IMG/VR virus record: IMGVR_UViG_3300042448_001253
Location: 32,001-96,000 of that record
Length of the DNA stretch: 64,000 bases
Reading direction: 5' to 3' (one strand)
Origin: a virus
Shown here: positions 1 through 64,000 of the stretch, piece by piece
Position numbering within the stretch: position 1 is the first letter of the stretch
Layout: the number at the start of each line of letters is the position of its first letter
Translations under genes and position numbers: made by a program
Notes under the pieces: generated by a model
Databases searched by the model: none
Told to the model about the DNA's origin: nothing
What the model saw: only the letters and a program-made list of their open reading frames with translations

Positions 1-104
1 CTGCTCCTGCACCAGCTCCAGCACCTGCTGCTGCTCCAGTGTACGCATCTGCACCTGCTCCAGCCCCAGCGGCTCCAGTGAGTTCAGCAGACGCTCCGTT
101 CTAA
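1..104 (+). CDS. Partial CDS (3' end): Pro/Ala-rich tail ending ...SSADAPF*, resembling an SSB C-terminal tail
   Basis: Frame 3-104 reads APAPAPAPAAAPVYASAPAPAPAAPVSSADAPF*. An acidic ...D-x-P-F C-terminus after a flexible linker is typical of bacterial and phage SSBs. Confidence 0.5.
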   Translation, partial: APAPAPAPAAAPVYASAPAPAPAAPVSSADAPF

Positions 105-112
105 TCAACTAG

Positions 113-151
113 ATAGCAGGGGGCACTACTTTTGTGGTGCTCCCTTGCTAT
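113..151 (+). terminator. Long hairpin, probable terminator
   Basis: ATAGCAGGGGGCACTAC-TTTT-GTGGTGCTCCCTTGCTAT directly after the stop at 102-104. Confidence 0.6.
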
Positions 152-166
152 TGATTAAGGTTAAGT

Positions 167-1192
167 ATGAAAATTCTTTTGACTGGTATGGCGTCAAGCC
201 ACGTATCTCCAAAAGCACACTCTAACAACTTTGGATTTTTTGCAGCTCTAAATGAGAGTCTGACTACAGATGGCCACGACGTTACTTGGGGCCCATCTAG
301 CGTTACTTGGGATGCTAGCGATTTAGACGCCTATGACGCAGTTTTTGTTGGTGTAGTGCCTCCGACTGCTATTAGTGCAAATAGAGCATACGGTGCCCTA
401 AACGTAATCCAAAAACTTTTTGGCTCTAAGAAACTTTACTTGGTGATTGACTCACCGCAGTATTGGCTACTAGAGCACAGCCTCGCATCTATAGTTAGAC
501 AGCCAGAAAAACTCGTAAGTGCTTTCTACAATAAGCGAGCCGAATACAGCCTAGCGATAAGCCCGAAAACCTTAGAGGGTTTGATGGACGCATGTCAGAA
601 GTTGCTTTCTGAGAAATGGCCTACAACCCTGTACCCATCGCTACCTTGGAAATCCTCTCAGTCCGTAGCCCAACTGCTACCAAGCGGAGCATCAGATTCA
701 GTTGTTGGAATCAATTTTGATTCTTTATACATTACAAAATCTCTTGCAGAGCCCGGAACAGACAGCGACCACTGGACTGTAACAGAGTCAAAAGGCCCTT
801 GGGCATTGGCTATGGGAAGGACTGTTCGCCACCGAATAGCCCCAGTTAGGGCTTCTAAGGCCGATACAAACGACAAAGTATCCGAGACCATATCAGGCTC
901 TATTGGGGTCATAATAACCCCTCAGAGGCGTAAGGGCGGTACTTGGTGGTCATTTGTGTATGCTCAGGCTATGAACGAACTAGTGCCTGTAGTTACAGAA
1001 TGGCGAGAGTCTTCGCTAATCGGACAGAGCTGGAATGTCCTAGCCTCCGAAGTAGAAGATATGACACCTATTGATAGATACCTACTAGCCATAAAGCAAA
1101 GAGAAGACTATCTAAACGCAATAAATTCAAACACCGAAAACAGCGTCCTACTAGAGAGTATCTTAGGACTAACAAAGAAAGAAGAAGCATAA
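167..1192 (+). CDS. Hypothetical protein, possibly glycosyltransferase (GT-B)-like
   Basis: 341 aa. Rossmann-like N-terminus (MKILLTG...GHDVTW...YDAVFVG). No diagnostic catalytic motif recognised. Confidence 0.35.
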   Translation: MKILLTGMASSHVSPKAHSNNFGFFAALNESLTTDGHDVTWGPSSVTWDASDLDAYDAVFVGVVPPTAISANRAYGALNVIQKLFGSKKLYLVIDSPQYWLLEHSLASIVRQPEKLVSAFYNKRAEYSLAISPKTLEGLMDACQKLLSEKWPTTLYPSLPWKSSQSVAQLLPSGASDSVVGINFDSLYITKSLAEPGTDSDHWTVTESKGPWALAMGRTVRHRIAPVRASKADTNDKVSETISGSIGVIITPQRRKGGTWWSFVYAQAMNELVPVVTEWRESSLIGQSWNVLASEVEDMTPIDRYLLAIKQREDYLNAINSNTENSVLLESILGLTKKEEA

Positions 1193-1620
1193 TGCCAGAT
1201 GTAAATTTTGAATGGGTAAGACAGCAACTACAAGAAGTAAAAGCTAAAGTAGGTTCCGGCAATGCCGTACTGAACCTGCTAGAAACCTGGGCTAAAGACA
1301 CCAAACTGTCTCCAGGCATGGCAAAAGAGGCTGTAGAGATGTTCAGCAAACTAGCTTTGAACGAGGCTCTAAGCACTCCACAGGTCGATAAAGACGAGGT
1401 ATGGGTACCAGCAAGAGCAGGTCAGTTAGTTGTAGGCGACGAAGTTAGAGTTGCTACCAATGCTTTCTCAGATAGTGCTGGTGCGATTCACAACGGACGT
1501 AGAGGTAAGATTATTGCTATCCGCTACGGAGACGTTATTTTCAAAGCAACTGATGGTAAAATCCCTGACCTAGAGGGCGTACACTATTCTCCAGACCGCC
1601 TAGAGAAAAGAGTTGGCTAA
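1192..1620 (+). CDS. Hypothetical protein with C-terminal SH3/KOW-like beta domain
   Basis: 142 aa, coupled to the upstream gene (TAATG). Contains LVVGDEVRV...RRGKIIAIRYGDVI. Confidence 0.6.
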   Translation: MPDVNFEWVRQQLQEVKAKVGSGNAVLNLLETWAKDTKLSPGMAKEAVEMFSKLALNEALSTPQVDKDEVWVPARAGQLVVGDEVRVATNAFSDSAGAIHNGRRGKIIAIRYGDVIFKATDGKIPDLEGVHYSPDRLEKRVG

Positions 1621-1829
1621 TGGCTAAAGTAACATTTGAACTAGAATTGACAGGAAAAACCCTAACTGACGTAAAAGAAGTAGCCGTAAAACGCATAGCT
1701 TCCTTTCTAGAATCAGACGAGGATGCACTGGATAACCTAGTAGATACAGAATACAAAGTTCAGTTGGGCGAAGGTACTTACAAGGTAACTTGCTATGCAA
1801 CTGTAAAGAGAAGTATCTCTAGAATCTAA
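1620..1829 (+). CDS. Hypothetical protein
   Basis: 69 aa, TAATG-coupled within the operon. Confidence 0.6.
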   Translation: MAKVTFELELTGKTLTDVKEVAVKRIASFLESDEDALDNLVDTEYKVQLGEGTYKVTCYATVKRSISRI

Positions 1830-1843
1830 TTTTGTAATCCACG

Positions 1844-2236
1844 GTGACTCACCCTGACGGATTTAATTTGTCAGGATACAATCTTAACATGAAAGATTCT
1901 AGAAAAGGCGAGTCGCTTTGGTCTGAGTGGGACGGCTACGGCTACCCAAATAAGTTCGAAGACAGCTCACTCGTTTATTACACCTATGACCATGTTGATT
2001 TAGAGCACGAAGTAGTTAGGCGTGCCTTAGCGTCGTCCATCCAGCGAGACGGAATAGTATCCTCTCTAGGCGAAGCATTCAAGATGCTTGACTCTAGCTC
2101 CGTAGTGCAAGGATACGCTGGAGAAGTAAACGGAAACTACCACCTAACATTTTGCCAAGACGACGGCTCTACCATAAATGGTGATGAAGTTGCCGAGGTT
2201 CTGTACATTACTTTTGTAGAGGTGCGGGACGAGTGA
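1844..2236 (+). CDS. Hypothetical protein
   Basis: 130-aa acidic ORF in the operon, overlapping the WhiB start (GTGA). Confidence 0.6.
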   Translation: MTHPDGFNLSGYNLNMKDSRKGESLWSEWDGYGYPNKFEDSSLVYYTYDHVDLEHEVVRRALASSIQRDGIVSSLGEAFKMLDSSSVVQGYAGEVNGNYHLTFCQDDGSTINGDEVAEVLYITFVEVRDE

Positions 2237-2790
2237 CACTAAATCCTGACTGGTATGATGATGCCGAGTGCGGAAAAGCACAAAACAGAGACAAGATGGA
2301 ATTCTTTTTCTCTAACAATAAAAATGAGCAAGAGCAGGCTAAGAGCCTATGCTTTGCCTGCCCTGTAAGAAAAGAATGCATCAAGAGTGCTTTGGAAGAT
2401 AAGCAAATGTACGGCGTGTGGGGTGGCCTAGACCAGGGCGAGATGAGACGTACGTTGTCCATCAACTGGGAAGGTCAGGAGATGCGTAGAGGTAAGTACC
2501 CTATCTGTGCATACTGTGCGGCATCTACAATAAAACTAAAGACTAAAACAGTGAATAGACCTTCGGGAGGCCGATGGGCTACCATGCGTGTAGTGGAGTG
2601 CTCCAGTTGTAAGTTTGAGTGGCAGAGTAGAACCAGTGCAAATGCTGTAGACGCTTATCATGCTTGGCTTGCTGAGCGTTTGGCTAAAGCTGAGCGAGAT
2701 AAGATTAAAAATCAAAAGATTAGAGAAAAGAACAAGGCTAAGCAAGCAGCAAAAGACGCAAGAGCTGCTAGCAAAAAGAAACCTAGCTAA
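2233..2790 (+). CDS. whiB: WhiB-family transcription factor with C-terminal Zn-ribbon-like extension and basic tail
   Basis: W..DAEC...FFF...AKSLCFACPVRKEC...GVWGG gives the four WhiB cysteines plus G(V)WGG. Extra CAYC...CSSC motifs and a Lys-rich end. Confidence 0.9.
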   Translation: MTLNPDWYDDAECGKAQNRDKMEFFFSNNKNEQEQAKSLCFACPVRKECIKSALEDKQMYGVWGGLDQGEMRRTLSINWEGQEMRRGKYPICAYCAASTIKLKTKTVNRPSGGRWATMRVVECSSCKFEWQSRTSANAVDAYHAWLAERLAKAERDKIKNQKIREKNKAKQAAKDARAASKKKPS

Positions 2791-3205
2791 GGTCTATAAT
2801 TCTTTTTCTTAGTTCGGTAGTGCTTACATCGTTTGTGTAAGGCACATAGACAAGACCAATACCCCGCTGGTCTAACCATTCCTGAGTAAAGCCCATCTGC
2901 TTATAGTAATCCTTAGAGGCCCAGTCCGAGCCAATAACTATGTAGTCAGGATTTACTAACTCAATGGCAGGCTTGCTATCAGGGCCACCAAAGTTTGGCA
3001 CTACCTCATCTACCCACTTACAAGCAAGTAATATCTCTCTACGTTCCTCGTAAGACATAATAAGTTTTTTCCCTTTGTATTGCTCCGAAAAGTGTGAAAG
3101 ATTGAGAGAGACAGTCACTAATCCAAAGTCGGCACAGCGTTCTAGTAATCTGTAGTGCCCGTGATGTGGAAGGTCGAAACTTCCGCCTGTATATACTCTT
3201 TTCAT
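2783..3205 (-). CDS. Cytidylyltransferase-family nucleotidyltransferase (TagD/RfaE-like)
   Basis: YTGGSFDLPHHGH (HxGH motif), YEERREILLACKWVDEV, YIVIGSDW, VSTT. Confidence 0.85.
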   Translation of the reverse strand: MKRVYTGGSFDLPHHGHYRLLERCADFGLVTVSLNLSHFSEQYKGKKLIMSYEERREILLACKWVDEVVPNFGGPDSKPAIELVNPDYIVIGSDWASKDYYKQMGFTQEWLDQRGIGLVYVPYTNDVSTTELRKRIIDLS

Positions 3206-4026
3206 TAGGGGATAAACCTGCCTTTATATTCGTGCAAGTTTGGGTATACCCTATCTATAGGCCAACCTTCATTAGGTGCATCTCTAAACTTGTTATAAAT
3301 ATTTTCATATATGCCCCAAATTTTACTTTTGCTGTACCCTAGAGAGTAAACATAATCAGCAAACTTTTCCTTAATAATCTCGCAGTCGAGATTAGAAGTA
3401 GTACCGTCGTGGCTAGAAGTAGTACCGCAAGTAAGGGTAAATGCTGTATCACGATAGATTTTCTTGTTGCTATACATAGTCCAAGCAGCGTATACAGTGT
3501 CTAGACAATGCCCAGATATCATTTTGTAGAAATCCATGTATTTGTGCAAAAGCATCCACTCATAAAAATCTAACATAAACAGTGCCAACTCACGTCTGAA
3601 GGCCACCCACAAACCATTTAGATGCAAAGAGAGAATAAACTTGTAGTGCTTTATTGACTTACCAATCATGGTCATAATGCCAGTAGGGTCATCGTTTATC
3701 ATTGCTGGAGCCATAAGCCATATGTCTTCATCTTTTGCCATAGACTGCTCTACTTTTACAGTTAGGTCAGCCTGCAGTGGACCAGACACATCCCCAGCGT
3801 TCCAAATAAAAACTTCATGGTCTGTTTTTGCAAAATCCACTAAAGAGTTGTAGAAGTGACCGTAGTATCTAACCTTCTCTGCAACAACCCAGTTAGGCTT
3901 CGGCTCTGGATTAGTAGATACGTCGAAAACTAGATACTCAAGATTAGCCGCACTAAGCTGATTAGAGATGTCTATAGACGTAGGCATAACCTCATCCCAA
4001 GCAACTACATAAGTTTTACTACTCAT
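3205..4026 (-). CDS. Hypothetical protein, possibly GT-A-like glycosyltransferase
   Basis: 273 aa, coupled to the cytidylyltransferase. FIWNAGDV and LDTVY..W pattern is weakly GT-A-like. Confidence 0.35.
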   Translation of the reverse strand: MSSKTYVVAWDEVMPTSIDISNQLSAANLEYLVFDVSTNPEPKPNWVVAEKVRYYGHFYNSLVDFAKTDHEVFIWNAGDVSGPLQADLTVKVEQSMAKDEDIWLMAPAMINDDPTGIMTMIGKSIKHYKFILSLHLNGLWVAFRRELALFMLDFYEWMLLHKYMDFYKMISGHCLDTVYAAWTMYSNKKIYRDTAFTLTCGTTSSHDGTTSNLDCEIIKEKFADYVYSLGYSKSKIWGIYENIYNKFRDAPNEGWPIDRVYPNLHEYKGRFIP

Positions 4027-4028
4027 GC

Positions 4029-4157
4029 TTACCTAGAAAGTAGGTCTTTGAAAGCCTCTGCGTAAGTAGAGTAAGATGCAAGCACGGTGTGGGATAATTT
4101 GTTGTAAACAGCAAACTCTTCTACACCGCCTTTATTAGTTTTTAGGATTATATACAT
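4029..4157 (-). CDS. Small 42-aa protein coupled to the tail fibre (not in the ORF track)
   Basis: MYIILKTNKGGVEEFAVYNKLSHTVLASYSTYAEAFKDLLSR*. Its ATG overlaps the fibre stop (TAATG) and it fills the gap exactly. Confidence 0.6.
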   Translation of the reverse strand: MYIILKTNKGGVEEFAVYNKLSHTVLASYSTYAEAFKDLLSR

Positions 4158-7100
4158 TAGTTACCCTCCAGAATGTCTAGTCTATTTTTTAGAGAAGTAA
4201 TCAACGTGTCTTGATGTTTAATTGCAGATACAAGTGCAGAAACCATTTCTGCATAATACAATGAATCTGGAATTAAGTCTCCATCAGGAGTTCTGGCATA
4301 CCCTACAAAAACCTTTAAACTGTCTATCTCATCCACGTCTTCAGCAATAAAACCAGCATAAGTTATCGGATTCTCTAATTCTTCGACTTCTGACTTTAGT
4401 TTAAAAGTTTTTGGCTGAAGCTTTAGTATGTCTTCATAGATATAATCTACGTTAACTATGTCCTGTTTATATCTTGCGGATGACGTTGCATTAGTTAGAA
4501 TACCGGTGGAAGTTGAGTTAACGTTTCTGGTTCCGGCTCCAGCTAGGTTTCCAAACGTTCCGTTTCCATCTACGACTATATTGCTATTTGTGGACAGTAG
4601 CCCAGTAGTGCTTATAGTAGCTCCAGAAGTAGCATAACCACCGCCAACCTCCAAACTTCCAAGTGCCGATACTACAGACGTAGAAGTTCCAATGACAACA
4701 TTTCCACCAAAAGTATTTATGTTTAATGAAGCAATTGCCCCATCATTTACAGTTTGGATACCGTTATCATCAATTCTCAGATTGGCATTATTGGTCGGAC
4801 CTACCTGAAATGGGTGAGCTCCCTCAGCAAGATTATAGGCAGTAGTTGATGTTATACGAACAGTATTTGCAGTCACCCTACCGTTACTAGTGTAAACGTT
4901 TCCTATAGTTGTGTAAATATTTCCAGCAGTTGTGTAAATATCTCCACCAGTTGACTGAATATCTCCACCATTATCAGCGTGGAATCCAGTGCCCGAACTG
5001 AGAGTTGTTACGGTGTCAAGACTGGTTATAGTACTATTTACTACTAGAGGAATGTAAGAGGTTAAAGACGGGTCGCTTCCAAAAAGAACTTCTCCCTTAT
5101 CTATAACTATTAATTCTTTACCAGGGTCGGATAGATTTTCTACTTCCCAGCCCCAAGTTAGTCTATCGCTCCCTATGCGGATAGTGGAACGAGGGACAGT
5201 TTGACCGACTTGGGTGTAGTCGCCATAGCTTCCGGAAATTACCGCAGCTTGCCTACCAATAATATCGCCATCTAAAATACTCTTAAAATCAGAAGACAGT
5301 TCAAATCCTGAAGACCTGCCGCCAGTAATAAGCTTTAAACTAGAACCTAAATTTGAATAGCCAGTTATATCATTGTATTGATAGTTTCCGCCAGAAAAAG
5401 TGGTGGTTTCATATTCAGAGTCAATAAAAGGCTGATAAAGAGGGGCATCGTCTTGAGTTCCAATGGAAGGTCTAGATATCATAGTTTTAGTAAACGTATT
5501 ATTTCTAAAACCAATCTGATTGAAGTAATCTAAAGTTGCTGCTTGAGTTGTTAAGTCAATATTCATCCAAGTTTTGGTACCCTCAATTGACGCCTGAGCA
5601 GGGTTATAACTAGGAACGTCCTCAGTAGTCGCAAACCATCGATTAGTCGCTAGTTCAGAGCCGTAAAAGAAATTAGGTGCTGTAGATAAATGAACGTTAT
5701 CTACTATGTATCCCGTATTTGCTAATTTAGTGCCAGAGACAGTTACGTTACCATCGTGTTTAAGCATCCAGCCAGGTAAATCTACGTAAATATCCTCACC
5801 GGTAGCAAAAGAAGTAGGGTCAGCAGCCTGATATGCAGCAGCAATAGAGGCACCGTCAACTGCAAGAGAGCCAGTCTTCGGCATTGGCGAAACATCTATA
5901 TCGGTTTCACTGTATTGAATATAGTAATCATTAGCGTAGCTTATTAAGTATTTATTAGTACCAGCGTCCCACTGAGATTGCGTGAGTGGCGAAAGTACAT
6001 CGTAAAGATTAGTAGTTTGGCCATTAGGGTATCTTAGCCTAATAGCGGATAAATCTAAGGCGGCCTCATAAACCTTATAAATGTCGCTAAACCCTATTTT
6101 ACCGGGTATATTTACCCTAGGAATAATTATCCCCGGAGCAGGAAAAGTACCATCCACATCTATGTAAAATTTAGTAGTGGTCGGAGCTGGGCTGGCTGCT
6201 ACAACATAAGTATACCCAGACGAGCCATTAGGCAAAGTGTGTGGTAGATAGCTAGTACCGCCATAGGATGAATTGAAATCAAAGAATACAGAGTCGCCTG
6301 CAACCAACCCATGGCTTGTTGAAGTAGTTACTTCGAAGAACCAGTTGGTAGAAACGCTATAACTAACCATAGAAGTTATAGTTATGGAAGAAGGGTTATA
6401 GTAGGGAAATACAGTTAAATTAAAATACAGGGGTCTTTCAATTTCAAAAAGCTTATACGCATTTCCAGCAGTATAGTCAATCTTTGCAGACAAGTATCCA
6501 GAACTAGTCGAGTTCCAAGTTAATGCACCTCCGTAAGAGCTACCAGAGACGTAGTCACTTAGGATTGAGACAGTGGATAGCGTTAATCCGCTACCTACGG
6601 TGCCCCATGAATCATTAGCTGAATTAAGGTCCCCAACAGAGTCTAGATATTCAAAGCTAGGATTCTCAATAAGGTTGACATCCTCAGCAGAAACATAGGA
6701 CAGTCCTTGGTTAGAGAAGTAGCCGTAATCAAACTCACGCTTCGAGTAGTCTCTTAGGTATAGACCAGCAATGTCTGGGTTATATAAAGTTACAGTACCG
6801 ATTGCTGTATTATCTACAGGGTCTCCACTAGAGTCTAGGTCAGTAAAGTCAATACCCTCGTTGATGTAACTAATAGTATCTCCAGCAACTTGAATAATAG
6901 AAACTGGTGAAGATATAGCATTAAAGCCGTCTACATCGTTGTCGATAGATACGTAAACTCTATCTCCCAAAAGAAAAGCATGTCCGGGAGTTGTAATGGT
7001 TGCGATATTGTCTCTACGATACTTAGAAACAATAAGATTCGGCTCCAACTCGTAAGACTTAAAAAGACCAACGTATGTACCATCAGTTTTATTTACGTCC

Positions 7101-7483
7101 GAGTCTCCAACGGCAGAGCTCTCAAGAAAAGTTCCATAGAGAGTTATGTCACCAAAAGTACGGCTAACAGAAGGGGAGCTAATATTCCAGTAACCAATAG
7201 TTCCAGAGTATGCGTTAATATCTCCACGCACAAACACGTCAGAAAACTCTGCTACTCCAGAACCACTAATACGCCACCCAGCGTAGTTAGGGATGTAGTT
7301 ACTACTGTAGATACCATTGGATGCTAGAGAAAGCTCATCGGCAAGTGCCCCTCCACCCACCGAACCCTCTGTAGGACCGAGCCCTGTGGTATCTGCTCTA
7401 GACTTTAGTACCGAAACTTCGTCATTTATGGATGATAAATATGCACTAAAACTTTTAGTTCTAGTTATTCTTCTACTTGCCAA
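4157..7483 (-). CDS. Tail fibre/spike with C-terminal intramolecular chaperone (peptidase S74-like)
   Basis: 1108 aa, beta-rich and Ser/Thr/Gly-rich. C-terminal TSSARYKQDI...ILKLQPKTF...GFIAEDV...YAEMVSALVSAIK plus a coiled coil. Confidence 0.85.
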   Translation of the reverse strand: MASRRITRTKSFSAYLSSINDEVSVLKSRADTTGLGPTEGSVGGGALADELSLASNGIYSSNYIPNYAGWRISGSGVAEFSDVFVRGDINAYSGTIGYWNISSPSVSRTFGDITLYGTFLESSAVGDSDVNKTDGTYVGLFKSYELEPNLIVSKYRRDNIATITTPGHAFLLGDRVYVSIDNDVDGFNAISSPVSIIQVAGDTISYINEGIDFTDLDSSGDPVDNTAIGTVTLYNPDIAGLYLRDYSKREFDYGYFSNQGLSYVSAEDVNLIENPSFEYLDSVGDLNSANDSWGTVGSGLTLSTVSILSDYVSGSSYGGALTWNSTSSGYLSAKIDYTAGNAYKLFEIERPLYFNLTVFPYYNPSSITITSMVSYSVSTNWFFEVTTSTSHGLVAGDSVFFDFNSSYGGTSYLPHTLPNGSSGYTYVVAASPAPTTTKFYIDVDGTFPAPGIIIPRVNIPGKIGFSDIYKVYEAALDLSAIRLRYPNGQTTNLYDVLSPLTQSQWDAGTNKYLISYANDYYIQYSETDIDVSPMPKTGSLAVDGASIAAAYQAADPTSFATGEDIYVDLPGWMLKHDGNVTVSGTKLANTGYIVDNVHLSTAPNFFYGSELATNRWFATTEDVPSYNPAQASIEGTKTWMNIDLTTQAATLDYFNQIGFRNNTFTKTMISRPSIGTQDDAPLYQPFIDSEYETTTFSGGNYQYNDITGYSNLGSSLKLITGGRSSGFELSSDFKSILDGDIIGRQAAVISGSYGDYTQVGQTVPRSTIRIGSDRLTWGWEVENLSDPGKELIVIDKGEVLFGSDPSLTSYIPLVVNSTITSLDTVTTLSSGTGFHADNGGDIQSTGGDIYTTAGNIYTTIGNVYTSNGRVTANTVRITSTTAYNLAEGAHPFQVGPTNNANLRIDDNGIQTVNDGAIASLNINTFGGNVVIGTSTSVVSALGSLEVGGGYATSGATISTTGLLSTNSNIVVDGNGTFGNLAGAGTRNVNSTSTGILTNATSSARYKQDIVNVDYIYEDILKLQPKTFKLKSEVEELENPITYAGFIAEDVDEIDSLKVFVGYARTPDGDLIPDSLYYAEMVSALVSAIKHQDTLITSLKNRLDILEGN

Positions 7484-10400
7484 TTGTGTCTACCTGCCAA
7501 TCAGGAACTAGGGTTAAATCAATCATCTCCGGGAATGCCGGATTATTAGGCACAGACACTTTAATTGCATCAATTTTACGAACAATAACATCTTTTCTAG
7601 GCTCTAGCGGACTATTCAAACGATTTTTTATAAAGTCATCGTTAATAATGATAGAGCACCAATCGCCGGGGTCATAGCTACCAACCGCAGGAGTTAGAGA
7701 ACCATTTACGCTAATAGTTATATCCCCCTGAGGAGGCTTGGATTCACTTAGGAATCTGACAGCAGATGTGTGGAAATCTGTCTCCATATCGTAATTACCG
7801 TAATCATCAATGTTTTTATTGTCTGGAGCATTTGATTGCGGGTAACTTACCGTTTCTTTTTTATCTAGTAGAGGCCACCCAGCAGCCAATAGGGTCGTAT
7901 CAGACGCAGCAGAATAAGGAACTTCCGCCACCCCACTACCATTGCTGCTAGACGAGACAAACATACGAGTAGCTGAATCCTGAGCACTTTCGGTCATGTT
8001 GACGTTAGTGATATTTCCCGGATACTCAAAGATAACTTTGTCTGCACCAAAAGCAGCAGGCGGTGCCCACTGACCTACAGCAAGTTTATTACCTGGCAGA
8101 CTATTCAAGTACTGAGTCATAGAGTCTGGATAAATCGGGATAAGAACAAATGTTCTAGTAAAGTTTTTATTGCCTTGAGCATCATAGGTTAAATTGCAAT
8201 CAACTCTATATTCAAATCCTCCGATACCGCTACTGTATTTGTCCAGAATACTTGCAACCGTATTTAATGAACTTCCCGTAATTGGTGTGTTTTGAATAGC
8301 ATTTCCGCTGTAGTCATTGGTGGAATATGAAAGTCCAATATCAGCATTGAGCGGGAATTCACCAAAAGTCCTAGAAAAAATTGTCGGAATTCGTTGAATA
8401 AAAGCCCCCGGAACTGCATAGCCGTCGTATGAAGGACCGTTAAAATTAACATAACTAGTTACTGAAATAGTACCGTTGTTTCTAGTTTTTTTAACATCGG
8501 CAGTTCCTGCAGTCACTGAAAAACTTATACTAGACACTCCAGTATTAGTTATAGTCCTAGAACCATTTACCGAAGCAGCTATACTAGATACAGTAATTAC
8601 ATCGCCTCCAACCAGATTGTGGCTAGAATTACCAGCAAAAAACAAAGTAGCAACGTCATCGCTTATGGAGTAATACGAAATCTTAACAGGTGCCCTCATA
8701 ACATAACTAAAAGTGTCCTCAGTTACAGCTGTAATCTCTCTAGCAAGACCTCCCTGCTCAAATGCCGCTGAATACTTACCAAAAATATTTACTTCAGCAA
8801 AATCACCAACTTTAAAGTCATGCCCCTCAGAGGTAAAGATAGCCACTGTAGGGGTAGAGCTCGACCTAAATACGCCACTTATTTCCTGAACCTGAGCATT
8901 AGTTTTAGTAAAATCTAAACGTGCAGTTCCGCTGGTAGACTGCCATTTTTCTATTTTTGCTTTAGATAATGAAGGATATTTTGCATCAGTATAGCTAGCA
9001 TCAAAGCCCGGGTAAGGAAGATTATTTAGCACTAAAGTACTCTTGCCATCATCTGTTTTTAAGTTATTTACAACGGTCACCCTGGTAGATGTTTTTCCAT
9101 CAGAATAATTAGAGTTGGATGCAGTTTTTTTGACAGTATGCGCTCCATTAAGTTTAGAGAACTTTAGAACTTTTTTAGTAGTCGTAGAGGTGTAATTCTG
9201 CAAACCTAAAACGTTAATTTTAGAACCAACACTAATATTTGATTTATTATATGAAGGAACTTTTGCCGTACCGGTGGTCGACAGAGTGTACTCTGTCCCA
9301 ATTGCATCATCGCTAGCAACGCCGTTGCCGCTTTTTTCTGATAAGAAGTCGTACTTTACAGAGAAAGTAGAACCGCTAACATAAGCAACAGTACCGGTGC
9401 GGTTGAACTGCTCAAAGTTTTTATAGGTATTAGTTACCTTATTTTTATTATAAACAATCGAAGAAAGACCATTCCCATTATAAGAGTCAAAATTATAATT
9501 AGCAGGAAAAGCAGTAAACGATATAGTTACAGTTTGACTATCAACGACCTTTGCTACATTAATTTCACGATTATTAAAAGGTAAAAATAAATTAAGATAA
9601 GACTGTTTAGAGTATACGGACCACCCCGCTTTTTTGATAGGGTGCTTAGTCAGAAATCCGGATATTTTTATAGTATTTTTATTGGTAGGTTTTTTGGAAT
9701 CGTTAAATCCGCTACCCACTGGAAGGCCATGACCAGTAGCAAATTTTATAGTCATAGTTTTTCCCGGCTGCTTTTGTATGCCAGCAGTCGCAGCAAAAAG
9801 CGAACCAGCAAAATAAGAAAAACTTTCAATGCTAGGAGTGGCAGTAGTAGTGCTAGTAGTAATGCTTCCGGAGTCCTGCAGTCCGGAGATAGTTACTTTA
9901 TCGCCAACTACAAAAGTTGTAGCCGAAGAAGTGGTGTAGGTTACATAGTTCTCGTTTGCTGCACCTTTATGCCATTTAGGTTTTATTTTGGTAATTGTAT
10001 TTGTTTTAGCAGCAACAGCAGTCCCCTTTTCTACAATGTCAAAAGCTACAACTTTTTGCCCGTCAGTGTCCGTATCAAAAACAACACCTCTAATCTCCAT
10101 AGAGTCTGTTTGAGGGATAGAGTTGCTTATTTTATAGCTAATCGTGTCCCTAGTAGTTTGAGTTATTTTTACAGATTTTCTGTCATTTTCTAAATCTGAA
10201 TTTTTAGTTCCATGCATGTCTACAAATATGTAATCACCGACTGCAAGTCCGTGGTCAATCGAGTATAGAGTTACCTGACCACCCTCATTGACGTTTTTTC
10301 CGTCAGCATGGCTGAAAGCTATGGACACGGGCTGAGGGGCACCGACAACTGACTTTATTCTAGTAACTATTCCAGATTTAGAGACAAAACCTTCGGTATC

Positions 10401-12587
10401 TTTTTTCGGGGGAATAGGGTCCTTTGTTGTAGAGCTAGAGTTTTTTGGGACAATGTATGTAAAAGTATTTATGTCTTGAACTGTAACGACTTTTACATAG
10501 TCAGCTCCATAGTACTTTTGGTCCTCTTCCTTTGAATATTTAATTGAAACAAAATCCCCGGGATTTAAGTTATGTCTAGTAGTAGTGCTTACTATCATCT
10601 TGTTAGTAGACGCTCCTGCATCAGCTTTATAGCTGATTTTTACAATATTTGATACGGCATCAGGTTCTTTTAGCGTAACACTATACTTAATCTCGCTATA
10701 TGCAGGCTCGTATGATAGCCAAGATTTACCATTTACGGATGCAATACCGCCGGAAGTGACGCCTCTATAACTAGTAGGCTCAAAAAACATTCTAAAATAA
10801 ATGTAGTATCTGCCGCCGTGAGACGCAGATGGCTTTGAATCCTCTTCAATTCTAAAATAACCATTGAGAGCACTAATATCGTCAGCAGTAGGAGTAGCCG
10901 TGCTTGTGGTTAGTCCCTCAACTAAAACCTCATCGCCGGCTTTAAACTTAGGGTCTGTTGTATCAAAATAAAGATAGACAAGGGTGTCAGTCTGGTAACT
11001 TGTTGCATCTTCGATGTCCGGGTCAACGACTACTTCATAGTATCTTATCGTGTATGAGTCTCCCGGTGCTACATCGTACACTTCAGCGTAGCCATCAAAA
11101 ATAGGCTCAGACCACTTGCTCGCATAGCCGTCAACGTTTACTATTTTTACCTGTTCACCGATATTGTATCCGTGATTTGCGCCAGCAGGAAATACCTTAA
11201 GTAAGGTTTTTTCTGCAGCATTTTTAACAATGTTTTTTTCTGGATTTTCAACGGACTGCTTTTTTCTATTGTATTTTGCATCCGAATGTCCTGGAACAGG
11301 GTCGGTAAAAAATATACTTCTAGATGTTATATCTGTAATTTGAACAGTATTGTTATACTTTTCATAATCAAAGCTATTTACATCTTTATTATTTTCAGTT
11401 TGAAGAGCAGGTTTTTTTCCTTCAATCGCTACAATTACTTTATCTCCAACGGAGAACCTGTGAGCAGAGTTCAATGTAAGCTCTACTAGACCAGCGGTCC
11501 TGGTTAAGTGAGTTATGTACTCCTCATTGTACTTGGTAATCTGCCTATACTGAACCGGAGTTTGTTGAATAGATACCGAAGTTTCCGCAATATTGGTGAG
11601 CGGTATAGGGCTTAATTTATTGAAATTACTAATCGGATTACTGATTACGTATGTAATTTTAGTTGGGCTAGGTATCTCAGAAACAAGATATCTACCATTC
11701 AGTAAATCGTCTACGTTCGAAATTTCTATTCTTTGGCCAGCAACCAATCCGTGAGGTAGGTCAGTGGTTAAAGTTGCAACTCCATTATCTTCATCTGTAG
11801 TTACTAATTCTTTTTTAGTAACCGTTATAGGAACTCTAATTCCTGGAGTAATTTCTTCGTTAGGGAACTGTACATACTCAAAATCATTCAAAGTGTTGTC
11901 AATTAAGTTTCGTAAAAACTCATAGGTATCGACCTTCATCGTTACAGTTACATTAGGGTAGCTGCCAGTAGGCGGAATAGGGAGTTTTTTAATATCAACA
12001 TAAAAGGAGTTCTGACCCGGGTCCGCAGGAGCACCGTCATCATCAATATTTAAAACTCTATAATTACCAGTGTATTTTCTCAAACTACTAGTCAAGAACG
12101 AGATACGAACACTTTCTCCGTCAGCTCCTCCCCTAGGAGCTTCTAGTAAAGTCCTACTAGTAGACTGTACGAGAACCTTACCGTTCTTTTCAATTTTAAT
12201 AACCTTAGCTGTAAAAGTCTGAGAATAAGCTTTCCAAATCATCCTGTGGTTTAGGTAGCTAGTAAACTCGCTTGCAGAGAAGCTAAGGCTACGGCCTACC
12301 ATGTCATAGGTTCTGCCCCAAATAATCCCACCCCAGACACAAACTCCGTCTCTAACTGCGTAGATAGCAGTTTTACCGGGCATGGTTGCGTTATATAAAT
12401 CAAGAGCATTTGTCTGATTAGTAATGGTAATTTTTCCATCAAAGCTGCCAGGGCTCTTTAGGCTACGCTCGTAGTTTACGTCTTCTAAAGATAGTTCACC
12501 AATAATAGTATTAGTGACGAGGTCAGCTGTATAGTAGCGGTAGCGAGGGGCAGTGGTACTACCTACCGGTATAACAATATCTGGCAT
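7473..12587 (-). CDS. Baseplate hub/Tal-like minor tail protein with a large internal insertion of repeated beta modules
   Basis: 1704 aa. N-terminal YRYYTADLVT...VWGGIIW and C-terminal ...YDPGDWC..I..D..RI hub-like halves flank many H(G/N)L..GD.V.I repeats. Confidence 0.8.
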   Translation of the reverse strand: MPDIVIPVGSTTAPRYRYYTADLVTNTIIGELSLEDVNYERSLKSPGSFDGKITITNQTNALDLYNATMPGKTAIYAVRDGVCVWGGIIWGRTYDMVGRSLSFSASEFTSYLNHRMIWKAYSQTFTAKVIKIEKNGKVLVQSTSRTLLEAPRGGADGESVRISFLTSSLRKYTGNYRVLNIDDDGAPADPGQNSFYVDIKKLPIPPTGSYPNVTVTMKVDTYEFLRNLIDNTLNDFEYVQFPNEEITPGIRVPITVTKKELVTTDEDNGVATLTTDLPHGLVAGQRIEISNVDDLLNGRYLVSEIPSPTKITYVISNPISNFNKLSPIPLTNIAETSVSIQQTPVQYRQITKYNEEYITHLTRTAGLVELTLNSAHRFSVGDKVIVAIEGKKPALQTENNKDVNSFDYEKYNNTVQITDITSRSIFFTDPVPGHSDAKYNRKKQSVENPEKNIVKNAAEKTLLKVFPAGANHGYNIGEQVKIVNVDGYASKWSEPIFDGYAEVYDVAPGDSYTIRYYEVVVDPDIEDATSYQTDTLVYLYFDTTDPKFKAGDEVLVEGLTTSTATPTADDISALNGYFRIEEDSKPSASHGGRYYIYFRMFFEPTSYRGVTSGGIASVNGKSWLSYEPAYSEIKYSVTLKEPDAVSNIVKISYKADAGASTNKMIVSTTTRHNLNPGDFVSIKYSKEEDQKYYGADYVKVVTVQDINTFTYIVPKNSSSTTKDPIPPKKDTEGFVSKSGIVTRIKSVVGAPQPVSIAFSHADGKNVNEGGQVTLYSIDHGLAVGDYIFVDMHGTKNSDLENDRKSVKITQTTRDTISYKISNSIPQTDSMEIRGVVFDTDTDGQKVVAFDIVEKGTAVAAKTNTITKIKPKWHKGAANENYVTYTTSSATTFVVGDKVTISGLQDSGSITTSTTTATPSIESFSYFAGSLFAATAGIQKQPGKTMTIKFATGHGLPVGSGFNDSKKPTNKNTIKISGFLTKHPIKKAGWSVYSKQSYLNLFLPFNNREINVAKVVDSQTVTISFTAFPANYNFDSYNGNGLSSIVYNKNKVTNTYKNFEQFNRTGTVAYVSGSTFSVKYDFLSEKSGNGVASDDAIGTEYTLSTTGTAKVPSYNKSNISVGSKINVLGLQNYTSTTTKKVLKFSKLNGAHTVKKTASNSNYSDGKTSTRVTVVNNLKTDDGKSTLVLNNLPYPGFDASYTDAKYPSLSKAKIEKWQSTSGTARLDFTKTNAQVQEISGVFRSSSTPTVAIFTSEGHDFKVGDFAEVNIFGKYSAAFEQGGLAREITAVTEDTFSYVMRAPVKISYYSISDDVATLFFAGNSSHNLVGGDVITVSSIAASVNGSRTITNTGVSSISFSVTAGTADVKKTRNNGTISVTSYVNFNGPSYDGYAVPGAFIQRIPTIFSRTFGEFPLNADIGLSYSTNDYSGNAIQNTPITGSSLNTVASILDKYSSGIGGFEYRVDCNLTYDAQGNKNFTRTFVLIPIYPDSMTQYLNSLPGNKLAVGQWAPPAAFGADKVIFEYPGNITNVNMTESAQDSATRMFVSSSSNGSGVAEVPYSAASDTTLLAAGWPLLDKKETVSYPQSNAPDNKNIDDYGNYDMETDFHTSAVRFLSESKPPQGDITISVNGSLTPAVGSYDPGDWCSIIINDDFIKNRLNSPLEPRKDVIVRKIDAIKVSVPNNPAFPEMIDLTLVPDWQVDTIGK

Positions 12588-12630
12588 TATTTCCTCACGT
12601 AATCGTCTTCAGTACTTTGCTAGTACTATT

Positions 12631-14511
12631 CTACCCTATCCAGCCAGAGCGGTATTTGACCACGGCAGTTCCCACGCCACCGGTTTTAGTAAATTGAAAG
12701 ACGTTATTCCCCGGCTTTAATTTTATCCAGTCAATGTCTGCAGCCAGCATAGAGCGGGAGCTGTCAGGTAGCCCTCTATACTCAACACTGTTGTTATAGG
12801 TATCAATTTCAAGAGTATCGCTTACGGACAGAGTGACCACACCACTGGAAACGACTGCACTCGCTATCTCGTAGGATAGCTTGCCTTCATAACTAGTCGG
12901 CTGATTAGAGACTGTTTTAGTGAAAGTAAAAGTTGTAGATGAAGTATTTGAGACAACTGCATAGGTACCGTTGAAAATAGGGTTGCTTGTCCCTGAAATA
13001 TGGAATGAGTTTCCAGCAGACATTCCGTGATTAGCAGCTGTAGTAACCGTAGCTAGGTTGGATGAGTGAGTTATGCTAACAACATTAACGCCTGGATTTA
13101 CATAGCTTAGGGTATTAGAAGTTATTGCTGTAATTACAACATTTGGTTTGTTATACCTAGCTGCTACGCTAGTGACAGTTATAGTGTCCCCTACAAGGAA
13201 TCCATGCTCAGATACACCGGAAGGGTTGGTGATAGTTAAAGTTGCAATGCCAGACTGGTTTACAGAGTTAGAGACATTGGAAGTGGTAAAAGTGGTAGCC
13301 GCACGCAAACTTTTGATTATTTTTATAGTTTGCGTAGTAGTTCCGGAGACGCTAGTAATATAAGCAGGTGCGGTTACAGGAGCAGTAACAACAAAACTTG
13401 CAGCAACGTCAGTATTCCCCTGATTAGTTAAAGTTGCATCCGTTATGTCAAAATAAGGATATACAGACGATGCTTGGTGGAATAGCACGGCATCATAGAA
13501 TGCCGCTTCAGCACCAGTTCCTGCATATCTTGTATAGAAAGCCACTTGAGCTTTTACGGCTCCGGCAGGTGCTGTTGCAGTAAGACTTAATCTTGTCCAA
13601 GTACTAGGATTAATTGAAAATAGTTGAGCACTAGTCGGAGAGACATTAGGCACCTGAGAAATTATAGTATCCGATGAGTCGTACCAGTTAATATTAAGGT
13701 AAGCAGTAGTATCGTATGTTTCAGATAGTCCATACGCTGATGCAGTGTAGACCTCTCCAGCAACAACTGCTGGAGAAGTTTCGGTAGTAGTTGAAGCAAT
13801 ATATAACGCACCAGGAGACCCTGTAACTACCGAACTAACTTTGAGAGATGCTGTTCCAGAGTAAAACTTAGACGTAGAACGGGCAACTGTAGTAGATAAG
13901 TACCCTCCCCAACCATCAGCGTTAGTCCCAAAATTAGGATTGGGTATTAGATTAGTAAGTCCGACAGAGGTTAACCCATCTCCAGACTCTAGACCCTCCC
14001 AGCCATACTTTATCGGGTCTCCTGCTTTTAGCGGGATAGAAAACTCTATACGACCACGAGCACTAACGTTAGTGATTGACGGCTGTCCAGAAAGTCTAAC
14101 GTAGGCCGCTTTTTTAGGAGACTCATCAACAAATAGCCAAGCACCAGTGTAGACAAGGTTGAAAGCCTCAAGTAGTTCCTGACGAGCAGCCGGCACCTGA
14201 GACGGAGTTTGGGTCAAGATAGCACCAGTAAGGGTTAGGCTACGAGCAGTCCAGCGGCCACGAACATCGTAAGAGCCATCGTCTAGACCACGCTTGTAAT
14301 CCTGGACCTCAACGCCAGATGAGTTCCACCAACCTTCAATATCAGTACACACCCAAACAACGTTGTTAGCGTCTATAGTATTTAGCGTTAGGCCGTTGAT
14401 ACGAATATCTCCGGCTAGAACCATACCGGTCAGATGTGGTCTAGGTAGTTTAGTTAAGGCCGTATTTACAGAATCGTTCTCATAACCCTGCGGGTCAACA
14501 TATGGAGTCAT
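12631..14511 (-). CDS. Distal tail (Dit-like) protein with carbohydrate-binding-like insertion
   Basis: Follows the tape measure gene. GSYDVRGRWTARSLTLTG...EFSIPLKAGDPIKY N-terminus, NLIPNPNF CBM-like insert, WIKLKPGNN...YRSGW C-terminus. Confidence 0.8.
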   Translation of the reverse strand: MTPYVDPQGYENDSVNTALTKLPRPHLTGMVLAGDIRINGLTLNTIDANNVVWVCTDIEGWWNSSGVEVQDYKRGLDDGSYDVRGRWTARSLTLTGAILTQTPSQVPAARQELLEAFNLVYTGAWLFVDESPKKAAYVRLSGQPSITNVSARGRIEFSIPLKAGDPIKYGWEGLESGDGLTSVGLTNLIPNPNFGTNADGWGGYLSTTVARSTSKFYSGTASLKVSSVVTGSPGALYIASTTTETSPAVVAGEVYTASAYGLSETYDTTAYLNINWYDSSDTIISQVPNVSPTSAQLFSINPSTWTRLSLTATAPAGAVKAQVAFYTRYAGTGAEAAFYDAVLFHQASSVYPYFDITDATLTNQGNTDVAASFVVTAPVTAPAYITSVSGTTTQTIKIIKSLRAATTFTTSNVSNSVNQSGIATLTITNPSGVSEHGFLVGDTITVTSVAARYNKPNVVITAITSNTLSYVNPGVNVVSITHSSNLATVTTAANHGMSAGNSFHISGTSNPIFNGTYAVVSNTSSTTFTFTKTVSNQPTSYEGKLSYEIASAVVSSGVVTLSVSDTLEIDTYNNSVEYRGLPDSSRSMLAADIDWIKLKPGNNVFQFTKTGGVGTAVVKYRSGWIG

Positions 14512-17500
14512 TAGATAGTCGCACCTTTACGCATTTCGTTTCTAAGTTGGTAAGCAACAAGAGATGCTACCTGCTGTTCGTCCATACCCGGAGCGGCGTT
14601 GACTACAATAGACATCCCGCTTCCCATTCCAGAAACATTTCTATTACCGTTGATAGCATTTAGAAGTTCCAGATTCTGAGCGGTAGCACGAGCGTTTACA
14701 ACAAACTCACCGTTTGAAATCATCGCAGGGATTTGGTCCGAACGGGCAGTACCTAAGCCAGAAACTCTACCGCTATAGCTAGGGCCGAATCCATCAGCAA
14801 ATCGGCCAACTAGACCACCGTTACTAAACCCTCTGAATAGTCCGACGCTGAAGAACCCGCCATCCTTCTTCTCAGCAGCAACTGTAAGAACGACGTCTCC
14901 AAGACCTTCCTTAAGTTTAGTCTTTGCATCGGTCAGTGCTTTCTTATCCCACTGAGCAGTTAGATTTACAGTGCTCGCAAGGTCAGCTCCACCCTGCAGA
15001 CGTTTTTGCTCAGCAATAATATCTTTATCTCTAATACCAAACTTAGCAGCAAGCTCTAAAGCACCAAGCTCTCCTTGGCTAGCAAGCATTTGAGCTCTTA
15101 AGCCAGCAGTTCCGCCCATCTGCTTAGTAATAACGTTAATTACAGCAGTAGTATCGCCAAAAGCGGCAGCAAGAGTTTCAGCATTTGCAGTTGCAGTAGA
15201 TGCAACTTTATTTGCAGCAGTGTAGTTATCAACGGCAGCTTGACCACCTGCAGCAAGAGCCGCAACTAAATCTGCTCCAGCAGCCCCCTGAGAAATAATA
15301 CCTTGAAGTGCTTTCTTATCTTTAAACAATGTATTAAGTTTAGAGATGTTTAGTCTCCAGTTTGTGAGTGCAGTACCCTGAGTCTTTAAATTCTCTAGAT
15401 ATTTAGTTAGGCTAAACTTACCATTTTCATCTGTTGCTTTTTGCATAGCATCATTTGTGTCAATAAATGATTTAGCTGCATTCTTAAATGTTTCAGCAAA
15501 TTTCTTCTGCTCAAGTACAGCTTTTCTACGAACATAAGAGCCTTCACCGATAGCGTAGTCAACAGCTTTCAAAGCGTTTACAGTGCCGTCAGCATTCATA
15601 ATGGTGTCACCCATAGCCTTGGCTTGCTTCTCTAGAGATGCAACCATGTCCTTGTTAGAGAGAATTGCTTCCTCGGTGGCCTTACGGTTCATACCGCTAG
15701 AGACAACTAGGTTACGGAATTGACGCTGAGCCTCCGGAAGGTTCTTCTTAGCTAGCTTAGCTAGGCTAGTCATGTAAGTGTCCATGGCTTCTCTAGCAGC
15801 GTACGTCTTTTGACTGTACACTGTTATAGTTCTTCCACCCTTACCGTACTGAATCTGAGTACCGTTTAGAGCTTTACCCATCTCCTTGATGCTTTTGATT
15901 CCATTTTTCTGGTCATCTCGTACGGATAGCAGCGATGCAGTCCACATGTCCTGAGCATCCTTGACCCCAATAATTTTGCCTCTAGTACTATCAAAGCTAC
16001 TGTCAATCTCTTTGCTAGCTTTTTTAACGTTATCAGCTTTGATTTGGTTAAACCAAGATACAAGAGCAACAACTACAGCAATAACTGCAGCGATGGCTAA
16101 AACAATAAGAGTCAATGGCCAGATAGCTGAGTTAACTGCTACAGAGAATGCTGTTACTGCCGGGGTAGCTATACCTGAAGCAACTCCAACAGCTCCAGTC
16201 GCAACTGCGTCTGCTCCCTTAGCTGTAACACCCGCCCAGGTGGCTGCGGTTTCGACGGTTCTTTTACTAGCAGAGAATGCAACTTTTATTGCGTTCATAG
16301 CTGCAAGTCGACCTTCTTTAGTCATAAGAAGTAGTAGTCCAGCTTTAGCTCTAGCTGCAAATGTTTCCGCAGTTGTGTTTAGTATTATTGCTGTTCTATA
16401 GATTCTAAGAACTTTAATTACGCCAGTAACTTTTCCACTAAAAAGTAAAAATGTTCCAGCAATAATTTTACCAGCTGTATTTAGAAGCAGCATGGTGGTA
16501 ACCAGAGCACCAATAAGACCTATAAGAGGACCAAGTGCATTCATTAGAGGTTGCAGTGTTCTTAAGAAGGCACCAATACCACCTAGTATGTTTCCAAGAA
16601 CGCGTAAGTAAGTTTCTAACTGACCGGCGTCGGCAAATGCTGCAACAATTTCAACTATACGAACCAGTAGGATAGCTAGCTCGTCGCTAGAACCTTGAAT
16701 AGATGCAAAGATTTCTTGCAGCGGTCCCTCTAAATCAGCTAGAATTCCCCAGAAAGCAGCAACTGCAGGGCTTGTACCTAGTTCGGTCATAAAGCCAAAT
16801 ATCTTACCCAGACTGTCAAGCATAGCCTTCAGGTTTGTAGCTGCAGCTAAGAAGTGCTGCTTACGAGCAAATTCTCCGGCTGCTCCATCTAGACCTTTAA
16901 ATCCAACAGTTCCTTTATTGAAGAAATCTAGTAGTAGCTGACCTCCGGTACCTGGACCAACGTTAGCCTTAATCATCCCCTTAAATTTTTCAAATAGACG
17001 TCCTAGAATTGCACCCCAACCAGCGGCCGCATCTCCTGCATCTTTAAAGAACTGCATAATGTTTGCAAAGTTGCCTTGCATGTTCTTACCGAAGTCGTCA
17101 GCTTTAGCATCTAAAAATAAAGTAAACCTACTGATTAGCGGCTGAATAGCACGCATCAGAGCTAGGAATCCGCCGAATGCTTTACCTAAAGTTCCGCCTA
17201 GCGTACCCACGGTAGTCGAGCTATTTTTAAAGAACTCAGCCATATTGTTTTTAGTTTGCGGGTCAAATAGAGTTCCAGCAAAACTAGCCGTTGCTTTACC
17301 AAGACCTTTGCTTACCTCTGAGAACCCGTCGACAAGCATGTCAAAGAATCCGCCGCTAAACATCTCTTTCATTTGCTCTGTAAGCACAGGCAAGAAGCTA
17401 GATGCAGCAGCCTCTTTTAATTCCTTCATTCGAGGCTGTACGCTAACTAGATACTGAGCAAACTTTTTCTGTGTCTCGGTTAAATCTTTGTACGGGTCGG

Positions 17501-18239
17501 CTCCAGCAGCTCCTCCAGAACCCTTTTTCTTAGGATTAGCAATCTGCTCTTGAAGGTCAGCGTTCCTGTCTTTAGCTTTTCTAAAAGCCAAATCGGCTTG
17601 CTGATAGGCAAGTTCAGCCTCACGTCTAGCACGGTTGTCCGGCGGTAGATTTTGAACCCTAGCGAGGTTTTCTCTTGCTTTTTCTAAAGCTATTGCAGCT
17701 TCTTCTTGACTAAGAGCGGCACCTTCAGCAGCAAATGCAAGTTGCTGCATTTCCTCTTTAAGTTCTCTAATACTTTTACTAGTGCCCCCGGCAGCAGTGC
17801 CACCAGCTTTGACGGCCTGCATTACTCCGCTAAATGCCTGCTTACCTACTAGGCTAGCAACTTTCAGCTGAGCCATAATACCGACTAGTGCTATGCTGGC
17901 AGATGCAGCTCCAGCCATGTTGCCAGCTAAAGCAAGGAGACCGCTACCAAGAGCAGCCACCGACTGGATTAGAGCACCAATACCCGCTTGAAGTACGTAG
18001 CTTCTACGGACAGTTTTAGCAAAACTACTAGCTACGCTTTCAGATTCTTTTCTTAGCCTCTTAAAAGCATCAGCACCACCACCTAGCCCTTCGTTCAGTC
18101 CTTTATTAAAAGACTTAGAGACTTCTTCGGAGGCCTTCTGAGCCTCGGCAGTAGCACCATGGAATCCTTTACGAATTTGTTCTTTTACGCGGCTAGTATC
18201 CGCGATGACGGTGATTTTTGCTTCACCTACTACTGCCAT
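14511..18239 (-). CDS. Tape measure protein
   Basis: 1242 aa, Ala/Gly-rich helical with hydrophobic stretches. MAVVGEAKITVIAD N-terminus, GTARSDQIPAMISNGEFVVNA near the end, located after the chaperones. Confidence 0.9.
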   Translation of the reverse strand: MAVVGEAKITVIADTSRVKEQIRKGFHGATAEAQKASEEVSKSFNKGLNEGLGGGADAFKRLRKESESVASSFAKTVRRSYVLQAGIGALIQSVAALGSGLLALAGNMAGAASASIALVGIMAQLKVASLVGKQAFSGVMQAVKAGGTAAGGTSKSIRELKEEMQQLAFAAEGAALSQEEAAIALEKARENLARVQNLPPDNRARREAELAYQQADLAFRKAKDRNADLQEQIANPKKKGSGGAAGADPYKDLTETQKKFAQYLVSVQPRMKELKEAAASSFLPVLTEQMKEMFSGGFFDMLVDGFSEVSKGLGKATASFAGTLFDPQTKNNMAEFFKNSSTTVGTLGGTLGKAFGGFLALMRAIQPLISRFTLFLDAKADDFGKNMQGNFANIMQFFKDAGDAAAGWGAILGRLFEKFKGMIKANVGPGTGGQLLLDFFNKGTVGFKGLDGAAGEFARKQHFLAAATNLKAMLDSLGKIFGFMTELGTSPAVAAFWGILADLEGPLQEIFASIQGSSDELAILLVRIVEIVAAFADAGQLETYLRVLGNILGGIGAFLRTLQPLMNALGPLIGLIGALVTTMLLLNTAGKIIAGTFLLFSGKVTGVIKVLRIYRTAIILNTTAETFAARAKAGLLLLMTKEGRLAAMNAIKVAFSASKRTVETAATWAGVTAKGADAVATGAVGVASGIATPAVTAFSVAVNSAIWPLTLIVLAIAAVIAVVVALVSWFNQIKADNVKKASKEIDSSFDSTRGKIIGVKDAQDMWTASLLSVRDDQKNGIKSIKEMGKALNGTQIQYGKGGRTITVYSQKTYAAREAMDTYMTSLAKLAKKNLPEAQRQFRNLVVSSGMNRKATEEAILSNKDMVASLEKQAKAMGDTIMNADGTVNALKAVDYAIGEGSYVRRKAVLEQKKFAETFKNAAKSFIDTNDAMQKATDENGKFSLTKYLENLKTQGTALTNWRLNISKLNTLFKDKKALQGIISQGAAGADLVAALAAGGQAAVDNYTAANKVASTATANAETLAAAFGDTTAVINVITKQMGGTAGLRAQMLASQGELGALELAAKFGIRDKDIIAEQKRLQGGADLASTVNLTAQWDKKALTDAKTKLKEGLGDVVLTVAAEKKDGGFFSVGLFRGFSNGGLVGRFADGFGPSYSGRVSGLGTARSDQIPAMISNGEFVVNARATAQNLELLNAINGNRNVSGMGSGMSIVVNAAPGMDEQQVASLVAYQLRNEMRKGATI

Positions 18240-18260
18240 AAGTTCACCTCCTCCTAATCA

Positions 18261-18599
18261 CTAATTAATTGGAGCATCTAGGATGTCACCAAACGGAGTG
18301 CTTGAGAACTCATCCATGTTGGTTGCTGGAACAAATGGTTTTGTCTCAGCATTGGTAGGGTCAAATGGAGCAAGGTCATCAAAGTCGAAATCAGAATTAG
18401 CTGCAGCAGTCCTATTCTTAATCTCATCAGACGCATACCTGTAGTTAATCCCATAAAGTTGCTTGAATATGGTGATACGTCTAGCGTCAGTCATTTGAGC
18501 CTGCTCTACGCTAGCGTAATTCAGGTCTTCTTCATAGAAGTAGTGAATGACATCTAGCATGTCAGAGAGTTCCATCTCTTCAAGTCTCAATCCATTCAC
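18261..18599 (-). CDS. Tail assembly chaperone, frameshifted C-terminal (T) part
   Basis: The -1 frame from C CCA AAT is open (…SAARGLTLWAVDLWPYVNGKALVNGLRL…) and runs into this ORF. Confidence 0.85.
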   Translation of the reverse strand: MNGLRLEEMELSDMLDVIHYFYEEDLNYASVEQAQMTDARRITIFKQLYGINYRYASDEIKNRTAAANSDFDFDDLAPFDPTNAETKPFVPATNMDEFSSTPFGDILDAPIN

Positions 18600-18622
18600 T
18601 AGTGCTTTACCATTTACATACG

Positions 18623-18671
18623 GCCAGAGGTCAACCGCCCAGAGTGTTAGGCCTCTGGCTGCTGATTTGGG
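18623..18671 (-). promoter_or_regulatory. Programmed -1 ribosomal frameshift signal of the tail assembly chaperone
   Basis: Slippery C CCA AAT (18671-18665), 5-nt spacer, 8-bp stem GCCAGAGG/CCTCTGGC (18659-18652 pairing with 18630-18623). Confidence 0.85.
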
Positions 18672-18988
18672 CGATTACCGTATTCTTCAATAATCCAACC
18701 GATGATTTCACCAAGTGTTTCAACAGAAACAATCTTGTCTGGGTCATCAAGTAGAGCATCAAAACGCTTGTATGTCTCAGCAGACATAACCTTTTCAAAG
18801 AAAACTCGGGTAATTTTTGCGGAGTCTCCTGCGTCATCTGAGTTTGCTAGTTCAACGAACTGTAGTAGGGTCTTACCCTGCATTCTTGGGTGGCACACAA
18901 ATTCTTCACCGTGAAGTGCGAACTTGATTGGTTCCTTGCTATCTGAACCGTCTTCTTTACCTTTGCCAAAATCTTTAAATCTTGCCAT
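18647..18988 (-). CDS. Tail assembly chaperone (G)
   Basis: 113 aa, between tail completion genes and tape measure, ends in a slippery site. Confidence 0.85.
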   Translation of the reverse strand: MARFKDFGKGKEDGSDSKEPIKFALHGEEFVCHPRMQGKTLLQFVELANSDDAGDSAKITRVFFEKVMSAETYKRFDALLDDPDKIVSVETLGEIIGWIIEEYGNRPNQQPEA

Positions 18989-19075
18989 CTTAGTAGTATC
19001 CTTCTTTTGTAGTTGTAGTGGAAAGGCGTTGATATTACGCCTACGTCTATTGTACTATGGCTTAGAAATGCCTAT

Positions 19076-19504
19076 TTAGACTCTCTTTAGTCCAGCTAAA
19101 ACGTCTAGATTTTTGAACAGGAATCTATTAGGTTTGGTTCCAGGGTGCTTGACTATAATTGTTCTAATCAACCTGCTCTTAGACATAAACACTAACTGAG
19201 GAGCTTTGTCAGGCTTAATGATGTGCGGCCTTGTTCCGTTGTGGTGGGCCAGGGCGTAAGGCAGCGGAGCTATTACCTCAGCATATTGACCAGCAGAAGT
19301 ACCCCTATGGGTGCTATAAATACTGTCACGCAATGCACCGCTCTTAACACCAACGTCTCTCTTAGCACGAATGATAGTGCGGTTGAGACGTCTATCTATG
19401 TACTTCCATAGGTTGTCTTTATCGCCTTGACCTGAGTCAGGAGTATTTAGGAAGAAGTGAAGCGGTTGGTCATAAATCTTGATTCGAGTTCTAGGGGTAG
19501 CCAT
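19076..19504 (-). CDS. HK97 gp10-like tail completion/neck protein
   Basis: AKRDVGVKSGALRDSI...YALAHHNGTRPHII...VKHPGTKPNRFL. Confidence 0.7.
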   Translation of the reverse strand: MATPRTRIKIYDQPLHFFLNTPDSGQGDKDNLWKYIDRRLNRTIIRAKRDVGVKSGALRDSIYSTHRGTSAGQYAEVIAPLPYALAHHNGTRPHIIKPDKAPQLVFMSKSRLIRTIIVKHPGTKPNRFLFKNLDVLAGLKRV

Positions 19505-20001
19505 TATGGAACCGCTATCGTAATCTGAAGTCCAACTGTATTGAACCCGCCATCTGGACCAGAAATCTGCAACTGGGCAACCACACCAAGGCCGTAGCCA
19601 GTGTCATCCCACATATCAAACTCACGAACAGTTTCCATCAAAATCCAAGCATCAATTGTAGGAAGTACGGAAGTTTGCTGAATCTTGTCTCCTGTTGGAG
19701 GTCTACCGTTTACGCCAACGATGGCTACTTCACGAGAGATAAGAATACGGAAGGTTGCAGTGCGAGGAACGTTGCATCGGTTAGGTTGAGCAATCTCATC
19801 GCCTGGAGTTCCTAGATACAACTGGTCAAACGCAATAACAACCTGCTCGCAGTCCAGGGCTGGCTCACCAATCATCCAGTAGCGGCGGTTAGGTAAAGCA
19901 ACGTTATAACTTTGATAGACGCTCTCTACACGTTCTAGAACTCCGTCTAGCATGTTCTTTAGGCGTAATGCCTCGGAATCTACTCCACTTAAGTCTCTCA
20001 T
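19504..20001 (-). CDS. Putative tail terminator
   Basis: 165 aa. Position between adaptor and gp10-like gene; beta-rich C-terminus (GGFNTVGLQITIAVP). Confidence 0.55.
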   Translation of the reverse strand: MRDLSGVDSEALRLKNMLDGVLERVESVYQSYNVALPNRRYWMIGEPALDCEQVVIAFDQLYLGTPGDEIAQPNRCNVPRTATFRILISREVAIVGVNGRPPTGDKIQQTSVLPTIDAWILMETVREFDMWDDTGYGLGVVAQLQISGPDGGFNTVGLQITIAVP

Positions 20002-20015
20002 CTATCCTTCTATCC

Positions 20016-21146
20016 CTAAGGGTACATCTTTATAGTTAGGTTGCCATCAGCAATCAGATTGATATTAGGGACTCCCGCAATAGTCTTGGTTGCGTATAGC
20101 GTCCAAGTTCCAGGGTCTACCATTCCGATTGCAGCAAAAGCTTTATCGTAAGAAACGCTAAAGCTGACAACATTAGTAACTGTGTTTACAGTTATTGCAG
20201 ACGGGTCTAGGTCAATAGATTTAGTCCCGCCGTAGTTGCGAAGAGTTACTACGGGGGTCCAACCTACATCGTCAACAAGAGCAGTAACGTTGGCTGTAGT
20301 TCCTGTAGAAGTCCAAGTACCTGCAGTTGCCCCATGAACGTTGATGTCATAGTCAGCGTCAGCAGTTAGATACAAAGGCTTAGCTGTGTAGCGACGAGCA
20401 CGAGGAACGTCAGGGGTAAATACCTTAGCTTTCTTACGAGCGTTGTCAGGGTTTACTGTTTTTAGGAATAAGTCGATAGCGTAGACACCAGTGCGAAGTT
20501 CGTCAATGAACTCCTGGTTGTCTAGGATTGTGTACGATACACCTTGACGAGATACGGAAGTTACACGCTGCGGTAGAGCACAGTCGTCGTCGCCAGACCA
20601 AAGTTTAGCGAACTCCATAGCTAGAGTCCTAGCAGCCATCTTTCCAGCCGCAGGTACAGGAGTTCCGTAGGTGTAAGTAATTTCTGTGTTGCAAGGAGTC
20701 CAAGGAGTGCCAGCAACAACGTGAATGGTCGAGTGGTCTACTAGGTAATAGCTTGAAGGGTCTAGGATAAGACCAGTCTTATTACGCATAGCAATAATCT
20801 TTACGACTGGTCTTCCACGGAGGCGGATACGTGCGTCGGGAGAGAGGCCGTCTGCAACGAGTTCTGAATACTCGTCGTAGTCTCCAGATGGGATGTTATA
20901 AACATCTCCACCAAAAAGTACAGGGGAGTTAGTCTTAGTCGATGGTCCCATGCGGTTGTTTCTAAGCACACAGGTATATCTTTCGGTAACTGTAGTTACG
21001 CCAGTGTATTTACGTCCAGACATTGCCCAGAGCATAAACGACGCAGTCTGAGCCGCCTCGGCAGCGTACTCAGTGTTAGCGTAGTCGCCTAGGTCTTCCG
21101 GCTGGACCCACAAATTATTAGACATAATTCTCCATTGTGAAACCAA
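20016..21146 (-). CDS. Head-to-tail adaptor with C-terminal extension
   Basis: LWAMSGRKYTG...ITYTYGTPVP..GK.AA..LA.E...CALPQRVTSVSRQGVS, an actinophage adaptor pattern. Confidence 0.75.
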   Translation of the reverse strand: MVSQWRIMSNNLWVQPEDLGDYANTEYAAEAAQTASFMLWAMSGRKYTGVTTVTERYTCVLRNNRMGPSTKTNSPVLFGGDVYNIPSGDYDEYSELVADGLSPDARIRLRGRPVVKIIAMRNKTGLILDPSSYYLVDHSTIHVVAGTPWTPCNTEITYTYGTPVPAAGKMAARTLAMEFAKLWSGDDDCALPQRVTSVSRQGVSYTILDNQEFIDELRTGVYAIDLFLKTVNPDNARKKAKVFTPDVPRARRYTAKPLYLTADADYDINVHGATAGTWTSTGTTANVTALVDDVGWTPVVTLRNYGGTKSIDLDPSAITVNTVTNVVSFSVSYDKAFAAIGMVDPGTWTLYATKTIAGVPNINLIADGNLTIKMYP

Positions 21147-21197
21147 GCGGGCGGCACATCCAAGATTATTGGATGCACCGCCCTACTTAGTCAGCTA

Positions 21198-22544
21198 CTA
21201 GATGTCGCTCTGAGAGCCAATTTCGTTAGCGGTGATGATGTTGTCGATTACGTTAGCTGGGTTGTAAGCAACGCTACCAGGAACGTTGAATGAGCTTCCA
21301 GCAACTGCATCGCTGATTGATGTGGTTGCAACTGGGGAAGCTGGGCGAACCTCAGTTACTGAGTTGACCAACTGAACACGTCCAGGAGATACTACGGTTG
21401 TTACTGCCACGTTTGCAGCTGTCTTATTGTATCTGATTCTAGGAAGAGCAGTAGCAGCACCTACAGCAGTCTCAGTTGGAACGTCGGTTCCAACCTTAGG
21501 AACAGTTACTGTAGTAGCGTTTGCTGTAGCAACGGTAACATTAGACACATTCAAAGCTGCTGCGTAGCCAGTGACAGTAATAATGTCGCCGGCCTCTAGA
21601 GCTAGCCCAGTACCTGTGTAAGTAATTACGTTAGAGGTTAGGTTAGCAGTAGCAAAAGCTGAGCTTGCAGGAGACACAGTAGTTACTGTGTAGGTTCCAT
21701 CGAATGACTCACCGATGTTGGTAACAACAATCTGGTCGTTTGTCTGGATGTTAGGGTTAGCACTGAATCTTAGAGTAGCTACGTTGCTTGTAAGAGCAGC
21801 GTTGCTTACAGTGATTGTGCTTGGCTGTAGGGCGTTAGACGCAGTAAATACAACCTGGTCAGTAGCGTTGTCAGTCCAAGTGTAGAATCCGCGTAGACCA
21901 ACTGGTGCCCATGAAGAACGTGCGTAAGCGTATGGACGCTCAGCAGCAACCGGGAATTCCCAGCGTCCGTCGATACCAGATGCGAAGTTCACGTTTCCTA
22001 GACCATAGCCTTCGAATGTGTTAGCCAATAGACCGTTTTCAATAACGCGGTCGCCTGACTGACGGAACTTAGCGTATGGGAATACCCAGTGGAAGTAAGG
22101 AAGAACGCCATTACGCTTTCCACCTGATACTGCGTGAGACCAAGCCTCAACTGCAACACCGTTACCTGCAGGGTCATCGCCTACACCAGGAGCAGCCCAA
22201 CCAACAGACTGGTTGTTAGGGTCAAGTGTAGAGCCAATGTTCTTGCGAAGTAGTAGACCACCTGATAGTAGAGCAGAAAGCTCTGGGTCTGGCTCACAGA
22301 TAGCTAGTTCCATTGTGATTCTTTTTAGAGTGTCCGGGGCTTTGTATGATACACATACAACACCGTTTGCACCCTTTTCGGTGATTTCATCGCCCTCTTC
22401 ATATTCTGGGGTGAATGAAACACGCATGAAGGCCGAGGTAGTGTAGCTGTCCTGCGGACCAGTTAGTAGGTTTCCAGCAGCGTCCAGACGGGTGACACGG
22501 ATTGACACACCTTGGATGCTTGCTGCATAATCTTGAGTAGCCAT
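21198..22544 (-). CDS. Major tail (tube) protein with C-terminal beta-sandwich decoration domains
   Basis: SIQGVSIRVTRLD...YEEGDEITEKGANG..C...APDTLKRITMELAICEPDPEL tube domain, then a Thr/Val/Ala-rich extension. Confidence 0.85.
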   Translation of the reverse strand: MATQDYAASIQGVSIRVTRLDAAGNLLTGPQDSYTTSAFMRVSFTPEYEEGDEITEKGANGVVCVSYKAPDTLKRITMELAICEPDPELSALLSGGLLLRKNIGSTLDPNNQSVGWAAPGVGDDPAGNGVAVEAWSHAVSGGKRNGVLPYFHWVFPYAKFRQSGDRVIENGLLANTFEGYGLGNVNFASGIDGRWEFPVAAERPYAYARSSWAPVGLRGFYTWTDNATDQVVFTASNALQPSTITVSNAALTSNVATLRFSANPNIQTNDQIVVTNIGESFDGTYTVTTVSPASSAFATANLTSNVITYTGTGLALEAGDIITVTGYAAALNVSNVTVATANATTVTVPKVGTDVPTETAVGAATALPRIRYNKTAANVAVTTVVSPGRVQLVNSVTEVRPASPVATTSISDAVAGSSFNVPGSVAYNPANVIDNIITANEIGSQSDI

Positions 22545-22576
22545 TTAGCTATTCTCCTTAGGTTATTAGTTTTGGT

Positions 22577-23458
22577 TTAAGCTGCGGTCAGGTCGACACG
22601 GACAGCAAGGTGTATCGAGGTGTCAAAGAAAACCGCCGCTGGGCGGATTGCCTTCAACCTCATGTCATTCTGGTTTCCACCGACATCATAAGCCTGAGCT
22701 AAGTTGTCGTTTACGACATCAACATCACCAAGGTATACCTTGACAGTGCCGGTTGCGTAAATCCATTTGTTTGTAGCTGTTGGGGTTTGAGAACCGTCAG
22801 TAACGCTGGTCGGTCCTTGACCCGTGTAGCCACTTCCAACGATAACTGGAGTACCACCCATAGTTTGTAGGTGGTCTTTCTCTTTCTCGTGGAAAAGCAT
22901 GTTTGAGTTGCTTGATAGTAGAGCAACAACGTCGCGAGTTGCGTGAATAATACCCTGCTCGCCTGCGTGAGATGCAATAGCGATAGAGTGTTCTAGTAAA
23001 GCCAATGCTCGCTTTGGAGATAGTGCGGTGCCGGAGTTTAGAACAGTTGCCCCGCCAATGAGTGCCTTGTTGTCGTCGCTCTCAGCAATACGAATATCGC
23101 CGTGCCAAAGTTCACGTTCTAAAGCTTTTTGAGTAACGCCTTCAAGTTGACGCTTTAGACGCTCAATTCTGTCTAGTCCTAGAAATCCTAGAGTAGAGCG
23201 TACTTCATCTATCTCAATAAAGAATGGCTTAATCTCGTCATAGTAGTTCACGGTTGCGTTGTTTACTAAGACGTAGCTACTAGTGTCTGTGTCGTCCCAG
23301 TTTGTAAGGGTGTCTACAGTAGTTTCGTACTCTTGAGAGAACCCACGAATCCAACGGTCTTCGTCAGCAGAGTTCTCAGGCTTTACTACAGCGAGTAGGC
23401 CAAAAGCGGAGGGCACAATCTTTGATGCCTCTACAACGCCATTCTTAGGAAAAGCCAT
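22577..23458 (-). CDS. Putative minor capsid/decoration protein
   Basis: 293 aa immediately downstream of the major capsid gene; ALALLE...GIIHA...GGTPVIVGSGY. Confidence 0.5.
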   Translation of the reverse strand: MAFPKNGVVEASKIVPSAFGLLAVVKPENSADEDRWIRGFSQEYETTVDTLTNWDDTDTSSYVLVNNATVNYYDEIKPFFIEIDEVRSTLGFLGLDRIERLKRQLEGVTQKALERELWHGDIRIAESDDNKALIGGATVLNSGTALSPKRALALLEHSIAIASHAGEQGIIHATRDVVALLSSNSNMLFHEKEKDHLQTMGGTPVIVGSGYTGQGPTSVTDGSQTPTATNKWIYATGTVKVYLGDVDVVNDNLAQAYDVGGNQNDMRLKAIRPAAVFFDTSIHLAVRVDLTAA

Positions 23459-23494
23459 TTGAAATCCTTAAATAAATCTAAAGTTTGGGGGGTA

Positions 23495-23522
23495 GGTGGT
23501 GCCCCATTTCTGGAGCACCACC
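23495..23522 (-). terminator. Hairpin after the major capsid gene (terminator or RNA-stability element)
   Basis: GGTGGTGC…GCACCACC inverted repeat, without a strong U tract. Confidence 0.4.
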
Positions 23523-23538
23523 CGCCAAGTTGGAGCTA

Positions 23539-25455
23539 TTAGCTGTTGTAAACAGTTCCTGCTACAGCAGCAGTGGTTGTACCCTTGACTGTGAAGGTCG
23601 AGGTAACCTTTAGAGATTCGATACCAACGAAGGCAACGTTCTCGAAGGTTTCAACGAACATCTTGTAGTCGTTTGTACCAACTAGTGAGCTGTCACGGAT
23701 GATACCTAGGTCTAGAGTACCGCCGTCTAGGAACAGGAAGCTGCCCTCTGCGAATAGGTACCAGTCGAAGGTAGCTGGGAATGCGTTTACTGCACCAGTT
23801 GTCTGAGCTCCGAAGAAGCCTAGGTCTGGTGAGCCAACTAGTGTTACGTTGCTTGCTGCTAGGTAACCCTGGATTTCAGCAGCTGAAACAGAAATTGTTC
23901 CATCTCCTGGAAGAGCCAAAGTTAGGTCTGCTGCCATTGCGTCGTATAGCCACTGTGGAACGATTGCCTTTAGCTGAGTGCTAGCAGCGATACGGTGACG
24001 TGAACGGTAACCAACTGCTGCACGGCGAATCTGTACCAAGAAGTCACGGCCAAGACCGATTGTTGAGGTAGTAGTTACAGCTGTTGAAGCGTTAGTGATT
24101 TTGCTTAGTAGGTTAACCTCTGCCTCACGAGCGTGCTGTACTAGAGCAAGTTCGTTGTGGCGAGCGATTAGCTCTGGGTAAGCACGGGTCATCAGGTTAC
24201 CGAACTGTAGCTGTAGTGTTACAGCGTCAGTTGAAACGGTTTGCTCTGCAGCAGCAGACACAGTCAAGCTGGTCTTGGTGTTGCTGTAAGGAGCAAGGTC
24301 TGTAGCGGCAGTCCATACACCAACTGCGTTTGCGTAAGCACCTGAAGCAAAGCTTGGTGGTGTTACGAAACGGATACCACCACGGTCAGCCTGGAACTTC
24401 GGTAGAAGGTCGCGAACTGGACGCTCAGTGGTTGAGCCGATGTTGTAGATGTCGTACTTGACTTCGAATGGAGCAGCGTGTCCACCAGAAGCAACAAGTG
24501 CATCCTGGCCTACAACTGCGTCAATCTTTGCCTGGTTTGAAAGTGCGTCAGTTGAAAGAACGCGCTCTTCTGGGTACTGGGTTGTGATAGATGCAACGAT
24601 GTGCTGCTCTCCATCTCCTCCGTTTACACGACGTAGAGAGTGAATTCTCTTCTCCATTGCTGACGCAACTTCGGTCATGCTGTTAATAGTTGAGCCAGCT
24701 GTGTATCCAGGGATGTCAGCACCAGCAGTGATTGCCACTGGAGCCTCAGTTACTTGGATAACAGGCTGACGGTCTGCTGGAGCGTTGAAGCTCTCTTCAG
24801 CTGATGCGGTCACAGTTGCCTGCTCTTCCTGCTCGATAGGAGCAATAGTTTCTTGTGGGGTTGATTCAGAAGGTGCTGCATCGGCAACAACTTCTTCTGG
24901 TGCGTTTTCGGTAGATAGCTCTGAGCCATCTCCTTCAATAATTGATGCGGTCTCGGTTTCAGCAGAGTATTCAGAAACAAGTTTCTTCTTCTCTTCTTCG
25001 TCTTCTACCATTCCGGCTTCAGCAATTTCTTCTTCAGTAGGTTCGCCCATTGGAAGTTCTTCCACTGGTGCGTCTTCCATCGGAACTTCTTCAGCAGGAG
25101 CTTCTTCCATTGGAACTTCTTCCATTGGAACTTCTTCTTCTGCCAGAACTTCTGGGTTTTCTGAATTGTCGGTCATTGCCTCTCCATCGGTTTGAACGTC
25201 GCTTTCGCCTTTAACACGTGCGGTTGCCTCAGCTGCCTTGGTAGCTAGCTCTGCAGCTAGAACCTCTCGGCGTGAAAGCTCACCACGGACGGTGTCTAAT
25301 GCGTCAGCAAGTGACGTCATAGCATCAACTGTCTCAGGAGTTGGGTCTTCACCCTCAACCGCTTCAAATTGGCTGATGATAGATGACTGTAGTTCGGCGA
25401 CTTGTTCGTCGGCGAGTTCTGTCAGTGTATCCAGCTGGGATTTGATTTGGTCCAC
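23539..25455 (-). CDS. Major capsid protein with N-terminal scaffold-like region
   Basis: 638 aa. Coiled-coil and acidic (EEVPM repeat) N-terminus; HK97-like C-terminal part (LVASGG..AP.EVKYDI...RPVRDLLP.FQADRGGIRF...LDLGIIRDSSLVGTNDYKMFVETFE). Strong RBS AAGGAGG. Confidence 0.9.
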   Translation of the reverse strand: MDQIKSQLDTLTELADEQVAELQSSIISQFEAVEGEDPTPETVDAMTSLADALDTVRGELSRREVLAAELATKAAEATARVKGESDVQTDGEAMTDNSENPEVLAEEEVPMEEVPMEEAPAEEVPMEDAPVEELPMGEPTEEEIAEAGMVEDEEEKKKLVSEYSAETETASIIEGDGSELSTENAPEEVVADAAPSESTPQETIAPIEQEEQATVTASAEESFNAPADRQPVIQVTEAPVAITAGADIPGYTAGSTINSMTEVASAMEKRIHSLRRVNGGDGEQHIVASITTQYPEERVLSTDALSNQAKIDAVVGQDALVASGGHAAPFEVKYDIYNIGSTTERPVRDLLPKFQADRGGIRFVTPPSFASGAYANAVGVWTAATDLAPYSNTKTSLTVSAAAEQTVSTDAVTLQLQFGNLMTRAYPELIARHNELALVQHAREAEVNLLSKITNASTAVTTTSTIGLGRDFLVQIRRAAVGYRSRHRIAASTQLKAIVPQWLYDAMAADLTLALPGDGTISVSAAEIQGYLAASNVTLVGSPDLGFFGAQTTGAVNAFPATFDWYLFAEGSFLFLDGGTLDLGIIRDSSLVGTNDYKMFVETFENVAFVGIESLKVTSTFTVKGTTTAAVAGTVYNS

Positions 25456-25580
25456 TGTACCTCCTTAGGCCAGTTTGTAGTTATCGGATACCTTTTGGCA
25501 TCCTGGTGAACAGTCAAGGCTGAGGGACTCGAACGAAAACCGCTGAGGCACTCCACCTATCACTAATTTTACCTTACTTT

Positions 25581-28500
25581 TTAGGTAAGGAGTCGGAGCA
25601 GCGTTGCTAAACGAGATGAAATCTCAGATTGGCTGTAGACATCTGCTCCAGCCTTAAAAGCACGCAATTCCGATGTCGCAACATCTGCGTCCTTCTTGCC
25701 AATCTTTCCCTCCACACGAGTAATCATGTCATCCATGAGTTTCTTTAGTGTAGGTGGAAGGTCGCTATACCTAACCTTTTGTGCTTGGTTGGTAAATGGT
25801 AAAGGAAGGTTAGCAATAACGCTTCCAAGCTCTCTCGCACTGTTACGTACGTTTTCTAGACTAGTTGCGTCCAGCGCACCTGAGTCTAGACGGTCAACGA
25901 TTCCGATAAGGTCGCCAGCAGACTTGTTAGCCTCGGCGTAGTTTCCAGCAAACTCCATGTTCTCGGTTGCTTCAACCTTCTTCAGAACTCTCTGAAGACC
26001 AGCAACACCGAGGTCCTGCTTTAGACGAGCAAGAACCTTACGGAACTTACCTCTGTTATCTCTAGGCTGAGTTTTAGCAGTGTACTTCATACGACCAGTC
26101 TCTGGGTCATACATGTCTTCTGCGTTAGTTTTGCCGGCTTCTCTAGCACTAATCATTTCTTGCTCAGCAATGGCTTCTGCTTCTGCATCTTCCTTAGCAG
26201 TTTTGACTTCCTCAAGTACTCGGTCATCTACTTCAATAGGTGCAGGAAGTGCAGCAGTAAGAGATGAGATTCTCTCACGCATAGAAGACAATGCACTCAA
26301 TGCCTCGGCTGACGCAGCGTTCTGCCACTCAGCAGGAATCAGGTGGCGAGCTTTTAGCTGACCAGCACGCTTGATAATGTGCTTACGAACCTTTGCACGG
26401 TCAGATTCTTTTGAACGGCCGTAAGCCTGAATCGCATTGCGAAGGTCTGCAACGCTGCTGATTGGGTAAGAGCCGTTAGGCATTGCCTCACCCTTTTCAG
26501 CAAGTTTCATACGCTCGTCGCGAGGCATGTAGCCGAACTCCATGTCAAGACGCTTAGCTTCAATACGCTCGCTAATGTTTAGTGTCGCAACGCCTGCAGA
26601 TAGTTCTCCAAGCAAACGAGACTTCATGCTTAGCTGACCAGCAATGTCAAGTTTCATCATCGCCATTTCGTAAGCACCAGCAGCAACAAGAGCTACGATT
26701 TCACCAGATGCAACCATCGCACGGGCAATAGGGAAGCCAGGAACGTTTACCTGACATACAGCAACAAGTTCGAGTGAGCCGCCGATTGGTCTCCAGTCAC
26801 CTGAAGGAGCAGACGCACGTAGAGCACGAATCTGAGCTTCAGTAACTTCTGGACGCAGAGCACCAGCTACCCAAATACCGTAGCGGTCTTCTCCAGCGTG
26901 AACGTCTGCGATTGCAGATGCTGTGTCGTCGTAGTGCTTAGCAGCCTGAGCAGCATCGGCACGCAGTGATGCGTGTCCACCAGCAAGAGTAAGCTGACCA
27001 ACAGGCATGTCTTTACCAGTGTCTGTGCGGCAAACGCCTGTGTGAAAGTAAGAGTAGTTGCTACGTGAGCGAGGTGGCTTGGTTGCGTTTGGCATACCAA
27101 TGTGGTTTACGTGCCAAGCAGCAATGTGTCCGTAAACTCTACCGCTGTCGTCAATCATTAGCGGAGTTGCCTTGTCTAGCTTAGGGTTCATAAACCATGT
27201 CTCAGGCGGTGTTACTGGGATTGGGTGGCTGAGGAATCCAGATGCAGTTAGAGCGTTTACGTTAGGCTCTACCCCGCCATCAATAGACTCTTCGTAAATT
27301 CCATCTTTAGGAATCATTTGTTCCTCCTCGACTGGGTCTGGCCCGTCAATAATTGTGATAACGCATTCTTGGAACGCCGGCTTTGGAACAATGGTGATTC
27401 CCATTACTCGTGCACGGCTAATTGTTAGTTTGTTCTTGCCTAGTTCGTCGGAGTCTTTAGCTCCGTTTTCGGTGTCTTTGTCTTCCTTGGCCTCAAACTT
27501 GTCTAGGTCAGCAGATACGCCACGAAGGAACCCGTTGCGTACTAGACGCTCAGCTTCTTTACCGTAAGGACCGTTATCAAAAACACCCTGAGCGTTTCCG
27601 ATACCGCCTTCCATTCTCTCCATAGAATCAATGCGACCAACGACTACAGAACCTGAGTGCCCATCGCCAGTTTTGTACTGCCACATAAGTGGTAGCGGAA
27701 GTTCTCTAATCTCGACTGATTCTGGCTTGAACTTACGTCCATCGCCTGACTCCATATCCTCAGGTAGAACTAGTGGAATAGAGAATCTAGCTCCGTAGCC
27801 TGTGCTAGTTCCGACAGCTGGGTCTCCAGCAGCGGTTAGTGCAAATCTAGATTTTAGTTCGTTAGTCTTGGCATTTAGAACCGCTATTTCCATTACCTTG
27901 TCTGAAAACGCTTCGTTCATTGCAGCCTCGTTGCCAGGGTTGAATCTGCTACCTGTGTAAACACCAGTAGCTTCCTTGTGGCGTAGCTGGCAGTAGCCCT
28001 TAGCACGAGGACCCATGTACTTTGAAAGTTGACGGACGCAACGAGTCCAGTCGCCTGGAGTTCCCCAACGGATTTTAGCCGCACCCTTACCCTTGGTCCA
28101 GTAGCGGCGTAGCTCTTCAGCGTTGCCACGGTTGCGGTCAAAGCCGCCGGCAGCCTGGATAGAGAAATCTTCTAGTAATCCTTCTGCTTCAAGGAATTCG
28201 TAGTCTTCTGCACTAAGTTCCTCGAAAGGAGAAAACTCTGGAAGTTCAAGCGGGGAGTCGCTAAGCAGAGATGCAATGATTGCTCCAGAAGCAGTTACCT
28301 CGGTAAGACCATCTACCTGCTGCAAAACATCGTTCAATACTGTGTCATCTAGTGGGACAACTGGAGGTGGGGTAGCAGACTTTAGGTCTCTAACGATTTG
28401 CTCGTCAGGAATCCATTGCTGGTCTTTACGCTTGTAAGCCATAGGGTCAGTTGAAGTAGCGTCTTTAGGAACAAGAGCAACTAGGTCCATAACAGCGTTA

Positions 28501-28628
28501 GGGTCGTCTGGCGAGACGACAGCAAAGTACATAGGAGGCACGTCAGTAGTCTCAGGAGTCATTGGCTTCGCCTCCTGGGTAGGGGCGGTTGCAGTTGCCT
28601 GTGATACAGGTTTTACTTCATCTGCCAT
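25581..28628 (-). CDS. Multidomain capsid maturation protease
   Basis: 1015 aa. HK97/assemblin-like core (LPLPLMWQ...HSGSVVVGRID...GVSADLD...TIVPKPAF) plus YWTKGKGAAKIRWG, GRVYGHIAAW and EAMPNGSYPI accessory domains. Confidence 0.8.
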   Translation of the reverse strand: MADEVKPVSQATATAPTQEAKPMTPETTDVPPMYFAVVSPDDPNAVMDLVALVPKDATSTDPMAYKRKDQQWIPDEQIVRDLKSATPPPVVPLDDTVLNDVLQQVDGLTEVTASGAIIASLLSDSPLELPEFSPFEELSAEDYEFLEAEGLLEDFSIQAAGGFDRNRGNAEELRRYWTKGKGAAKIRWGTPGDWTRCVRQLSKYMGPRAKGYCQLRHKEATGVYTGSRFNPGNEAAMNEAFSDKVMEIAVLNAKTNELKSRFALTAAGDPAVGTSTGYGARFSIPLVLPEDMESGDGRKFKPESVEIRELPLPLMWQYKTGDGHSGSVVVGRIDSMERMEGGIGNAQGVFDNGPYGKEAERLVRNGFLRGVSADLDKFEAKEDKDTENGAKDSDELGKNKLTISRARVMGITIVPKPAFQECVITIIDGPDPVEEEQMIPKDGIYEESIDGGVEPNVNALTASGFLSHPIPVTPPETWFMNPKLDKATPLMIDDSGRVYGHIAAWHVNHIGMPNATKPPRSRSNYSYFHTGVCRTDTGKDMPVGQLTLAGGHASLRADAAQAAKHYDDTASAIADVHAGEDRYGIWVAGALRPEVTEAQIRALRASAPSGDWRPIGGSLELVAVCQVNVPGFPIARAMVASGEIVALVAAGAYEMAMMKLDIAGQLSMKSRLLGELSAGVATLNISERIEAKRLDMEFGYMPRDERMKLAEKGEAMPNGSYPISSVADLRNAIQAYGRSKESDRAKVRKHIIKRAGQLKARHLIPAEWQNAASAEALSALSSMRERISSLTAALPAPIEVDDRVLEEVKTAKEDAEAEAIAEQEMISAREAGKTNAEDMYDPETGRMKYTAKTQPRDNRGKFRKVLARLKQDLGVAGLQRVLKKVEATENMEFAGNYAEANKSAGDLIGIVDRLDSGALDATSLENVRNSARELGSVIANLPLPFTNQAQKVRYSDLPPTLKKLMDDMITRVEGKIGKKDADVATSELRAFKAGADVYSQSEISSRLATLLRLLT

Positions 28629-28694
28629 GCTATGCCTTTACTTTAAATCTCTATTTATTAGTATACTTTGGATTGAAACAGGCTATTTTGGTGC

Positions 28695-31600
28695 CTACTT
28701 AGCATTACGTTTTCTGGACCCAGCACTACCCTTAGGTTTTGGAGCAGGTTTGCTTGACGGACTAGGCGCTCCCTGCTTATACTGGCTGCTGCCCGGAGGT
28801 AGTGCTATACCTGAATTACTGTAGAGCTTTTTACCCTTATTCATTTCTTTGATAGCACCAAACCATGACTCGACAGATTCTCCCTTAGGAACAGTCTTCT
28901 CGGCAATTGACCAAAGGCTCTCGCCTTTGGTTGCTCTGTACTCACGCATTGCCGGTGCTGCTTTAGCAGCAGGCTTAGCAGCTGGCTTGTTGGTAGCGTC
29001 TAGTGCCTTCTTAGCATTGCCAGCAATCTTGTTTGGTCCAACCGGCTTGTATTTAGGGTCAGCAGATTTAGCAGCTGGCTTAGCTGCTGGCTTTGAAGGG
29101 GTAGCAGCTTTTTTAGCTTCACCGTATTCTTTAGCGTCAGCATTTTGCTTTCTAGACTTAGCAGCATCTGCCTTAGCAGTAGCAGCACTCTTAGCGGCTG
29201 TATCCTTACGCCCCTGAGCAACTCGGTCAGTAAAGTTTGGTTGCTTGGCAGGTGGCTTCACTCCAGGCTTGTAAGGAACAGTTGCACTGTTCGGAACATT
29301 TACACGCTCACCTGAATAGATAAGGCTAGGGTTGCCACTCTTTACGTTAGGGTTGGCCTTCATAATGTCTGCCCAGTGCTTAGCGATGCTTACACCTTCA
29401 GGCTTAGTTTTGTTAGCAATGCTCCAAAGGCTGTCGTCTTTCTTGACGATGTATCTACCCTTATCATCGTAATCAGATACAGGTGCCGCTTTAGCAGCTT
29501 CAGCTTTTCTTGCTTCGCCATATTCTTTAGCGTCATCAACAATTTTTCTAGCTGTGGCAGGGTCTACCTTAGGTGCAGGTTTAGCGGCTGGCTTGGCTCC
29601 AGGCTTAGGTAAGCCCTTCGCTGCATTACCAGCAACTTTGTTAGGACCAACTGGCTTGATTCCAGGCTTTGCTGCTGCAGGCTTTGCTGCGTCAGGCTTG
29701 ATTGAGCTTGATGGGTAAGGCATACCTTGCTTATACTGGCTGCTGCCCGGAGGTAATGATACACCCGAGTTGCTGTAAAGTTTTTTGCCAGCGTTTGCTT
29801 GCTTAATAGCATTGAACCAAGAGCCGACATCTTTACCTTTAGGAACTGTTTTTTCGGCGATGCTCCAAAGGCTGTCGCCTTTTGATGCTCTGTACTCCCT
29901 CATTGGACCTGTTGGCTTGGTTTCCTTGTTGGCCCCAGGAGAGTTGCGAGGGTCAGCGGGCCTGGCTGTAACAGGACGTGGAGTGGTTGTTCCCGGTGCG
30001 TTACGTGGGTCTGCTTTTTTAGGAGCCGGGGCTGCAGGCTTAGGTGCAGCAGGTTTGACTGAGCTCGATGGGTAAGGCTGTTGCTGTTTGTACTGGCTAC
30101 TGCCTGGAGGCAAAGCTACGCCAGAGTTGCTATATAGCTTCTTGCCTTCGTTCATCTTCTTGATAGCACCGAACCATGAGTTTAGGTTTTCGCCCTTAGG
30201 CAAAGTCTTTTCTGCGATAGACCAAAGGCTGTCGCCTTTTGATGCTCTGTACTCCCTCATTGGACCTGTTGGCTTGCTGTCTGCGTCTTTTTTTACTCCA
30301 GCACGACCAGCCATCATAGGAGCGTCCTTGACAGAAATCTGTCCGTTTTCTCCCGGAACAGCAATCTGCTTGCTAGCAGCACCAGCGTTGCGTGTAGTGT
30401 TTGGGTCTAGGGTTGCAGGAGTTGGTGCAACTTTTTGACCAGTCTGCTTAGCATAATCTTTAGCTTGCTGGTCGGTGATTGGTTTGAAAGCAGCACGCTG
30501 TGCCTCAACGAAACCGCCCCAGTTTTGTAGAACATCCTGCAGGGCTTTTTGGTCCATAGGTGGTTGAGTCCCTGGAAGTTGTGCAGTCGGCTGGTTGATT
30601 GGGCTACGAGGTTCGCCTAGAACTCCAGAAACATCTAGAGGCTCTGCTAGCTCTTCAGCACTAGGTGCGGTGACAGCAGGTGCAACATCTGGTCCTTTAA
30701 ATCTGTCTTCCTTTTGAGTCATCTTTGCAGGAACGTCAATGGTCTTACCGTTGTCTAGCTCGACTTTAGTTCCACCAGTTGCAGGGTTGAATCCCACAAC
30801 AATACCACGGCCATTCTCGCCGTCGTTTCCGACAACTACACGGCTACCCTTGGCAACAAACATACCGCCAGCATCACGGGTCTGGCTCTTAGCGTTGATT
30901 GAACGCTCTTTAGGGGAGTATGTGCCGTCTTCAGCAACAGTTCCTGTAGGACCTTTTTGCTGAGGAGGCATAGCAGCTGTAATACTTTTTAGGAACTCCC
31001 AGTCTTCCTGAGGAGCAGCATATTCAAACATCTCTGCTTCTTCAGGAGCAATGTCGTTGATTGAAACAATACCAAAAGGAGTCTCCTGAAGTAGAGCAGA
31101 CATAATCATGGCTGACTCTGGGTCAATGACTACGTGGTCTTTTTCGCAAGTGTCATAAGGGTCATCTAGGGCTTTGTCGTAAGTCCAGACATCACCATCA
31201 ACGTGGCCAATAGAATCCCAGCCCATGTCGTCCCAAACATAAACCTGTCCATCAGTGTCAAGTTTGTATAGGCGGTCCATACCAGAACCATCCAAGCGAA
31301 CACGAGCCATAAACTCCGGCACAACGCCTTCGTTCATTTCAAAAGCGTCTTTGAAAGCATCTACGTCAGTATCGTAGTCATTAGGGGTGCGATACATCTC
31401 AGGGTCGACTTCGTAGCCGTGAACAGTGTAGCCGCCAGCAGTGGTAGCCTTCTTGTTTTCACGCTCAACGATAGAGCTTGCCCAACGCTGTCCAGCGTCT
31501 CCGCCCCACAGCGACCATGCGATTCGCCCGTTGCTCGGGAAGCCATCTTCGCCAGGCTCGTAGCCTTTACCTTTTTTATCGACTTCGTGGCGTGGGAAGT

Positions 31601-31991
31601 ACTTTGCGATGTGGCGAAGTTTTTCAATGCCAATCTGACCACCACGAGCAAGAGTGCGAGCAGTGTTTAGACCTACAGGAGTTCCACCACGCTTTTCTTC
31701 TTTACGCCATTCCAAAGCTTTCTTTGCTTCGGAAACAACGCCAGCAGGGATGGTGTACATACGGCCAGAGGCAGTAATAACTTTGATGTCAAGAGTAGTT
31801 AGAGCACCTGAGGCAAGCTCTACAGTAGAGTTGCTGAACGTTTCGTTGGTAGACTGCCAGTCACGACTAGACAAGACTACATCGGCTTTGCCGAGACCAA
31901 CAACTAGGTTTAGGCTAGTGTCAATAATTACAGCGTCAGTTGCATTGCTGAATACAGCAAGGGAACCATCGCGACCAACGAAATCGGTCAT
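28695..31991 (-). CDS. Head-cluster protein with four LysM-like domains and Pro/Ala/Lys-rich linkers
   Basis: Three near-identical MREYRA(S/T)KG(D/E)SLWSIAEK…MN.GKKLYSNSG repeats plus YIVKKDDSLWSIA…NP..I..GE.V.VP. N-terminal phage-head-associated RGGTPVG…RIAWSLWGGDAG domain. Confidence 0.75.
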   Translation of the reverse strand: MTDFVGRDGSLAVFSNATDAVIIDTSLNLVVGLGKADVVLSSRDWQSTNETFSNSTVELASGALTTLDIKVITASGRMYTIPAGVVSEAKKALEWRKEEKRGGTPVGLNTARTLARGGQIGIEKLRHIAKYFPRHEVDKKGKGYEPGEDGFPSNGRIAWSLWGGDAGQRWASSIVERENKKATTAGGYTVHGYEVDPEMYRTPNDYDTDVDAFKDAFEMNEGVVPEFMARVRLDGSGMDRLYKLDTDGQVYVWDDMGWDSIGHVDGDVWTYDKALDDPYDTCEKDHVVIDPESAMIMSALLQETPFGIVSINDIAPEEAEMFEYAAPQEDWEFLKSITAAMPPQQKGPTGTVAEDGTYSPKERSINAKSQTRDAGGMFVAKGSRVVVGNDGENGRGIVVGFNPATGGTKVELDNGKTIDVPAKMTQKEDRFKGPDVAPAVTAPSAEELAEPLDVSGVLGEPRSPINQPTAQLPGTQPPMDQKALQDVLQNWGGFVEAQRAAFKPITDQQAKDYAKQTGQKVAPTPATLDPNTTRNAGAASKQIAVPGENGQISVKDAPMMAGRAGVKKDADSKPTGPMREYRASKGDSLWSIAEKTLPKGENLNSWFGAIKKMNEGKKLYSNSGVALPPGSSQYKQQQPYPSSSVKPAAPKPAAPAPKKADPRNAPGTTTPRPVTARPADPRNSPGANKETKPTGPMREYRASKGDSLWSIAEKTVPKGKDVGSWFNAIKQANAGKKLYSNSGVSLPPGSSQYKQGMPYPSSSIKPDAAKPAAAKPGIKPVGPNKVAGNAAKGLPKPGAKPAAKPAPKVDPATARKIVDDAKEYGEARKAEAAKAAPVSDYDDKGRYIVKKDDSLWSIANKTKPEGVSIAKHWADIMKANPNVKSGNPSLIYSGERVNVPNSATVPYKPGVKPPAKQPNFTDRVAQGRKDTAAKSAATAKADAAKSRKQNADAKEYGEAKKAATPSKPAAKPAAKSADPKYKPVGPNKIAGNAKKALDATNKPAAKPAAKAAPAMREYRATKGESLWSIAEKTVPKGESVESWFGAIKEMNKGKKLYSNSGIALPPGSSQYKQGAPSPSSKPAPKPKGSAGSRKRNAK

Positions 31992-31996
31992 TTTTC

Positions 31997-32356
31997 CTAC
32001 TCTTCTTCGGTTGAATTGATACCTTCGCCAGCTTTGTATGCTAGGTCAAACCATGTGTCTAGGTTGTCTCTGTTTAGTTCGCCTTTATCGAATAGATAGA
32101 CGGCTTCGTGCTCGTCATCGTAGTCGTCCGGAACGTCCTCAGGCTCATTGCCAGATGACTTATCCCAATTAAGAACGTAGCAGTCGCGTCCCTCAGTTAG
32201 GCTGTCGATAGTTTTTTGGTCAAAGACGGCTTCCCAGTCGTTGTCTTCCCTAATAGTCACTCCGATGAAAGTTACAAAAAACATTGCATCGATGCTACCG
32301 CTGTCTGGGTCTACATAGACATATAAATCAGAAGACCAGTTTGGTACGTTTGCCAT
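31997..32356 (-). CDS. Hypothetical acidic protein
   Basis: 119 aa with RBS AAGGA, in the operon. Confidence 0.65.
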   Translation of the reverse strand: MANVPNWSSDLYVYVDPDSGSIDAMFFVTFIGVTIREDNDWEAVFDQKTIDSLTEGRDCYVLNWDKSSGNEPEDVPDDYDDEHEAVYLFDKGELNRDNLDTWFDLAYKAGEGINSTEEE

Positions 32357-32444
32357 ATATTTTCCTTATTGTTAGGTCGGGTAGCATTTCTAGCCCAACA
32401 TGAGGAGCCTGCAATAATTTTACCTTATTCTGAGGTAAGTGTGT

Positions 32445-32678
32445 TTACTGCTCGGGCTCAGTTTGTATTTCTTTCAGTATTTCCTCGAAACGGGCATTTT
32501 CTTCCGCATCAATCTTGCGAAGCCTGCCCATCCATTCGGTCATAGCATAGGGATACTGCATAACAAACTCGACTAGCGACTTATTATCCATCTCAGAGAA
32601 CTTCAAAAATTGAGTTTTCGGGCCGTCATCTGTGTCGATGTACAGCACTATGCCGTCTGGTCTGCTGATATCATCCAT
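32445..32678 (-). CDS. Hypothetical protein
   Basis: 77 aa, same strand as the operon, RBS-like AGGA. Confidence 0.55.
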   Translation of the reverse strand: MDDISRPDGIVLYIDTDDGPKTQFLKFSEMDNKSLVEFVMQYPYAMTEWMGRLRKIDAEENARFEEILKEIQTEPEQ

Positions 32679-32717
32679 GTATAAATCCTATCACTAATTT
32701 CAGTAGTTTGCTATAGA

Positions 32718-35700
32718 CTAGTCGTCCGAGTCGAAATCAAAGTCCGAAAGGTCTATGTCCAAAGCTTCGTTTTTGGTAGGGCTTGAAGACGGAATTTCAT
32801 CGGCATCAGGAGCTGGCTTTGCAGGGTCCCAACCCCACTCTTGGATAGAATCTGCACTTGTGAATAGGTCAGAAGCTTTTACCTTTTTGGATAAGACTTT
32901 TCCACCAGGGACGTTGCTGTCAATGTGAGTTTGAGCATATTTACTAGACAGTGATACCCAGTCGCCAGGCTGGATATCGTCTACGTCGCTCGGAGCTCCT
33001 CTGTAGATGGTTACTTCAGCGTCAGGGTTCCCCTTGATTGAGTTGATAACATCAAACGCTTCTTTATCAGCATCTGGATATCCGCTACTGTAGTTTCTTT
33101 GTTTTGCTGGGTCAAGGATGTCTTTAGGGAATACTTCATCAATCTTGTCTAGTGAAGCGGCTGCACCTTCTTCTTGTGCGTCCTCTCTGCTAGCTGGGCG
33201 ATGGGACATGCGGTAGTTGTCCATAACATCGTCTAAGTCTGATTTTTCAGGAGTTTCTTCTGCATCTGGAGTTGGTTTGGCTTCTTTGTTAGAGGATAGG
33301 GATTCTATATTCGACGCTGGTCTAACATCCTCTATTAATTCAGCATCAATATAGTACTTATAATTATCGTTTACATAGGTAGCAAAGCCCGGCTTTAAGT
33401 TGCTTCCGAAGGGGACTCTACGAATAGCTTTAATTTTTAACCTAGCACCGGAAGGCAGTATAGTTTCTGCCTCTGCCTCATCAAACCAGTATTCATCAAG
33501 ACCACGGGGAACTTCAAATGCAGTAGAGCCCTTAGGTATAGATATTGACCAAAAAGACCCACCAAATTGTCCGGAGTCGCTATTAAACGAGGTTTCGCTA
33601 TATGTATCGTCCGAGTATCTGTAAAAACTACTTCCGGCGAAATTTTTTGCCGCTATCTCCGGTTCTGAACTAGTAGATGTGTAAGAAACATTAGAAACTA
33701 CGCTACCAGGTTCTAAGTTTTCCAACATCTCGTAGTACTTAAGTTTTTTCTCGGTATTCTCCGGAGGGGTCATTCCTCTATATACAACCCCATCCTTAGC
33801 GTATTTATGTTTTTTAAGAACTTCATTTAATTTACTAATCTCGTTATCTAAAAATTCAGATTTAGGCTCCATGTTATTTATTAGATATTCATTAATCTTT
33901 TTATAGCCCTCGCCGGTATAATATTTTATAGCTGCTTTTTCTTCAGGAGTAAACTCTTTTAAATCGACGTCCGGAGCACTTCTAGGGAGCTTATAGGTAT
34001 CAAAAATAAATTTAGATAAGGACTTATCAAAAATATCGGACTTGCCTTTAATTCCAATACCGTCTACGATTTCCCAGTTGCCGGCATTAATTTCTTGTAA
34101 AGCTTTAGCTGCCTCTCCTCTAGTAGAAGCACTACTAATTGCATCCTTAGCCTTCTGAGATATCCACGGAATTTTAGACTCAGACATTCTTTGAAGTGCT
34201 TTTTGTTGGTTTTCAGTTATAGGATTGTTAGGGTCAACAGCAGCCTTGAACTCAGCCATGCGTTCTTCATAACGCTTTTGCATTGCAGGGAAATCTAGAA
34301 GACTTAGGTCTTGATTATCCTCGTTTGCAGCACGGTCAATAATCTTTGAGACAAGGTTGTAGGAGTCTTCTGCGTCGCCATCAGCTGAGTGCCAGTTAGC
34401 AGGTTCGAAACCTAGGAAGTTAGCAACAGGACCGAGGCTAGATGTAGCCTTGATTTCTCCAGTCTTGCGGTCAGGAGCTTTTGGACCGTCGATGCCCTTC
34501 TCTGCGTCATACTTAGGGAGAAGTGAGGCAAGGTCTTTAGAGTCAATGGTTCCAGCAATATCTAGGTCTATGCCTGACTTGTCGGCCATACGCTTTAGAA
34601 TCTCAATGTCAAATGGAACGTTCTGACCACCTAGAAGAGCGTTAGGTCCGATAAACTCGATGAAGTCTTTTAGAGCCTGCTCTTGGCTACTTTGCCTTGA
34701 TAGCCATTCGGAATCTACAAGCTCCTGCTTAAATTCATCATAGTCATCTAAAATTCTGTTACCTTCGGAATCTAAAACATCACGTTTTAAATTATTAGAC
34801 GACCATTCAGAAAGCCTGCTCTCTGGGTTGATGTAGACATTAAAACGCTTTACAATTTTGCCGTCTTTAACTTGAACTGCACCAAGCTGAACTGGGTCGT
34901 TAGTGATATCTTGACCGTCGTAATCAGCAATACCAGTTGTCTCAAAGTCGAAGTAAGTTACTGTCTGACCCTTTAGGCGTTCTTGAACTTCTTTCCAATT
35001 CTTAGCACCCTTCATAATGTCTTGGAACTTACCGGTAAAGGCACCTGGAGTAGGTAGGCGAGTACCGCTAGCGTCCATAGTTGCTGACTGGAAGTCAATG
35101 CCTAGGTTGTCTAGAGAGCTAGGTATAGTTTGAGCTTCGGCGTCGGGGGCTGGCTTAGATTGCTCTGTTTGAGGAGCGTCGTCTAGGACAACTTCGGCCT
35201 CAACGTAAATCACATCAGATTTCTCTATGCTATTAATTCTTAGTTTAGAGCCTCTAGGAAGAAGAAACTCTGCCTCATCAAAAGTACTAGGAGTGTACTT
35301 ATAAACTCTAATCATTTTAGCCCCAGCAGGCACCGTAATAGTTAGATAGGCCGGTCTGCCTTCTTTAGTAGCAACCGCAAAATTATTTGCTGTAGTCAAC
35401 GAACTAGTAGTAGACATATAGCCAGTCTCTTCATAAATATCGCCTGGGGATAGCCTTGAAAAAATAGATGCTGCCTTACCGCTTATACCTCTGTTTAAGA
35501 ATTTAGGAACAGTTGTAGGCTCTTGTTTTTCAAAAGCTGAATCAATATTTGCAATGTCGGATTTAGCTTTTTTAATTCCAGGTACGCTTACATCAGGTTT
35601 ACGTAAAACCTCATTTATACTAATGTACCCTTTGCCCTTATATGAAAGCAAAGCTTCTTTTTCTTCGTCTGTTAGCTTATTTTCTGGCTTATCAAAAAGC

Positions 35701-37583
35701 TCGTCGGTGCCGTTCATAACAGCAGGAGTAGCCTCAACTTCGGTTAGTCCGTTTTCTTTGAGATAGTTCTCTATATAGTCTAAACCACGTAAAGCATTTC
35801 TTGTATCTTCTAAATACCCTAAAAGCTCTGCCTGAGCCTTCGGAGATTGCTCGAGCTCGTCCTGTAAATCTCTTTCAATGCTTGAGATATTGTCTTCTTT
35901 AATTTTACGTAAGCGAGCAATTCTTTCAAAGGTATAGGTAGATGGTTCATCAACAAAACCAATAGTACCTAGACCCTCATACCAAGACTTCTTCTTCTTC
36001 TTTTCGGGAATGGCGTCAGCATCGGGGGTCGGCTTGAGCCCCTCTGCCTGAGGAGCATCCGGAGATGACTGAGCGGCTGATTGCTTAGAGACGGACTGGA
36101 CTAATCCGCTATTAGAGAGAATGTTTTTAATGCGGTCAGATGCTTCGCCTGTGGACACAAACCTAGCGACGGACTCTGCAAAATTCTCGTTGTAGTTGGA
36201 ATCTCCGTATTCTCCTTTTACCCCGTTGATTTCGTTTCTATAGCTCTTTGACGAGTTGCTATTTATATGGTCATTCATATTTTGAACTGCATACATGACT
36301 TGATGGCCGAGCTCATGCTTAAGTGTTTCGGCTAGTTTGTCTAAGGAATTGTTAATACTTCTCCAGTATCTTCCAAGATTCCATATCCGATACTCTTTGT
36401 CATCAAATTTTCTAATATTAGCAAGATTTAGGTAAAGTCTTCCGTCAACAGAAGTCATACCATTATTTTTATCTATGACCTCCGTAATATCATCAGTACC
36501 AATTTTTTTCTTGTCCGCTTTTGATATAGGTTGGTGGTTTCCAATAATTATTTTAAGACCACCGGTTCTGTTATATGTACCTAATAAACTGTCAGTCCTC
36601 ACCCCTTGCAAATTAGATAGGTTTATAACATCATTGAAGCTATTAAAGGCATTTAGAACAGTTCGCACTTCTTCGGGGGTAGCAATCAAGGATGTATCCT
36701 TTGAGTCCAGCTCAAACATTAAATCGTGTTTATTTAGAGCAGGGTCTGAGTGCTTTACAATAAAGTGTCTTGGTCTGGAGTCTAGAGCATATGCTTTGTA
36801 AGCCGCTCTTCTCTCCATACGGCCAGGAATTTTAGATATCTCATCTAAAGCATTCTCGTAGTCATCAAGAACAGGCTCCCATCCCTCAGGTAGGTCTAGT
36901 TCCGAGGCAAGTTTTCTAACAGCTGCTTGGTGCTGCCTCATCCTGGCTGGTGTGCGGAAGAAATCTTCCCCTATATTGCCTAATCCGAATTTTTTATCTA
37001 TTGCTTTTCGGTAACTTCGCACGAGCGAGGCACTTAATGCAATGCCAATCTCCGGGTCGCTTCGCCCTAGAAATTGTACGTCAACCGGAACAATCTTGGA
37101 GTTTACTTTTGCAATTTCAGCTTTAGAAAGTAGCGGCTCATTTTTTAGTCTATTTTTGAAATAATCTGTTAAGAAACTTGCATATTTTTTAGCAAGGAAT
37201 TCGTGGAAGTTTAGCTGGTTTTTCAGCGCATCCATGTATCGTTCTTTAGCTGATGCTATTGCAAGAGGGTTTTCAGGGTCAGCTTCTAACGCATCAATTA
37301 ATTTTTCTCTAGCAAGTAGTGATGCTAACTCTAGGTTAGAAACATGAACAGCTTCAAAGTCAGTAATAGTTGCTAAAAGCTGGTCATCGATGTCTGAGCT
37401 AAGTTGCTTAGCCCCAACTCTCTCATTGTCATCTTTAGATGCTTCAGAGAGCGTATTATCTAACTCTTGACCAGGGTCTAGGGTAGGCGGAGCACCAGTT
37501 ACGTCGTCTTCATCCGATTCGTCGTCAAAATCTACCCAAGACAGGTCGATATCTAACGGCTCATTTTTAAGAGAGTTCGGCAA
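32718..37583 (-). CDS. Multi-effector protein: zincin metallopeptidase, two VIP2/Alt-type ADP-ribosyltransferase domains, DEDDh 3'-5' exonuclease and a further ART-like domain; probably the C-terminal half of a frameshift fusion
   Basis: Zincin: HELGH…ENFAE. ART1: NRGI…YMSTTS…DEAEFLL. Nuclease: DFETTG…VPFD…HSADGD. ART2: YRGM…YTSTSS…EAEAETIL. C-terminal domain: IYRGAP…GDWVSL…EWGWD. The TTG start lacks a clear RBS and the frame stays open upstream. Confidence 0.85.
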   Translation of the reverse strand: MPNSLKNEPLDIDLSWVDFDDESDEDDVTGAPPTLDPGQELDNTLSEASKDDNERVGAKQLSSDIDDQLLATITDFEAVHVSNLELASLLAREKLIDALEADPENPLAIASAKERYMDALKNQLNFHEFLAKKYASFLTDYFKNRLKNEPLLSKAEIAKVNSKIVPVDVQFLGRSDPEIGIALSASLVRSYRKAIDKKFGLGNIGEDFFRTPARMRQHQAAVRKLASELDLPEGWEPVLDDYENALDEISKIPGRMERRAAYKAYALDSRPRHFIVKHSDPALNKHDLMFELDSKDTSLIATPEEVRTVLNAFNSFNDVINLSNLQGVRTDSLLGTYNRTGGLKIIIGNHQPISKADKKKIGTDDITEVIDKNNGMTSVDGRLYLNLANIRKFDDKEYRIWNLGRYWRSINNSLDKLAETLKHELGHQVMYAVQNMNDHINSNSSKSYRNEINGVKGEYGDSNYNENFAESVARFVSTGEASDRIKNILSNSGLVQSVSKQSAAQSSPDAPQAEGLKPTPDADAIPEKKKKKSWYEGLGTIGFVDEPSTYTFERIARLRKIKEDNISSIERDLQDELEQSPKAQAELLGYLEDTRNALRGLDYIENYLKENGLTEVEATPAVMNGTDELFDKPENKLTDEEKEALLSYKGKGYISINEVLRKPDVSVPGIKKAKSDIANIDSAFEKQEPTTVPKFLNRGISGKAASIFSRLSPGDIYEETGYMSTTSSLTTANNFAVATKEGRPAYLTITVPAGAKMIRVYKYTPSTFDEAEFLLPRGSKLRINSIEKSDVIYVEAEVVLDDAPQTEQSKPAPDAEAQTIPSSLDNLGIDFQSATMDASGTRLPTPGAFTGKFQDIMKGAKNWKEVQERLKGQTVTYFDFETTGIADYDGQDITNDPVQLGAVQVKDGKIVKRFNVYINPESRLSEWSSNNLKRDVLDSEGNRILDDYDEFKQELVDSEWLSRQSSQEQALKDFIEFIGPNALLGGQNVPFDIEILKRMADKSGIDLDIAGTIDSKDLASLLPKYDAEKGIDGPKAPDRKTGEIKATSSLGPVANFLGFEPANWHSADGDAEDSYNLVSKIIDRAANEDNQDLSLLDFPAMQKRYEERMAEFKAAVDPNNPITENQQKALQRMSESKIPWISQKAKDAISSASTRGEAAKALQEINAGNWEIVDGIGIKGKSDIFDKSLSKFIFDTYKLPRSAPDVDLKEFTPEEKAAIKYYTGEGYKKINEYLINNMEPKSEFLDNEISKLNEVLKKHKYAKDGVVYRGMTPPENTEKKLKYYEMLENLEPGSVVSNVSYTSTSSEPEIAAKNFAGSSFYRYSDDTYSETSFNSDSGQFGGSFWSISIPKGSTAFEVPRGLDEYWFDEAEAETILPSGARLKIKAIRRVPFGSNLKPGFATYVNDNYKYYIDAELIEDVRPASNIESLSSNKEAKPTPDAEETPEKSDLDDVMDNYRMSHRPASREDAQEEGAAASLDKIDEVFPKDILDPAKQRNYSSGYPDADKEAFDVINSIKGNPDAEVTIYRGAPSDVDDIQPGDWVSLSSKYAQTHIDSNVPGGKVLSKKVKASDLFTSADSIQEWGWDPAKPAPDADEIPSSSPTKNEALDIDLSDFDFDSDD

Positions 37584-37599
37584 CTCATCCGCGTCAGGT

Positions 37600-37640
37600 G
37601 CAGGTTTCCCGGACGGGGAGTTACCTGCTACGCTTTTGGG
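37600..37640 (-). promoter_or_regulatory. Predicted programmed -1 frameshift signal joining ORF 37628-41986 to ORF 32718-37583
   Basis: Slippery C CCA AAA (37640-37634), 5-nt spacer, hairpin GCAGGT-AAC-TCCC-CGTCC-GGGA-A-ACCTGC (37628-37600). The -1 frame is open into the downstream ORF. Confidence 0.75.
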
Positions 37641-40600
37641 GAGTCAGGGCCAATCAGTTTGTCGGGCTTGTAACCAATCCTCTTAATATCGCCATTAGCA
37701 TCTTTATACATAACGGCAACAACTGGCTCATCTTCAGCTGTAGTTATCTTGACTTTTACTACTGAACCTAGAGCATTACCCTTGGTATCATAGATAGTGT
37801 CTCCAGCCACTAGCTGAGTGGCCTGTTTAGTTAGCCCGTTAGGGACTACTTCAACAGTCTCTGAGCTATCGTCCTGAGGGATGCCATCGGAGCCAAGAAG
37901 TCTAATTCTTCTTTTCTCTGTACGACGAGACAAAGCTCGTTGACGTCTGTCGGCAAATTCTTGGCCACCACGCTTAAAGGCTAGAGGTACGTTTCTATCC
38001 CAGCCCGTATATTCACTTACTGGAGTGCTAGGGTCTACTATCCTCATTCTAGTCGCCGCTAGGTCAGAGTTCTCTGTACGTAGTTTTCCAGTTTTAGGGT
38101 CCAGGAACTGCATTCTAACGAAGTCGTCGTTTCCTCTAGGGCCGCTCTGTCTTCTCAGGCCTACAATGATACCGACAACCTTCTCGCCTGTGTTGGTGGT
38201 CCATTCAGCCTTGTCTCCACGCTTTGCAACTACGATACCGCTACCAGAAACGTGAGGGAATCTCATCTCGTTTTCTACTGACCACTTCTTGTCAGCATTT
38301 TTCACGTAGTTAGTAACAATAGCGGATAGCTTCTGAAGAGCTTTAGTACGCTGAGTACCGGTAATACCGCTCCTGTCCAAATCTTCTTTAAGCATTTGAC
38401 GAAGGAACTTCATTACTATCTTTTTAGCTTCAGCACTGTCTTCGGGTAGTAGGTTCATAAGTTCTTGGAACCTATCTCTACCATCCGTGCGGTTAGAGCT
38501 CTTCATAGCGTCTATCATTGACTGAACTTTACTACGCTCTATGTTACCGACAACTATATCTGTAGTAGTGTTTTGACGTTCAGATTCACCGTCTAGGCTA
38601 ATAGCTATCTTCTCTTCTAGAGTTAGCATACGCATATCCTGTAGAGTGTGAGCAGCGTTCATCTCGGTTAAATCGCCGTTATACTTATTCTTTAGTTCGT
38701 CCAAGATAGTAGCTTTTTGCTCTTTATTCGTCATCTTGTTGATGTCGTCTAAGGTTCTGCCCGTCTTGTTATACTTTCCACGCCAGTATGTCATCTTGCG
38801 TTTCCAGTCGCCACCATAGTTGAAGTAGGCCTTGTCTCCAGTAAACTTATCTCCAGGATTTACCTTAGCTCCGCCTCCGGAAGCAGGTCTTAGAGTTCCA
38901 GCAAAGAACTGAGCCATCTTCTCGATACCATTGGTCTTACCATGAATAGCACTGTAAGTATCTCTGTAGTCGTGAGAGATAAAGTCTTTTACCTCTCCTG
39001 TTGCTAAGTCAGTAAATCTGTTTACAACTAAGAACTGGTTTCCAATAGTACGCTTGACGATAATCTCGTGTCTAGCCTTGCCACCGTCGATTGTTTGACG
39101 GTGAGTTATAAATCCTCCGGTAAAATCGTCGTCAGGGTCTGCTATGTAGTGACCATCTGGGTAGTCTTCTTCAAGCTGAGACTGGATTCTATCTCCATTG
39201 GCTTCGGTGCCTCTAGCTTTATTTCCACTGCCTTTAGTTTCTTGCATTTCAGCTTCGCTACGAATAGCAGGTTTCATGTCTCTATCGTGAACTTCAGGGA
39301 GAGGTTTATCTTCTCTTACAGGGTTCTTAGCTAGGTAGTAGTCATTGACTTCATCGATAAGGTCTTGGATTTCGCCCTCATCCTGGAAGTCGCCATCCTG
39401 CATAGCATTGTACGCATCCATTAGACGTTCACGCAAATCTTCGTCTTCAATCGGGTCGCCTGAGTCCATAGCATCTAGGTCTTCTAGAATATCCTTTTGC
39501 TCTTCAGAGATAGGGTTTCCAGTAGCATCTGCGTCCGGTCTAGGAGTTACAGGGGTAGTGTTAACGTCAGAGCCTTCTAGGAATCTCTTGCTCTTAGCTT
39601 CGCCGTTGCTATCAGTGTAGTTAACAGTAACCTTACCGTTGTCACTAGAAACACTGTCTACAGTTCCGGAGGTTCCGTTAGCGTTGTAGATTGTGTCGCC
39701 AGGAACTAGAGACTCTGCCTTCTTAGTTGGAGGGGTTAAGTCGTCTGGTCCATCAGGTCCCTGACCTCCAGGTGCAACCTGAGGGCCATCAGGAGGTCCA
39801 GGAGGGCCTGCAGGGGCTCCGGCTGGTTCTGCCTGTGGGGTAGGTACAACAACTGGTTCTGCAATTTCAGCAGGCTGAGTAGGGGCAACTGGTTCTTTAG
39901 GAGCAATTGCTTTTTCAGGCTTCGGAACCTTGCTGTATTCCTTATCTTCCATAAACTTAGTTGTAGAGACTTTTCCGTTAGAGTCTACAACTTCGGCCTT
40001 AGTGTACATTCTAAAACGATTGTCAACGCTTTTTTCTAGAATCTTTCTAACAGTTCCAATCTCGACGCCATCGGCATTCCAGACTGTGTCTCCAACTTCA
40101 ATGTTGTCATGGTCAGCTGGCTTTGCGTTCTTCGGAACAGTAGCTTCTTTGGGGACAATAGTATCTGGGGTAGGGATAGATACTGCAGGACCTGCGGTAG
40201 GCCCGTCTTCGATAGATTCGTCTCCAGGCTCGCCATGAACGACTCTGCGGACAGAGCTGCCTGGGGATGAGTTAAACTCTCTAAAAACACCATCTCTATC
40301 TTGACCGCTGACTGTGGCAACGCCCTTATCGTTAAACTCGATGTCGTCTACCCTCATAAGTTCATCGGTGTCAGGGTTGGTTATAAAATCTCCAGGTTCG
40401 ATTTGTGATACCGGAACAGGGCCCTTTTCAACAATAGGGCGGTCAAAATCTGAAGTATCTACATCAGGACCTAAGTCCTCTTCGATTGGGTCTAGAGTGA
40501 CGTCACCTAATAGGTCTTCTTCGTCATCACCATCAGCTATGTCAGTTTGCACAGCATCTAGGTCTGGAGCTGGCTTTCCAGCCATAGCATCTTTTACAAG

Positions 40601-41986
40601 TCTGTCTGCTCTTCTTTTGTAGACGTCATCATTTGAAGTATTGATTCCGGCTTTATATAGAGCTTCCTCTAAAACTCCACGGGCAGAGATTAGTGTTTCT
40701 CTGTTAGAGTTTCCGTCGCTGTAGCTTAGAGGGCTACCGTCAGGGTTAGTGCCTGTTCTAAGTGGAAGAGCGTCCGCAATATTCTGTAGTTTCTCTGAAC
40801 CAGAAGTGCTTGGGTCATTAATAGCGTCTAATGCGGACTTGTAAAAGTCTGGGTTTTTAACAGCAGCTTCATTAAGAATAGTCTTCATCGCATCTAGACC
40901 CTCAGGTGAGGACAGAGCGTCTACATCTCCACTTGCAAGAGCAGGGAATCTTTGTCTCCAAGAATCTCTAGCTGCGGCTGCCTCATCGCCCATAACATCT
41001 AACGCGTCAGCGTCTGGGGTTGGCTTTGCAGCTTTTCTAGAAATAGGCTCTACACCAAAGAATTTGTCCATGACGTCATCTACGCTGTTGTAGCCTGGTC
41101 CGCTATCAAGCTTTTCAAACATTCCGCGTGAGTTTCGTCTATCTGCAGCGGTGTCGTACTCGTAGTCAGAGTTAGCACCGTCAGCGTAAAGTTCCCACTT
41201 TCCAGCTCTATTCTGCTTTAGGCGATAATTGTTTGAGCCATCTTTGTAATCCCAGATGCCACTTCCAGGGGAAGTTTCTTTTAGGCCTTTATATTTATTT
41301 TGAGGTCGGTCTGTAGCAAGCTGGAACATGCCGCCTTCATCCCTCGTGACGCCATTCTCATCCATATATTCTTGAACGCTCTTACGGCCTTCAGCAAGGT
41401 CAGCTTCAGTTACGTCGTCTAGCTGTGCAACTGCCTTACCTTCAGCTGACTCTTTGTAAGCTGAAAGCTGTCTACCTTCTGGAGAGTTGATTCCATCATT
41501 GACGAGGCGGAGGTCGTCTTCGGTGATTGGGCTAGGGTCTAGGTCTTCGATGTTTGGAAGGTCAGGTGAGGATTCGATTGAGTTTAGAGAGTCTCCACCA
41601 GCATCCGGGTCGATTCCCTTAGAACGTAGATACTCGTCTGGAAGAGTTCCACCAATAAGGTCAACGTGCTTGGTCAGCAGTTCGTACATGCCATCAGGGA
41701 TACCCTTGTCCGCCATGCCCTGAATAAGCATACGTACTGTATCTGAGCTTCCGGCAGAACCTAGTGCTCGTCCAATTACTGAAACAACCTGACCAGAGAC
41801 TTTTAGGGCAGAGCGAATCTCTGCACCCATCTCAATCCACTGACCAGCACCTCTTCTACGCTTTGGAATACGTGGCTGGATACGCCAGAATCCCTTGTTA
41901 GCACCATCATTGAAGCCGATGCCAGCAGTGAGCGGGTTGATGTTCTCGTCGTCGCCGTTGAACAAGTTTTCTAGATAACCAGACAT
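37628..41986 (-). CDS. Large acidic head-cluster protein with about five small beta-barrel repeats
   Basis: 1452 aa. Repeats such as SLVPGDTIY…GTV..V and QLVAGDTIY…GSV.KV; Pro-rich linkers; RBS AGAAGGA. Confidence 0.75.
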   Translation of the reverse strand: MSGYLENLFNGDDENINPLTAGIGFNDGANKGFWRIQPRIPKRRRGAGQWIEMGAEIRSALKVSGQVVSVIGRALGSAGSSDTVRMLIQGMADKGIPDGMYELLTKHVDLIGGTLPDEYLRSKGIDPDAGGDSLNSIESSPDLPNIEDLDPSPITEDDLRLVNDGINSPEGRQLSAYKESAEGKAVAQLDDVTEADLAEGRKSVQEYMDENGVTRDEGGMFQLATDRPQNKYKGLKETSPGSGIWDYKDGSNNYRLKQNRAGKWELYADGANSDYEYDTAADRRNSRGMFEKLDSGPGYNSVDDVMDKFFGVEPISRKAAKPTPDADALDVMGDEAAAARDSWRQRFPALASGDVDALSSPEGLDAMKTILNEAAVKNPDFYKSALDAINDPSTSGSEKLQNIADALPLRTGTNPDGSPLSYSDGNSNRETLISARGVLEEALYKAGINTSNDDVYKRRADRLVKDAMAGKPAPDLDAVQTDIADGDDEEDLLGDVTLDPIEEDLGPDVDTSDFDRPIVEKGPVPVSQIEPGDFITNPDTDELMRVDDIEFNDKGVATVSGQDRDGVFREFNSSPGSSVRRVVHGEPGDESIEDGPTAGPAVSIPTPDTIVPKEATVPKNAKPADHDNIEVGDTVWNADGVEIGTVRKILEKSVDNRFRMYTKAEVVDSNGKVSTTKFMEDKEYSKVPKPEKAIAPKEPVAPTQPAEIAEPVVVPTPQAEPAGAPAGPPGPPDGPQVAPGGQGPDGPDDLTPPTKKAESLVPGDTIYNANGTSGTVDSVSSDNGKVTVNYTDSNGEAKSKRFLEGSDVNTTPVTPRPDADATGNPISEEQKDILEDLDAMDSGDPIEDEDLRERLMDAYNAMQDGDFQDEGEIQDLIDEVNDYYLAKNPVREDKPLPEVHDRDMKPAIRSEAEMQETKGSGNKARGTEANGDRIQSQLEEDYPDGHYIADPDDDFTGGFITHRQTIDGGKARHEIIVKRTIGNQFLVVNRFTDLATGEVKDFISHDYRDTYSAIHGKTNGIEKMAQFFAGTLRPASGGGAKVNPGDKFTGDKAYFNYGGDWKRKMTYWRGKYNKTGRTLDDINKMTNKEQKATILDELKNKYNGDLTEMNAAHTLQDMRMLTLEEKIAISLDGESERQNTTTDIVVGNIERSKVQSMIDAMKSSNRTDGRDRFQELMNLLPEDSAEAKKIVMKFLRQMLKEDLDRSGITGTQRTKALQKLSAIVTNYVKNADKKWSVENEMRFPHVSGSGIVVAKRGDKAEWTTNTGEKVVGIIVGLRRQSGPRGNDDFVRMQFLDPKTGKLRTENSDLAATRMRIVDPSTPVSEYTGWDRNVPLAFKRGGQEFADRRQRALSRRTEKRRIRLLGSDGIPQDDSSETVEVVPNGLTKQATQLVAGDTIYDTKGNALGSVVKVKITTAEDEPVVAVMYKDANGDIKRIGYKPDKLIGPDSPKA

Positions 41987-42080
41987 TGAAATCCTTCTAT
42001 ATTTTTAAAGGCGTGGGAGTGTATCCCAATAATTTTTTACCTAGTAAAAGTGTATAGAAGTTTTGAGGGGGCTATTTGGA

Positions 42081-43199
42081 TTAGGAAATGATTTCGTTCA
42101 GTGGAATGAAACGAGGGTCCTCATCGTCTAGGTCTTTTAGAGTCCAGTAGGTAGCAGAGAACTGAGCCCAGCGGGATGCCATCTCTTCGGTTGGGTTAGA
42201 GATGTCTTCGCTAGCTTCCCAGTAAGAGAAATCGTTTTCCCACTTGTGGTTGCCTTCTAGAAGCTTTTCGATGTAGGAAGATGAAGCACCAGCAAGAATA
42301 GCGGTCTGAATAGAACCTTTCTCGTCATCGTACTTTTCCATCGCACTGGCAGCAATTGCACGTAGGTCTACTGGGAACTCAGGGTCAACTAGGTTTGTAA
42401 CTGCATCTTGGAATGCAGCAAACTCTGCTCTAGCGTACTCTGTGTATGGGTCTGCCGGGGCACCGCTCTCTAGTAGAGATAGGCTTCTCTGGTAATCCTC
42501 GTTCTTAGCAAGTTCACGTGCGATTCTGTCTCTAGAGTCGCCACGGTAAATCATACGAGCTAGTCTGTTCTGCTCTACGTCAAACGGGTGTGCACCAGAC
42601 GCAGTTAGAGACTGCTGCTGAACAACAATGTTGAGTAGGTGGGCACGGCTCTCTTCGTAAATGTTGTCGTGGTCAGGGAGCTCAGCGTCAGGGGAAATAG
42701 CAGCAGTAAGAGGTGTGTTGTATTTGAATACTGTGTCAGCAATTTTGCCAGACGCAGTTAGTGCCATCAAACGAATCTCTGCGTGAACACGCTCGATTGA
42801 ACCCTCTGGGTGTAGGTAAGCAGCAGCAACAACTGGGCGTAGCTCTTCTGGAAGTTCAGGGTCAGCTGCAACCCACTTAGCACGCTGAGTGCGTAGTTCG
42901 TCTGTGCTTAGAACGTGCTCGCCCTCAAAGAACGGGTGGCGTGGTGCTAGTAGGTCGAAGTGGTTTACTCCGGCACTCGCAACAACTCCTCTAGTTGCTA
43001 GGTCGATATAGTTGTTTACTTCTTTGCGGATAGCAAAGTTGCGAGCTTCAATGTTGCTGCCAGTAGTTGCAGCATACGCACGCTTGATTACAGTGTTTAG
43101 AGCACCTGCGTCTAATCTACGCTCTGGTAGTAGACCTTCGTTTGTCGAGTTGAAAATCTCGATTATCTCTTGACGGGTTAGCATTTGGTTTTCGCTCAT
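42081..43199 (-). CDS. Hypothetical head-cluster protein
   Basis: 372-aa helical ORF coupled to its upstream gene, with several LTA(S/A) motifs. Confidence 0.65.
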   Translation of the reverse strand: MSENQMLTRQEIIEIFNSTNEGLLPERRLDAGALNTVIKRAYAATTGSNIEARNFAIRKEVNNYIDLATRGVVASAGVNHFDLLAPRHPFFEGEHVLSTDELRTQRAKWVAADPELPEELRPVVAAAYLHPEGSIERVHAEIRLMALTASGKIADTVFKYNTPLTAAISPDAELPDHDNIYEESRAHLLNIVVQQQSLTASGAHPFDVEQNRLARMIYRGDSRDRIARELAKNEDYQRSLSLLESGAPADPYTEYARAEFAAFQDAVTNLVDPEFPVDLRAIAASAMEKYDDEKGSIQTAILAGASSSYIEKLLEGNHKWENDFSYWEASEDISNPTEEMASRWAQFSATYWTLKDLDDEDPRFIPLNEIIS

Positions 43200-45043
43200 T
43201 ATAGGGTGCCTTTCTTAGGAAGTAGGTCAGCGTCAGGGCTGTTGTAAAGAGCAGATGCAAGAACGGCTGCACGCTCAAATGGGTTTTCGTTATTCTTGAT
43301 TCCACGAATCCAAGCAGCACGAATTGCTGGGATGGTTTCGTATCCGAGACCAGAGTATTCCGCTAGTGCAAATACTGCGTGCTCTTGAGACTCGTACTCA
43401 TCCTCAGGGAGAATGGATACAGTCAAAGCTTCTTCATACTTAGTCAAACCAGAGGCAGTCATACCTTCTGAAGACATAGAGGATTTAGAGTGTGTTGTTG
43501 GTAGTAAATCGTTGTCTGCTGTGTAGCTGCTGTTTTTTGGTTCGCCAGCTTTTAGCAAGTGTGAGAAAGCAGCAACACGAGACATTGCTAGCTTATCACG
43601 CTCTTGGTCCGGTTTGCCAGAGGCAGCAAAGGCTCCAGCACCACGGCGATAAACAGCCTTGAACATGTCTAGGGTTGCTAGACAGCTCTCGTCTGCTGTG
43701 GCGTTGTGCTCTACGAGCTTTTGACGTAGGGAGAGTTCGGTACTCCTTGAGTAGCGAATCTTTTTAGGGTTTGACATTACGGTCTCCAAGTTCGGTCCTT
43801 TGCTAGGTTTCTTGATGGCTCCCTTTACTAGAACTGGAAGGATGGTTCCGGCTCCTCCAGATGCAACTGCAGCCTCTTCTTCGGCGTATCTGTAAACTTT
43901 AGCTCTAATCGATTCTTTACCTTGAAGTCTGTGAGCAACTGTTCTGTGGTGGCCGTCGATAACTCGAGCCCCATCCTGAGTCATCCAAACCTTGATTGGT
44001 TTGTCAGAGTCATATACGTCTTCAACTCTACGCATGTTTACTGTTCTCTGAGTTGGGGAGAGGTCGCTAAGCTTCATGTCATACTCGTCGTATGGCTCGT
44101 CTTCTTCGCAACGAGACTTTACTCTAGGGCTCATTTTCTTGTAAGACTTGTTGAAGTAGACGCCAGTGTTGACATCTTTATCTTCGCCAATAGGAGCCTT
44201 AGATACGTCAACTACGCCATCCGGGATTACAGCAAAACGGCACTTGCCTTCAGACTCAACTTCAAAGTCAATAATAGCACATTCGGAGCCGCCGCGGTAG
44301 AGAACGCAGTTCCCACACTTGACGCCCATGGAAGCGTATTCGTTTTCTGCAGCTGGCTTGTAGCCTGCCCAGATTCCAGTTCTGTCTTCGTTGAACTTTC
44401 CGTGCTCTTCAGCAATTTCGATAAGAGCATCAGCTAGGTCCCACTCTTCTTCAACGATATATCCTGCAGCAGCGATAGCCTCTTCTGCTGTCTGGTCTTC
44501 GTCTACTACAGGACCGCCGACTGCCCAGGCATTACAGGTTCTAGATGCAGCACACTTGAAGTCAAGAGCGGTGCAATAGCCAAGCTCAGCTTTGTCAATC
44601 GCACCCCAAGCACTGTCGTCTCCTGAACCACCTTCAGCGATTCCAGTTTCGATACACTCTAGGGTCTTCTGACGGATGTCAAAGAATACGCAGTTACCAC
44701 AGATGCTCTTTTTAGATTCTTCAGGAGATACAGACCACTTGTCTGCTTTGTCTTGCCAGAACTCAGTGCTAGGCTCTTTTGGATTTAGAGGCCCGTAGCC
44801 AACGTTGTCAATAGCGTTTTGTCTGTTGTTGATGTTTAGAACAATGTCTTGAGTAGCAGGAGGACACTCGTCCCCGTAATCAGCGTCAGCGGTAAGTGCG
44901 GTGTCTGGTACGCAGTTAGGTACCATCTTTCCGTTCTTCTCTTTCATGCCGATTTGCTTATAGCCTTTCCAGCACGGGTCGTCCGCTGATGCGTTCATTG
45001 CATCAGGGCTAATCGGAATGCTCTCTAGAAAGTAGTCAGACAT
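43199..45043 (-). CDS. Multidomain head-cluster protein with Cys-rich modules and a ParB/Srx-like domain
   Basis: CWKGYKQIGMK…VPNCVP; CPPATQD…CGNC…GYC…CAASRTC; KCGNC…C…KCRFAVIP; ParB-like …VIDGHHRTVA…; KAVYRRGAGAF…DNDLLP domain. Confidence 0.7.
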   Translation of the reverse strand: MSDYFLESIPISPDAMNASADDPCWKGYKQIGMKEKNGKMVPNCVPDTALTADADYGDECPPATQDIVLNINNRQNAIDNVGYGPLNPKEPSTEFWQDKADKWSVSPEESKKSICGNCVFFDIRQKTLECIETGIAEGGSGDDSAWGAIDKAELGYCTALDFKCAASRTCNAWAVGGPVVDEDQTAEEAIAAAGYIVEEEWDLADALIEIAEEHGKFNEDRTGIWAGYKPAAENEYASMGVKCGNCVLYRGGSECAIIDFEVESEGKCRFAVIPDGVVDVSKAPIGEDKDVNTGVYFNKSYKKMSPRVKSRCEEDEPYDEYDMKLSDLSPTQRTVNMRRVEDVYDSDKPIKVWMTQDGARVIDGHHRTVAHRLQGKESIRAKVYRYAEEEAAVASGGAGTILPVLVKGAIKKPSKGPNLETVMSNPKKIRYSRSTELSLRQKLVEHNATADESCLATLDMFKAVYRRGAGAFAASGKPDQERDKLAMSRVAAFSHLLKAGEPKNSSYTADNDLLPTTHSKSSMSSEGMTASGLTKYEEALTVSILPEDEYESQEHAVFALAEYSGLGYETIPAIRAAWIRGIKNNENPFERAAVLASALYNSPDADLLPKKGTL

Positions 45044-45051
45044 GGGGTATC

Positions 45052-45540
45052 TTACATGCCCAACTTAACGCTTGCACCTAGCTGCCAGTTCCACTTCTGG
45101 TGCATGTCAATGCGTCCAGCTAGTGTGTCGGCGATGCCTTGCTCGTTGCAGTTGTTTGCAACATTGAAAGCTTTCTTTAGGCACTTTAGAATAGATGCGT
45201 TTACATCGTATAGAGATAGAAGCATGGCAGCAGAGTCAGAAGAAATTCTGGCTGGCTCACGAACATCTGAAATCTCAACAAAGTCTGTTAGTAGGTACGG
45301 AGCGTCGTAGCCTAGCTTGCGAATGCTTTCGCCTAGCGGGTCAATAGCACTTTCGTAGTCTTCGTAAATCTCTCCAAAGAAATCGTGCAACTGAGAAAAC
45401 TCGATGCCCTTTACATTCCAGTGGTAGCCCTGAGCAATGAACTTAGCAAGTACTGTGCTGCTTAGGCAGATAGCAAGATGCTTAGCTAAGTCGGTATTAC
45501 CTTTGTAATCATCGTTTAGTTCTAGGTCTAGATTATTCAT
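45052..45540 (-). CDS. dps: Dps/ferritin-like DNA protection protein
   Basis: AQGYHWNVKGIEFSQLHDFFGEIYED…D.LGESIRKLG…HQKWNWQL, the Dps signature. Confidence 0.9.
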   Translation of the reverse strand: MNNLDLELNDDYKGNTDLAKHLAICLSSTVLAKFIAQGYHWNVKGIEFSQLHDFFGEIYEDYESAIDPLGESIRKLGYDAPYLLTDFVEISDVREPARISSDSAAMLLSLYDVNASILKCLKKAFNVANNCNEQGIADTLAGRIDMHQKWNWQLGASVKLGM

Positions 45541-45543
45541 TTA

Positions 45544-47334
45544 TTACTCCTGAAGGATTGGTTCGGCCAGTCCTGGAGGAGCTGGCGGAGCGGCTACCGG
45601 AGCGGCTGGCTGTTCGGTAGGTGGAGTTGTCGCTTCTGTAGCTGTAGGCGTAGGTATATTGCTAGGGGTAGCAGGGTTTAGTAAGTTCTGAATCTCTGGC
45701 GGCACTGGTGCTACGGAGTTCTCCTGAGCCTTTGCACGAGTAGCTTCCATAATAGATGGAGCAACTACACCAAGCATTGCCTCAGTAAGTTCAGGTGTGA
45801 TAGCACCCTTGTCGATTACAAGACGAAGTGCAAGCTCTAGTGGGCTAGGTGCGTCTTGGTCTGAGAACCCGTGAGCACGTCTCCAAGTGTCGTAGCTAAC
45901 AGCCATCTTGCCAAAGCCGTTGTCAGCGTCTGCTGCACGGTCATTACGAGTTGCAACCTGTGATGGGTCGTACCAAATAACAAGGCGGTTTACTTCTGAC
46001 TCTGGGTAGCCTAGAGAGATTAGGTAAGGGCGTAGGTAGACGACAGTAAACGCATCTGAGATAAGAAGCATCAGCGGTTCGATGTGTGCCTTGTATAGGC
46101 TCTCGTCAATCTGTAGGGCGTTTGAGTACTTGACGTTAGCTAGACCTGAAACGATATCCTTAGGAACATCTAGACCTTGCATGATGCGTTCTAGAACACG
46201 CTCTGAACGCTCAGCTAGGGATGGGTCGAATGAACGCTCAAACTTGAACTGCTTGATTTTATCGCCGAGCTCAGCAGGTCCACGAATAATAAGTGGCACA
46301 ACTGCGGACGCTGAATCCTCGTCCTTGATAGGAGTAAGCATTGCGTCAATAAGTTGGTCTTCAAAATCGTCAGCAGCTTCTTCAGCGTTGTACTGTTCGT
46401 TGTAGTTGCCTTCTTCGTCGTAAGGGTAGTCAGGGTCTGGAGCAGATGCAACAGAAAGACCATCTGGTAGATACAAAGCACCAGCGTTCAGACGTGAGCG
46501 GGCAGTCGCACGGAAAGTGCGGTTTAGAAGTAGTAGTTCAGCACAAAGGTCTAGAAGACCACGGAGGCTTGAATCTGATTCTTGGCTGTAGCGTGGGTGT
46601 GATTTCCAGATACGTCCGATGAAAGCATTGTTCGGTAGGCGGATAACATCAGCACCACCAGTCGACATCATAGATGAACCTGTAGAGATATCTCTACGAG
46701 GGTTGATGATGTAGTTTCCCTTTTGGTCAATCTGAAGTTCGTCAGTTGAGCGGATGTCCCAGCTCTCAGGAAGTCCAGTACCGATTCGCTCTGGAACCTG
46801 AACTAGGTAGCACTCACCTGTAACCTGTAGGTTTAGGGCACAGTCCTTTAGCAGACCTGCCTGACCTCCGTAGGCTGAGTCAAGACGCTCTAGTGCACGT
46901 TCGGCAGCTGCAGCTAAGTCTTTATCAACAACGTTCGATTTGCGAACAGTGATAGGAGCTTCTGATGGGTCTTCAACAATCGCAGCGTAAAGACGGATAC
47001 GAGATACAACTGAGGCAACAAGGTTGAATGCGTACTTGACTTCACCAATAGCGTCATAGTACTCCCACGCTTCAGTTTGCCAAGCTGTCGATGCTGCTTG
47101 ACGACGGGACTTGAAATATTGTGCCTCACCCTTGTCGTTCATCTTGATTTGAACAGCGGCGGCAGTTAGAGGACGTGGCTGGTTGTAGCCAGCAGGTTGT
47201 GCGTAAACGATTCCGAAAGAATCTACATAAGGAGCAGGGGATACTGGTCTAGAGCCTGGAGCAGATGCTCTTAGCTGAGGTCTAGCTTGCGCTTGGCGTG
47301 GTTCTTTACCTGGTTCACGCTTGAAAATGCCCAA
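45544..47334 (-). CDS. Portal protein
   Basis: 596 aa after terminase. AWEYYDAIGEVKYAFNLVASVVSRIRLY…LNLQVTGECYL…IWKSHPRYSQESDSSLRG, an actinophage portal pattern. Confidence 0.85.
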   Translation of the reverse strand: MGIFKREPGKEPRQAQARPQLRASAPGSRPVSPAPYVDSFGIVYAQPAGYNQPRPLTAAAVQIKMNDKGEAQYFKSRRQAASTAWQTEAWEYYDAIGEVKYAFNLVASVVSRIRLYAAIVEDPSEAPITVRKSNVVDKDLAAAAERALERLDSAYGGQAGLLKDCALNLQVTGECYLVQVPERIGTGLPESWDIRSTDELQIDQKGNYIINPRRDISTGSSMMSTGGADVIRLPNNAFIGRIWKSHPRYSQESDSSLRGLLDLCAELLLLNRTFRATARSRLNAGALYLPDGLSVASAPDPDYPYDEEGNYNEQYNAEEAADDFEDQLIDAMLTPIKDEDSASAVVPLIIRGPAELGDKIKQFKFERSFDPSLAERSERVLERIMQGLDVPKDIVSGLANVKYSNALQIDESLYKAHIEPLMLLISDAFTVVYLRPYLISLGYPESEVNRLVIWYDPSQVATRNDRAADADNGFGKMAVSYDTWRRAHGFSDQDAPSPLELALRLVIDKGAITPELTEAMLGVVAPSIMEATRAKAQENSVAPVPPEIQNLLNPATPSNIPTPTATEATTPPTEQPAAPVAAPPAPPGLAEPILQE

Positions 47335-47371
47335 AGGGGACTCCCTGTCTTAGTTTAACGGAACGAACTGA

Positions 47372-47659
47372 TTATCTAATTCGTGCGGCTAAGTAACCAA
47401 CAATAGTTGATATTGCTAGAACTAATGATACCACAACTGTAGGATACGGAATTAGAAGGTATGAAGAAATAAGTATAGTGGACACCCAGATGCTCGTACA
47501 CCAGTCGCAGGTGATTAGGTAGCCAAGATTTATCTTGTCGGGCGAAAATTTGTTCCAAATCTTTTCTCGCAGAGGAGAGAAGATAGTGTCCGTTGTGATT
47601 AGACGAGTAAGTCGGTGAGCTGCAAGAGCAAGAATGATAAAAGTGAATACGTCTGGCAT
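47372..47659 (-). CDS. DUF1360-like membrane protein (start adjusted to MPDVF)
   Basis: LALAAHRLTRLITTDTIFSPLR…YLITCDWCTSIW. Confidence 0.7.
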   Translation of the reverse strand: MPDVFTFIILALAAHRLTRLITTDTIFSPLREKIWNKFSPDKINLGYLITCDWCTSIWVSTILISSYLLIPYPTVVVSLVLAISTIVGYLAARIR

Positions 47660-47661
47660 AG

Positions 47662-48021
47662 TTAGTCTCTGTTCGATGCTAAAGTCTTGTACGGATTCCA
47701 AGAACGGAGGCGTGAACCACATCCGCAAGAGGAATCACGCTTGAATGCAACCATCTTACCGGACTTTGTTACGAGTCTGTAGGTTGGGTCGTTCGGATGG
47801 TTAGTCAAAAACATGTCGTAGTCCTCTTGGAACACGATTTTTGGCCCTTCAGGGCTGTCAATGGCAACAATTACGGTGGTTTCAGTCAAAACTACCCTCG
47901 CAGTACCCACGTAGTAGACGTTTTCCTGCTCTGCGTTGGCATAAAGGGTCTCTATGTTGTCAACTACGCCCGGAGCGGCAAAAGTGGAGTGTGCAGGGAA
48001 AATATCCTCAATAATACGCAT
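47662..48021 (-). CDS. Hypothetical protein with C-terminal CGCG motif
   Basis: 119 aa, coupled to terL. Confidence 0.65.
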   Translation of the reverse strand: MRIIEDIFPAHSTFAAPGVVDNIETLYANAEQENVYYVGTARVVLTETTVIVAIDSPEGPKIVFQEDYDMFLTNHPNDPTYRLVTKSGKMVAFKRDSSCGCGSRLRSWNPYKTLASNRD

Positions 48022-49409
48022 TATCTGACCCTAAAAGTGCTGCTAGAACCTGGCATACGCCTGTTTGCCATCGATTTTGCCCTGATTTTGCCTCCTGAGA
48101 AGCCTGGTGGTGGCTTAATAAGCAGTGCAGTAAGGGCGTGAACGAGTGCATCGACTCGGTCAGGGGATTTTCCTTCGCCTGGAATCCATGTAATCATCTG
48201 AGTTTCGAGGTCCATCATCGAACGGCCGACGTGGTGGACTCTTTCTTGGTCGTAAGCCATCGTAATTGGCTCTGCACGGAGTGCTTTACCCTGTTTCGAG
48301 TGAACTTCGAGCACTTTGATGGTCGGGTCAATGGTATTGATAGCGTTTCTAACTAGTGCACCACCCTGATTTACCTCGGCAACAACAGGACAACCCCATT
48401 TACGGGCCATTTCAACGACTTTACGAGCCCAAACTTCAGGAGAACCGTGAATAGAAGCGTCTTCTAGAACCCAAGCGTTGCGTTTGTAAAGGTCATGTTC
48501 TGCTGTAGAGGCTACAACAACGATTCCGCACTCGTCTCTAGGGTTTTCAGCAACGGATGGGTCAACGCCGATTACACGCAAAGGTGTAGACATAGGGTAG
48601 GCAAAGTGTCTAGATGCCTCAATGGACTCTTCTGTCCACATCGCACCATCTCTAGCCTCAAGCATTTCACCGTAAAGCTCTTGACGAGCAAGGGCAGTAC
48701 CCTCGTAAACGCCGAGCATGGTGTCGAGGTAGGCTCCGGAGAGGTTTCCTGCGTTGTCCATGGTAGAACCCTTAGTAATGACAACCTTGCCATTTTTAGA
48801 TTCTTCAATAAGTTTGTAGAGTAGTGGGGTTCGCTTAGGGGTAGTTGTAACTAAAATCTTTGGCTGAGCACCAAGACGAGTTCCAACACGCAAGTTATCA
48901 AAAGCAGTCATACCTGCAGCATCCGGAGTTTGACGCCAAGCTGCAATCTCATCGCCCCATGCGTGAGTGAACTGAGGTCCACGGAGAGAGTCTGGTTCGT
49001 CAGCAGTAAATAGCGAGGCAACGTTTCCGTTCGGCCAGGTTAGGCGTCTCTTAGATGGCTCGTAGAGTGGACGTTCGCTGGGTGGGGTGACATTCATAAT
49101 ACCAGATTCACCTTCAACGATAACGTCTCGCACGTCTCCAGCAGTACGGGCAACGAGAGCAAAGCGTCGCTGACCAGTTGTAGTGTATCGAGCCTGTTCA
49201 CGCACCCATTCGGACGCTAGACGAGTCTTACCAAAACCACGACCTGCTAGTACAAGCCAGACGTTCCACTCACCTTCGGGTGCTTGCTGCTCAGGACGGC
49301 CCCAAACGGACCAGTCCCAGAGGAGTTGGTCTGGGTCCATGCCCGCAAGTATTTCGAAACGCTCTGCGTCTGGAAGTAGAGCGAGCTGCTCCATTATTGA
49401 TTTACCCAT
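48021..49409 (-). CDS. terL: Terminase large subunit
   Basis: Walker A AGRGFGKT, Walker B WGDE, TTTP coupling motif, RNase H-like GVDPS…SPDRVDALVHA. Confidence 0.95.
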   Translation of the reverse strand: MGKSIMEQLALLPDAERFEILAGMDPDQLLWDWSVWGRPEQQAPEGEWNVWLVLAGRGFGKTRLASEWVREQARYTTTGQRRFALVARTAGDVRDVIVEGESGIMNVTPPSERPLYEPSKRRLTWPNGNVASLFTADEPDSLRGPQFTHAWGDEIAAWRQTPDAAGMTAFDNLRVGTRLGAQPKILVTTTPKRTPLLYKLIEESKNGKVVITKGSTMDNAGNLSGAYLDTMLGVYEGTALARQELYGEMLEARDGAMWTEESIEASRHFAYPMSTPLRVIGVDPSVAENPRDECGIVVVASTAEHDLYKRNAWVLEDASIHGSPEVWARKVVEMARKWGCPVVAEVNQGGALVRNAINTIDPTIKVLEVHSKQGKALRAEPITMAYDQERVHHVGRSMMDLETQMITWIPGEGKSPDRVDALVHALTALLIKPPPGFSGGKIRAKSMANRRMPGSSSTFRVR

Positions 49410-49418
49410 AAGACTATC

Positions 49419-49709
49419 CTAATCTAGAACTACTTCTCCTAGAGGGCAGTAGTCAACGTTTTTAGATTGTCTGGAGAGAATAGCACCGTTGGTGTGATAC
49501 TGAACAGAGATAGTTAGGTCGTGTTCCCACAACTTAGCGTGTCTTGAATTAGAAACTCTGTCTCCGCAAACAGAACACTTGCCGAACCAGAGGGCGTTAT
49601 CTTTTCGGAACCCGTCCTCTGGGTTCATAACATCAAAGTTCAAACCTATTCCTCGTTCTCGAATATCTTGTTGAGGCAGAGAAAGAAGTTTGGCTGTATT
49701 GGTCAGCAT
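49419..49709 (-). CDS. Hypothetical protein (CxxC)
   Basis: 96 aa, coupled to its neighbours. Confidence 0.55.
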   Translation of the reverse strand: MLTNTAKLLSLPQQDIRERGIGLNFDVMNPEDGFRKDNALWFGKCSVCGDRVSNSRHAKLWEHDLTISVQYHTNGAILSRQSKNVDYCPLGEVVLD

Positions 49710-50290
49710 TATCTTAGGCGGTTCTCAGCAAGAATCGGGTTGTAAACCTTAGAGGTTGCGTTGATTGGCTTCTTGTATCCGTAGCGAACCAAGCGGAAAC
49801 GTAGAGCACCGTGGGTTACACCTAGACGCTTTGCAAGTCGGTAAAGGGTTACGCCTTCAACAACGTGAGCGTGGTTCAGAAGGGCTGTGTATTCTTCTGC
49901 CTCGGCACGGAACTTCTTACCATTCGAGCGAACCTGCTGAGCAAGTGGCTGTAGTTCTAGAAGGCGGGCTAAAGTCTCTGGAGTTGGCTCGATGTAGACA
50001 GGGCGGACACGCTCTGGCTTTACTGGAGGAGTAGGAATCGTGATTCCTGTGTCTAGAACCGCTGGGGTAATAGGAGTTGCGTTTGCAATCTGACGCACAC
50101 GTTCACGAGTCAGGTGGGTTGCAGCTGCAATAGCCTCAAGGGTCCAGTGCTGGTTGCGTAGTTCACGGATTAGTTGGTCTCTAGTGTCAGAGTCAATAAT
50201 GTCTTCGAACGCCTCAAAGATGTGCTGCGGCAGCATCTGGTTCTTTTTGATGTAGGCCGGGGTGGTGGCTGGGGTGGTAGTGATTGTCAT
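49709..50290 (-). CDS. Double helix-turn-helix DNA-binding protein
   Basis: WTLEAIAAATHLTRERVRQI and VTLYRLAKRLGVTHGALRFRL. Confidence 0.8.
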   Translation of the reverse strand: MTITTTPATTPAYIKKNQMLPQHIFEAFEDIIDSDTRDQLIRELRNQHWTLEAIAAATHLTRERVRQIANATPITPAVLDTGITIPTPPVKPERVRPVYIEPTPETLARLLELQPLAQQVRSNGKKFRAEAEEYTALLNHAHVVEGVTLYRLAKRLGVTHGALRFRLVRYGYKKPINATSKVYNPILAENRLR

Positions 50291-50364
50291 GTTTTTCTTT
50301 CTGTTAGATTATGTAGTTTTGTATTTGTCGCTGTGTCATTTGATACTACTTTATAGGATTTAGT

Positions 50365-50703
50365 TTAGTCTGTCAAATCGGAGTTTGGCGTGTCTTTGGT
50401 TGGCTTCTTTTTAGGGGCTGGAGCCTTACGTGGGAAAGGGCGTTCTGAACGTCTTTCAGCAATGTGAACAGGAACTTCGGTGATGTCAACCTGAATCATG
50501 TTGTATTTGGTTTCGGCGTTCTTTACTGAAACGTCAACAACGTTGATACAAGCCTTGGTAAAGAAACTGATTTCTTCTATCTCTTTGATTAGGGTGTCTT
50601 CGGGGCAGGTAATAGCAATAGAGCAGTCAAACTTGTTGAATATCTCTGTTTCTGGAAGTGCTGACCGGTATTCTTGTGCGTTTTCAACTAGTAGTCGAAT
50701 CAT
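50365..50703 (-). CDS. Hypothetical protein
   Basis: 112 aa with RBS GAAAGAGAG. Confidence 0.55.
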   Translation of the reverse strand: MIRLLVENAQEYRSALPETEIFNKFDCSIAITCPEDTLIKEIEEISFFTKACINVVDVSVKNAETKYNMIQVDITEVPVHIAERRSERPFPRKAPAPKKKPTKDTPNSDLTD

Positions 50704-50726
50704 TTGGTGCTCTCTTTCTGTTTAGG

Positions 50727-50903
50727 TTACTTTTTTAGGCGGTAAAACTCTTCTTCGTCTTCTGGATAAAAGTCTTCTTCGTCATAGGTTCCGCCCTCGG
50801 ATGCTCCGACAACGATAGCTAGAACAAAGATAGAAATAACTAGCGTAGCAATACCACCTAGAACGGTGAGAATAATGGTGAAGAACGGGGTCAAGTCAAT
50901 CAT
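50727..50903 (-). CDS. Small single-TM protein with acidic tail (not in the ORF track)
   Basis: 58 aa, MIDLTPFFTIILTVLGGIATLVISIFVLAIVVG…DEEDFYPEDEEEF; TAATG coupling. Confidence 0.55.
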   Translation of the reverse strand: MIDLTPFFTIILTVLGGIATLVISIFVLAIVVGASEGGTYDEEDFYPEDEEEFYRLKK

Positions 50904-51076
50904 TAGTTGCTCCTAGAAGAAAGGGTGGCAAGGGTCAAGGCGGTTAGGCCGAGGGCAATAGGTGCGGCGACGTTTTCAGGTGCGAGTACTGCTGACAAGA
51001 TGGCAGACGCCCCTAAGAGAACGGCGGAGACAGCGGACCAAGAAATGGACCTAAGAGTAATTAGTAGTTTTATCAT
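50903..51076 (-). CDS. Small two-TM membrane protein (not in the ORF track)
   Basis: 57 aa, MIKLLITLRSISWSAVSAVLLGASAILSAVLAP…IALGLTALTLA…; RBS AGGA. Confidence 0.5.
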   Translation of the reverse strand: MIKLLITLRSISWSAVSAVLLGASAILSAVLAPENVAAPIALGLTALTLATLSSRSN

Positions 51077-51148
51077 GTGGATATCCTAGCATAAAAGTAG
51101 GGGAAGTGTTGTTGGGACAGTTTTCAGTCGTGTCCCAGGACTCTTAGC

Positions 51149-51733
51149 CTAGAGGACGGGTGTGGATTTAGCCTCAGGCTGTGGAACGACTCTCACAAAA
51201 CGAATCTGACTATTTTTATAGTTAGACAGTGGTTCGATAACTGTTGTTTTGCGTTGCTGGTGAGCATGAACAATTTTGCCATTGCCGATGTAAATAGCCG
51301 AGTGGTAGAAACTGGTGCTGCCTTGGTAGGCGAATACAACAATGTCTCCAATCTTAGGCTTAGATACACGCTCTCCTACGTGGCCTTGTTTGTTAGCGGA
51401 GTGTGGGAGTTCCATACCGAAGTGTGTATAGGCCCAGCGGACCATACCCGAGCAATCCCAACCGTAGGGGGATGAACCAGAGAAGACATAAGACGTGCGA
51501 TTTACACGAGTCTTCAGGTATTTTACAACCTTGGTCATTTTTACTTTATTACGTTGTAGCTTTTCTTTCAGTATTAGCGTTTTAGCGTAACTGATTGAAG
51601 GTGATGCAGTTTTTGTTACAGGCTTAGTGGCGGCTGCAGATACCCCCTTAGAGGGAGACTCTGCAAACACTGCTGAGGCTGAACATCCAGCTAGGGTCAG
51701 CAGTATTACTGACGCAACAATGGACTTTTTCAT
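51149..51733 (-). CDS. NlpC/P60 (C40) cell-wall peptidase with signal peptide
   Basis: YVFSG…WDCSGMV…GDIVVF…HSAIYIGNGKIVHA catalytic Cys/His/His; N-terminal MKKSIVASVILLTLAGCSASAVFA. Confidence 0.9.
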   Translation of the reverse strand: MKKSIVASVILLTLAGCSASAVFAESPSKGVSAAATKPVTKTASPSISYAKTLILKEKLQRNKVKMTKVVKYLKTRVNRTSYVFSGSSPYGWDCSGMVRWAYTHFGMELPHSANKQGHVGERVSKPKIGDIVVFAYQGSTSFYHSAIYIGNGKIVHAHQQRKTTVIEPLSNYKNSQIRFVRVVPQPEAKSTPVL

Positions 51734-51903
51734 TGGCGACCTTACCTTTCATTTCTTTAGTACTGGGGTCGTTTATTGTCGAAGTGACATTCTCTATTCA
51801 GTTGTGATGGTACTTGGTATAGAAAAGAGCCTATCTAACTTTTAGTGTCAGACAAGCTCTCCACTTAAAATGCTAGCACACTTTCTGTGGGGGGTGGTTC
51901 GAA

Positions 51904-52410
51904 TTAGCGTTTTACGCGTTTTGACATTGCTCTGTAAGTGACTCCAGCAGCGTTAGCAAGCTCACGTATTGGCACTCCAGAAGTATAGAGGCGGACGCAT
52001 ATCCCTGTCAAACGGTCGTTGGCGACGGCTGCTGCAGAGGCGTTTGGCATCTTTGAGCGGTACTGGCGGGCAATAGGGGCGAGCTCCTGAATCAGGGTCA
52101 GCTCGTCCGGAAGAATGCCTGGAGATGCAGGACGTCTGGACTGGTAGCCGTCTGGGTGGGTGGCGTAGTTCGGAGATGGGAGTGGGGCAGGGGCTGGACG
52201 CTCAGAAGTTGGCAGTTGGTAGCGTAGGACCCAAGACCGGACGGTGGAGCGAGAGCGTGGAGGGGTAAGAGAGTCGCCGATAGATTGGAGAGTCCAGCCT
52301 TGGCGGTAGAGTTCGTTGGCTCTTTGAATAAGGGCATCTTGGTCGAGAGAGTTTAGATACTCTACTTCTTGCTGAGGGAGCGCTTGATTACGGGCGGGTC
52401 TTCTATCCAT
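51904..52410 (-). CDS. Double helix-turn-helix DNA-binding protein, paralogue of 49709-50290
   Basis: GWTLQSIGDSL…RSTVRSWV and GVPIRELANAAGVTYRAMSKRV. Confidence 0.8.
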   Translation of the reverse strand: MDRRPARNQALPQQEVEYLNSLDQDALIQRANELYRQGWTLQSIGDSLTPPRSRSTVRSWVLRYQLPTSERPAPAPLPSPNYATHPDGYQSRRPASPGILPDELTLIQELAPIARQYRSKMPNASAAAVANDRLTGICVRLYTSGVPIRELANAAGVTYRAMSKRVKR

Positions 52411-52567
52411 GTAACTATCATAGCAGGCCGAGGAATGTGTACTGTACTAAATCTATGATACCTTAGCGACTAAGTGCTTTTGGCGTGTGAGAGGGTAGCG
52501 CATACAATTTGCGTTCCCCCAATTTGTTTCCTGTCGGCATTTTTTAAACCCGTCCCGTCCTACAAAA

Positions 52568-52788
52568 TACTTACCTAGGTAAATAAAAGTCATTAGGATA
52601 CGAACGACCAAACCAGACTAACAACTGAAAAAAACCGCACCCCCACAGCAACAAATTAAAAACAGATTACTTACCTAGGTAAATAAAAATAAAAATAAAA
52701 AAAGTTATTGAGATACAAATACTTACCTAGGTAAATAAAAACAATCTACTAAGCAAGTAAAAATAAATACTTACTTAGATAAATAAAA
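52568..52788. repeat. Four copies of a palindromic 21-mer TACTTACCTAGGTAAATAAAA
   Basis: Copies at 52568, 52668, 52720 (exact) and 52768 (2 mismatches); the core TTACCTAGGTAA is a perfect palindrome. Confidence 0.9.
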
Positions 52789-52799
52789 ATAATAATTAA

Positions 52800-53450
52800 T
52801 AATCATTAGGACACAAACAACTTACACACATACAAAGTCATTAGGATACAAACAATTATTTACCAAGCACACACATACAAGCACACACAAATTAAAAACA
52901 CTTACCCGCATACAAACACATAAGCACACACAAACAAAAGAACACATACACACACCTAAGAACCTAAGCACATACACACCCAGACCAGACCAGACCCAAA
53001 CAAATTACAAACACATACACACATAGAAACCCAGACCAGACCAAACCCAACTGAACACAAGCACACACATACAAACCCTTATCCGCAAACACATACACAC
53101 ATACACACATACCCGCAAACAAAGCACACACCTAAACACATACCCGCACACACCTAGACACTTACACACAAGCACACACATAAGCCCCCGCCTATTCTGC
53201 CCAAAGCAACCCCATACAGAAACGCCCTAGAACGCCCATACAAGCCATTACCCCCTAGGACATACTTTCATACCAAGCCCCTTGAGTTAGTCCATTCTCA
53301 GCGATTTAGGGTTAAGCGGGAACAAATACCCCCAAACAACTTTACATAACTACACAACAAACAACTAAGCACACAAGCACACACAAACAACTAACCCGCA
53401 CAAAGCAAAACCCCCTAGCCAATGGCTAAGGGGATAAAGCTTAAGGGTTA
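52800..53450. other. Non-coding, strongly C/A-biased (G-poor on +) low-complexity region
   Basis: ACACACATAC, ACACACAAGC and CCAGACCAGA degenerate repeats; no ORF in the track. Confidence 0.8.
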
Positions 53451-53453
53451 GGG

Positions 53454-54035
53454 TTAGCCCCAGCAAACCCCCCAGCCCTTAGACTTAGCGAATTCGGCAA
53501 TCTCTCTAAGCATTTCCAATCTTTCCTGTAAGTAACCCGCAGGTCTAGCACCCTGCCAGAAAGTAGCAGTTGGCTCGTCATTGGCTTCGGCTTCAGCCAG
53601 CCCCGCAAGTAGTCCGCCTAATAGTCCGCCCTGCCCAGTGTAGTCAGCCCCAGTTAGTTTATAGGCGGGCATACCTTCATCGGCAGGGCTAATGGCTAGA
53701 GCAATAAGAACACGCCCTAAGAAATCATCGGCAGACATAGAACCGCAAAGGTCATCAGCAACATCAACGCCCAAAGTTTCTAGCACCATAGAAGCGTTAT
53801 GGTTAGACAGGTTAACTTCAGGAAAGTAGCCCGCAGGAGCAGGGATAAAGCAATCTCTATCTTCTAGGCAGTAGTCATTTACACAGCCAGAGATAACCGC
53901 ACCTGAACGCCCAGCCCTATACGCTGATAGATAGTCAGGATAAACTTCACTAGAAACCCAGTCCCCGCAAGCACAGGTTAGGTTGTGAGCAATAGAAACG
54001 CTTTCAGGTGTAGCAGGTGAAAAAGTAACAGACAT
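53454..54035 (-). CDS. Cassette ORF, hypothetical (193 aa)
   Basis: RBS GAAAGGGAG; own promoter-like upstream region. Confidence 0.75.
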   Translation of the reverse strand: MSVTFSPATPESVSIAHNLTCACGDWVSSEVYPDYLSAYRAGRSGAVISGCVNDYCLEDRDCFIPAPAGYFPEVNLSNHNASMVLETLGVDVADDLCGSMSADDFLGRVLIALAISPADEGMPAYKLTGADYTGQGGLLGGLLAGLAEAEANDEPTATFWQGARPAGYLQERLEMLREIAEFAKSKGWGVCWG

Positions 54036-54356
54036 TTTGGAACTCCCTTTCGCCCGAACCTTTCGGGCTTATGTAATAAGCCTACACTATCCGCAACTAA
54101 ATACAAGCAAATAAACAAAAATAAATAAATAATTTTTTAGCAATAAACGGGAACAAACTTGCCCCCCCCCTAATCTCAACAAACAACCGCACAAGCCCAA
54201 GCCCAGAACCTACACACAAGCCCGCAGACAAACACACAAGCCCCAGAACCTAAACCCGTAAGCAGACACCCAAACACCCAAACACCCCCAAACACCTAAA
54301 CCCCCAACTTCTCATTAAGCCCGCAAGGGTTAGCGTATTCATTTTTTCACAACTTC

Positions 54357-54460
54357 CAAAAACAAAAACAAAAACAAAAACAAAAACAAAAACAAAAACA
54401 AAAACAAAAACAAAAACAAAAACAAAAACAAAAACAAAAAACAAAAACAAAAAACAAAAC
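54357..54460. repeat. (CAAAAA)n microsatellite, about 17 units
   Basis: Read directly; lies between the inverted box and a terminator. Confidence 0.9.
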
Positions 54461-54524
54461 TGCCCGCAAACAAAAAAAGTTCCCCCGCACTTATGCGAGA
54501 GAACTTTTTACTTTTACTTAGTTA

Positions 54525-54662
54525 TTACTTTTTGTATTTGCGAACCGCAGACACATAAGCAATTCCGCCAACTACAAAAGTCAGCAACAAACCGCCACCA
54601 AGAATAGCAACGCCAAGCAGAACAAGTTCCGCAATCTTTCCAAGCAATTCAAAAGCAAACAT
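54525..54662 (-). CDS. Cassette ORF, small membrane protein (45 aa, not in the ORF track)
   Basis: MFAFELLGKIAELVLLGVAILGGGLLLTFVVGGIAYVSAVRKYKK*; RBS GAAAGGG. Confidence 0.7.
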   Translation of the reverse strand: MFAFELLGKIAELVLLGVAILGGGLLLTFVVGGIAYVSAVRKYKK

Positions 54663-54707
54663 CTTTAACCCTTTCGTAAAGTAGCAATCTATTTGATTAC
54701 TAATGTA

Positions 54708-54735
54708 ATCTTACCAAACTTAAGCCGTAAGTCAA
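54708..54735 (-). promoter_or_regulatory. Sigma70/HrdB-type promoter
   Basis: TTGACT-16-TAAGAT with extended TG. Confidence 0.75.
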
Positions 54736-54774
54736 TGACCAACATACCCGCAAATAAATCCAGTGAAAAAATGA

Positions 54775-54870
54775 ATACCCGCACAAACACCCGCACAAAC
54801 ACCCGCACAAACACCCGCACAAAATTACGCCCGCACACTTCCCCGCACACTTCCCCGCAAGCCCCTACAC
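54775..54870. repeat. Tandem 12-bp repeats (CCCGCACAAACA)x4, then (CCCGCACACTTC)-type copies
   Basis: Read directly. Confidence 0.8.
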
Positions 54871-55036
54871 ACATAAACGCCCCCTAATGCCCCTACAAGC
54901 CCCTAACCCCCTAAACCCTACATCTACCCGCCCGCACAACTGAACGCCCCTACACGCCCCGCACAAGCCCCCGCACACTTCCCCCGATTAAAAAGATAAC
55001 CCCCGCTTGTTAGGCGGGGGAAATCTTTAATGAACC

Positions 55037-55309
55037 CTAAACAATTACGATTGCGGGAACATCATCAGCAAAAGAACTTCGCTTAATCCAGTCGCCAATT
55101 TGAGCAACTTCATCACTAGCATCTTCCGCAACAACTTCACGCCATCTAGCCCCGCAACAATCGCAGTCGCCACTGCCATCAAAGTAAAGCCCATTACCAA
55201 GAGCAATCTTGTTAGCAGTTTCAGCATCATCAGCAGTTACTACAAACTGAATTGCTGGAGCGGTGTAATACCCGCCAGAATTATTCTGGATAAAAATAAA
55301 GTAAGCCAT
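55037..55309 (-). CDS. Cassette ORF, hypothetical with DCDCCG Cys cluster
   Basis: FIQNNSGGYY…GLYFDGSGDCDCCGARW; RBS GAAAGGGG. Confidence 0.75.
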   Translation of the reverse strand: MAYFIFIQNNSGGYYTAPAIQFVVTADDAETANKIALGNGLYFDGSGDCDCCGARWREVVAEDASDEVAQIGDWIKRSSFADDVPAIVIV

Positions 55310-55530
55310 AATTTCCCCTTTCGGAAATTCGTAATCAGCACTTCTGATTACATAAGAAGTTTACCATTAAATTTTCCAATTCCGCAAATCGCAATACCCG
55401 CATACAAATCTGGTGAAAAAATGAATACACCCGCAAGCCCGCCCGCAAAATAAAATCCTGCCCGCCGTAAGCCCGCCCGCTTAAATGCTTGACGGGGTTA
55501 GGTTGCCCTAACCCCGCAAGCCCGCCCGAC

Positions 55531-55848
55531 TTAGCGGAAGATGTTGATAATCACCTTGTAGGCGGTTGCTCTCTTTGTTGCTTCGTATGCTTCTGGAAAC
55601 AACTCCGCAAGTTTCTTGCTGTCGTTTGTGGTGCGTGTTCTCTCGTCAAGGCGAGCAACTTCTAGATTGCGGTGAGTTAGCAAAGTTGCTTCCCCGAACG
55701 CTTCCAAGATGTCTGCCTTAAGTTGTGTTTCTTCTTTCTCTAGGTTCGCAATCAACGCCTTAACTTCTGCGTAACGGGAAACCTTGTTAACTGTTTCAGT
55801 TGTAGCCTTAGCAGATACTACATCTGCGGTTTTTAAAATGGTAGCCAT
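55531..55848 (-). CDS. Cassette ORF, coiled-coil hypothetical (start adjusted to MATILK)
   Basis: RBS GAAAGGGG; promoter TTGACT-16-TACACT. Confidence 0.75.
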   Translation of the reverse strand: MATILKTADVVSAKATTETVNKVSRYAEVKALIANLEKEETQLKADILEAFGEATLLTHRNLEVARLDERTRTTNDSKKLAELFPEAYEATKRATAYKVIINIFR

Positions 55849-56186
55849 TTGGCGACCCCTTTCGTTTATCAAGGTTTCGGCGGTTGCTTCTAACTTCCCT
55901 TGATGTAATCAAGTGTATCAAAATCTGGCGGTAAGTCAAATCAAGACACACCCGCCCGCAACGAGTGTGAAAAAATGAATACACCCGCAAGCAACGCCCC
56001 CGCAACAACTCCAAGCCCCCGCATAAACCCTAAACACCTAAAAGCCCTTGTAAGCCCCTACAAGCCCCCGAAACTGCTCGCCCTAGTCCATACCCGTTTA
56101 GCAACAAAAGCCCGCCTATCCCCCTTACAAGCCCGCATAGAAGAAACGCCCTAACCTTTCGGCTAAGGCGTTCTCCTAGTTCTTGC

Positions 56187-56555
56187 TTAGTAATCGTAAC
56201 TCTCTGGCGATAGTGCGAACGCTTGCTCGCTGATTAGTTCGCTTATCTTGTTTAAGTTCTCGGCTAGGGTGCTAATTGCTTGCTTGGCATTGCTAATTGC
56301 TTGCTCTAGTTCTGGAGATAGCCCCAAAACTTCGCTGGCGTTGTCGCTGTCCCCATAGTGAGAGATTGGCAAGTCATTTACTAATTCCGCAACTGCTCTA
56401 ATCTCGTTGTAAATAACATCTAGTGCGTTGTTGTTCTGGCGTTCGCCTGTGTAGCCGTATAGACTTTCGCCCGAAAATAGCAAGTTAATTCGTGAAGCAT
56501 ACTTCTCTAAAAGAGAAGCGTTAAAACTTGGTGATACTTGGATAATTTCGTTCAT
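56187..56555 (-). CDS. Cassette ORF, helical hypothetical (start adjusted to MNEIIQ)
   Basis: RBS AAAGGG; promoter TTGCTT-16-TAGTAT. Confidence 0.7.
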   Translation of the reverse strand: MNEIIQVSPSFNASLLEKYASRINLLFSGESLYGYTGERQNNNALDVIYNEIRAVAELVNDLPISHYGDSDNASEVLGLSPELEQAISNAKQAISTLAENLNKISELISEQAFALSPESYDY

Positions 56556-56882
56556 AGTTGATAGCCCTTTATTAGTTGGTGAAACCACGCCCGCAAAAAA
56601 AGCAGGCGTGACAAAGCCCGAGACCACTTGGAGGTTTCTGTTTGACTTCATAAGTCAATACTACCACCCGCAAACTAAAAAGCAAGCATTTATCCAAAGA
56701 TTTATTTATTAGTTTTTAGGTTGCCCTAAGTCAGCCCAACTTCGCATTAAGCTAGTCGTGTCTTGTATTCATTTTTTCACAACCTATCCGCAAACAAAAA
56801 AAGCGGGTTGCCCACATAGCAAGCAATCCGCAAGCAAAAAACTCCCCCGCAAGTTGCGAGAGAGTTTGTTTGTTGTTGCGAA

Positions 56883-57158
56883 TTACTTAGGCAGTTTGTC
56901 CGTCAAGGTTATCAAGGCTAGGCGGTATGCTTCACGCTTCACATAGGCTTCGTGCTGACTTAGTGCTAAATAGTTAGCGTGTGTTTCGCTTCCGTCTGTT
57001 GCCCAAGTCTGTCTGTTGCTGGCTTCATCAATCCACTTGGCATACTTGTCCGCAACTCTGGCAATCGCCCTTGCTAAGTTATAAGTTGTCTCAACTTTGT
57101 AAATCTTCTTAATGACAAGTTCCGCATACTGCTCTGCTGTTAGGTTCATTAGTTCCAC
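56883..57158 (-). CDS. Cassette ORF, hypothetical
   Basis: 91 aa, overlaps the upstream ORF; RBS AAGGGAG. Confidence 0.7.
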   Translation of the reverse strand: MELMNLTAEQYAELVIKKIYKVETTYNLARAIARVADKYAKWIDEASNRQTWATDGSETHANYLALSQHEAYVKREAYRLALITLTDKLPK

Positions 57159-57325
57159 TCCCTTAGTGCCTTAGTTAGTTTGGCGTTGCGAGTTCTCGCA
57201 CGCTTGTCCGCCTTGTTGGCGTGAGTTCCGCTGGCGTTGCTTCTCGCACGCTGGCGAAGCAACTCCGCAAGCACGCTGGCTTCAGCGTTGCGAACGGCTT
57301 GATTGTTTCTGTCTAGTTTTGACAT
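57149..57325 (-). CDS. Cassette ORF, small basic protein (start adjusted to MSKLDR)
   Basis: RBS GAAAGGG; promoter TTGCTT-16-TAGACT; Arg/Lys-rich. Confidence 0.7.
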   Translation of the reverse strand: MSKLDRNNQAVRNAEASVLAELLRQRARSNASGTHANKADKRARTRNAKLTKALREWN

Positions 57326-57498
57326 CTTGACCCTTTCTTGTCTTAGGACAAGTCTACCAAAATCTAGGGAAAAAGCAAATCTCGCCCCGTGTCGCCCGTA
57401 AGCCTGTGAAAAAATGAATACGCACCCCGAACTCGCAAGCACTCGGCAAGCAAAAAAATAACCCCCTGAAAAATCAGGGGGATACTTTTTACTAAGGC

Positions 57499-57657
57499 TT
57501 AGTTTGAGTTTCCAACTACTTCCCAAGTGAACGGCTTGTCGCCCATAAGTTCCTTAGTTCTACGAATAATTTCTTCTGCCTTTTCCCAAGTGTGAACTTC
57601 ATAAATCGGGTGGACATTAGAAACTTCATCGTGAATAATTAGTGAATAGATGTTCAT
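57499..57657 (-). CDS. Cassette ORF, 52 aa (not in the ORF track)
   Basis: MNIYSLIIHDEVSNVHPIYEVHTWEKAEEIIRR…; RBS GAAAAGGA. Confidence 0.65.
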   Translation of the reverse strand: MNIYSLIIHDEVSNVHPIYEVHTWEKAEEIIRRTKELMGDKPFTWEVVGNSN

Positions 57658-57682
57658 TTGTTTTTCCTTTTCTTGTTTGTTT

Positions 57683-57892
57683 TTATTTAGGGTTTTTGAT
57701 TATCCAGAGAGCAACGGCAAAGGTGTTCACAAGTTCGCCTGTGTTTAGTTCGTTGCCGAACTTCCCACCAGAAACTTCGTAAGCGAACTTCGGTTCGCAC
57801 TTGACGCCAACGCCCCAAGATTGAGCCAATGCTAATGCTTCTAGGTTTAGGCGATTAGACTTCTTGCTAACGCCTGTTTTTCTTCTTGCCAT
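57683..57892 (-). CDS. Cassette ORF, hypothetical (start adjusted to MARRKT)
   Basis: RBS GAAAGGGA; -10 TATACT. Confidence 0.7.
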   Translation of the reverse strand: MARRKTGVSKKSNRLNLEALALAQSWGVGVKCEPKFAYEVSGGKFGNELNTGELVNTFAVALWIIKNPK

Positions 57893-58065
57893 TTTTCGTC
57901 CCTTTCGTTTATAGAATAAGTATACCACCACGCACCGACACGCACAACCCAACACACCTAGCCGTGACCTCTTGTGAAAAAATGAATACGCAACCCCAAC
58001 ACCACGCACCCGCAAGCAAAAGAAAATCCCCCCACAAAAGCAGGGGGACTTCCCGTAAGAATTAC

Positions 58066-58251
58066 TTATCTATTTCTACGCCTAATGAACACAGGCAGTT
58101 CCGCAATCGCAAGCACCAGAGCAACAGGTATCAGCAAGCCCGCAAGCCCTAGCCCGATTACAAAAGCCATTTCACTTCCGCCCACAAGCCCGTAATAGAA
58201 CCCGCAACCAGCAGACCAGACACCTAGCAACGCAAGCACGCCCTTAATCAT
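58066..58251 (-). CDS. Cassette ORF, two-TM membrane protein
   Basis: 61 aa, hydrophobic, overlaps the upstream ORF. Confidence 0.7.
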   Translation of the reverse strand: MIKGVLALLGVWSAGCGFYYGLVGGSEMAFVIGLGLAGLLIPVALVLAIAELPVFIRRRNR

Positions 58252-58462
58252 TTAGTCGCCTAACCTCAAACCAAGCACTAACCGCAAAAGCCAGCGTTAC
58301 GCCTACGCCAAAGAATAGACCTAAGTTCCAATAGTAGCCAGCAGTTTCACCGCTACCAGTGGCACTAAATGTAATCACAAATAAGCAGACCAGCGTATAA
58401 GCCAGAGCAACAGCAGGCACGATTACGATACCCGCAAGCAATCTCCTAAATACATACTTCAT
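58244..58462 (-). CDS. Cassette ORF, two-TM membrane protein
   Basis: 72 aa, hydrophobic; RBS GAAAGGGA. Confidence 0.7.
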   Translation of the reverse strand: MKYVFRRLLAGIVIVPAVALAYTLVCLFVITFSATGSGETAGYYWNLGLFFGVGVTLAFAVSAWFEVRRLND

Positions 58463-58648
58463 TTTTAATCCCTTTCCTAAGGTTGTAATACAATCTTACA
58501 CCCTAGACCCCAATTCACGCAATACCCCACCCGTAAGCGTGTTGCGGGTGAAAAAATGAATACTCCCCGTATAAAAATTACCGCAAGCAATCTGCCCGCA
58601 AGCAAGAAACTAGGCGAGTGTTTCCACCCGCCTAGTCCGCTTACTTAC

Positions 58649-58864
58649 TTAGAAACTCCACGCTCCAAAGTCAATGTCGCTAGCAATTCTTCTAGCATCA
58701 CTCCACGCACTTTCTCCGTAAAAGTATCTAACCTTGTTTGTGATTTTGTTTTCTACTTTCCAGTAGTCTTGCTCAAAGACGGCAGTCCCGTAAGAAACTC
58801 TCACTAGTCCGCTGTCGTAAGCAACTTCCCACTCCTGAACTAACTTGACACTTGGCTTAGCCAT
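58649..58864 (-). CDS. Cassette ORF, hypothetical (start adjusted to MAKPSV)
   Basis: RBS GAAAGGG; -10 TAAGAT. Confidence 0.7.
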   Translation of the reverse strand: MAKPSVKLVQEWEVAYDSGLVRVSYGTAVFEQDYWKVENKITNKVRYFYGESAWSDARRIASDIDFGAWSF

Positions 58865-58984
58865 TTGTCGCCCTTTCCGTTTAACTTCATAACCAATTTG
58901 ATTACATAGTAATCTTACCACCATTACCCGTAATCACCTAATCGCAACGGCAAAGCGATACCCCCTGTGAAAAAATGAATACAC

Positions 58985-59032
<48 letters not shown>

Positions 59033-59035
59033 GGG

Positions 59036-59067
59036 AAAAAAAAAAAAAACCCCCCATTGCTGGGGGG
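59036..59067 (-). terminator. Intrinsic terminator, representative of those ending each cassette
   Basis: CCCCCC-ATTGCT-GGGGGG with an A14 tract on + (U tract on -). Similar hairpins near 54990, 56150, 57470, 58030, 58610, 59575, 60010, 60385, 60845, 61380, 61860, 62515, 62930, 63355 and 63855. Confidence 0.8.
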
Positions 59068-59085
59068 AGAGTTTTAATTAAGGGT

Positions 59086-59433
59086 CTAGCCGAATACTAT
59101 TTCCCCGAACATCGCAACCTGAACAATTACATCTGCGTCTGTTGCGTCGTAATCAACATCACTAGGGTCTGCGATTAGTTGCTGGCAAACTGCCTTGGTT
59201 GCTGAATTAACTTTTACTTCACCGCTAGCAAGTCTCTTGCTGGCTTCGTATAGGTCTTGGTAAGTAACTGTCTTGTTAACTACGCCGGCGGTTTCATCTA
59301 CGCAATCGTCTAGCAAGGTGATTGAGTAGGTTTGGTTTGCTTCGTCGTGTGTTGCTGTTTCTGCCCAGTAGTCAATAGACATACCTGCGTCATCACAGAT
59401 AAAGCCTAGGACTTCTTTTAGTTCTGCGTTCAT
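59086..59433 (-). CDS. Cassette ORF, hypothetical acidic protein
   Basis: 115 aa, …DYDATDADVIVQVAMFGEIVFG; RBS AAGGGAG. Confidence 0.75.
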   Translation of the reverse strand: MNAELKEVLGFICDDAGMSIDYWAETATHDEANQTYSITLLDDCVDETAGVVNKTVTYQDLYEASKRLASGEVKVNSATKAVCQQLIADPSDVDYDATDADVIVQVAMFGEIVFG

Positions 59434-59479
59434 TGTTGCTCCCTTATTTGTGTTTCGTAATCATTTGATTACATAAGTA

Positions 59480-59508
59480 ATCTTACTCTCTTTATGTCCG
59501 CAAGTCAA
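59480..59508 (-). promoter_or_regulatory. Sigma70/HrdB-type promoter
   Basis: TTGACT-17-TAAGAT; box 26 bp upstream of the -35. Confidence 0.8.
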
Positions 59509-59602
59509 AACGACACGCCAGAGCCGTAAGGGCTGTGAAAAAATGAATACAGAATACCTAACCGCAAAACAACACCCTTTCGGGTGTCGCCTTGCTCGGT
59601 GG

Positions 59603-59863
59603 CTAGATGTCCTTTGCCAACGCCTTTGCTTCGCATTGGAGTTCGTAAACGCCAGATAGGAATTCGTCTGGGTGAGAGATGAAGCCCCCGCGAGTTGCTT
59701 CCAAGCGAGTTCCCTGTGTGAAGTTGTAGTCTTCGTCCCAGATGAGTTCCTTGCTTACTAGGTAGATAGTCCAGAAACCATCTACTTTGTAAAGGCGGTA
59801 GAACCCGTCTTCTGTCTTGTTGTAGCACTTGCCCAAGTCGCTTGCGTAAGTGGTGGTGGTCAT
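59603..59863 (-). CDS. Cassette ORF, hypothetical (start adjusted to MTTTTY)
   Basis: RBS GAAAGGGA. Confidence 0.7.
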   Translation of the reverse strand: MTTTTYASDLGKCYNKTEDGFYRLYKVDGFWTIYLVSKELIWDEDYNFTQGTRLEATRGGFISHPDEFLSGVYELQCEAKALAKDI

Positions 59864-59912
59864 TGTGTCCCTTTCGGTTTGGTGGAGCATTTATTTATTT
59901 AGTTATGACTAA

Positions 59913-59940
59913 ATTATAGTCGCTAATTTAAATAAGTCAA
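59913..59940 (-). promoter_or_regulatory. Sigma70/HrdB-type promoter
   Basis: TTGACT-16-TATAAT. Confidence 0.8.
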
Positions 59941-60050
59941 ATCGTAGAGAGTATTGGCGTGGCGGGGTGAAAAAATGAATACCCGCAACCTTTCACGCAA
60001 AAAAAAATAACCCCCCCACTTTCGCAGGGGAGTCATCTTTGTATTAGCGA

Positions 60051-60233
60051 CTAAAGGCTAACGCAGTTCTCGGCATCGCAGTTATCGCAATGGACAATAA
60101 CTTCATCGCTACCCCTTGACCCAACAGCGTCAACGCCATCGTGTTCGTGTTCGCACTTGTCGCACTCAAAGGACACTGTTAAAGCAACTTCGTCATCCCA
60201 AGGTGTCGCTAGTTTCCAATCATCGTAAGACAT
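60051..60233 (-). CDS. Cassette ORF, small Zn-ribbon protein (start adjusted to MSYDDW)
   Basis: CDKC…CDNC; RBS GAAAGGG. Confidence 0.7.
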   Translation of the reverse strand: MSYDDWKLATPWDDEVALTVSFECDKCEHEHDGVDAVGSRGSDEVIVHCDNCDAENCVSL

Positions 60234-60424
60234 CTCTGCCCTTTCCCACAAGAACCTTTCTTGCTTATAGCAAGTATACTACTCACCACCGACATACCAC
60301 AAATCAAACCACTACCCCGTGAGTAGCAGGTGAAAAAATGAATACAGGCGAAAACTCTGTGCGACCTTATAGACACAAATAAACCCCCTACTTCCGTAAG
60401 GGGCTTACCTGCTGTTGCTAACGC

Positions 60425-60706
60425 TTAGTCAGCGTATTCTTCCCAATGCTGTTCGCAGACCCACGGCATAGAGCCGTCAGGCATAGTTACATACCCGATA
60501 AAGTCCTTAGGGCAGAAGCCACAAGTTTCGGCTACCTTAGCCGCCACAGGCTTTACATTGCTAGGTCTTACAGATAGCAACGCCCCGTTAGCCTTGCGAA
60601 CAACCCACCAATCCGTATACCTTACAGGTGAAGACTTGTCTGCCAATGTAAAGATAGTGTTTCCACGACCCTTAACACGAACCTTAGTTCCAATCTCTAT
60701 GTTCAT
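60425..60706 (-). CDS. Cassette ORF, SH3/KOW-like domain plus Zn-finger-like motif
   Basis: IGTKVRVKG…; CGFC…CEQH. Confidence 0.7.
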   Translation of the reverse strand: MNIEIGTKVRVKGRGNTIFTLADKSSPVRYTDWWVVRKANGALLSVRPSNVKPVAAKVAETCGFCPKDFIGYVTMPDGSMPWVCEQHWEEYAD

Positions 60707-60878
60707 AATTCCCTTTACTAATCAGTAAGGAACTTTTCCTTACATAGCAAGGATACCACACAACCCCCGACAAACCAAACACCCCCACGACCAAGCGTGC
60801 CTAGGTGAAAAAATGAATACACACAGCGAACGGCAAAAACAAACAGCCAACTTTTCAGCTGGCTGTCTGCTTGTCGTG

Positions 60879-61217
60879 TTATCTGCTGAACTGCTCGTAT
60901 TGCTCTGCTGTTTCTCTTCTGTCGTGAATTGCTACGGCAAAGTGAGAAACGCCTGTTAGGGCTTCTACGGCTCTAGAGAAACGGCTGTCGCTGGTAGCCC
61001 CGTAAGTTCCGCCCATCATCTGAAAACCATCGGTAAAGTTATCCGCTGGAATAATGATTGCTGTCTTGCCGTAACCACGAACTAACTCGGCGGCTGGTGC
61101 TTCTGCTGTCGGCTCAAACGGACCTTCAACATTGATAAGTGTAACTTGCTTCTTGCCGTAAAATACGTTCATAGTGCTATCGTATTCGGCTCTGTAGATG
61201 CTAACAATAAGTCCCAT
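60879..61217 (-). CDS. Cassette ORF, hypothetical (start adjusted to MGLIVS)
   Basis: RBS AAGGG; promoter TTGCGT-17-TAAGAT. Confidence 0.7.
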   Translation of the reverse strand: MGLIVSIYRAEYDSTMNVFYGKKQVTLINVEGPFEPTAEAPAAELVRGYGKTAIIIPADNFTDGFQMMGGTYGATSDSRFSRAVEALTGVSHFAVAIHDRRETAEQYEQFSR

Positions 61218-61419
61218 CGGGGAACCCTTGCCCTCTCCTGTAACCCTCAGCCCCCTTGGCTTCCTGATTACAATAGTAATCTTACTCCTAACCACAGACA
61301 AACGCAAATCGTAGCCGAGCTCGGTATGTCGGGGTGAAAAAATGAATACACAATCCAGCCCCTCAACTTAAACACAAACGCCCCCTAACCTTTCGGCTAA
61401 GGGGTGTCGTGTTGCTAGA

Positions 61420-61719
61420 TTACTTAGGGCGACACTCGCTAAGTGGCTTAGGCGTGAACCCTAAATCTCTCTCTATGAGTGGAAGTTTCCCGCCCATAGC
61501 AGTTACGCTTGCCAACTCGGTTAGTGAGAAGTAGCCTAACTCGCTCTCAAAGCCGTTCACTAGCCCGAAGAACTGGTCCTGTCCGTCAAACTCAATTGCG
61601 AACCATTCCCAGTTTCCAGCGATAGAGAAGAACCTAACCTGTGCGATAGGGTCTTCGGTGTTTTCCTGTGAGTAAAGCGGTGGCAACTTGTCGGCAAGTG
61701 CCTTGGTTAGTAGTTTCAT
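61420..61719 (-). CDS. Cassette ORF, DUF2958-like protein (start adjusted to MKLLTK)
   Basis: LPPLYSQE…VRFF…WEWFAIE…FFGLV.G.E.ELGYFSLTEL…IERDL.F pattern. Confidence 0.75.
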   Translation of the reverse strand: MKLLTKALADKLPPLYSQENTEDPIAQVRFFSIAGNWEWFAIEFDGQDQFFGLVNGFESELGYFSLTELASVTAMGGKLPLIERDLGFTPKPLSECRPK

Positions 61720-61901
61720 TGTTTCCCTTTCAGCCGAACTTTTCGGCTTACTAGTAAGCATACTCTACACCCCCGACATTTCACAACTCCCACGCCCAAA
61801 GCCGTATGCGAGGTGAAAAAATGAATACACTCGCCCGTAACTTTTGATTAGCGAAATCCCCCCTGACTTTTATCAAGGGGGACTTTACTAACTGCTAGGC
61901 G

Positions 61902-62336
61902 TTAGACACGCTTGGCACAAACAGGACCAATCCCGTTCGCAACAGACTTAGGGTCTGTTAGCAAGATACCGCATACACAACACAGACCGGTTTCCACGCC
62001 AAACAACTTAGCCTGTTCCAAGGTCATTCTGTCGCCAGCGGTGAGTTTGTAGATTGCCCCCTTGTCGTATTCAAACCCGTTGATAAGGTCTAAACGCTTA
62101 GCGTATAGGTTGCCACTCTCTCGGCTCTTCTGGACCCTGTAAATGTCCCCGTTAGCCAACTGATACATACCAACAGACAAGGTTGCGACCTGCTTAGGTG
62201 CGTTGAGCAACTGCCCGATTAAATCACTAGCCCCCTTGCTAGTAAGGTTAGTGAAATCTACAGACCCAGAGAATACTCTGTCGCCTAGTAGTGAGTTAAT
62301 AAATGCGACCTGCTTATCGCTTGCGAGAACTGACAT
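61902..62336 (-). CDS. Cassette ORF with C-terminal DUF6011-like Zn motif
   Basis: ASDKQVAFINSL N-terminus; CCVCGILLTDPKSVANGIGPVC C-terminus. Confidence 0.7.
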   Translation of the reverse strand: MSVLASDKQVAFINSLLGDRVFSGSVDFTNLTSKGASDLIGQLLNAPKQVATLSVGMYQLANGDIYRVQKSRESGNLYAKRLDLINGFEYDKGAIYKLTAGDRMTLEQAKLFGVETGLCCVCGILLTDPKSVANGIGPVCAKRV

Positions 62337-62377
62337 TTGATACCCTTTCAGCCAGCCACCTTGGCTGGTCTAAGACC

Positions 62378-62406
62378 AGTATAGCCCCTGACTAATACAA
62401 AGTCAA
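62378..62406 (-). promoter_or_regulatory. Near-consensus sigma70/HrdB-type promoter
   Basis: TTGACT-17-TATACT. Confidence 0.85.
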
Positions 62407-62590
62407 ACACATACACAAACTTTATTTTCCGGAAAGCGACCCGTGTTAAGCTACGGCTCTTAGGTATTCATTTTTTCACCCAGCGACTCAACGGCACACT
62501 AGTTAAAAGTGAAACGCCCTGCTCGGTATGTTCACAAGCAAGGCGTTTCGTATTGACGGGGGAAAGGGGGGAATACCCCGCCAAATCTAT

Positions 62591-62725
62591 TTAGTTATCT
62601 TCTTCACTATCCCCGTTAATGAGTTGCTCTAAGGCGTGTAATGCTTCTTCTGCGTCAGTTGCTCCTGCGTGGAAGTCGCTGTAAATCGCCTTTACTGCTT
62701 TTGCTTCTGTGTCGCTTAGTTCCAT
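62591..62725 (-). CDS. Cassette ORF, 44-aa acidic peptide (start adjusted to MELSDT)
   Basis: RBS AAAGGGA. Confidence 0.6.
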   Translation of the reverse strand: MELSDTEAKAVKAIYSDFHAGATDAEEALHALEQLINGDSEEDN

Positions 62726-62957
62726 TTGTGTCCCTTTACTACTCTGTGGAACTGCTTTGCGGTAGGTGGAGAGCACTCTCCTCTGGCTACTCTTATCTAG
62801 TGCTAGACAGGCAGTATCAAGCGTTTTACTTGATACCTCTACCTTACCACATAACCACCGACAACCCAAACCAACCACGCAAATCCGTATTTCAGGTGAA
62901 AAAATGAATACGCACCAGCGAAACCGCAAATCCCCGCTGGAACGGGGAAGCGTGATT

Positions 62958-63206
62958 TTAAAGTTTGGTGAGTTTGTCGCCACTCCGCTTAAACTCTTGA
63001 CGGCAATCTTCGCAAACGCCTTCATCAGTATCAACTAGGCGAGCAACGGCTTCTTCGCCATTACAGACATCACACTCGCTACGGGAGAAATAGTCGTGAC
63101 CAAACGGAAAACGGGTGTAGCCCCGATAAGTTGTCCCCACTCCGTCAGTATCTACTGACTCAATAATAGTGTTTAGGGTGGTGGTTGAGCGGAAGAACTT
63201 AGACAT
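62958..63206 (-). CDS. Cassette ORF, Zn-finger-like (start adjusted to MSKFFR)
   Basis: CDVC…CEDC; RBS GAAAGGGGA; promoter TTGCTT-17-TAGACT. Confidence 0.7.
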   Translation of the reverse strand: MSKFFRSTTTLNTIIESVDTDGVGTTYRGYTRFPFGHDYFSRSECDVCNGEEAVARLVDTDEGVCEDCRQEFKRSGDKLTKL

Positions 63207-63385
63207 TTGGTATCCCCTTTCAAGAGATAGAATTAGTGCCAAGTCGAGCCTTGGCTACGCCAAGTCTAACACACTCCAAATCTAAAAGCAACATACGCCA
63301 CGAAGTCGTGTCCTAGGGCGAAAAAATGAATACACAAACCCGTAAAGCAAAACAACCAGCCTTTCGGCTGGCTGTCTGCTGGTTG

Positions 63386-63709
63386 CTAGGCTACAAGTTT
63401 CCAACCAAACTCGCTACACACATACTCTCTGCCGTCTATGGCAACTTTGTCGCCAACGCTTAGGGCTGTGTGTGGTCTGTTCTCTGGCATAACCGCTTGT
63501 AGTGCGTCCCAGAACTTACCCGCATAGTGATTTGTGTTGCTGAAAATAGCGTTACAGATTAGAACGTCGCCCTCTGGAAAATCAAACTCCAGCTCGGCTG
63601 TTGCGTTGCCCTTTACTTCGTAACCCTTGTTGATTAGGTCAAGGATAATTGTGTCCCTATCCTCGCCTAAGTATCCCTTTGAAACCCAAGTAATTTTGAT
63701 GTTAGACAC
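63386..63709 (-). CDS. Cassette ORF, hypothetical
   Basis: 107 aa, …HTALSVGDKVAIDGREYVCSEFGW; RBS GAGAGGG. Confidence 0.7.
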   Translation of the reverse strand: MSNIKITWVSKGYLGEDRDTIILDLINKGYEVKGNATAELEFDFPEGDVLICNAIFSNTNHYAGKFWDALQAVMPENRPHTALSVGDKVAIDGREYVCSEFGWKLVA

Positions 63710-63893
63710 CTAAACCACCCTCTCTGTAATCAGGCACCTTGCCGTTTTGATTACATAGTAATCCTACTACACAACTACGACATTTTCCAAATCGCCACAC
63801 TTTGCCGTGTAGTCTTGTGAAAAAATGAATACATACATTTACGATACAAACTAACCCCGCAAGTCTAAACTCGCAGGGTCAGTTCAGGTCAGC

Positions 63894-64000
63894 CTACTCG
63901 CAACCGCAGGTCAAGCCCCACTCGGACACAGGTTCCATTTCGCAATCTGAGCAGTAAGGCTCTTCAATCTCAAAGTAGTCCTTTACGAAGAAGTCTTTAG
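63894..64000 (-). CDS. Partial cassette ORF (3' end), Cys-rich
   Basis: …KDYFEIEEPYCSDCEMEPVSEWGLTCGCE*, followed by a hairpin; the array continues beyond the window. Confidence 0.6.
   Translation of the reverse strand, partial: KDFFVKDYFEIEEPYCSDCEMEPVSEWGLTCGCE

Follow-up and report, generated by a model that had tools for sequence, protein, structure and literature searches.

In the stretch of viral DNA analyzed here, which comprises 64,000 nucleotides and is referred to as the window, two long open reading frames follow each other on the minus strand, and the question arises whether ORF A and ORF B are two genes or a single one. The original prediction, derived from the sequence alone, was that a programmed -1 frameshift joins them. 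The comparison with related phages strongly supports this claim, and we consider it highly likely, on sequence grounds, that both ORFs are one recoded gene from which a -1 frameshift would generate a short product and a product of 3,089 amino acids. The features of the locus are listed in Table 1.

ORF A terminates in tcC CCA AAA GCG TAG and thus contains the C_CCA_AAA heptamer that had originally been noticed, placed in the X_XXY_YYZ register. In Escherichia coli, heptamers of the V_VV.A_AA.R type belong to the most efficient -1 motifs (PMC4066793). A TGA situated two codons ahead of the slip site shuts the -1 frame, which keeps the overlap of both frames to a minimum. Past the heptamer, the -1 frame reads LPK-SVAGNSPSGKPAPDADE-L... 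and is uninterrupted for 1,638 codons to position 32718, so that it joins ORF B in frame; the fused length of 1,451 + 1,638 = 3,089 amino acids is the one initially calculated (1,451 + 17 + 1,621). The bridging segment includes the sequence KPAPDAD (37607-37587), a copy of the KP(A/T)PDA(D/E) linker that had been predicted there. A six-frame translation of the window contained six occurrences of KP[AT]PDA[DE], all of them in the frames of ORF A and ORF B, and the equivalent segment in the relative L003 has its own version of the linker, IEPDAEG. We read ORF B as a -1-frame extension of ORF A and not as an independently initiated gene. The heptamer alone does not exceed chance and is not enriched in the window (5 copies, compared with approximately 10 expected). 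Its significance lies in its position and conservation.

Table 1. Features of the ORF A/ORF B locus, in coordinates of the window
Feature	Position	Strand	Basis or remark
ORF A, "carrier" of 1,452 aa, 0-frame product	37628..41986	-	No Pfam or PHROG family
Linker copy	41026-41006	-	Motif search
Linker variant	40576-40556	-	Motif search
TGA closing the -1 frame, two codons upstream of heptamer	37644..37646	-	Direct sequence reading
Slippery heptamer C_CCA_AAA (tcC CCA AAA)	37634..37640	-	X_XXY_YYZ register, 0-frame
0-frame stop TAG, one codon past heptamer	37628..37630	-	Position kept family-wide (0-1 codon)
Bridging segment, 17 codons in -1 frame (SVAGNSPSGKPAPDADE)	37584..37634	-	Linker copy ahead of any start codon
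Extended stem-loop, first base 8 nt past heptamer	37579..37625	-	14 pairs common to L003 lineage, two compensatory
ORF B as called, TTG start at 37583, 1,621 aa	32718..37583	-	Gene call
Acidic motif LDIDLSWVDFDDESDEDD	37500..37556	-	DFDD core invariant across six lineages
Zincin-like metallopeptidase module	36099..36983	-	HELGH at 36317-36303; invariant HExxH and downstream E..AE
Linker KPTPDAD between zincin module and ADP-ribosyltransferase domain 1	36015..36035	-	Motif search
ADP-ribosyltransferase domain 1 (Pfam ADPrib_exo_Tox)	35220..35702	-	STT and ExE motifs
Linker copy	35156-35136	-	Motif search
DnaQ/RNase T-like 3'-5' exonuclease domain	34221..34964	-	Profile match; common to L003 extension
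ADP-ribosyltransferase domain 2	33624..34304	-	Alt-like, PHROG 802/26651
Linker copy	33278-33258	-	Motif search
C-terminal domain, PHROG 2579 ("ParB C-terminal domain")	32808..33239	-	Profile match
C-terminal tail KPAPDADEIPSSSPTKNEALDIDLSDFDFDSDD	32721..32819	-	Second copy of linker and acidic motif from just past slip site

At the DNA level, IMG/VR and JGI contigs yielded 26 distinct homologous junctions, which come from many independent metagenome assemblies. The heptamer was in register in all 26, as C_CCA_AAA in 19 and as A_AAA_AAA in 7, and throughout the set the 0-frame stop was located 0 to 1 codon past it. The stop closing the -1 frame was found 1 to 51 codons upstream of the heptamer, and the -1 ORF measured 263 to 1,638 codons where complete (two leave their contig sooner). 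An HExxH motif was present in 22 of the 26 extensions, mostly at about 335 to 440 residues. At the protein level, a census of 95 family members revealed that 63 end 0 to 1 residue past PK or KK, an end that is invariant among all split forms. The locus is part of a family with no fewer than 63 clusters at 50% identity, in which the arrangement is kept at 24 to 86% protein identity. Another 25 of the 95 proteins are natural in-frame fusions of the carrier with the HExxH module, such as P0016, which reads ...DSPKASASQEE... through to HELGH; in the fused forms, PK is loosened to PN or PR. The alignment of homologous loci, proposed at the outset as a check for a conserved heptamer and hairpin or for fused versions, thus returned 26 conserved junctions and 25 fusions.

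The pattern of substitutions also follows the frameshift. Between the relatives L005 and L011, synonymous and nonsynonymous differences before the stop amounted to 58:28 in frame 0, whereas over the 63 codons after the stop the ratio was 16:8 in frame -1, as opposed to 4:20 and 0:25 in the other frames. In these codon differences, the coding signature is that of frame 0 up to the junction and that of frame -1 after it.

When folded, the 74 nucleotides past the heptamer had a predicted energy of -24.8 kcal/mol (z = -3.1), and none of 200 shuffled sequences was equally stable. The 29-nt hairpin initially proposed (37628-37600) can form and is an alternative fold of the stretch occupied by the extended stem-loop (37625-37579); the comparison with L003 favours the longer one. 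The called TTG start falls within the 3' arm of the hairpin common to the window and L003. Among five close lineages, four had z-scores of -3.1 (window), -3.8, -2.2, and -3.0, whereas the downstream structure is weak in the L001/L002 lineage (z = -0.6 to -0.8), and some of the A_AAA_AAA relatives had modest values. One clade has an invariant outer stem, GGGCUG/CAGCCC, around differing inner stems. The stem starts at +4 to +8 after the heptamer in 22 of the 26 relatives, at +3 in three, and at +14 in one. A programmed -1 frameshift site is expected to have a stable structure that starts some 5 to 9 nt past the heptamer, and the window has one; in the L001 lineage, the structure is weak.

An alternative is that ORF A ends at its TAG and that ORF B is a separate gene started from the TTG at 37583, maybe by termination-reinitiation, in which case heptamer and hairpin would be incidental or serve as a terminator or attenuator. 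Gene callers do split the pair, in the window and in the 63 family clusters, and the TTG lies 45 nt past the stop. We nevertheless judge this explanation improbable. The TTG corresponds to TTA in L003, the nearest relative with DNA available, and a Shine-Dalgarno sequence of the AAGGA/AGGAG type, which is usual before the other genes of the window, was not found ahead of it, in agreement with the earlier remark that the TTG has no clear ribosome binding site. Among relatives, the first start codon in the -1 frame varies from codon 17 to codon 130, and none is conserved. In several lineages, conserved -1-frame peptide precedes every possible start; in L002 (codon 87) and L005 (codon 64), the first start codon comes only after the invariant DFDD motif. 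The linker is encoded upstream of the TTG, and the frame -1 coding signature begins directly after the stop. The -1 ORF is thus a reading frame of 1,638 codons which, judging from the codon ratios of relatives, is under purifying selection and has no conserved start of its own. The 25 in-frame fusions and the invariant PK/KK at the end of every split form likewise argue against two genes. As to the window itself, the TTG is situated 17 codons past the slip site, and some independent initiation there is possible.

Slightly less probable still is transcriptional slippage, in which RNA polymerase adds one A in the A-run and the resulting mRNA encodes the fused protein. The product would be identical (...PK-S...), and one clade contains seven consecutive A's (CCAAAAAAAGC), a length that makes slippage plausible. 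The window and 18 other junctions, however, have only four, which to our knowledge is too short for productive transcriptional slippage. Moreover, both motifs are canonical ribosomal heptamers that are always in the X_XXY_YYZ register, of which a slipping polymerase has no need, and the conserved stem-loop at 4 to 8 nt fits a stimulation of ribosomes. Two further explanations are, in our view, hardly credible. Given that homopolymer runs invite errors and that some relatives are fused in frame, one could suspect that an indel from sequencing or assembly in the CCCCAAAA run has interrupted a continuous ORF of 3,089 codons. Against this, 26 distinct junctions from many independent assemblies and 63 protein clusters are all broken at this very codon, always with the stop 0 to 1 codon past the heptamer and with another stop that shuts the -1 frame upstream. 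Equally hard to sustain is a fixed, nonprogrammed frameshift mutation that left ORF B as a decaying remnant or expressed at error level only; nothing specific favors it, although it is formally possible for a single genome, and it conflicts with an open -1 frame of 1,638 codons with intact catalytic motifs, with the purifying selection in this frame in relatives, and with the conservation of the arrangement across the family at the identities given above.

A programmed -1 frameshift thus remains our preferred reading, and very probably some ribosomes pass into ORF B and produce a 3,089-residue protein with a predicted zinc protease, two ADP-ribosyltransferases (ARTs), and a nuclease. The multi-effector content originally claimed for this protein was confirmed by profile matches to two ARTs, a DEDD-type exonuclease, and a ParB-C-like domain, and the modules of ORF B are set apart by KP(A/T)PDA(D/E) linkers. 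As judged from the sequences of all lineages, the universally conserved core of the extension is the acidic motif plus the HExxH zincin module, and the ART and exonuclease cargo is lineage specific. The best fold match of the zincin module was the anthrax lethal factor protease domain (Z = 9.8, 200 residues aligned), followed by PPEP-3 (Z = 8.3) and lugdulysin (Z = 8.2), for a model with a mean pLDDT of 60; a Pfam profile search of this module, including the MPTase-PolyVal model, gave no match at E ≤ 0.01. The ART profile PF03496 matched two stretches (E = 2.2e-43), and there was a PHROG match to Alt-like ARTs. Together with the motifs YMSTTSS with DEAEFLLP, and SYTSTSS, as well as an ExE motif that was read by eye in the second domain, these matches place the domains among the R-S-E ARTs.

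The conserved C-terminal segment of ORF A (about 560 amino acids) contains small beta-barrel repeats, and a Foldseek search with the C-terminal part returned no clear match. The N-terminal segment of ORF A, of about 140 amino acids, is shared with giant proteins that Microbacterium phages encode after the portal. Portal, protease, and capsid genes flank the locus. Because the gene of ORF A, two genes past the portal gene, is placed between those for the portal and the prohead protease, the two forms are probably located inside the head and delivered together with the DNA. ORF A was also considered as a MuF-like minor head protein. Neither ORF A nor the neighboring 372- and 614-amino-acid proteins matched Phage_Mu_F (PF04233) or any other Pfam family, and ORF A was not assigned to this group, to which it may be remotely related.

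According to the mechanism that we propose, ribosomes translating ORF A would arrive at the heptamer (37640-37634) and be delayed there by the nearby TAG and by the stem-loop, which begins 5 to 8 nt further on. Some of them would slip back by one base, with the P-site tRNA-Pro re-pairing from CCA to CCC and the A-site tRNA-Lys from AAA to AAA, and would read the -1 frame for 1,638 further codons. The two products would be the 1,452-residue protein and a protein in which its first 1,451 residues are followed by the acidic motif, the zincin-like metallopeptidase, the two R-S-E ARTs, the DEDD exonuclease, and the ParB-C-like domain. As for Gag/Gag-Pol or lambda gpG/gpGT, the frameshift would set the ratio of plain to enzyme-bearing carrier. 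We infer that the shift affects only a minority of ribosomes, that the two products reside in the virion, and that the shorter one has a scaffold or carrier role. The linkers may be release sites for the modules, cut by the built-in zincin or the prohead protease. A broader reading, which we advance tentatively and find slightly harder to accept than to doubt, is that many uncultured tailed phages, forming a large family, follow a strategy of the Gag/Gag-Pol type: a conserved -1 frameshift where the head-internal carrier ends would dose a protease-led array of swappable enzymes into the capsid at fixed stoichiometry. The array would then be cleaved at the lineage-specific P-D-A-[DE] linkers, either by the zincin within it or by the prohead protease, and would enter the host with the DNA. 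On this reading, tailed phages would have a second widespread class of programmed frameshift, functionally distinct from that of the tail chaperones.

Several known systems resemble this locus in part. Retroviral Gag/Gag-Pol provides, from one mRNA, an abundant structural product and a rarer structural-enzyme fusion, the layout proposed here; in both cases, the extension opens with a protease, and short recurrent linkers that resemble processing sites divide the modules. This is an analogy and not homology, since we are dealing with a tailed double-stranded DNA phage, 25 relatives of which have simply fused the two parts. The polyvalent proteins of phages and conjugative elements (Iyer, Burroughs, Anand, de Souza, and Aravind, 2017; PMC5512222) can likewise be giant proteins of a portal-terminase phage with a zincin-like peptidase, ARTs, a nuclease, and a ParB-type domain, and are predicted to be packaged, delivered with the DNA, and processed by their own peptidase (PMC5512222). 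The present polypeptide, too, combines several unrelated effector domains in a portal-terminase phage, but the MPTase-PolyVal model has no match in it, and frameshifting is not mentioned in that article. The MuF-like/VIP2 ART fusion proteins of Microbacterium phages (PMC7302621) and T4 Alt share with our protein an R-S-E ART on or with a head-module protein encoded near the portal, and this ART is predicted or known to be injected. They are, however, in-frame fusions or single-domain proteins, ORF A lacks a PF04233 match, and no conserved recoding site has been described for any of them; the authors of PRFect list MuF-like and VIP2 genes among the predicted joins that they treat as false positives (PMC10885494).

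The -1 frameshifts that extend capsid proteins, namely, the major head protein of Lactobacillus phage A2, gene 10A/10B of T3/T7, and those of Listeria phages A118 and A500 (PMC5009743), are similar in that recoding of a head-module gene leads to two forms of a probable virion protein. They add short structural or Ig-like extensions to a shell protein, whereas here an effector array is appended to a nonshell protein. The phage A2 site reportedly also consists of C_CCA_AAA followed by a stem-loop. The -1 frameshift is a well-known recoding device, and its use on a head-module effector array appears to be undescribed, as we found no paper reporting it.

Programmed frameshifting has one main broadly conserved site in tailed phages, the tail assembly chaperone gene, and other cases are isolated capsid or tail extensions. 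In the present family, with its 26 junctions checked at the DNA level, the frameshift would append a protease-led effector array to a protein of the head module. Confirmation of this would mean that (i) standard gene calling systematically misannotates these phages, predicting ORF B from spurious starts, (ii) there is a translational mechanism for dosing injected anti-host enzymes, and (iii) the split and fused forms (63 to 25) are a natural series for asking why the stoichiometry of polyvalent cargo matters. The family is also a source of many natural heptamer and hairpin variants for recoding studies. As here, lambda gpG/gpGT depends on a -1 slip at an X_XXY_YYZ heptamer, close to where the upstream ORF ends (Levin 1993; Xu, Hendrix, and Duda 2004; PMC5009743) and results in a short and a C-terminally extended protein with a common N-terminal part and a ratio fixed by translation (PMC5009743). 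In lambda, the extension of about 100 to 150 amino acids belongs to assembly chaperones that are absent from virions, in contrast to the 1,638 amino acids of predicted enzymes in a head module. The phage analyzed here has its own G/GT site, as had been predicted for its tail chaperone: the sister heptamer cgC CCA AAT (C_CCA_AAT) at 18671-18665, from which the -1 frame continues into ORF 18599..18261.

The minus-strand ORF A, which encodes the carrier protein and is flanked by genes on the same strand, ends in ...GGC CCT GAC TCC CCA AAA GCG TAG. A slippery heptamer, C_CCA_AAA, stands there in X_XXY_YYZ register, with a TGA that closes the -1 frame two codons 5' of the slip point. From 37634 the -1 frame reads SVAGNSPSGKPAPDADE; it runs on across the TTG at 37583, where ORF finders begin ORF B, and stays open to 32718. 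This extension comprises 1,638 codons in total and is the longest among the junctions examined. The 0-frame end, the in-register heptamer, and the open -1 frame were found as stated in the original prediction, and we regard the observation as confirmed and, with high confidence, the frameshift as the supported reading; the predicted slip product of 3,089 residues also agrees with our count (1,451 + 1,638). The heptamer by itself is not unusual, since the window contains five copies of C_CCA_AAA against about ten expected; its position and conservation carry the weight. A second CCCAAAA in X_XXY_YYZ register, at 10443-10449 (-) within a 1,704-aa gene (12587..7473), is overlapped by no minus-strand ORF of at least 100 aa and is probably a chance occurrence.

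Features of the ORF A/ORF B locus and its surroundings, in coding-strand order (window positions)
Feature	Position	Strand	Remark
462-aa ORF at terminase position	48021-49409		First in order
Portal	45544-47334		After the 462-aa ORF
Dps/ferritin-like protein	45052-45540	-	Pfam Ferritin, E = 4e-12; adjoins portal gene, inside head module
614-aa protein	43199-45043	-	After the Dps-like gene; weak PHROG matches, including a ParB-like stretch (residues 345-394)
372-aa protein			Function unassigned; between 614-aa protein and ORF A
ORF A (carrier, 1,452 aa)	37628-41986	-	After the 372-aa protein
TGA closing -1 frame	37646-37644	-	
Slippery heptamer C_CCA_AAA	37640-37634	-	
ORF B (called from TTG)	32718-37583	-	After ORF A
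119-aa protein			After ORF B
LysM protein (1,098 aa)	28695-31991	-	In head module, directly upstream of protease gene
1,015-aa multidomain protein	25581-28628	-	Head-maturation protease core at residues ~477-652
Major head protein	23539-25455	-	~140-residue N-terminal extension
Major tail protein			After major head protein
Tail chaperone pair	18988..18647 and 18599..18261	-	After major tail protein

Comparison with related loci shows a conserved -1 recoding site that joins the carrier to its extension. When the C-terminal part of ORF A was the query of a word-indexed search, 11 homologues (27 to 86% identity) were retrieved. All of them have ...PK[AG] directly before the stop except the most distant, P0013, which is an in-frame fused form; the closest, P0003 and P0004 (85 to 86% identity over the searched C-terminal region), end in …DAPKA. 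DNA for five lineages (L001-L011) was obtained from JGI metagenomes and IMG/VR. Each contains xxC CCA AAA NNN stop, with the closing stop of the -1 frame 2 to 5 codons before the ORF A stop and a -1 frame that is open for 449 to 1,605 codons where the contig is long enough. All 1.8 billion representatives were then scanned with HMMER using a profile of the last 560 carrier residues, and the 87 proteins found were classified jointly with the first homologue set: 50 stop 0 or 1 residue past PK, 13 stop 0 or 1 residue past KK, 25 are fused, continuing in frame into a region with HExxH 290 to 440 residues on, and 7 are partial or unclear. In the fused protein P0016, for example, ...GDDSPKASASQEE... 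is followed by an acidic stretch and then by HELGH...EHFAESF. Given these 25 in-frame forms, carrier and extension are a single polypeptide in a quarter of the family. The junction PK is invariant in split forms and often replaced (GPN, GPR) in fused forms, the pattern that would be expected from a nucleotide-level constraint on the slip site.

With two more scans of viral contigs, based on the KK and "RGPK" subgroups, the total of distinct junctions read as DNA reached 26. (i) All 26 heptamers (19 C_CCA_AAA and 7 A_AAA_AAA) are in register, and the 0-frame stop is immediate or one codon past the heptamer. (ii) A G+C-rich stem-loop begins 4 to 8 nt past the heptamer in 22 junctions. (iii) The -1 ORF spans 263 to 1,638 codons where complete, and HExxH is present in 22 of the 26. 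Three additional loci (L020, L021, and L042) are in-frame fused forms. The homologue comparison proposed with the original prediction thus yielded both the slippery site with its stem-loop and fused versions. One clade (the L012-L019 and L023 junctions) has ccA AAA AAA GCN TAG and a CCCC...GGGG hairpin in place of C_CCA_AAA; in L017 and L023, the -1 ORF has just 263 codons and no HExxH.

Scans of GTDB genome contigs and a single-protein scan of viral contigs gave no relative, and ESM Atlas gave no usable match. There were no fused forms among proteins longer than 2,541 aa, which is weak evidence; fused forms are present among shorter proteins. Among INPHARED phages, neither a DNA search with 36600-38600 nor tblastn with ORF A, P0075, or the fused form P0023 gave a match; for the family protein P0026, the match was limited to the N-terminal ~140 aa and was to Microbacterium phages. 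The carrier C-terminal domain is thus absent from the cultured phages in INPHARED.

Several features contradict independent initiation of ORF B. The position of the first ATG, GTG, or TTG in the -1 frame varies among junctions from codon 17 to codon 130 past the slip. In L002 and L005 it is codon 87 and codon 64, respectively, in both cases 3' of the acidic motif, the DFDD core of which is invariant in six lineages. Between L005 and L011 (about 80% nucleotide identity), the last 200 carrier codons show 58 synonymous and 28 nonsynonymous codon differences in frame 0; in the 63 codons past the stop, the ratio is 16:8 in frame -1 versus 4:20 and 0:25 in the other frames. The TTG at 37583 is aligned to TTA (Leu) in L003, lies within the 3' arm of a hairpin common to both lineages and lacks an AAGGA/AGGAG-type Shine-Dalgarno sequence, unlike most genes here; the original prediction had noted no clear RBS. 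The claim that the segment bridging the slip site and this TTG carries a linker found inside both proteins also held: translated in six frames, the window contains six copies of KP[AT]PDA[DE], all of them in ORF A, ORF B, or the bridging segment (37607-37587). The L003 version, N-I-x-P-D-A-E-G, has five copies, one of them in the bridge. The -1 frame thus appears to be translated from the slip site and not from a start codon.

The same coding signature, together with the intact motifs, contradicts a dead gene, and the fact that many independent assemblies share an identical arrangement contradicts an assembly indel in the CCCCAAAA run. Transcriptional slippage, which would give the same protein, is a real and conceivable alternative for the clade with seven A's in A_AAA_AAA; the window has four A's, which is not enough, and the register, strictly ribosomal for either type of motif, favors the ribosome.

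The 74 nt past the heptamer fold with -24.8 kcal/mol (z = -3.1), and none of 200 shuffles was as stable. The z values for L003, L004, and L005 were -3.8, -2.2, and -3.0, respectively; that of L001 was weak (-0.6). A consensus of the window and L003 is a 47-nt hairpin (37625-37579) that starts 8 nt past the heptamer; of its 14 pairs, two show compensatory changes and one a G·U/A-U switch. Since it derives from two sequences only, this support is suggestive. The 29-nt hairpin originally predicted at 37628-37600 exists as an alternative way of folding this stretch. Members of the "RGPK" clade share an invariant outer stem, GGGCUG/CAGCCC, around inner stems that vary in sequence and length. A stop conserved just past the slip site may increase the pause. 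One plant-virus case of such a stop effect has been described (Atkins 2016 review), and V_VV.A_AA.R heptamers rank near the top in efficiency among -1 motifs in E. coli (Sharma et al. 2014, PMC4066793). The tail assembly chaperone pair of the window has the canonical G/GT arrangement, with the heptamer cgC CCA AAT and a -1 frame that enters the GTG-started second ORF in frame (18599-18671). Of the site predicted there, the heptamer and the in-frame continuation stood, whereas the stem CCAGAGG...CCUCUGG was unremarkable in MFE folding (z = +0.3).

ORF A matched no Pfam or PHROG family. The carrier C-terminal 560 residues gave a good model (pLDDT 74.5), which shows small beta-barrels and a helical domain, with no significant Foldseek match in PDB and no convincing structural relative; BFVD matches had TM-scores of about 0.1 and were disregarded. 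We also considered homology of ORF A to MuF, for which there was no support. The ~140 residues at the N terminus of carrier family members (…AGIGFNDGANKGFWRIQPR…WIEMGAE…; 41567-41986 (-)) also occur in L046 at 9001-9387, in gene 85 of Microbacterium phage A3Wally, and head 1,900-aa hypothetical proteins whose genes lie three positions past the portal gene in Microbacterium phages of ~190 kb. They may be a shared head-incorporation or portal-proximal module and are all that the giant post-portal proteins of such phages share with the carrier.

In ORF B, Pfam identified ADPrib_exo_Tox (E = 2e-43, two stretches) and RNase_T, and PHROG matches were to an Alt-like ART, an exonuclease subunit, and a "ParB C-terminal domain"; a HELGH motif is also present. 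Common to all lineages is a module of ~450 to 530 aa, composed of the acidic motif and a domain with an invariant HExxH and a downstream E..AE. Its AlphaFold model is middling (mean pLDDT 60, core 80 to 95) and had no significant Foldseek match in PDB. A full VIA-align scan with residues 218-512 of this mean-pLDDT-60 model placed zincins at the top, namely, the anthrax lethal factor protease domain (Z 9.8, 200 residues aligned, rmsd 4.9), PPEP-3 (Z 8.3), and lugdulysin (Z 8.2), and we read the HExxH module as a putative zincin-like metallopeptidase. Since the -1 ORF of short lineages stops after this module while those of the window and L003 continue, the cargo is variable and the protease-led head of the extension constant. 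The window cargo consists of ART1, a DEDD exonuclease, ART2 (Alt-like), and a ParB-C-like domain, each bounded by the linker.

The gene order from portal to protease and major head protein places the ORF A/ORF B pair within the head-morphogenesis block, in which the 614-aa protein may be a further packaged protein. If only a fraction of ribosomes shifts, plain carrier would be made in excess of carrier armed with the extension; a 1:1 arrangement must be viable too, since 25 relatives are fully fused. Both forms would be head internal and delivered with the DNA, as suggested by where the gene lies and by analogy with polyvalent proteins (PMC5512222) and T4 Alt. The built-in zincin or the prohead protease may cut at the linkers.

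We read the locus as an instance of programmed -1 frameshifting in a polyvalent effector protein of the head module. Phage frameshifts in reviews concern tail chaperones, capsid and tail proteins of A2, T3/T7, and Listeria phages, and a few others (PMC5009743), and the polyvalent-protein paper never mentions frameshifting (PMC5512222). MuF-like and VIP2 genes are among the predicted joins counted as false positives in the PRFect paper (PMC10885494), and for Microbacterium phages, in-frame fusions of MuF and VIP2 have been described, together with giant virion proteins that are probably processed (PMC7302621). In the literature on frameshifting and polyvalent, MuF/ART, or ejection proteins, we found no account of the carrier/extension arrangement.

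An uncalled ORF of ~77 codons (MDDISRPDGIVLYIDTDDGPK...), at about 32450-32680 (-), takes up most of the 360 nt that separate ORF B from the 119-aa gene. The unit that follows the slip site, a P-D-A-[DE] linker plus the acidic motif NE(A/P)LDIDLS..DFDFD, recurs at the extreme C terminus of ORF B (32721-32819 (-)) and internally in the L003 extension (residue ~1029; L003 about 16050-16140), and it may serve as a header for modules, as a docking peptide, or as a joint at which recombination swaps cargo.

Follow-up and report, generated by a model that had tools for sequence, protein, structure and literature searches.

A repeated 16-bp box in helical phase with the promoters of a small-gene array in an uncultured actinophage

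In T4-type phages the PeSL cassettes, repeated modules of a terminator and an early promoter, flank small genes of unknown function in hyperplastic regions, and where related phages differ by an insertion, deletion or replacement, the breakpoints are found in the repeated module (PMC2839356; PMC4122927). Here we analyze an array of small genes from an uncultured lake phage of Actinobacteria, contained in a window (the whole stretch of DNA analyzed) of 64,000 nucleotides. It resembles the PeSL arrangement in having a repeated intergenic host-type promoter and terminator ahead of small genes that mostly lack a Pfam family, and in having rearrangement breakpoints in the repeated module, here five of five between two relatives inside a 16-mer. 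PeSL cassettes, however, share the sigma70 promoter itself together with AT-rich DNA upstream of it and a stem-loop, whereas here promoters and hairpins diverge and the shared part is a 16-mer with sharp edges that lies two helical turns before the -35 and is kept in phase. Excised mini-circles, which arise when adjacent modules recombine, are a further feature of PeSL cassettes. The carriers also differ, T4-type myoviruses as opposed to a siphovirus-type actinophage, and the sequences are unrelated.

Class I sites of CRP are found at -61.5, -71.5, -82.5 and -92.5. The box described here is like these sites and that of phi29 p4 in lying upstream of the -35, beyond -60, at positions one helical turn apart, but it is non-palindromic, about 20-40 promoters of one phage share an identical site, and in one related record (G001) it appears, from predicted promoters, to work in both orientations. 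Cluster A stoperators are spread genome-wide in temperate phages, inside transcription units where they block elongation; a single true operator overlaps the early lytic promoter, and the phages have both an immunity repressor and an integrase. The likeness is an asymmetric 13-16 bp site that occurs tens of times in short gaps between genes, mostly in one orientation and with a genome-specific consensus; the difference is that the box keeps to a single array, in non-transcribed and promoter-phased spacers, and that tyrosine integrase was not found in the four related records. Identity with stoperators was rejected, as the copies are confined to the array, none lies on a -35 or -10 and each is found between a terminator and a promoter, and so was a temperate stoperator system, with PF00589 unmatched in four related records (G001-G004) and no actinobacterial match to the box among species-representative genomes. 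The host-takeover module of SPO1 and the early promoters of SPO1/SP82 combine a small-gene cluster, strong host-type promoters and phased upstream curved DNA. They compare with the present array in that every one of many small genes has a strong host-type promoter and a terminator to itself, and in upstream A/T tracts acting by rotational setting; to our knowledge these promoters have no invariant specific 16-mer and are not known as exchange junctions. Integron attC sites and the Vibrio cholerae repeat likewise separate single-gene cassettes by a repeat that is uniform within and different between genomes, but attC is an imperfect inverted repeat with an adjacent tyrosine integrase and promoterless cassettes, whereas the box cassettes own both promoter and terminator. 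An attC identity was rejected on the asymmetry of the box, the failure to find integrase in relatives and the presence of a promoter in each cassette.

The window phage is a siphovirus-type actinophage encoding WhiB, and its nearest named relative is the metagenome-assembled DSL-LC01. The part of the array within the window (53454-64000, minus strand) has 19 transcription units, each laid out as terminator, 16-bp box, sigmaA-type extended -10 promoter, 5' hairpin, GAAAGG ribosome-binding site and one or two small ORFs. There is one box to one unit (19 boxes, 19 units) and three of the 19 units have two ORFs. Ribosome-binding sites of the GAAAGG type precede 22 small ORFs, and 41 terminator-like sites were observed compared with 12.4 +/- 3.5 in shuffles. 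The only Pfam families found were DUF6011, DUF2958 and DUF7296 (3 of 20 ORFs). The boxes are listed below, d being the distance in bp from a direct box to its -35.

63817-63832, minus strand: direct box, d = 26; -35 TTGGAA (63785-63790), -10 TAGGAT (63761-63766); gene 63386-63709
63318-63333, minus strand: direct box, variant ending TTCGC, d = 26; -35 TTGCTT (63286-63291), -10 TAGACT (63263-63268); gene 62958-63206
62896-62911, minus strand: direct box, d = 26; -35 TTGGGT (62864-62869), -10 TAAGGT (62841-62846); gene 62591-62725
62464-62479, plus strand: inverted box, 57 bp upstream of a strong promoter, TTGACT (62401-62406) and TATACT (62378-62383); gene 61902-62336 (DUF6011)
61813-61828, minus strand: direct box, d = 26; -35 TTGTGA (61781-61786), -10 TATGCT (61757-61762); gene 61420-61719 (DUF2958)
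61334-61349, minus strand: direct box, d = 26; -35 TTGCGT (61302-61307), -10 TAAGAT (61279-61284); gene 60879-61217
60805-60820, minus strand: direct box, d = 26; -35 TTGGTT (60773-60778), -10 TATCCT (60750-60755); gene 60425-60706
60330-60345, minus strand: direct box, d = 27; -35 TTGTGG (60297-60302), -10 TATACT (60273-60278); gene 60051-60233
59967-59982, minus strand: direct box, d = 26; -35 TTGACT (59935-59940), -10 TATAAT (59913-59918); gene 59603-59863
59535-59550, minus strand: direct box, d = 26; -35 TTGACT (59503-59508), -10 TAAGAT (59480-59485); gene 59086-59433
58967-58982, minus strand: direct box, d = 25; weak -35 TTAGGT (58936-58941), -10 TAAGAT (58912-58917); gene 58649-58864
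58548-58563, minus strand: direct box, d = 25; -35 TTGCGT (58517-58522), -10 TAAGAT (58493-58498); genes 58244-58462 and 58066-58230, both hydrophobic
57974-57989, minus strand: direct box, d = 26; -35 TTGTGC (57942-57947), -10 TATACT (57919-57924); genes 57683-57892 and 57499-57657
57406-57421, minus strand: direct box, d = 27; -35 TTGCTT (57373-57378), -10 TAGACT (57351-57356); genes 57149-57325 and 56883-57149
56765-56780, plus strand: inverted box, 79 bp upstream of a modest promoter, TTGCTT (56680-56685) and TAGTAT (56658-56663); gene 56187-56555
55967-55982, minus strand: direct box, d = 27; -35 TTGACT (55934-55939), -10 TACACT (55912-55917); gene 55531-55848
55413-55428, minus strand: direct box, d = 25; -35 TTGCGG (55382-55387), -10 TAAACT (55358-55363); gene 55037-55309 (DUF7296)
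54763-54778, minus strand: direct box, d = 27; -35 TTGACT (54730-54735), -10 TAAGAT (54708-54713); gene 54525-54662
54335-54350, plus strand: inverted box; a search of 130 bp gave no convincing promoter; next gene 53454-54035

Repetitive DNA lies beside some of the boxes: a 62-nt T run (58988-59049) adjoins box 58967 on its upstream side, a 12-mer repeated 3.9 times (54777-54823) adjoins box 54763 on its upstream side, and a (CAAAAA)x17 repeat (54357-54459) flanks box 54335.

A motif scan of the window gave 18 exact copies of the box, GTATTCATTTTTTCAC, and one variant with an A to G change (63318-63333), all between 54335 and 63832, with 16 on the minus (coding) strand and three on the plus strand (54335, 56765 and 62464). 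Shuffles gave a mean of 0.06 copies and a maximum of 1, and no copy was found on scanning positions 1-54334. Positions inside the box carry 2 bits of information and those directly outside its edges approximately 0-0.3 bits, and the non-T positions GTATTCA are strictly invariant among the boxes of any one genome. The box is asymmetric, has neither a palindrome nor an inverted-repeat core, and sits in the predicted non-transcribed spacer, past the upstream terminator and ahead of the start site. The box count, the weak -35 (TTAGGT) at 58967, the unit structure and the divergence of the flanks around a constant box had all been put forward in an earlier sequence-only reading and were reproduced here, as were, exactly, the box-to-promoter distances of 26, 27 and 25 bp for every copy it had listed. 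That reading also had the array running on beyond the end of the window, which agrees with arrays of 14-29 kb in relatives, although the window itself cannot show it.

All 16 direct boxes end 25-27 bp before a -35 of the TTG type (TTAGGT at 58967) that is followed by a TGnTAnnnT extended -10, which places the box at approximately -77 to -62 relative to the inferred start, and none of the boxes in the window overlaps a -35 or -10. When the 150 nt after each box were searched without constraint on distance, the best promoter was found at 25-27 bp for 13 of the 16 window copies; the same distance was best for 54 of 113 non-identical direct copies, and random anchors were flat in both cases. The TG at -3/-2 of the -10 hexamer carries 1.0 and 0.9 bits, and since TG was outside the search model it independently marks real extended -10 promoters.

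The 26-bp spacer has diverged to near randomness, yet its length is kept to +/-1 bp or shifted by whole helical turns. In relatives the spacing varies in steps of approximately 10.5 bp (25-29, 37-39, 46-50 and 58), as is typical of sites that have to face RNA polymerase. For relatives with CG or TA box variants (distances 29, 37-39, 46-50 and 58) the Rayleigh R is 0.64 with p about 1e-6 (n = 33), and with the full G001 and G003 arrays included R is 0.43-0.49 with p between 6e-4 and 7e-5 (n = 40), p-values that are approximate because the genomes are related and the promoters predicted. The implied box centers, at about -70, -81, -91 and -101, resemble the positions of class I CRP sites. Inverted boxes share the phase of the direct ones (6.0 and 5.9, respectively, at a period of 10.5); in the window, the 57 bp of box 62464 falls into one helical phase class with 26, 37, 48 and 58, and the assignment of box 56765 is weak, its promoter scoring only 7.6. 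Together, the spacing steps and the shared phase of the inverted boxes point to a helical-face-dependent upstream promoter element. Within the spacer CACG is enriched 7-9 times and is placed relative to the -35, ending 13-17 bp before it. The interval from -40 to -60 carries CACG and is not A/T-rich; with the box itself at about -62 to -77 or farther upstream, identity with an UP element was rejected.

Many IMG/VR relatives have the same system with genome-specific variants of the core GTATT[CT][AG]TTTTTT, different variants being found even in closely related phages, and the T-rich stretch TTYRTTTTT is common to all. Positions 14-16, identical in the window, vary in G001 and G004, and part of the window invariance may therefore reflect homogenization by recombination and not selection for binding. 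Near-complete related genomes have 15-41 copies, which whole-record scans showed to be confined to the small-gene array upstream of the terminase (41 boxes in 49.9-78.6 kb of G001; 15 boxes in 131.4-145.1 kb of G003); none precedes replication or structural genes in the scanned related records. In species-representative genomes the box had no multi-copy occurrence and no actinobacterial match, and a search of the published literature found no description of the motif. Neither tyrosine integrase (PF00589) nor T7-type RNA polymerase (PF00940), for which the control genomes were silent too, was matched in the four related records, of which two are near-complete; a resolvase match was obtained in G001 only and is absent from the complete G003.

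The sequence-only reading had also proposed the box as a recombination point, and this gained support, short of proof, from comparing cassette order across relatives. Between the IMG/VR records 3300020042_009668 and 3300027763_000248, the homology ends inside the 16-mer at five of five non-collinear junctions. Relative to the window, the cassettes of G001 are in a scrambled order, turnover is high, and the exact 16-mer also occurs in IMG/VR contigs whose cassette DNA is mostly unrelated otherwise.

We regard the array as PeSL-like mobile regulatory cassettes with a class-I-like geometry, and the explanation we prefer, with about even confidence, is a protein-bound, helix-phased box that co-controls the array and serves as an exchange patch. 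The box would act in cis, as DNA, from the non-transcribed spacer of every cassette, bound by a putative sequence-specific protein, more probably from the phage than from the host. Judging from the phasing, this protein would be held on one helix face relative to the host sigmaA-type promoter (TTG -35, TGn extended -10) and may touch or wrap RNA polymerase in the manner of a class I activator, the weaker CACG element filling the gap where the polymerase alpha-CTD would lie. All 19 window units, and the 15-41 sites of each near-complete related genome, would thereby come under one control, presumably early in infection. We favor boosting of transcription over shut-off only slightly. As the sole sequence common to otherwise unrelated cassettes, the box could also act as a microhomology patch for cassette insertion, loss and transposition.

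Three conserved HTH proteins are candidate readers of the box:

49709-50290 of the window: HTH candidate, recognition helix invariant
51904-52410 of the window: HTH candidate, recognition helix invariant
Array-encoded XRE protein of relatives: HTH candidate, recognition helix invariant

Since these helices are invariant across the box variants, either none of the three reads the variable positions or those positions go unread. A single co-regulating factor at about -62 to -77, as suggested earlier, gains support from the geometry of approximately 10.5-bp steps, but the HTH helices named for that role do not co-vary with the box.

The box could instead be a repressor or silencer site, where a phage protein on all boxes holds or blocks polymerase and shuts the array off later in infection; p4 at promoter A2c of phi29 and the stoperators of Cluster A mycobacteriophages provide models. 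Geometry and restriction to a single regulon are the same as expected for activation, and the box is asymmetric, multi-copy and mostly co-oriented as stoperators are. Moreover, TTG promoters with an extended -10 may be strong without an activator, and the intrinsically strong appearance of the promoters makes negative control plausible. We nevertheless find it unlikely, as roadblock-type stoperators act in transcribed DNA without promoter phasing whereas the box sits behind a terminator and before the start site, with no copy on a -35 or -10, and as the failure to find tyrosine integrase in the four related records, or the box in species-representative host genomes, speaks against a temperate immunity system.

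That no dedicated protein is involved, and that the T6 tract with its flanks is an intrinsic bend or UP-like element read by the host alpha-CTD or a nucleoid protein, in the manner of the phased curved DNA of SPO1/SP82, appears rather improbable to us. Such an element would combine dependence on phase with independence of orientation, and the orientation independence in G001 is indeed more easily reconciled with bending or wrapping than with a directional protein-protein contact; the T-rich core is common to all variants, and early promoters have to function before any phage protein exists. It would not call for the strict invariance of GTATTCA within each genome or for different variants in closely related phages, the box is farther upstream than the -40 to -60 usual for UP elements, and species-representative genomes lack it in multiple copies and in any actinobacterial match.

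Junctions falling exactly in the box, the scrambled order and high turnover of cassettes, and a within-genome identity that extends, as from gene conversion, to positions free to vary elsewhere would all suit a box that mainly provides homology for recombination, as in PeSL cassettes, and is linked to the promoter for historical reasons, the two traveling together. This we consider quite doubtful, since a homology patch sets no constraint on distance or phase to the -35, and these are kept despite divergence of the spacer. T7-type promoters, which are read by a phage-encoded single-subunit RNA polymerase and sit right at the transcription start of middle or late genes, are likewise constant in one genome and different in the next, and integrons too are arrays made of cassettes. 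It is nevertheless highly improbable that an RNA polymerase or sigma factor of the phage recognizes the box as its promoter, or that a site-specific recombinase cuts it as an integron-like attC site: the four related records gave no tyrosine integrase and, with silent control genomes, no PF00940 match, the resolvase is restricted to G001, an inverted-repeat core is lacking, every cassette has a promoter, and the box is found among small accessory genes only.

Returning to the protein-bound, phased box that also serves in exchange, the element looks like a single address for both common gene control and gene shuffling. If so, an incoming gene would arrive pre-wired to the common control.

The 16-bp box GTATTCATTTTTTCAC occurs between 54335 and 63832 in 18 exact copies and one copy with a single change, 16 of them oriented along the coding (-) strand and three inverted, against an expectation of 0.06 copies in shuffled sequence; none occurs in the remaining 53 kb of the window. 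In all 16 direct copies the 3' end of the box is followed by a TTG-type -35 at a distance of 25, 26 or 27 bp, and only the -35 at 58967 is weak. The sequence-only reading had listed these distances, and all of them were reproduced when the strand was reread and the promoters were scored. When the best promoter within 150 nt past the box was sought without constraint, it was located at 25-27 bp for 13 of the 16 window copies and, in a pooled set of 113 non-identical direct copies that also includes relatives, for 54; random anchors gave a flat distance distribution. Conservation amounts to 2 bits per position within the box and is near zero immediately beyond it. Terminator-like hairpins are three-fold enriched in the array, and since 22 small ORFs have a GAAAGG-type ribosome-binding site in front of them, the 19 boxes match 19 transcription units. 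Among 20 array ORFs three had Pfam matches, each to a family of unknown function, and an Rfam scan of 52-64 kb in the window returned no family. Slippage-prone simple repeats adjoin three of the boxes ((CAAAAA)x17 at 54357-54459, a 12-mer repeated 3.9 times at 54777-54823 and a 62-nt homopolymer run at 58988-59049), and these may be truly hypervariable or may have arisen during assembly.

The spacing is 25-27 bp also in other phages sharing the GTATTCA… (CA) form of the box found in the window. With the GTATTCG… (CG) or GTATTTA… (TA) variants it is 29, 37-39, 46-50 or 58 bp, corresponding to steps of approximately one helical turn. A Rayleigh test of the spacing gave R=0.64 (p ~1e-6, n=33), and inclusion of the full arrays of the related IMG/VR records G001 and G003 gave R=0.43-0.49 (p 6e-4 to 7e-5, n=40), the p-values being approximate, given that the promoters are predictions and that some of the genomes are relatives of one another. 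The ten inverted boxes of G001 likewise precede predicted promoters, by 31-59 bp and in phase with the direct copies, and the inverted window box at 62464 lies 57 bp from the strongest predicted promoter of the region. Alignment of the promoters revealed a TG two bases ahead of the -10 hexamer, and as this TG was absent from the search model, it marks them as extended -10 promoters of the housekeeping sigma type. The tetramer CACG is 7-9-fold enriched in the stretch from the box to the -35 and tends to end 13-17 bp ahead of the latter. If transcription starts 7 nt past the -10, as was assumed here, the box would cover -77 to -62 and the permitted box centres would be close to -70, -81, -91 and -101, which would resemble the textbook positions of class I activator sites.

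Several further sequence features of these promoters were recorded. A strict sigma70 consensus scan of 53400-64000 found fewer promoter-like sites than in shuffles (6 vs 11.4); the box-linked -35 hexamers mostly retain TTG alone, and the promoters depend on TGn and TAnnnT. Many of them carry a short palindrome beginning in the -10, e.g. GATTAC-tat-GTAATC. [quoted passage not shown]

No match to the array was returned by Megablast among 50,697 GenBank phages. Several IMG/VR contigs carry multiple copies of the exact 16-mer, and most of the remaining cassette DNA in these contigs is unrelated to that of the window. A total of 436 terminase-relative loci were found, and among the closest 80, which were examined for boxes, genome-specific variants were seen wherever the upstream reach suffices, comprising the CA, CG and TA forms and more distant ones including GTATCCACTTTTTGA and GCATTTTTCATTT. 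In whole-record scans of the relatives all copies fall within one small-gene block directly upstream of the terminase module, with 41 copies at 49.9-78.6 kb in the 93%-complete G001 and 15 copies at 131.4-145.1 kb in the complete G003. A position of the array at a physical end of the genome was considered and gained no support from the "DTR" of the complete relative, which has a length of just 127 bp and represents a circular-assembly overlap. We found no close relative in culture, and neither Microbacterium phage Zooman nor Gordonia phage GodonK, both cultured relatives, contains a comparable box. Searching one genome per prokaryotic species for the box followed by N24-28 and TTG yielded 76 scattered single matches, none actinobacterial and none multi-copy, so that neither a host regulon nor prophage copies were seen among these species-representative genomes. 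In the literature on the box motif strings and on repeated promoter motifs in actinophages we found nothing relevant and no paper describing the box.

The nearest named phage by terminase identity (71%) is Actinomycetia phage DSL-LC01, a metagenome assembly from Dishui Lake (PMC10611076), followed by large Microbacterium and Gordonia phages. In DSL-LC01 (OQ999401), 24.8-43.3 kb, there are 16 exact copies of CTAAAGATGTTAT, which is not an upstream box and covers the -10 together with one arm of a 5' hairpin, so the part of the promoter module that is kept constant may differ between lineages.

Comparison of two close relatives (IMG/VR contigs 3300020042_009668 and 3300027763_000248) showed 26 shared ORFs in collinear order, broken by three cassettes that have moved and by several insertions or deletions. 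At the non-collinear junctions the homology blocks overlap by 15-19 nt, and in five cases out of five this overlap is the box. The window and G001 have seven array ORFs in common in scrambled order (Spearman -0.61), and just one or two are shared with other relatives. Box positions 14-16 do not vary in the window and are free in G001 and G004, so part of the identity between copies may reflect homogenisation by recombination. No member of the tyrosine integrase, RecT or ERF families was found in four related records, of which two are near-complete, and a resolvase was present in only one, leaving short-homology exchange as the likeliest route; exchange via short homology has been proposed for the promoter-early stem-loop (PeSL) cassettes of T4-type phages (PMC2839356, PMC4122927). 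In the array of one relative (IMG/VR 3300046096_000285) an HNH-endonuclease-like ORF at 7803-8258 contains an inverted 13-bp box core at 8114-8129, which may be due to chance or may hint at a box-associated homing nuclease.

Other genes noted in the window are the following, all large genes being on the same strand:

2233-2790, + strand, WhiB-domain protein (WhiB domain at residues 7-73, then about 110 residues without a family match)
48021-49409, terminase large subunit
49709-50290 and 51904-52410, two paralogous tandem-HTH proteins immediately upstream of the terminase
elsewhere in the window, tail genes
elsewhere in the window, a large virion protein with ADP-ribosyltransferase and exonuclease domains

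The WhiB-domain protein points to an actinobacterial host; orthologues in G001, G002 and G003 are 55-61% identical, and its C-terminal part could be an extension that binds DNA or polymerase. A T7-type RNA polymerase was not found in the four related records, in a search where the control genomes were silent too. Three groups of HTH proteins were considered as readers of the box. The XRE protein conserved within the arrays of the relatives was rejected, since its recognition helices are identical whatever the box variant. The tandem-HTH proteins by the terminase were rejected likewise, their recognition helices being identical across phages with different boxes. Both are highly conserved among relatives, and the first HTH of 49709-50290 (LTRERVRQI) is near sigma70 region 4.2 and clears the Pfam Sigma70_r4 cut-off; they could be small terminase subunits or binders of -35-like DNA. 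The third group, a tandem excisionase-like HTH protein at the operon head, was found in relatives at seven loci only. It changes in step with the box in the four informative genomes, a number too small to be separated from phylogeny, and the two CA-box phages have helix residues in common. Upstream of the arrays of relatives (loci L277, L278, L281 and L282) there is a second repeat, AACTTC-N-AACG, with 3-5 copies per locus, and at L119 and L139 it also appears as an operator-like palindrome, AACTTC-N4-GAAGTT, adjoining the -35. This AACTTC repeat may belong to the excisionase-like HTH proteins encoded there.

Taken together, the most favoured reading is that the box acts as an upstream promoter element, dependent on the helical face and shared by the entire array, and serves in addition as the crossover point for cassette exchange. 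We rank it as a variant of the PeSL idea, but with class-I-like geometry. A more far-reaching proposal, which we consider improbable, is that the box is the selected dual-purpose address of a recombinase-free cassette bank, recruiting common transcription control and serving as preferred crossover, with the box variants as compatibility groups that limit exchange. A gene captured from a co-infecting relative would then be expressed at once within the regulon, and the array would serve accessory, host-takeover or anti-defence genes as a phage equivalent of the integron.

Large freshwater actinophages are abundant, and the majority of their genes have no known function. A single short element tagging each unit of a 15-30 kb accessory array makes such arrays and their promoters easy to delimit in metagenomes. 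To our knowledge, upstream activation in Actinobacteria is poorly known, as is gene control in large freshwater actinophages, and the box gives a concrete regulatory hypothesis, namely phase-dependent control of the host RNA polymerase. The box could also be of use as a source of portable co-regulated promoter parts for actinobacterial engineering, and, outside the T4 group, it clearly exemplifies a regulatory sequence that doubles as a joint for modular gene exchange.
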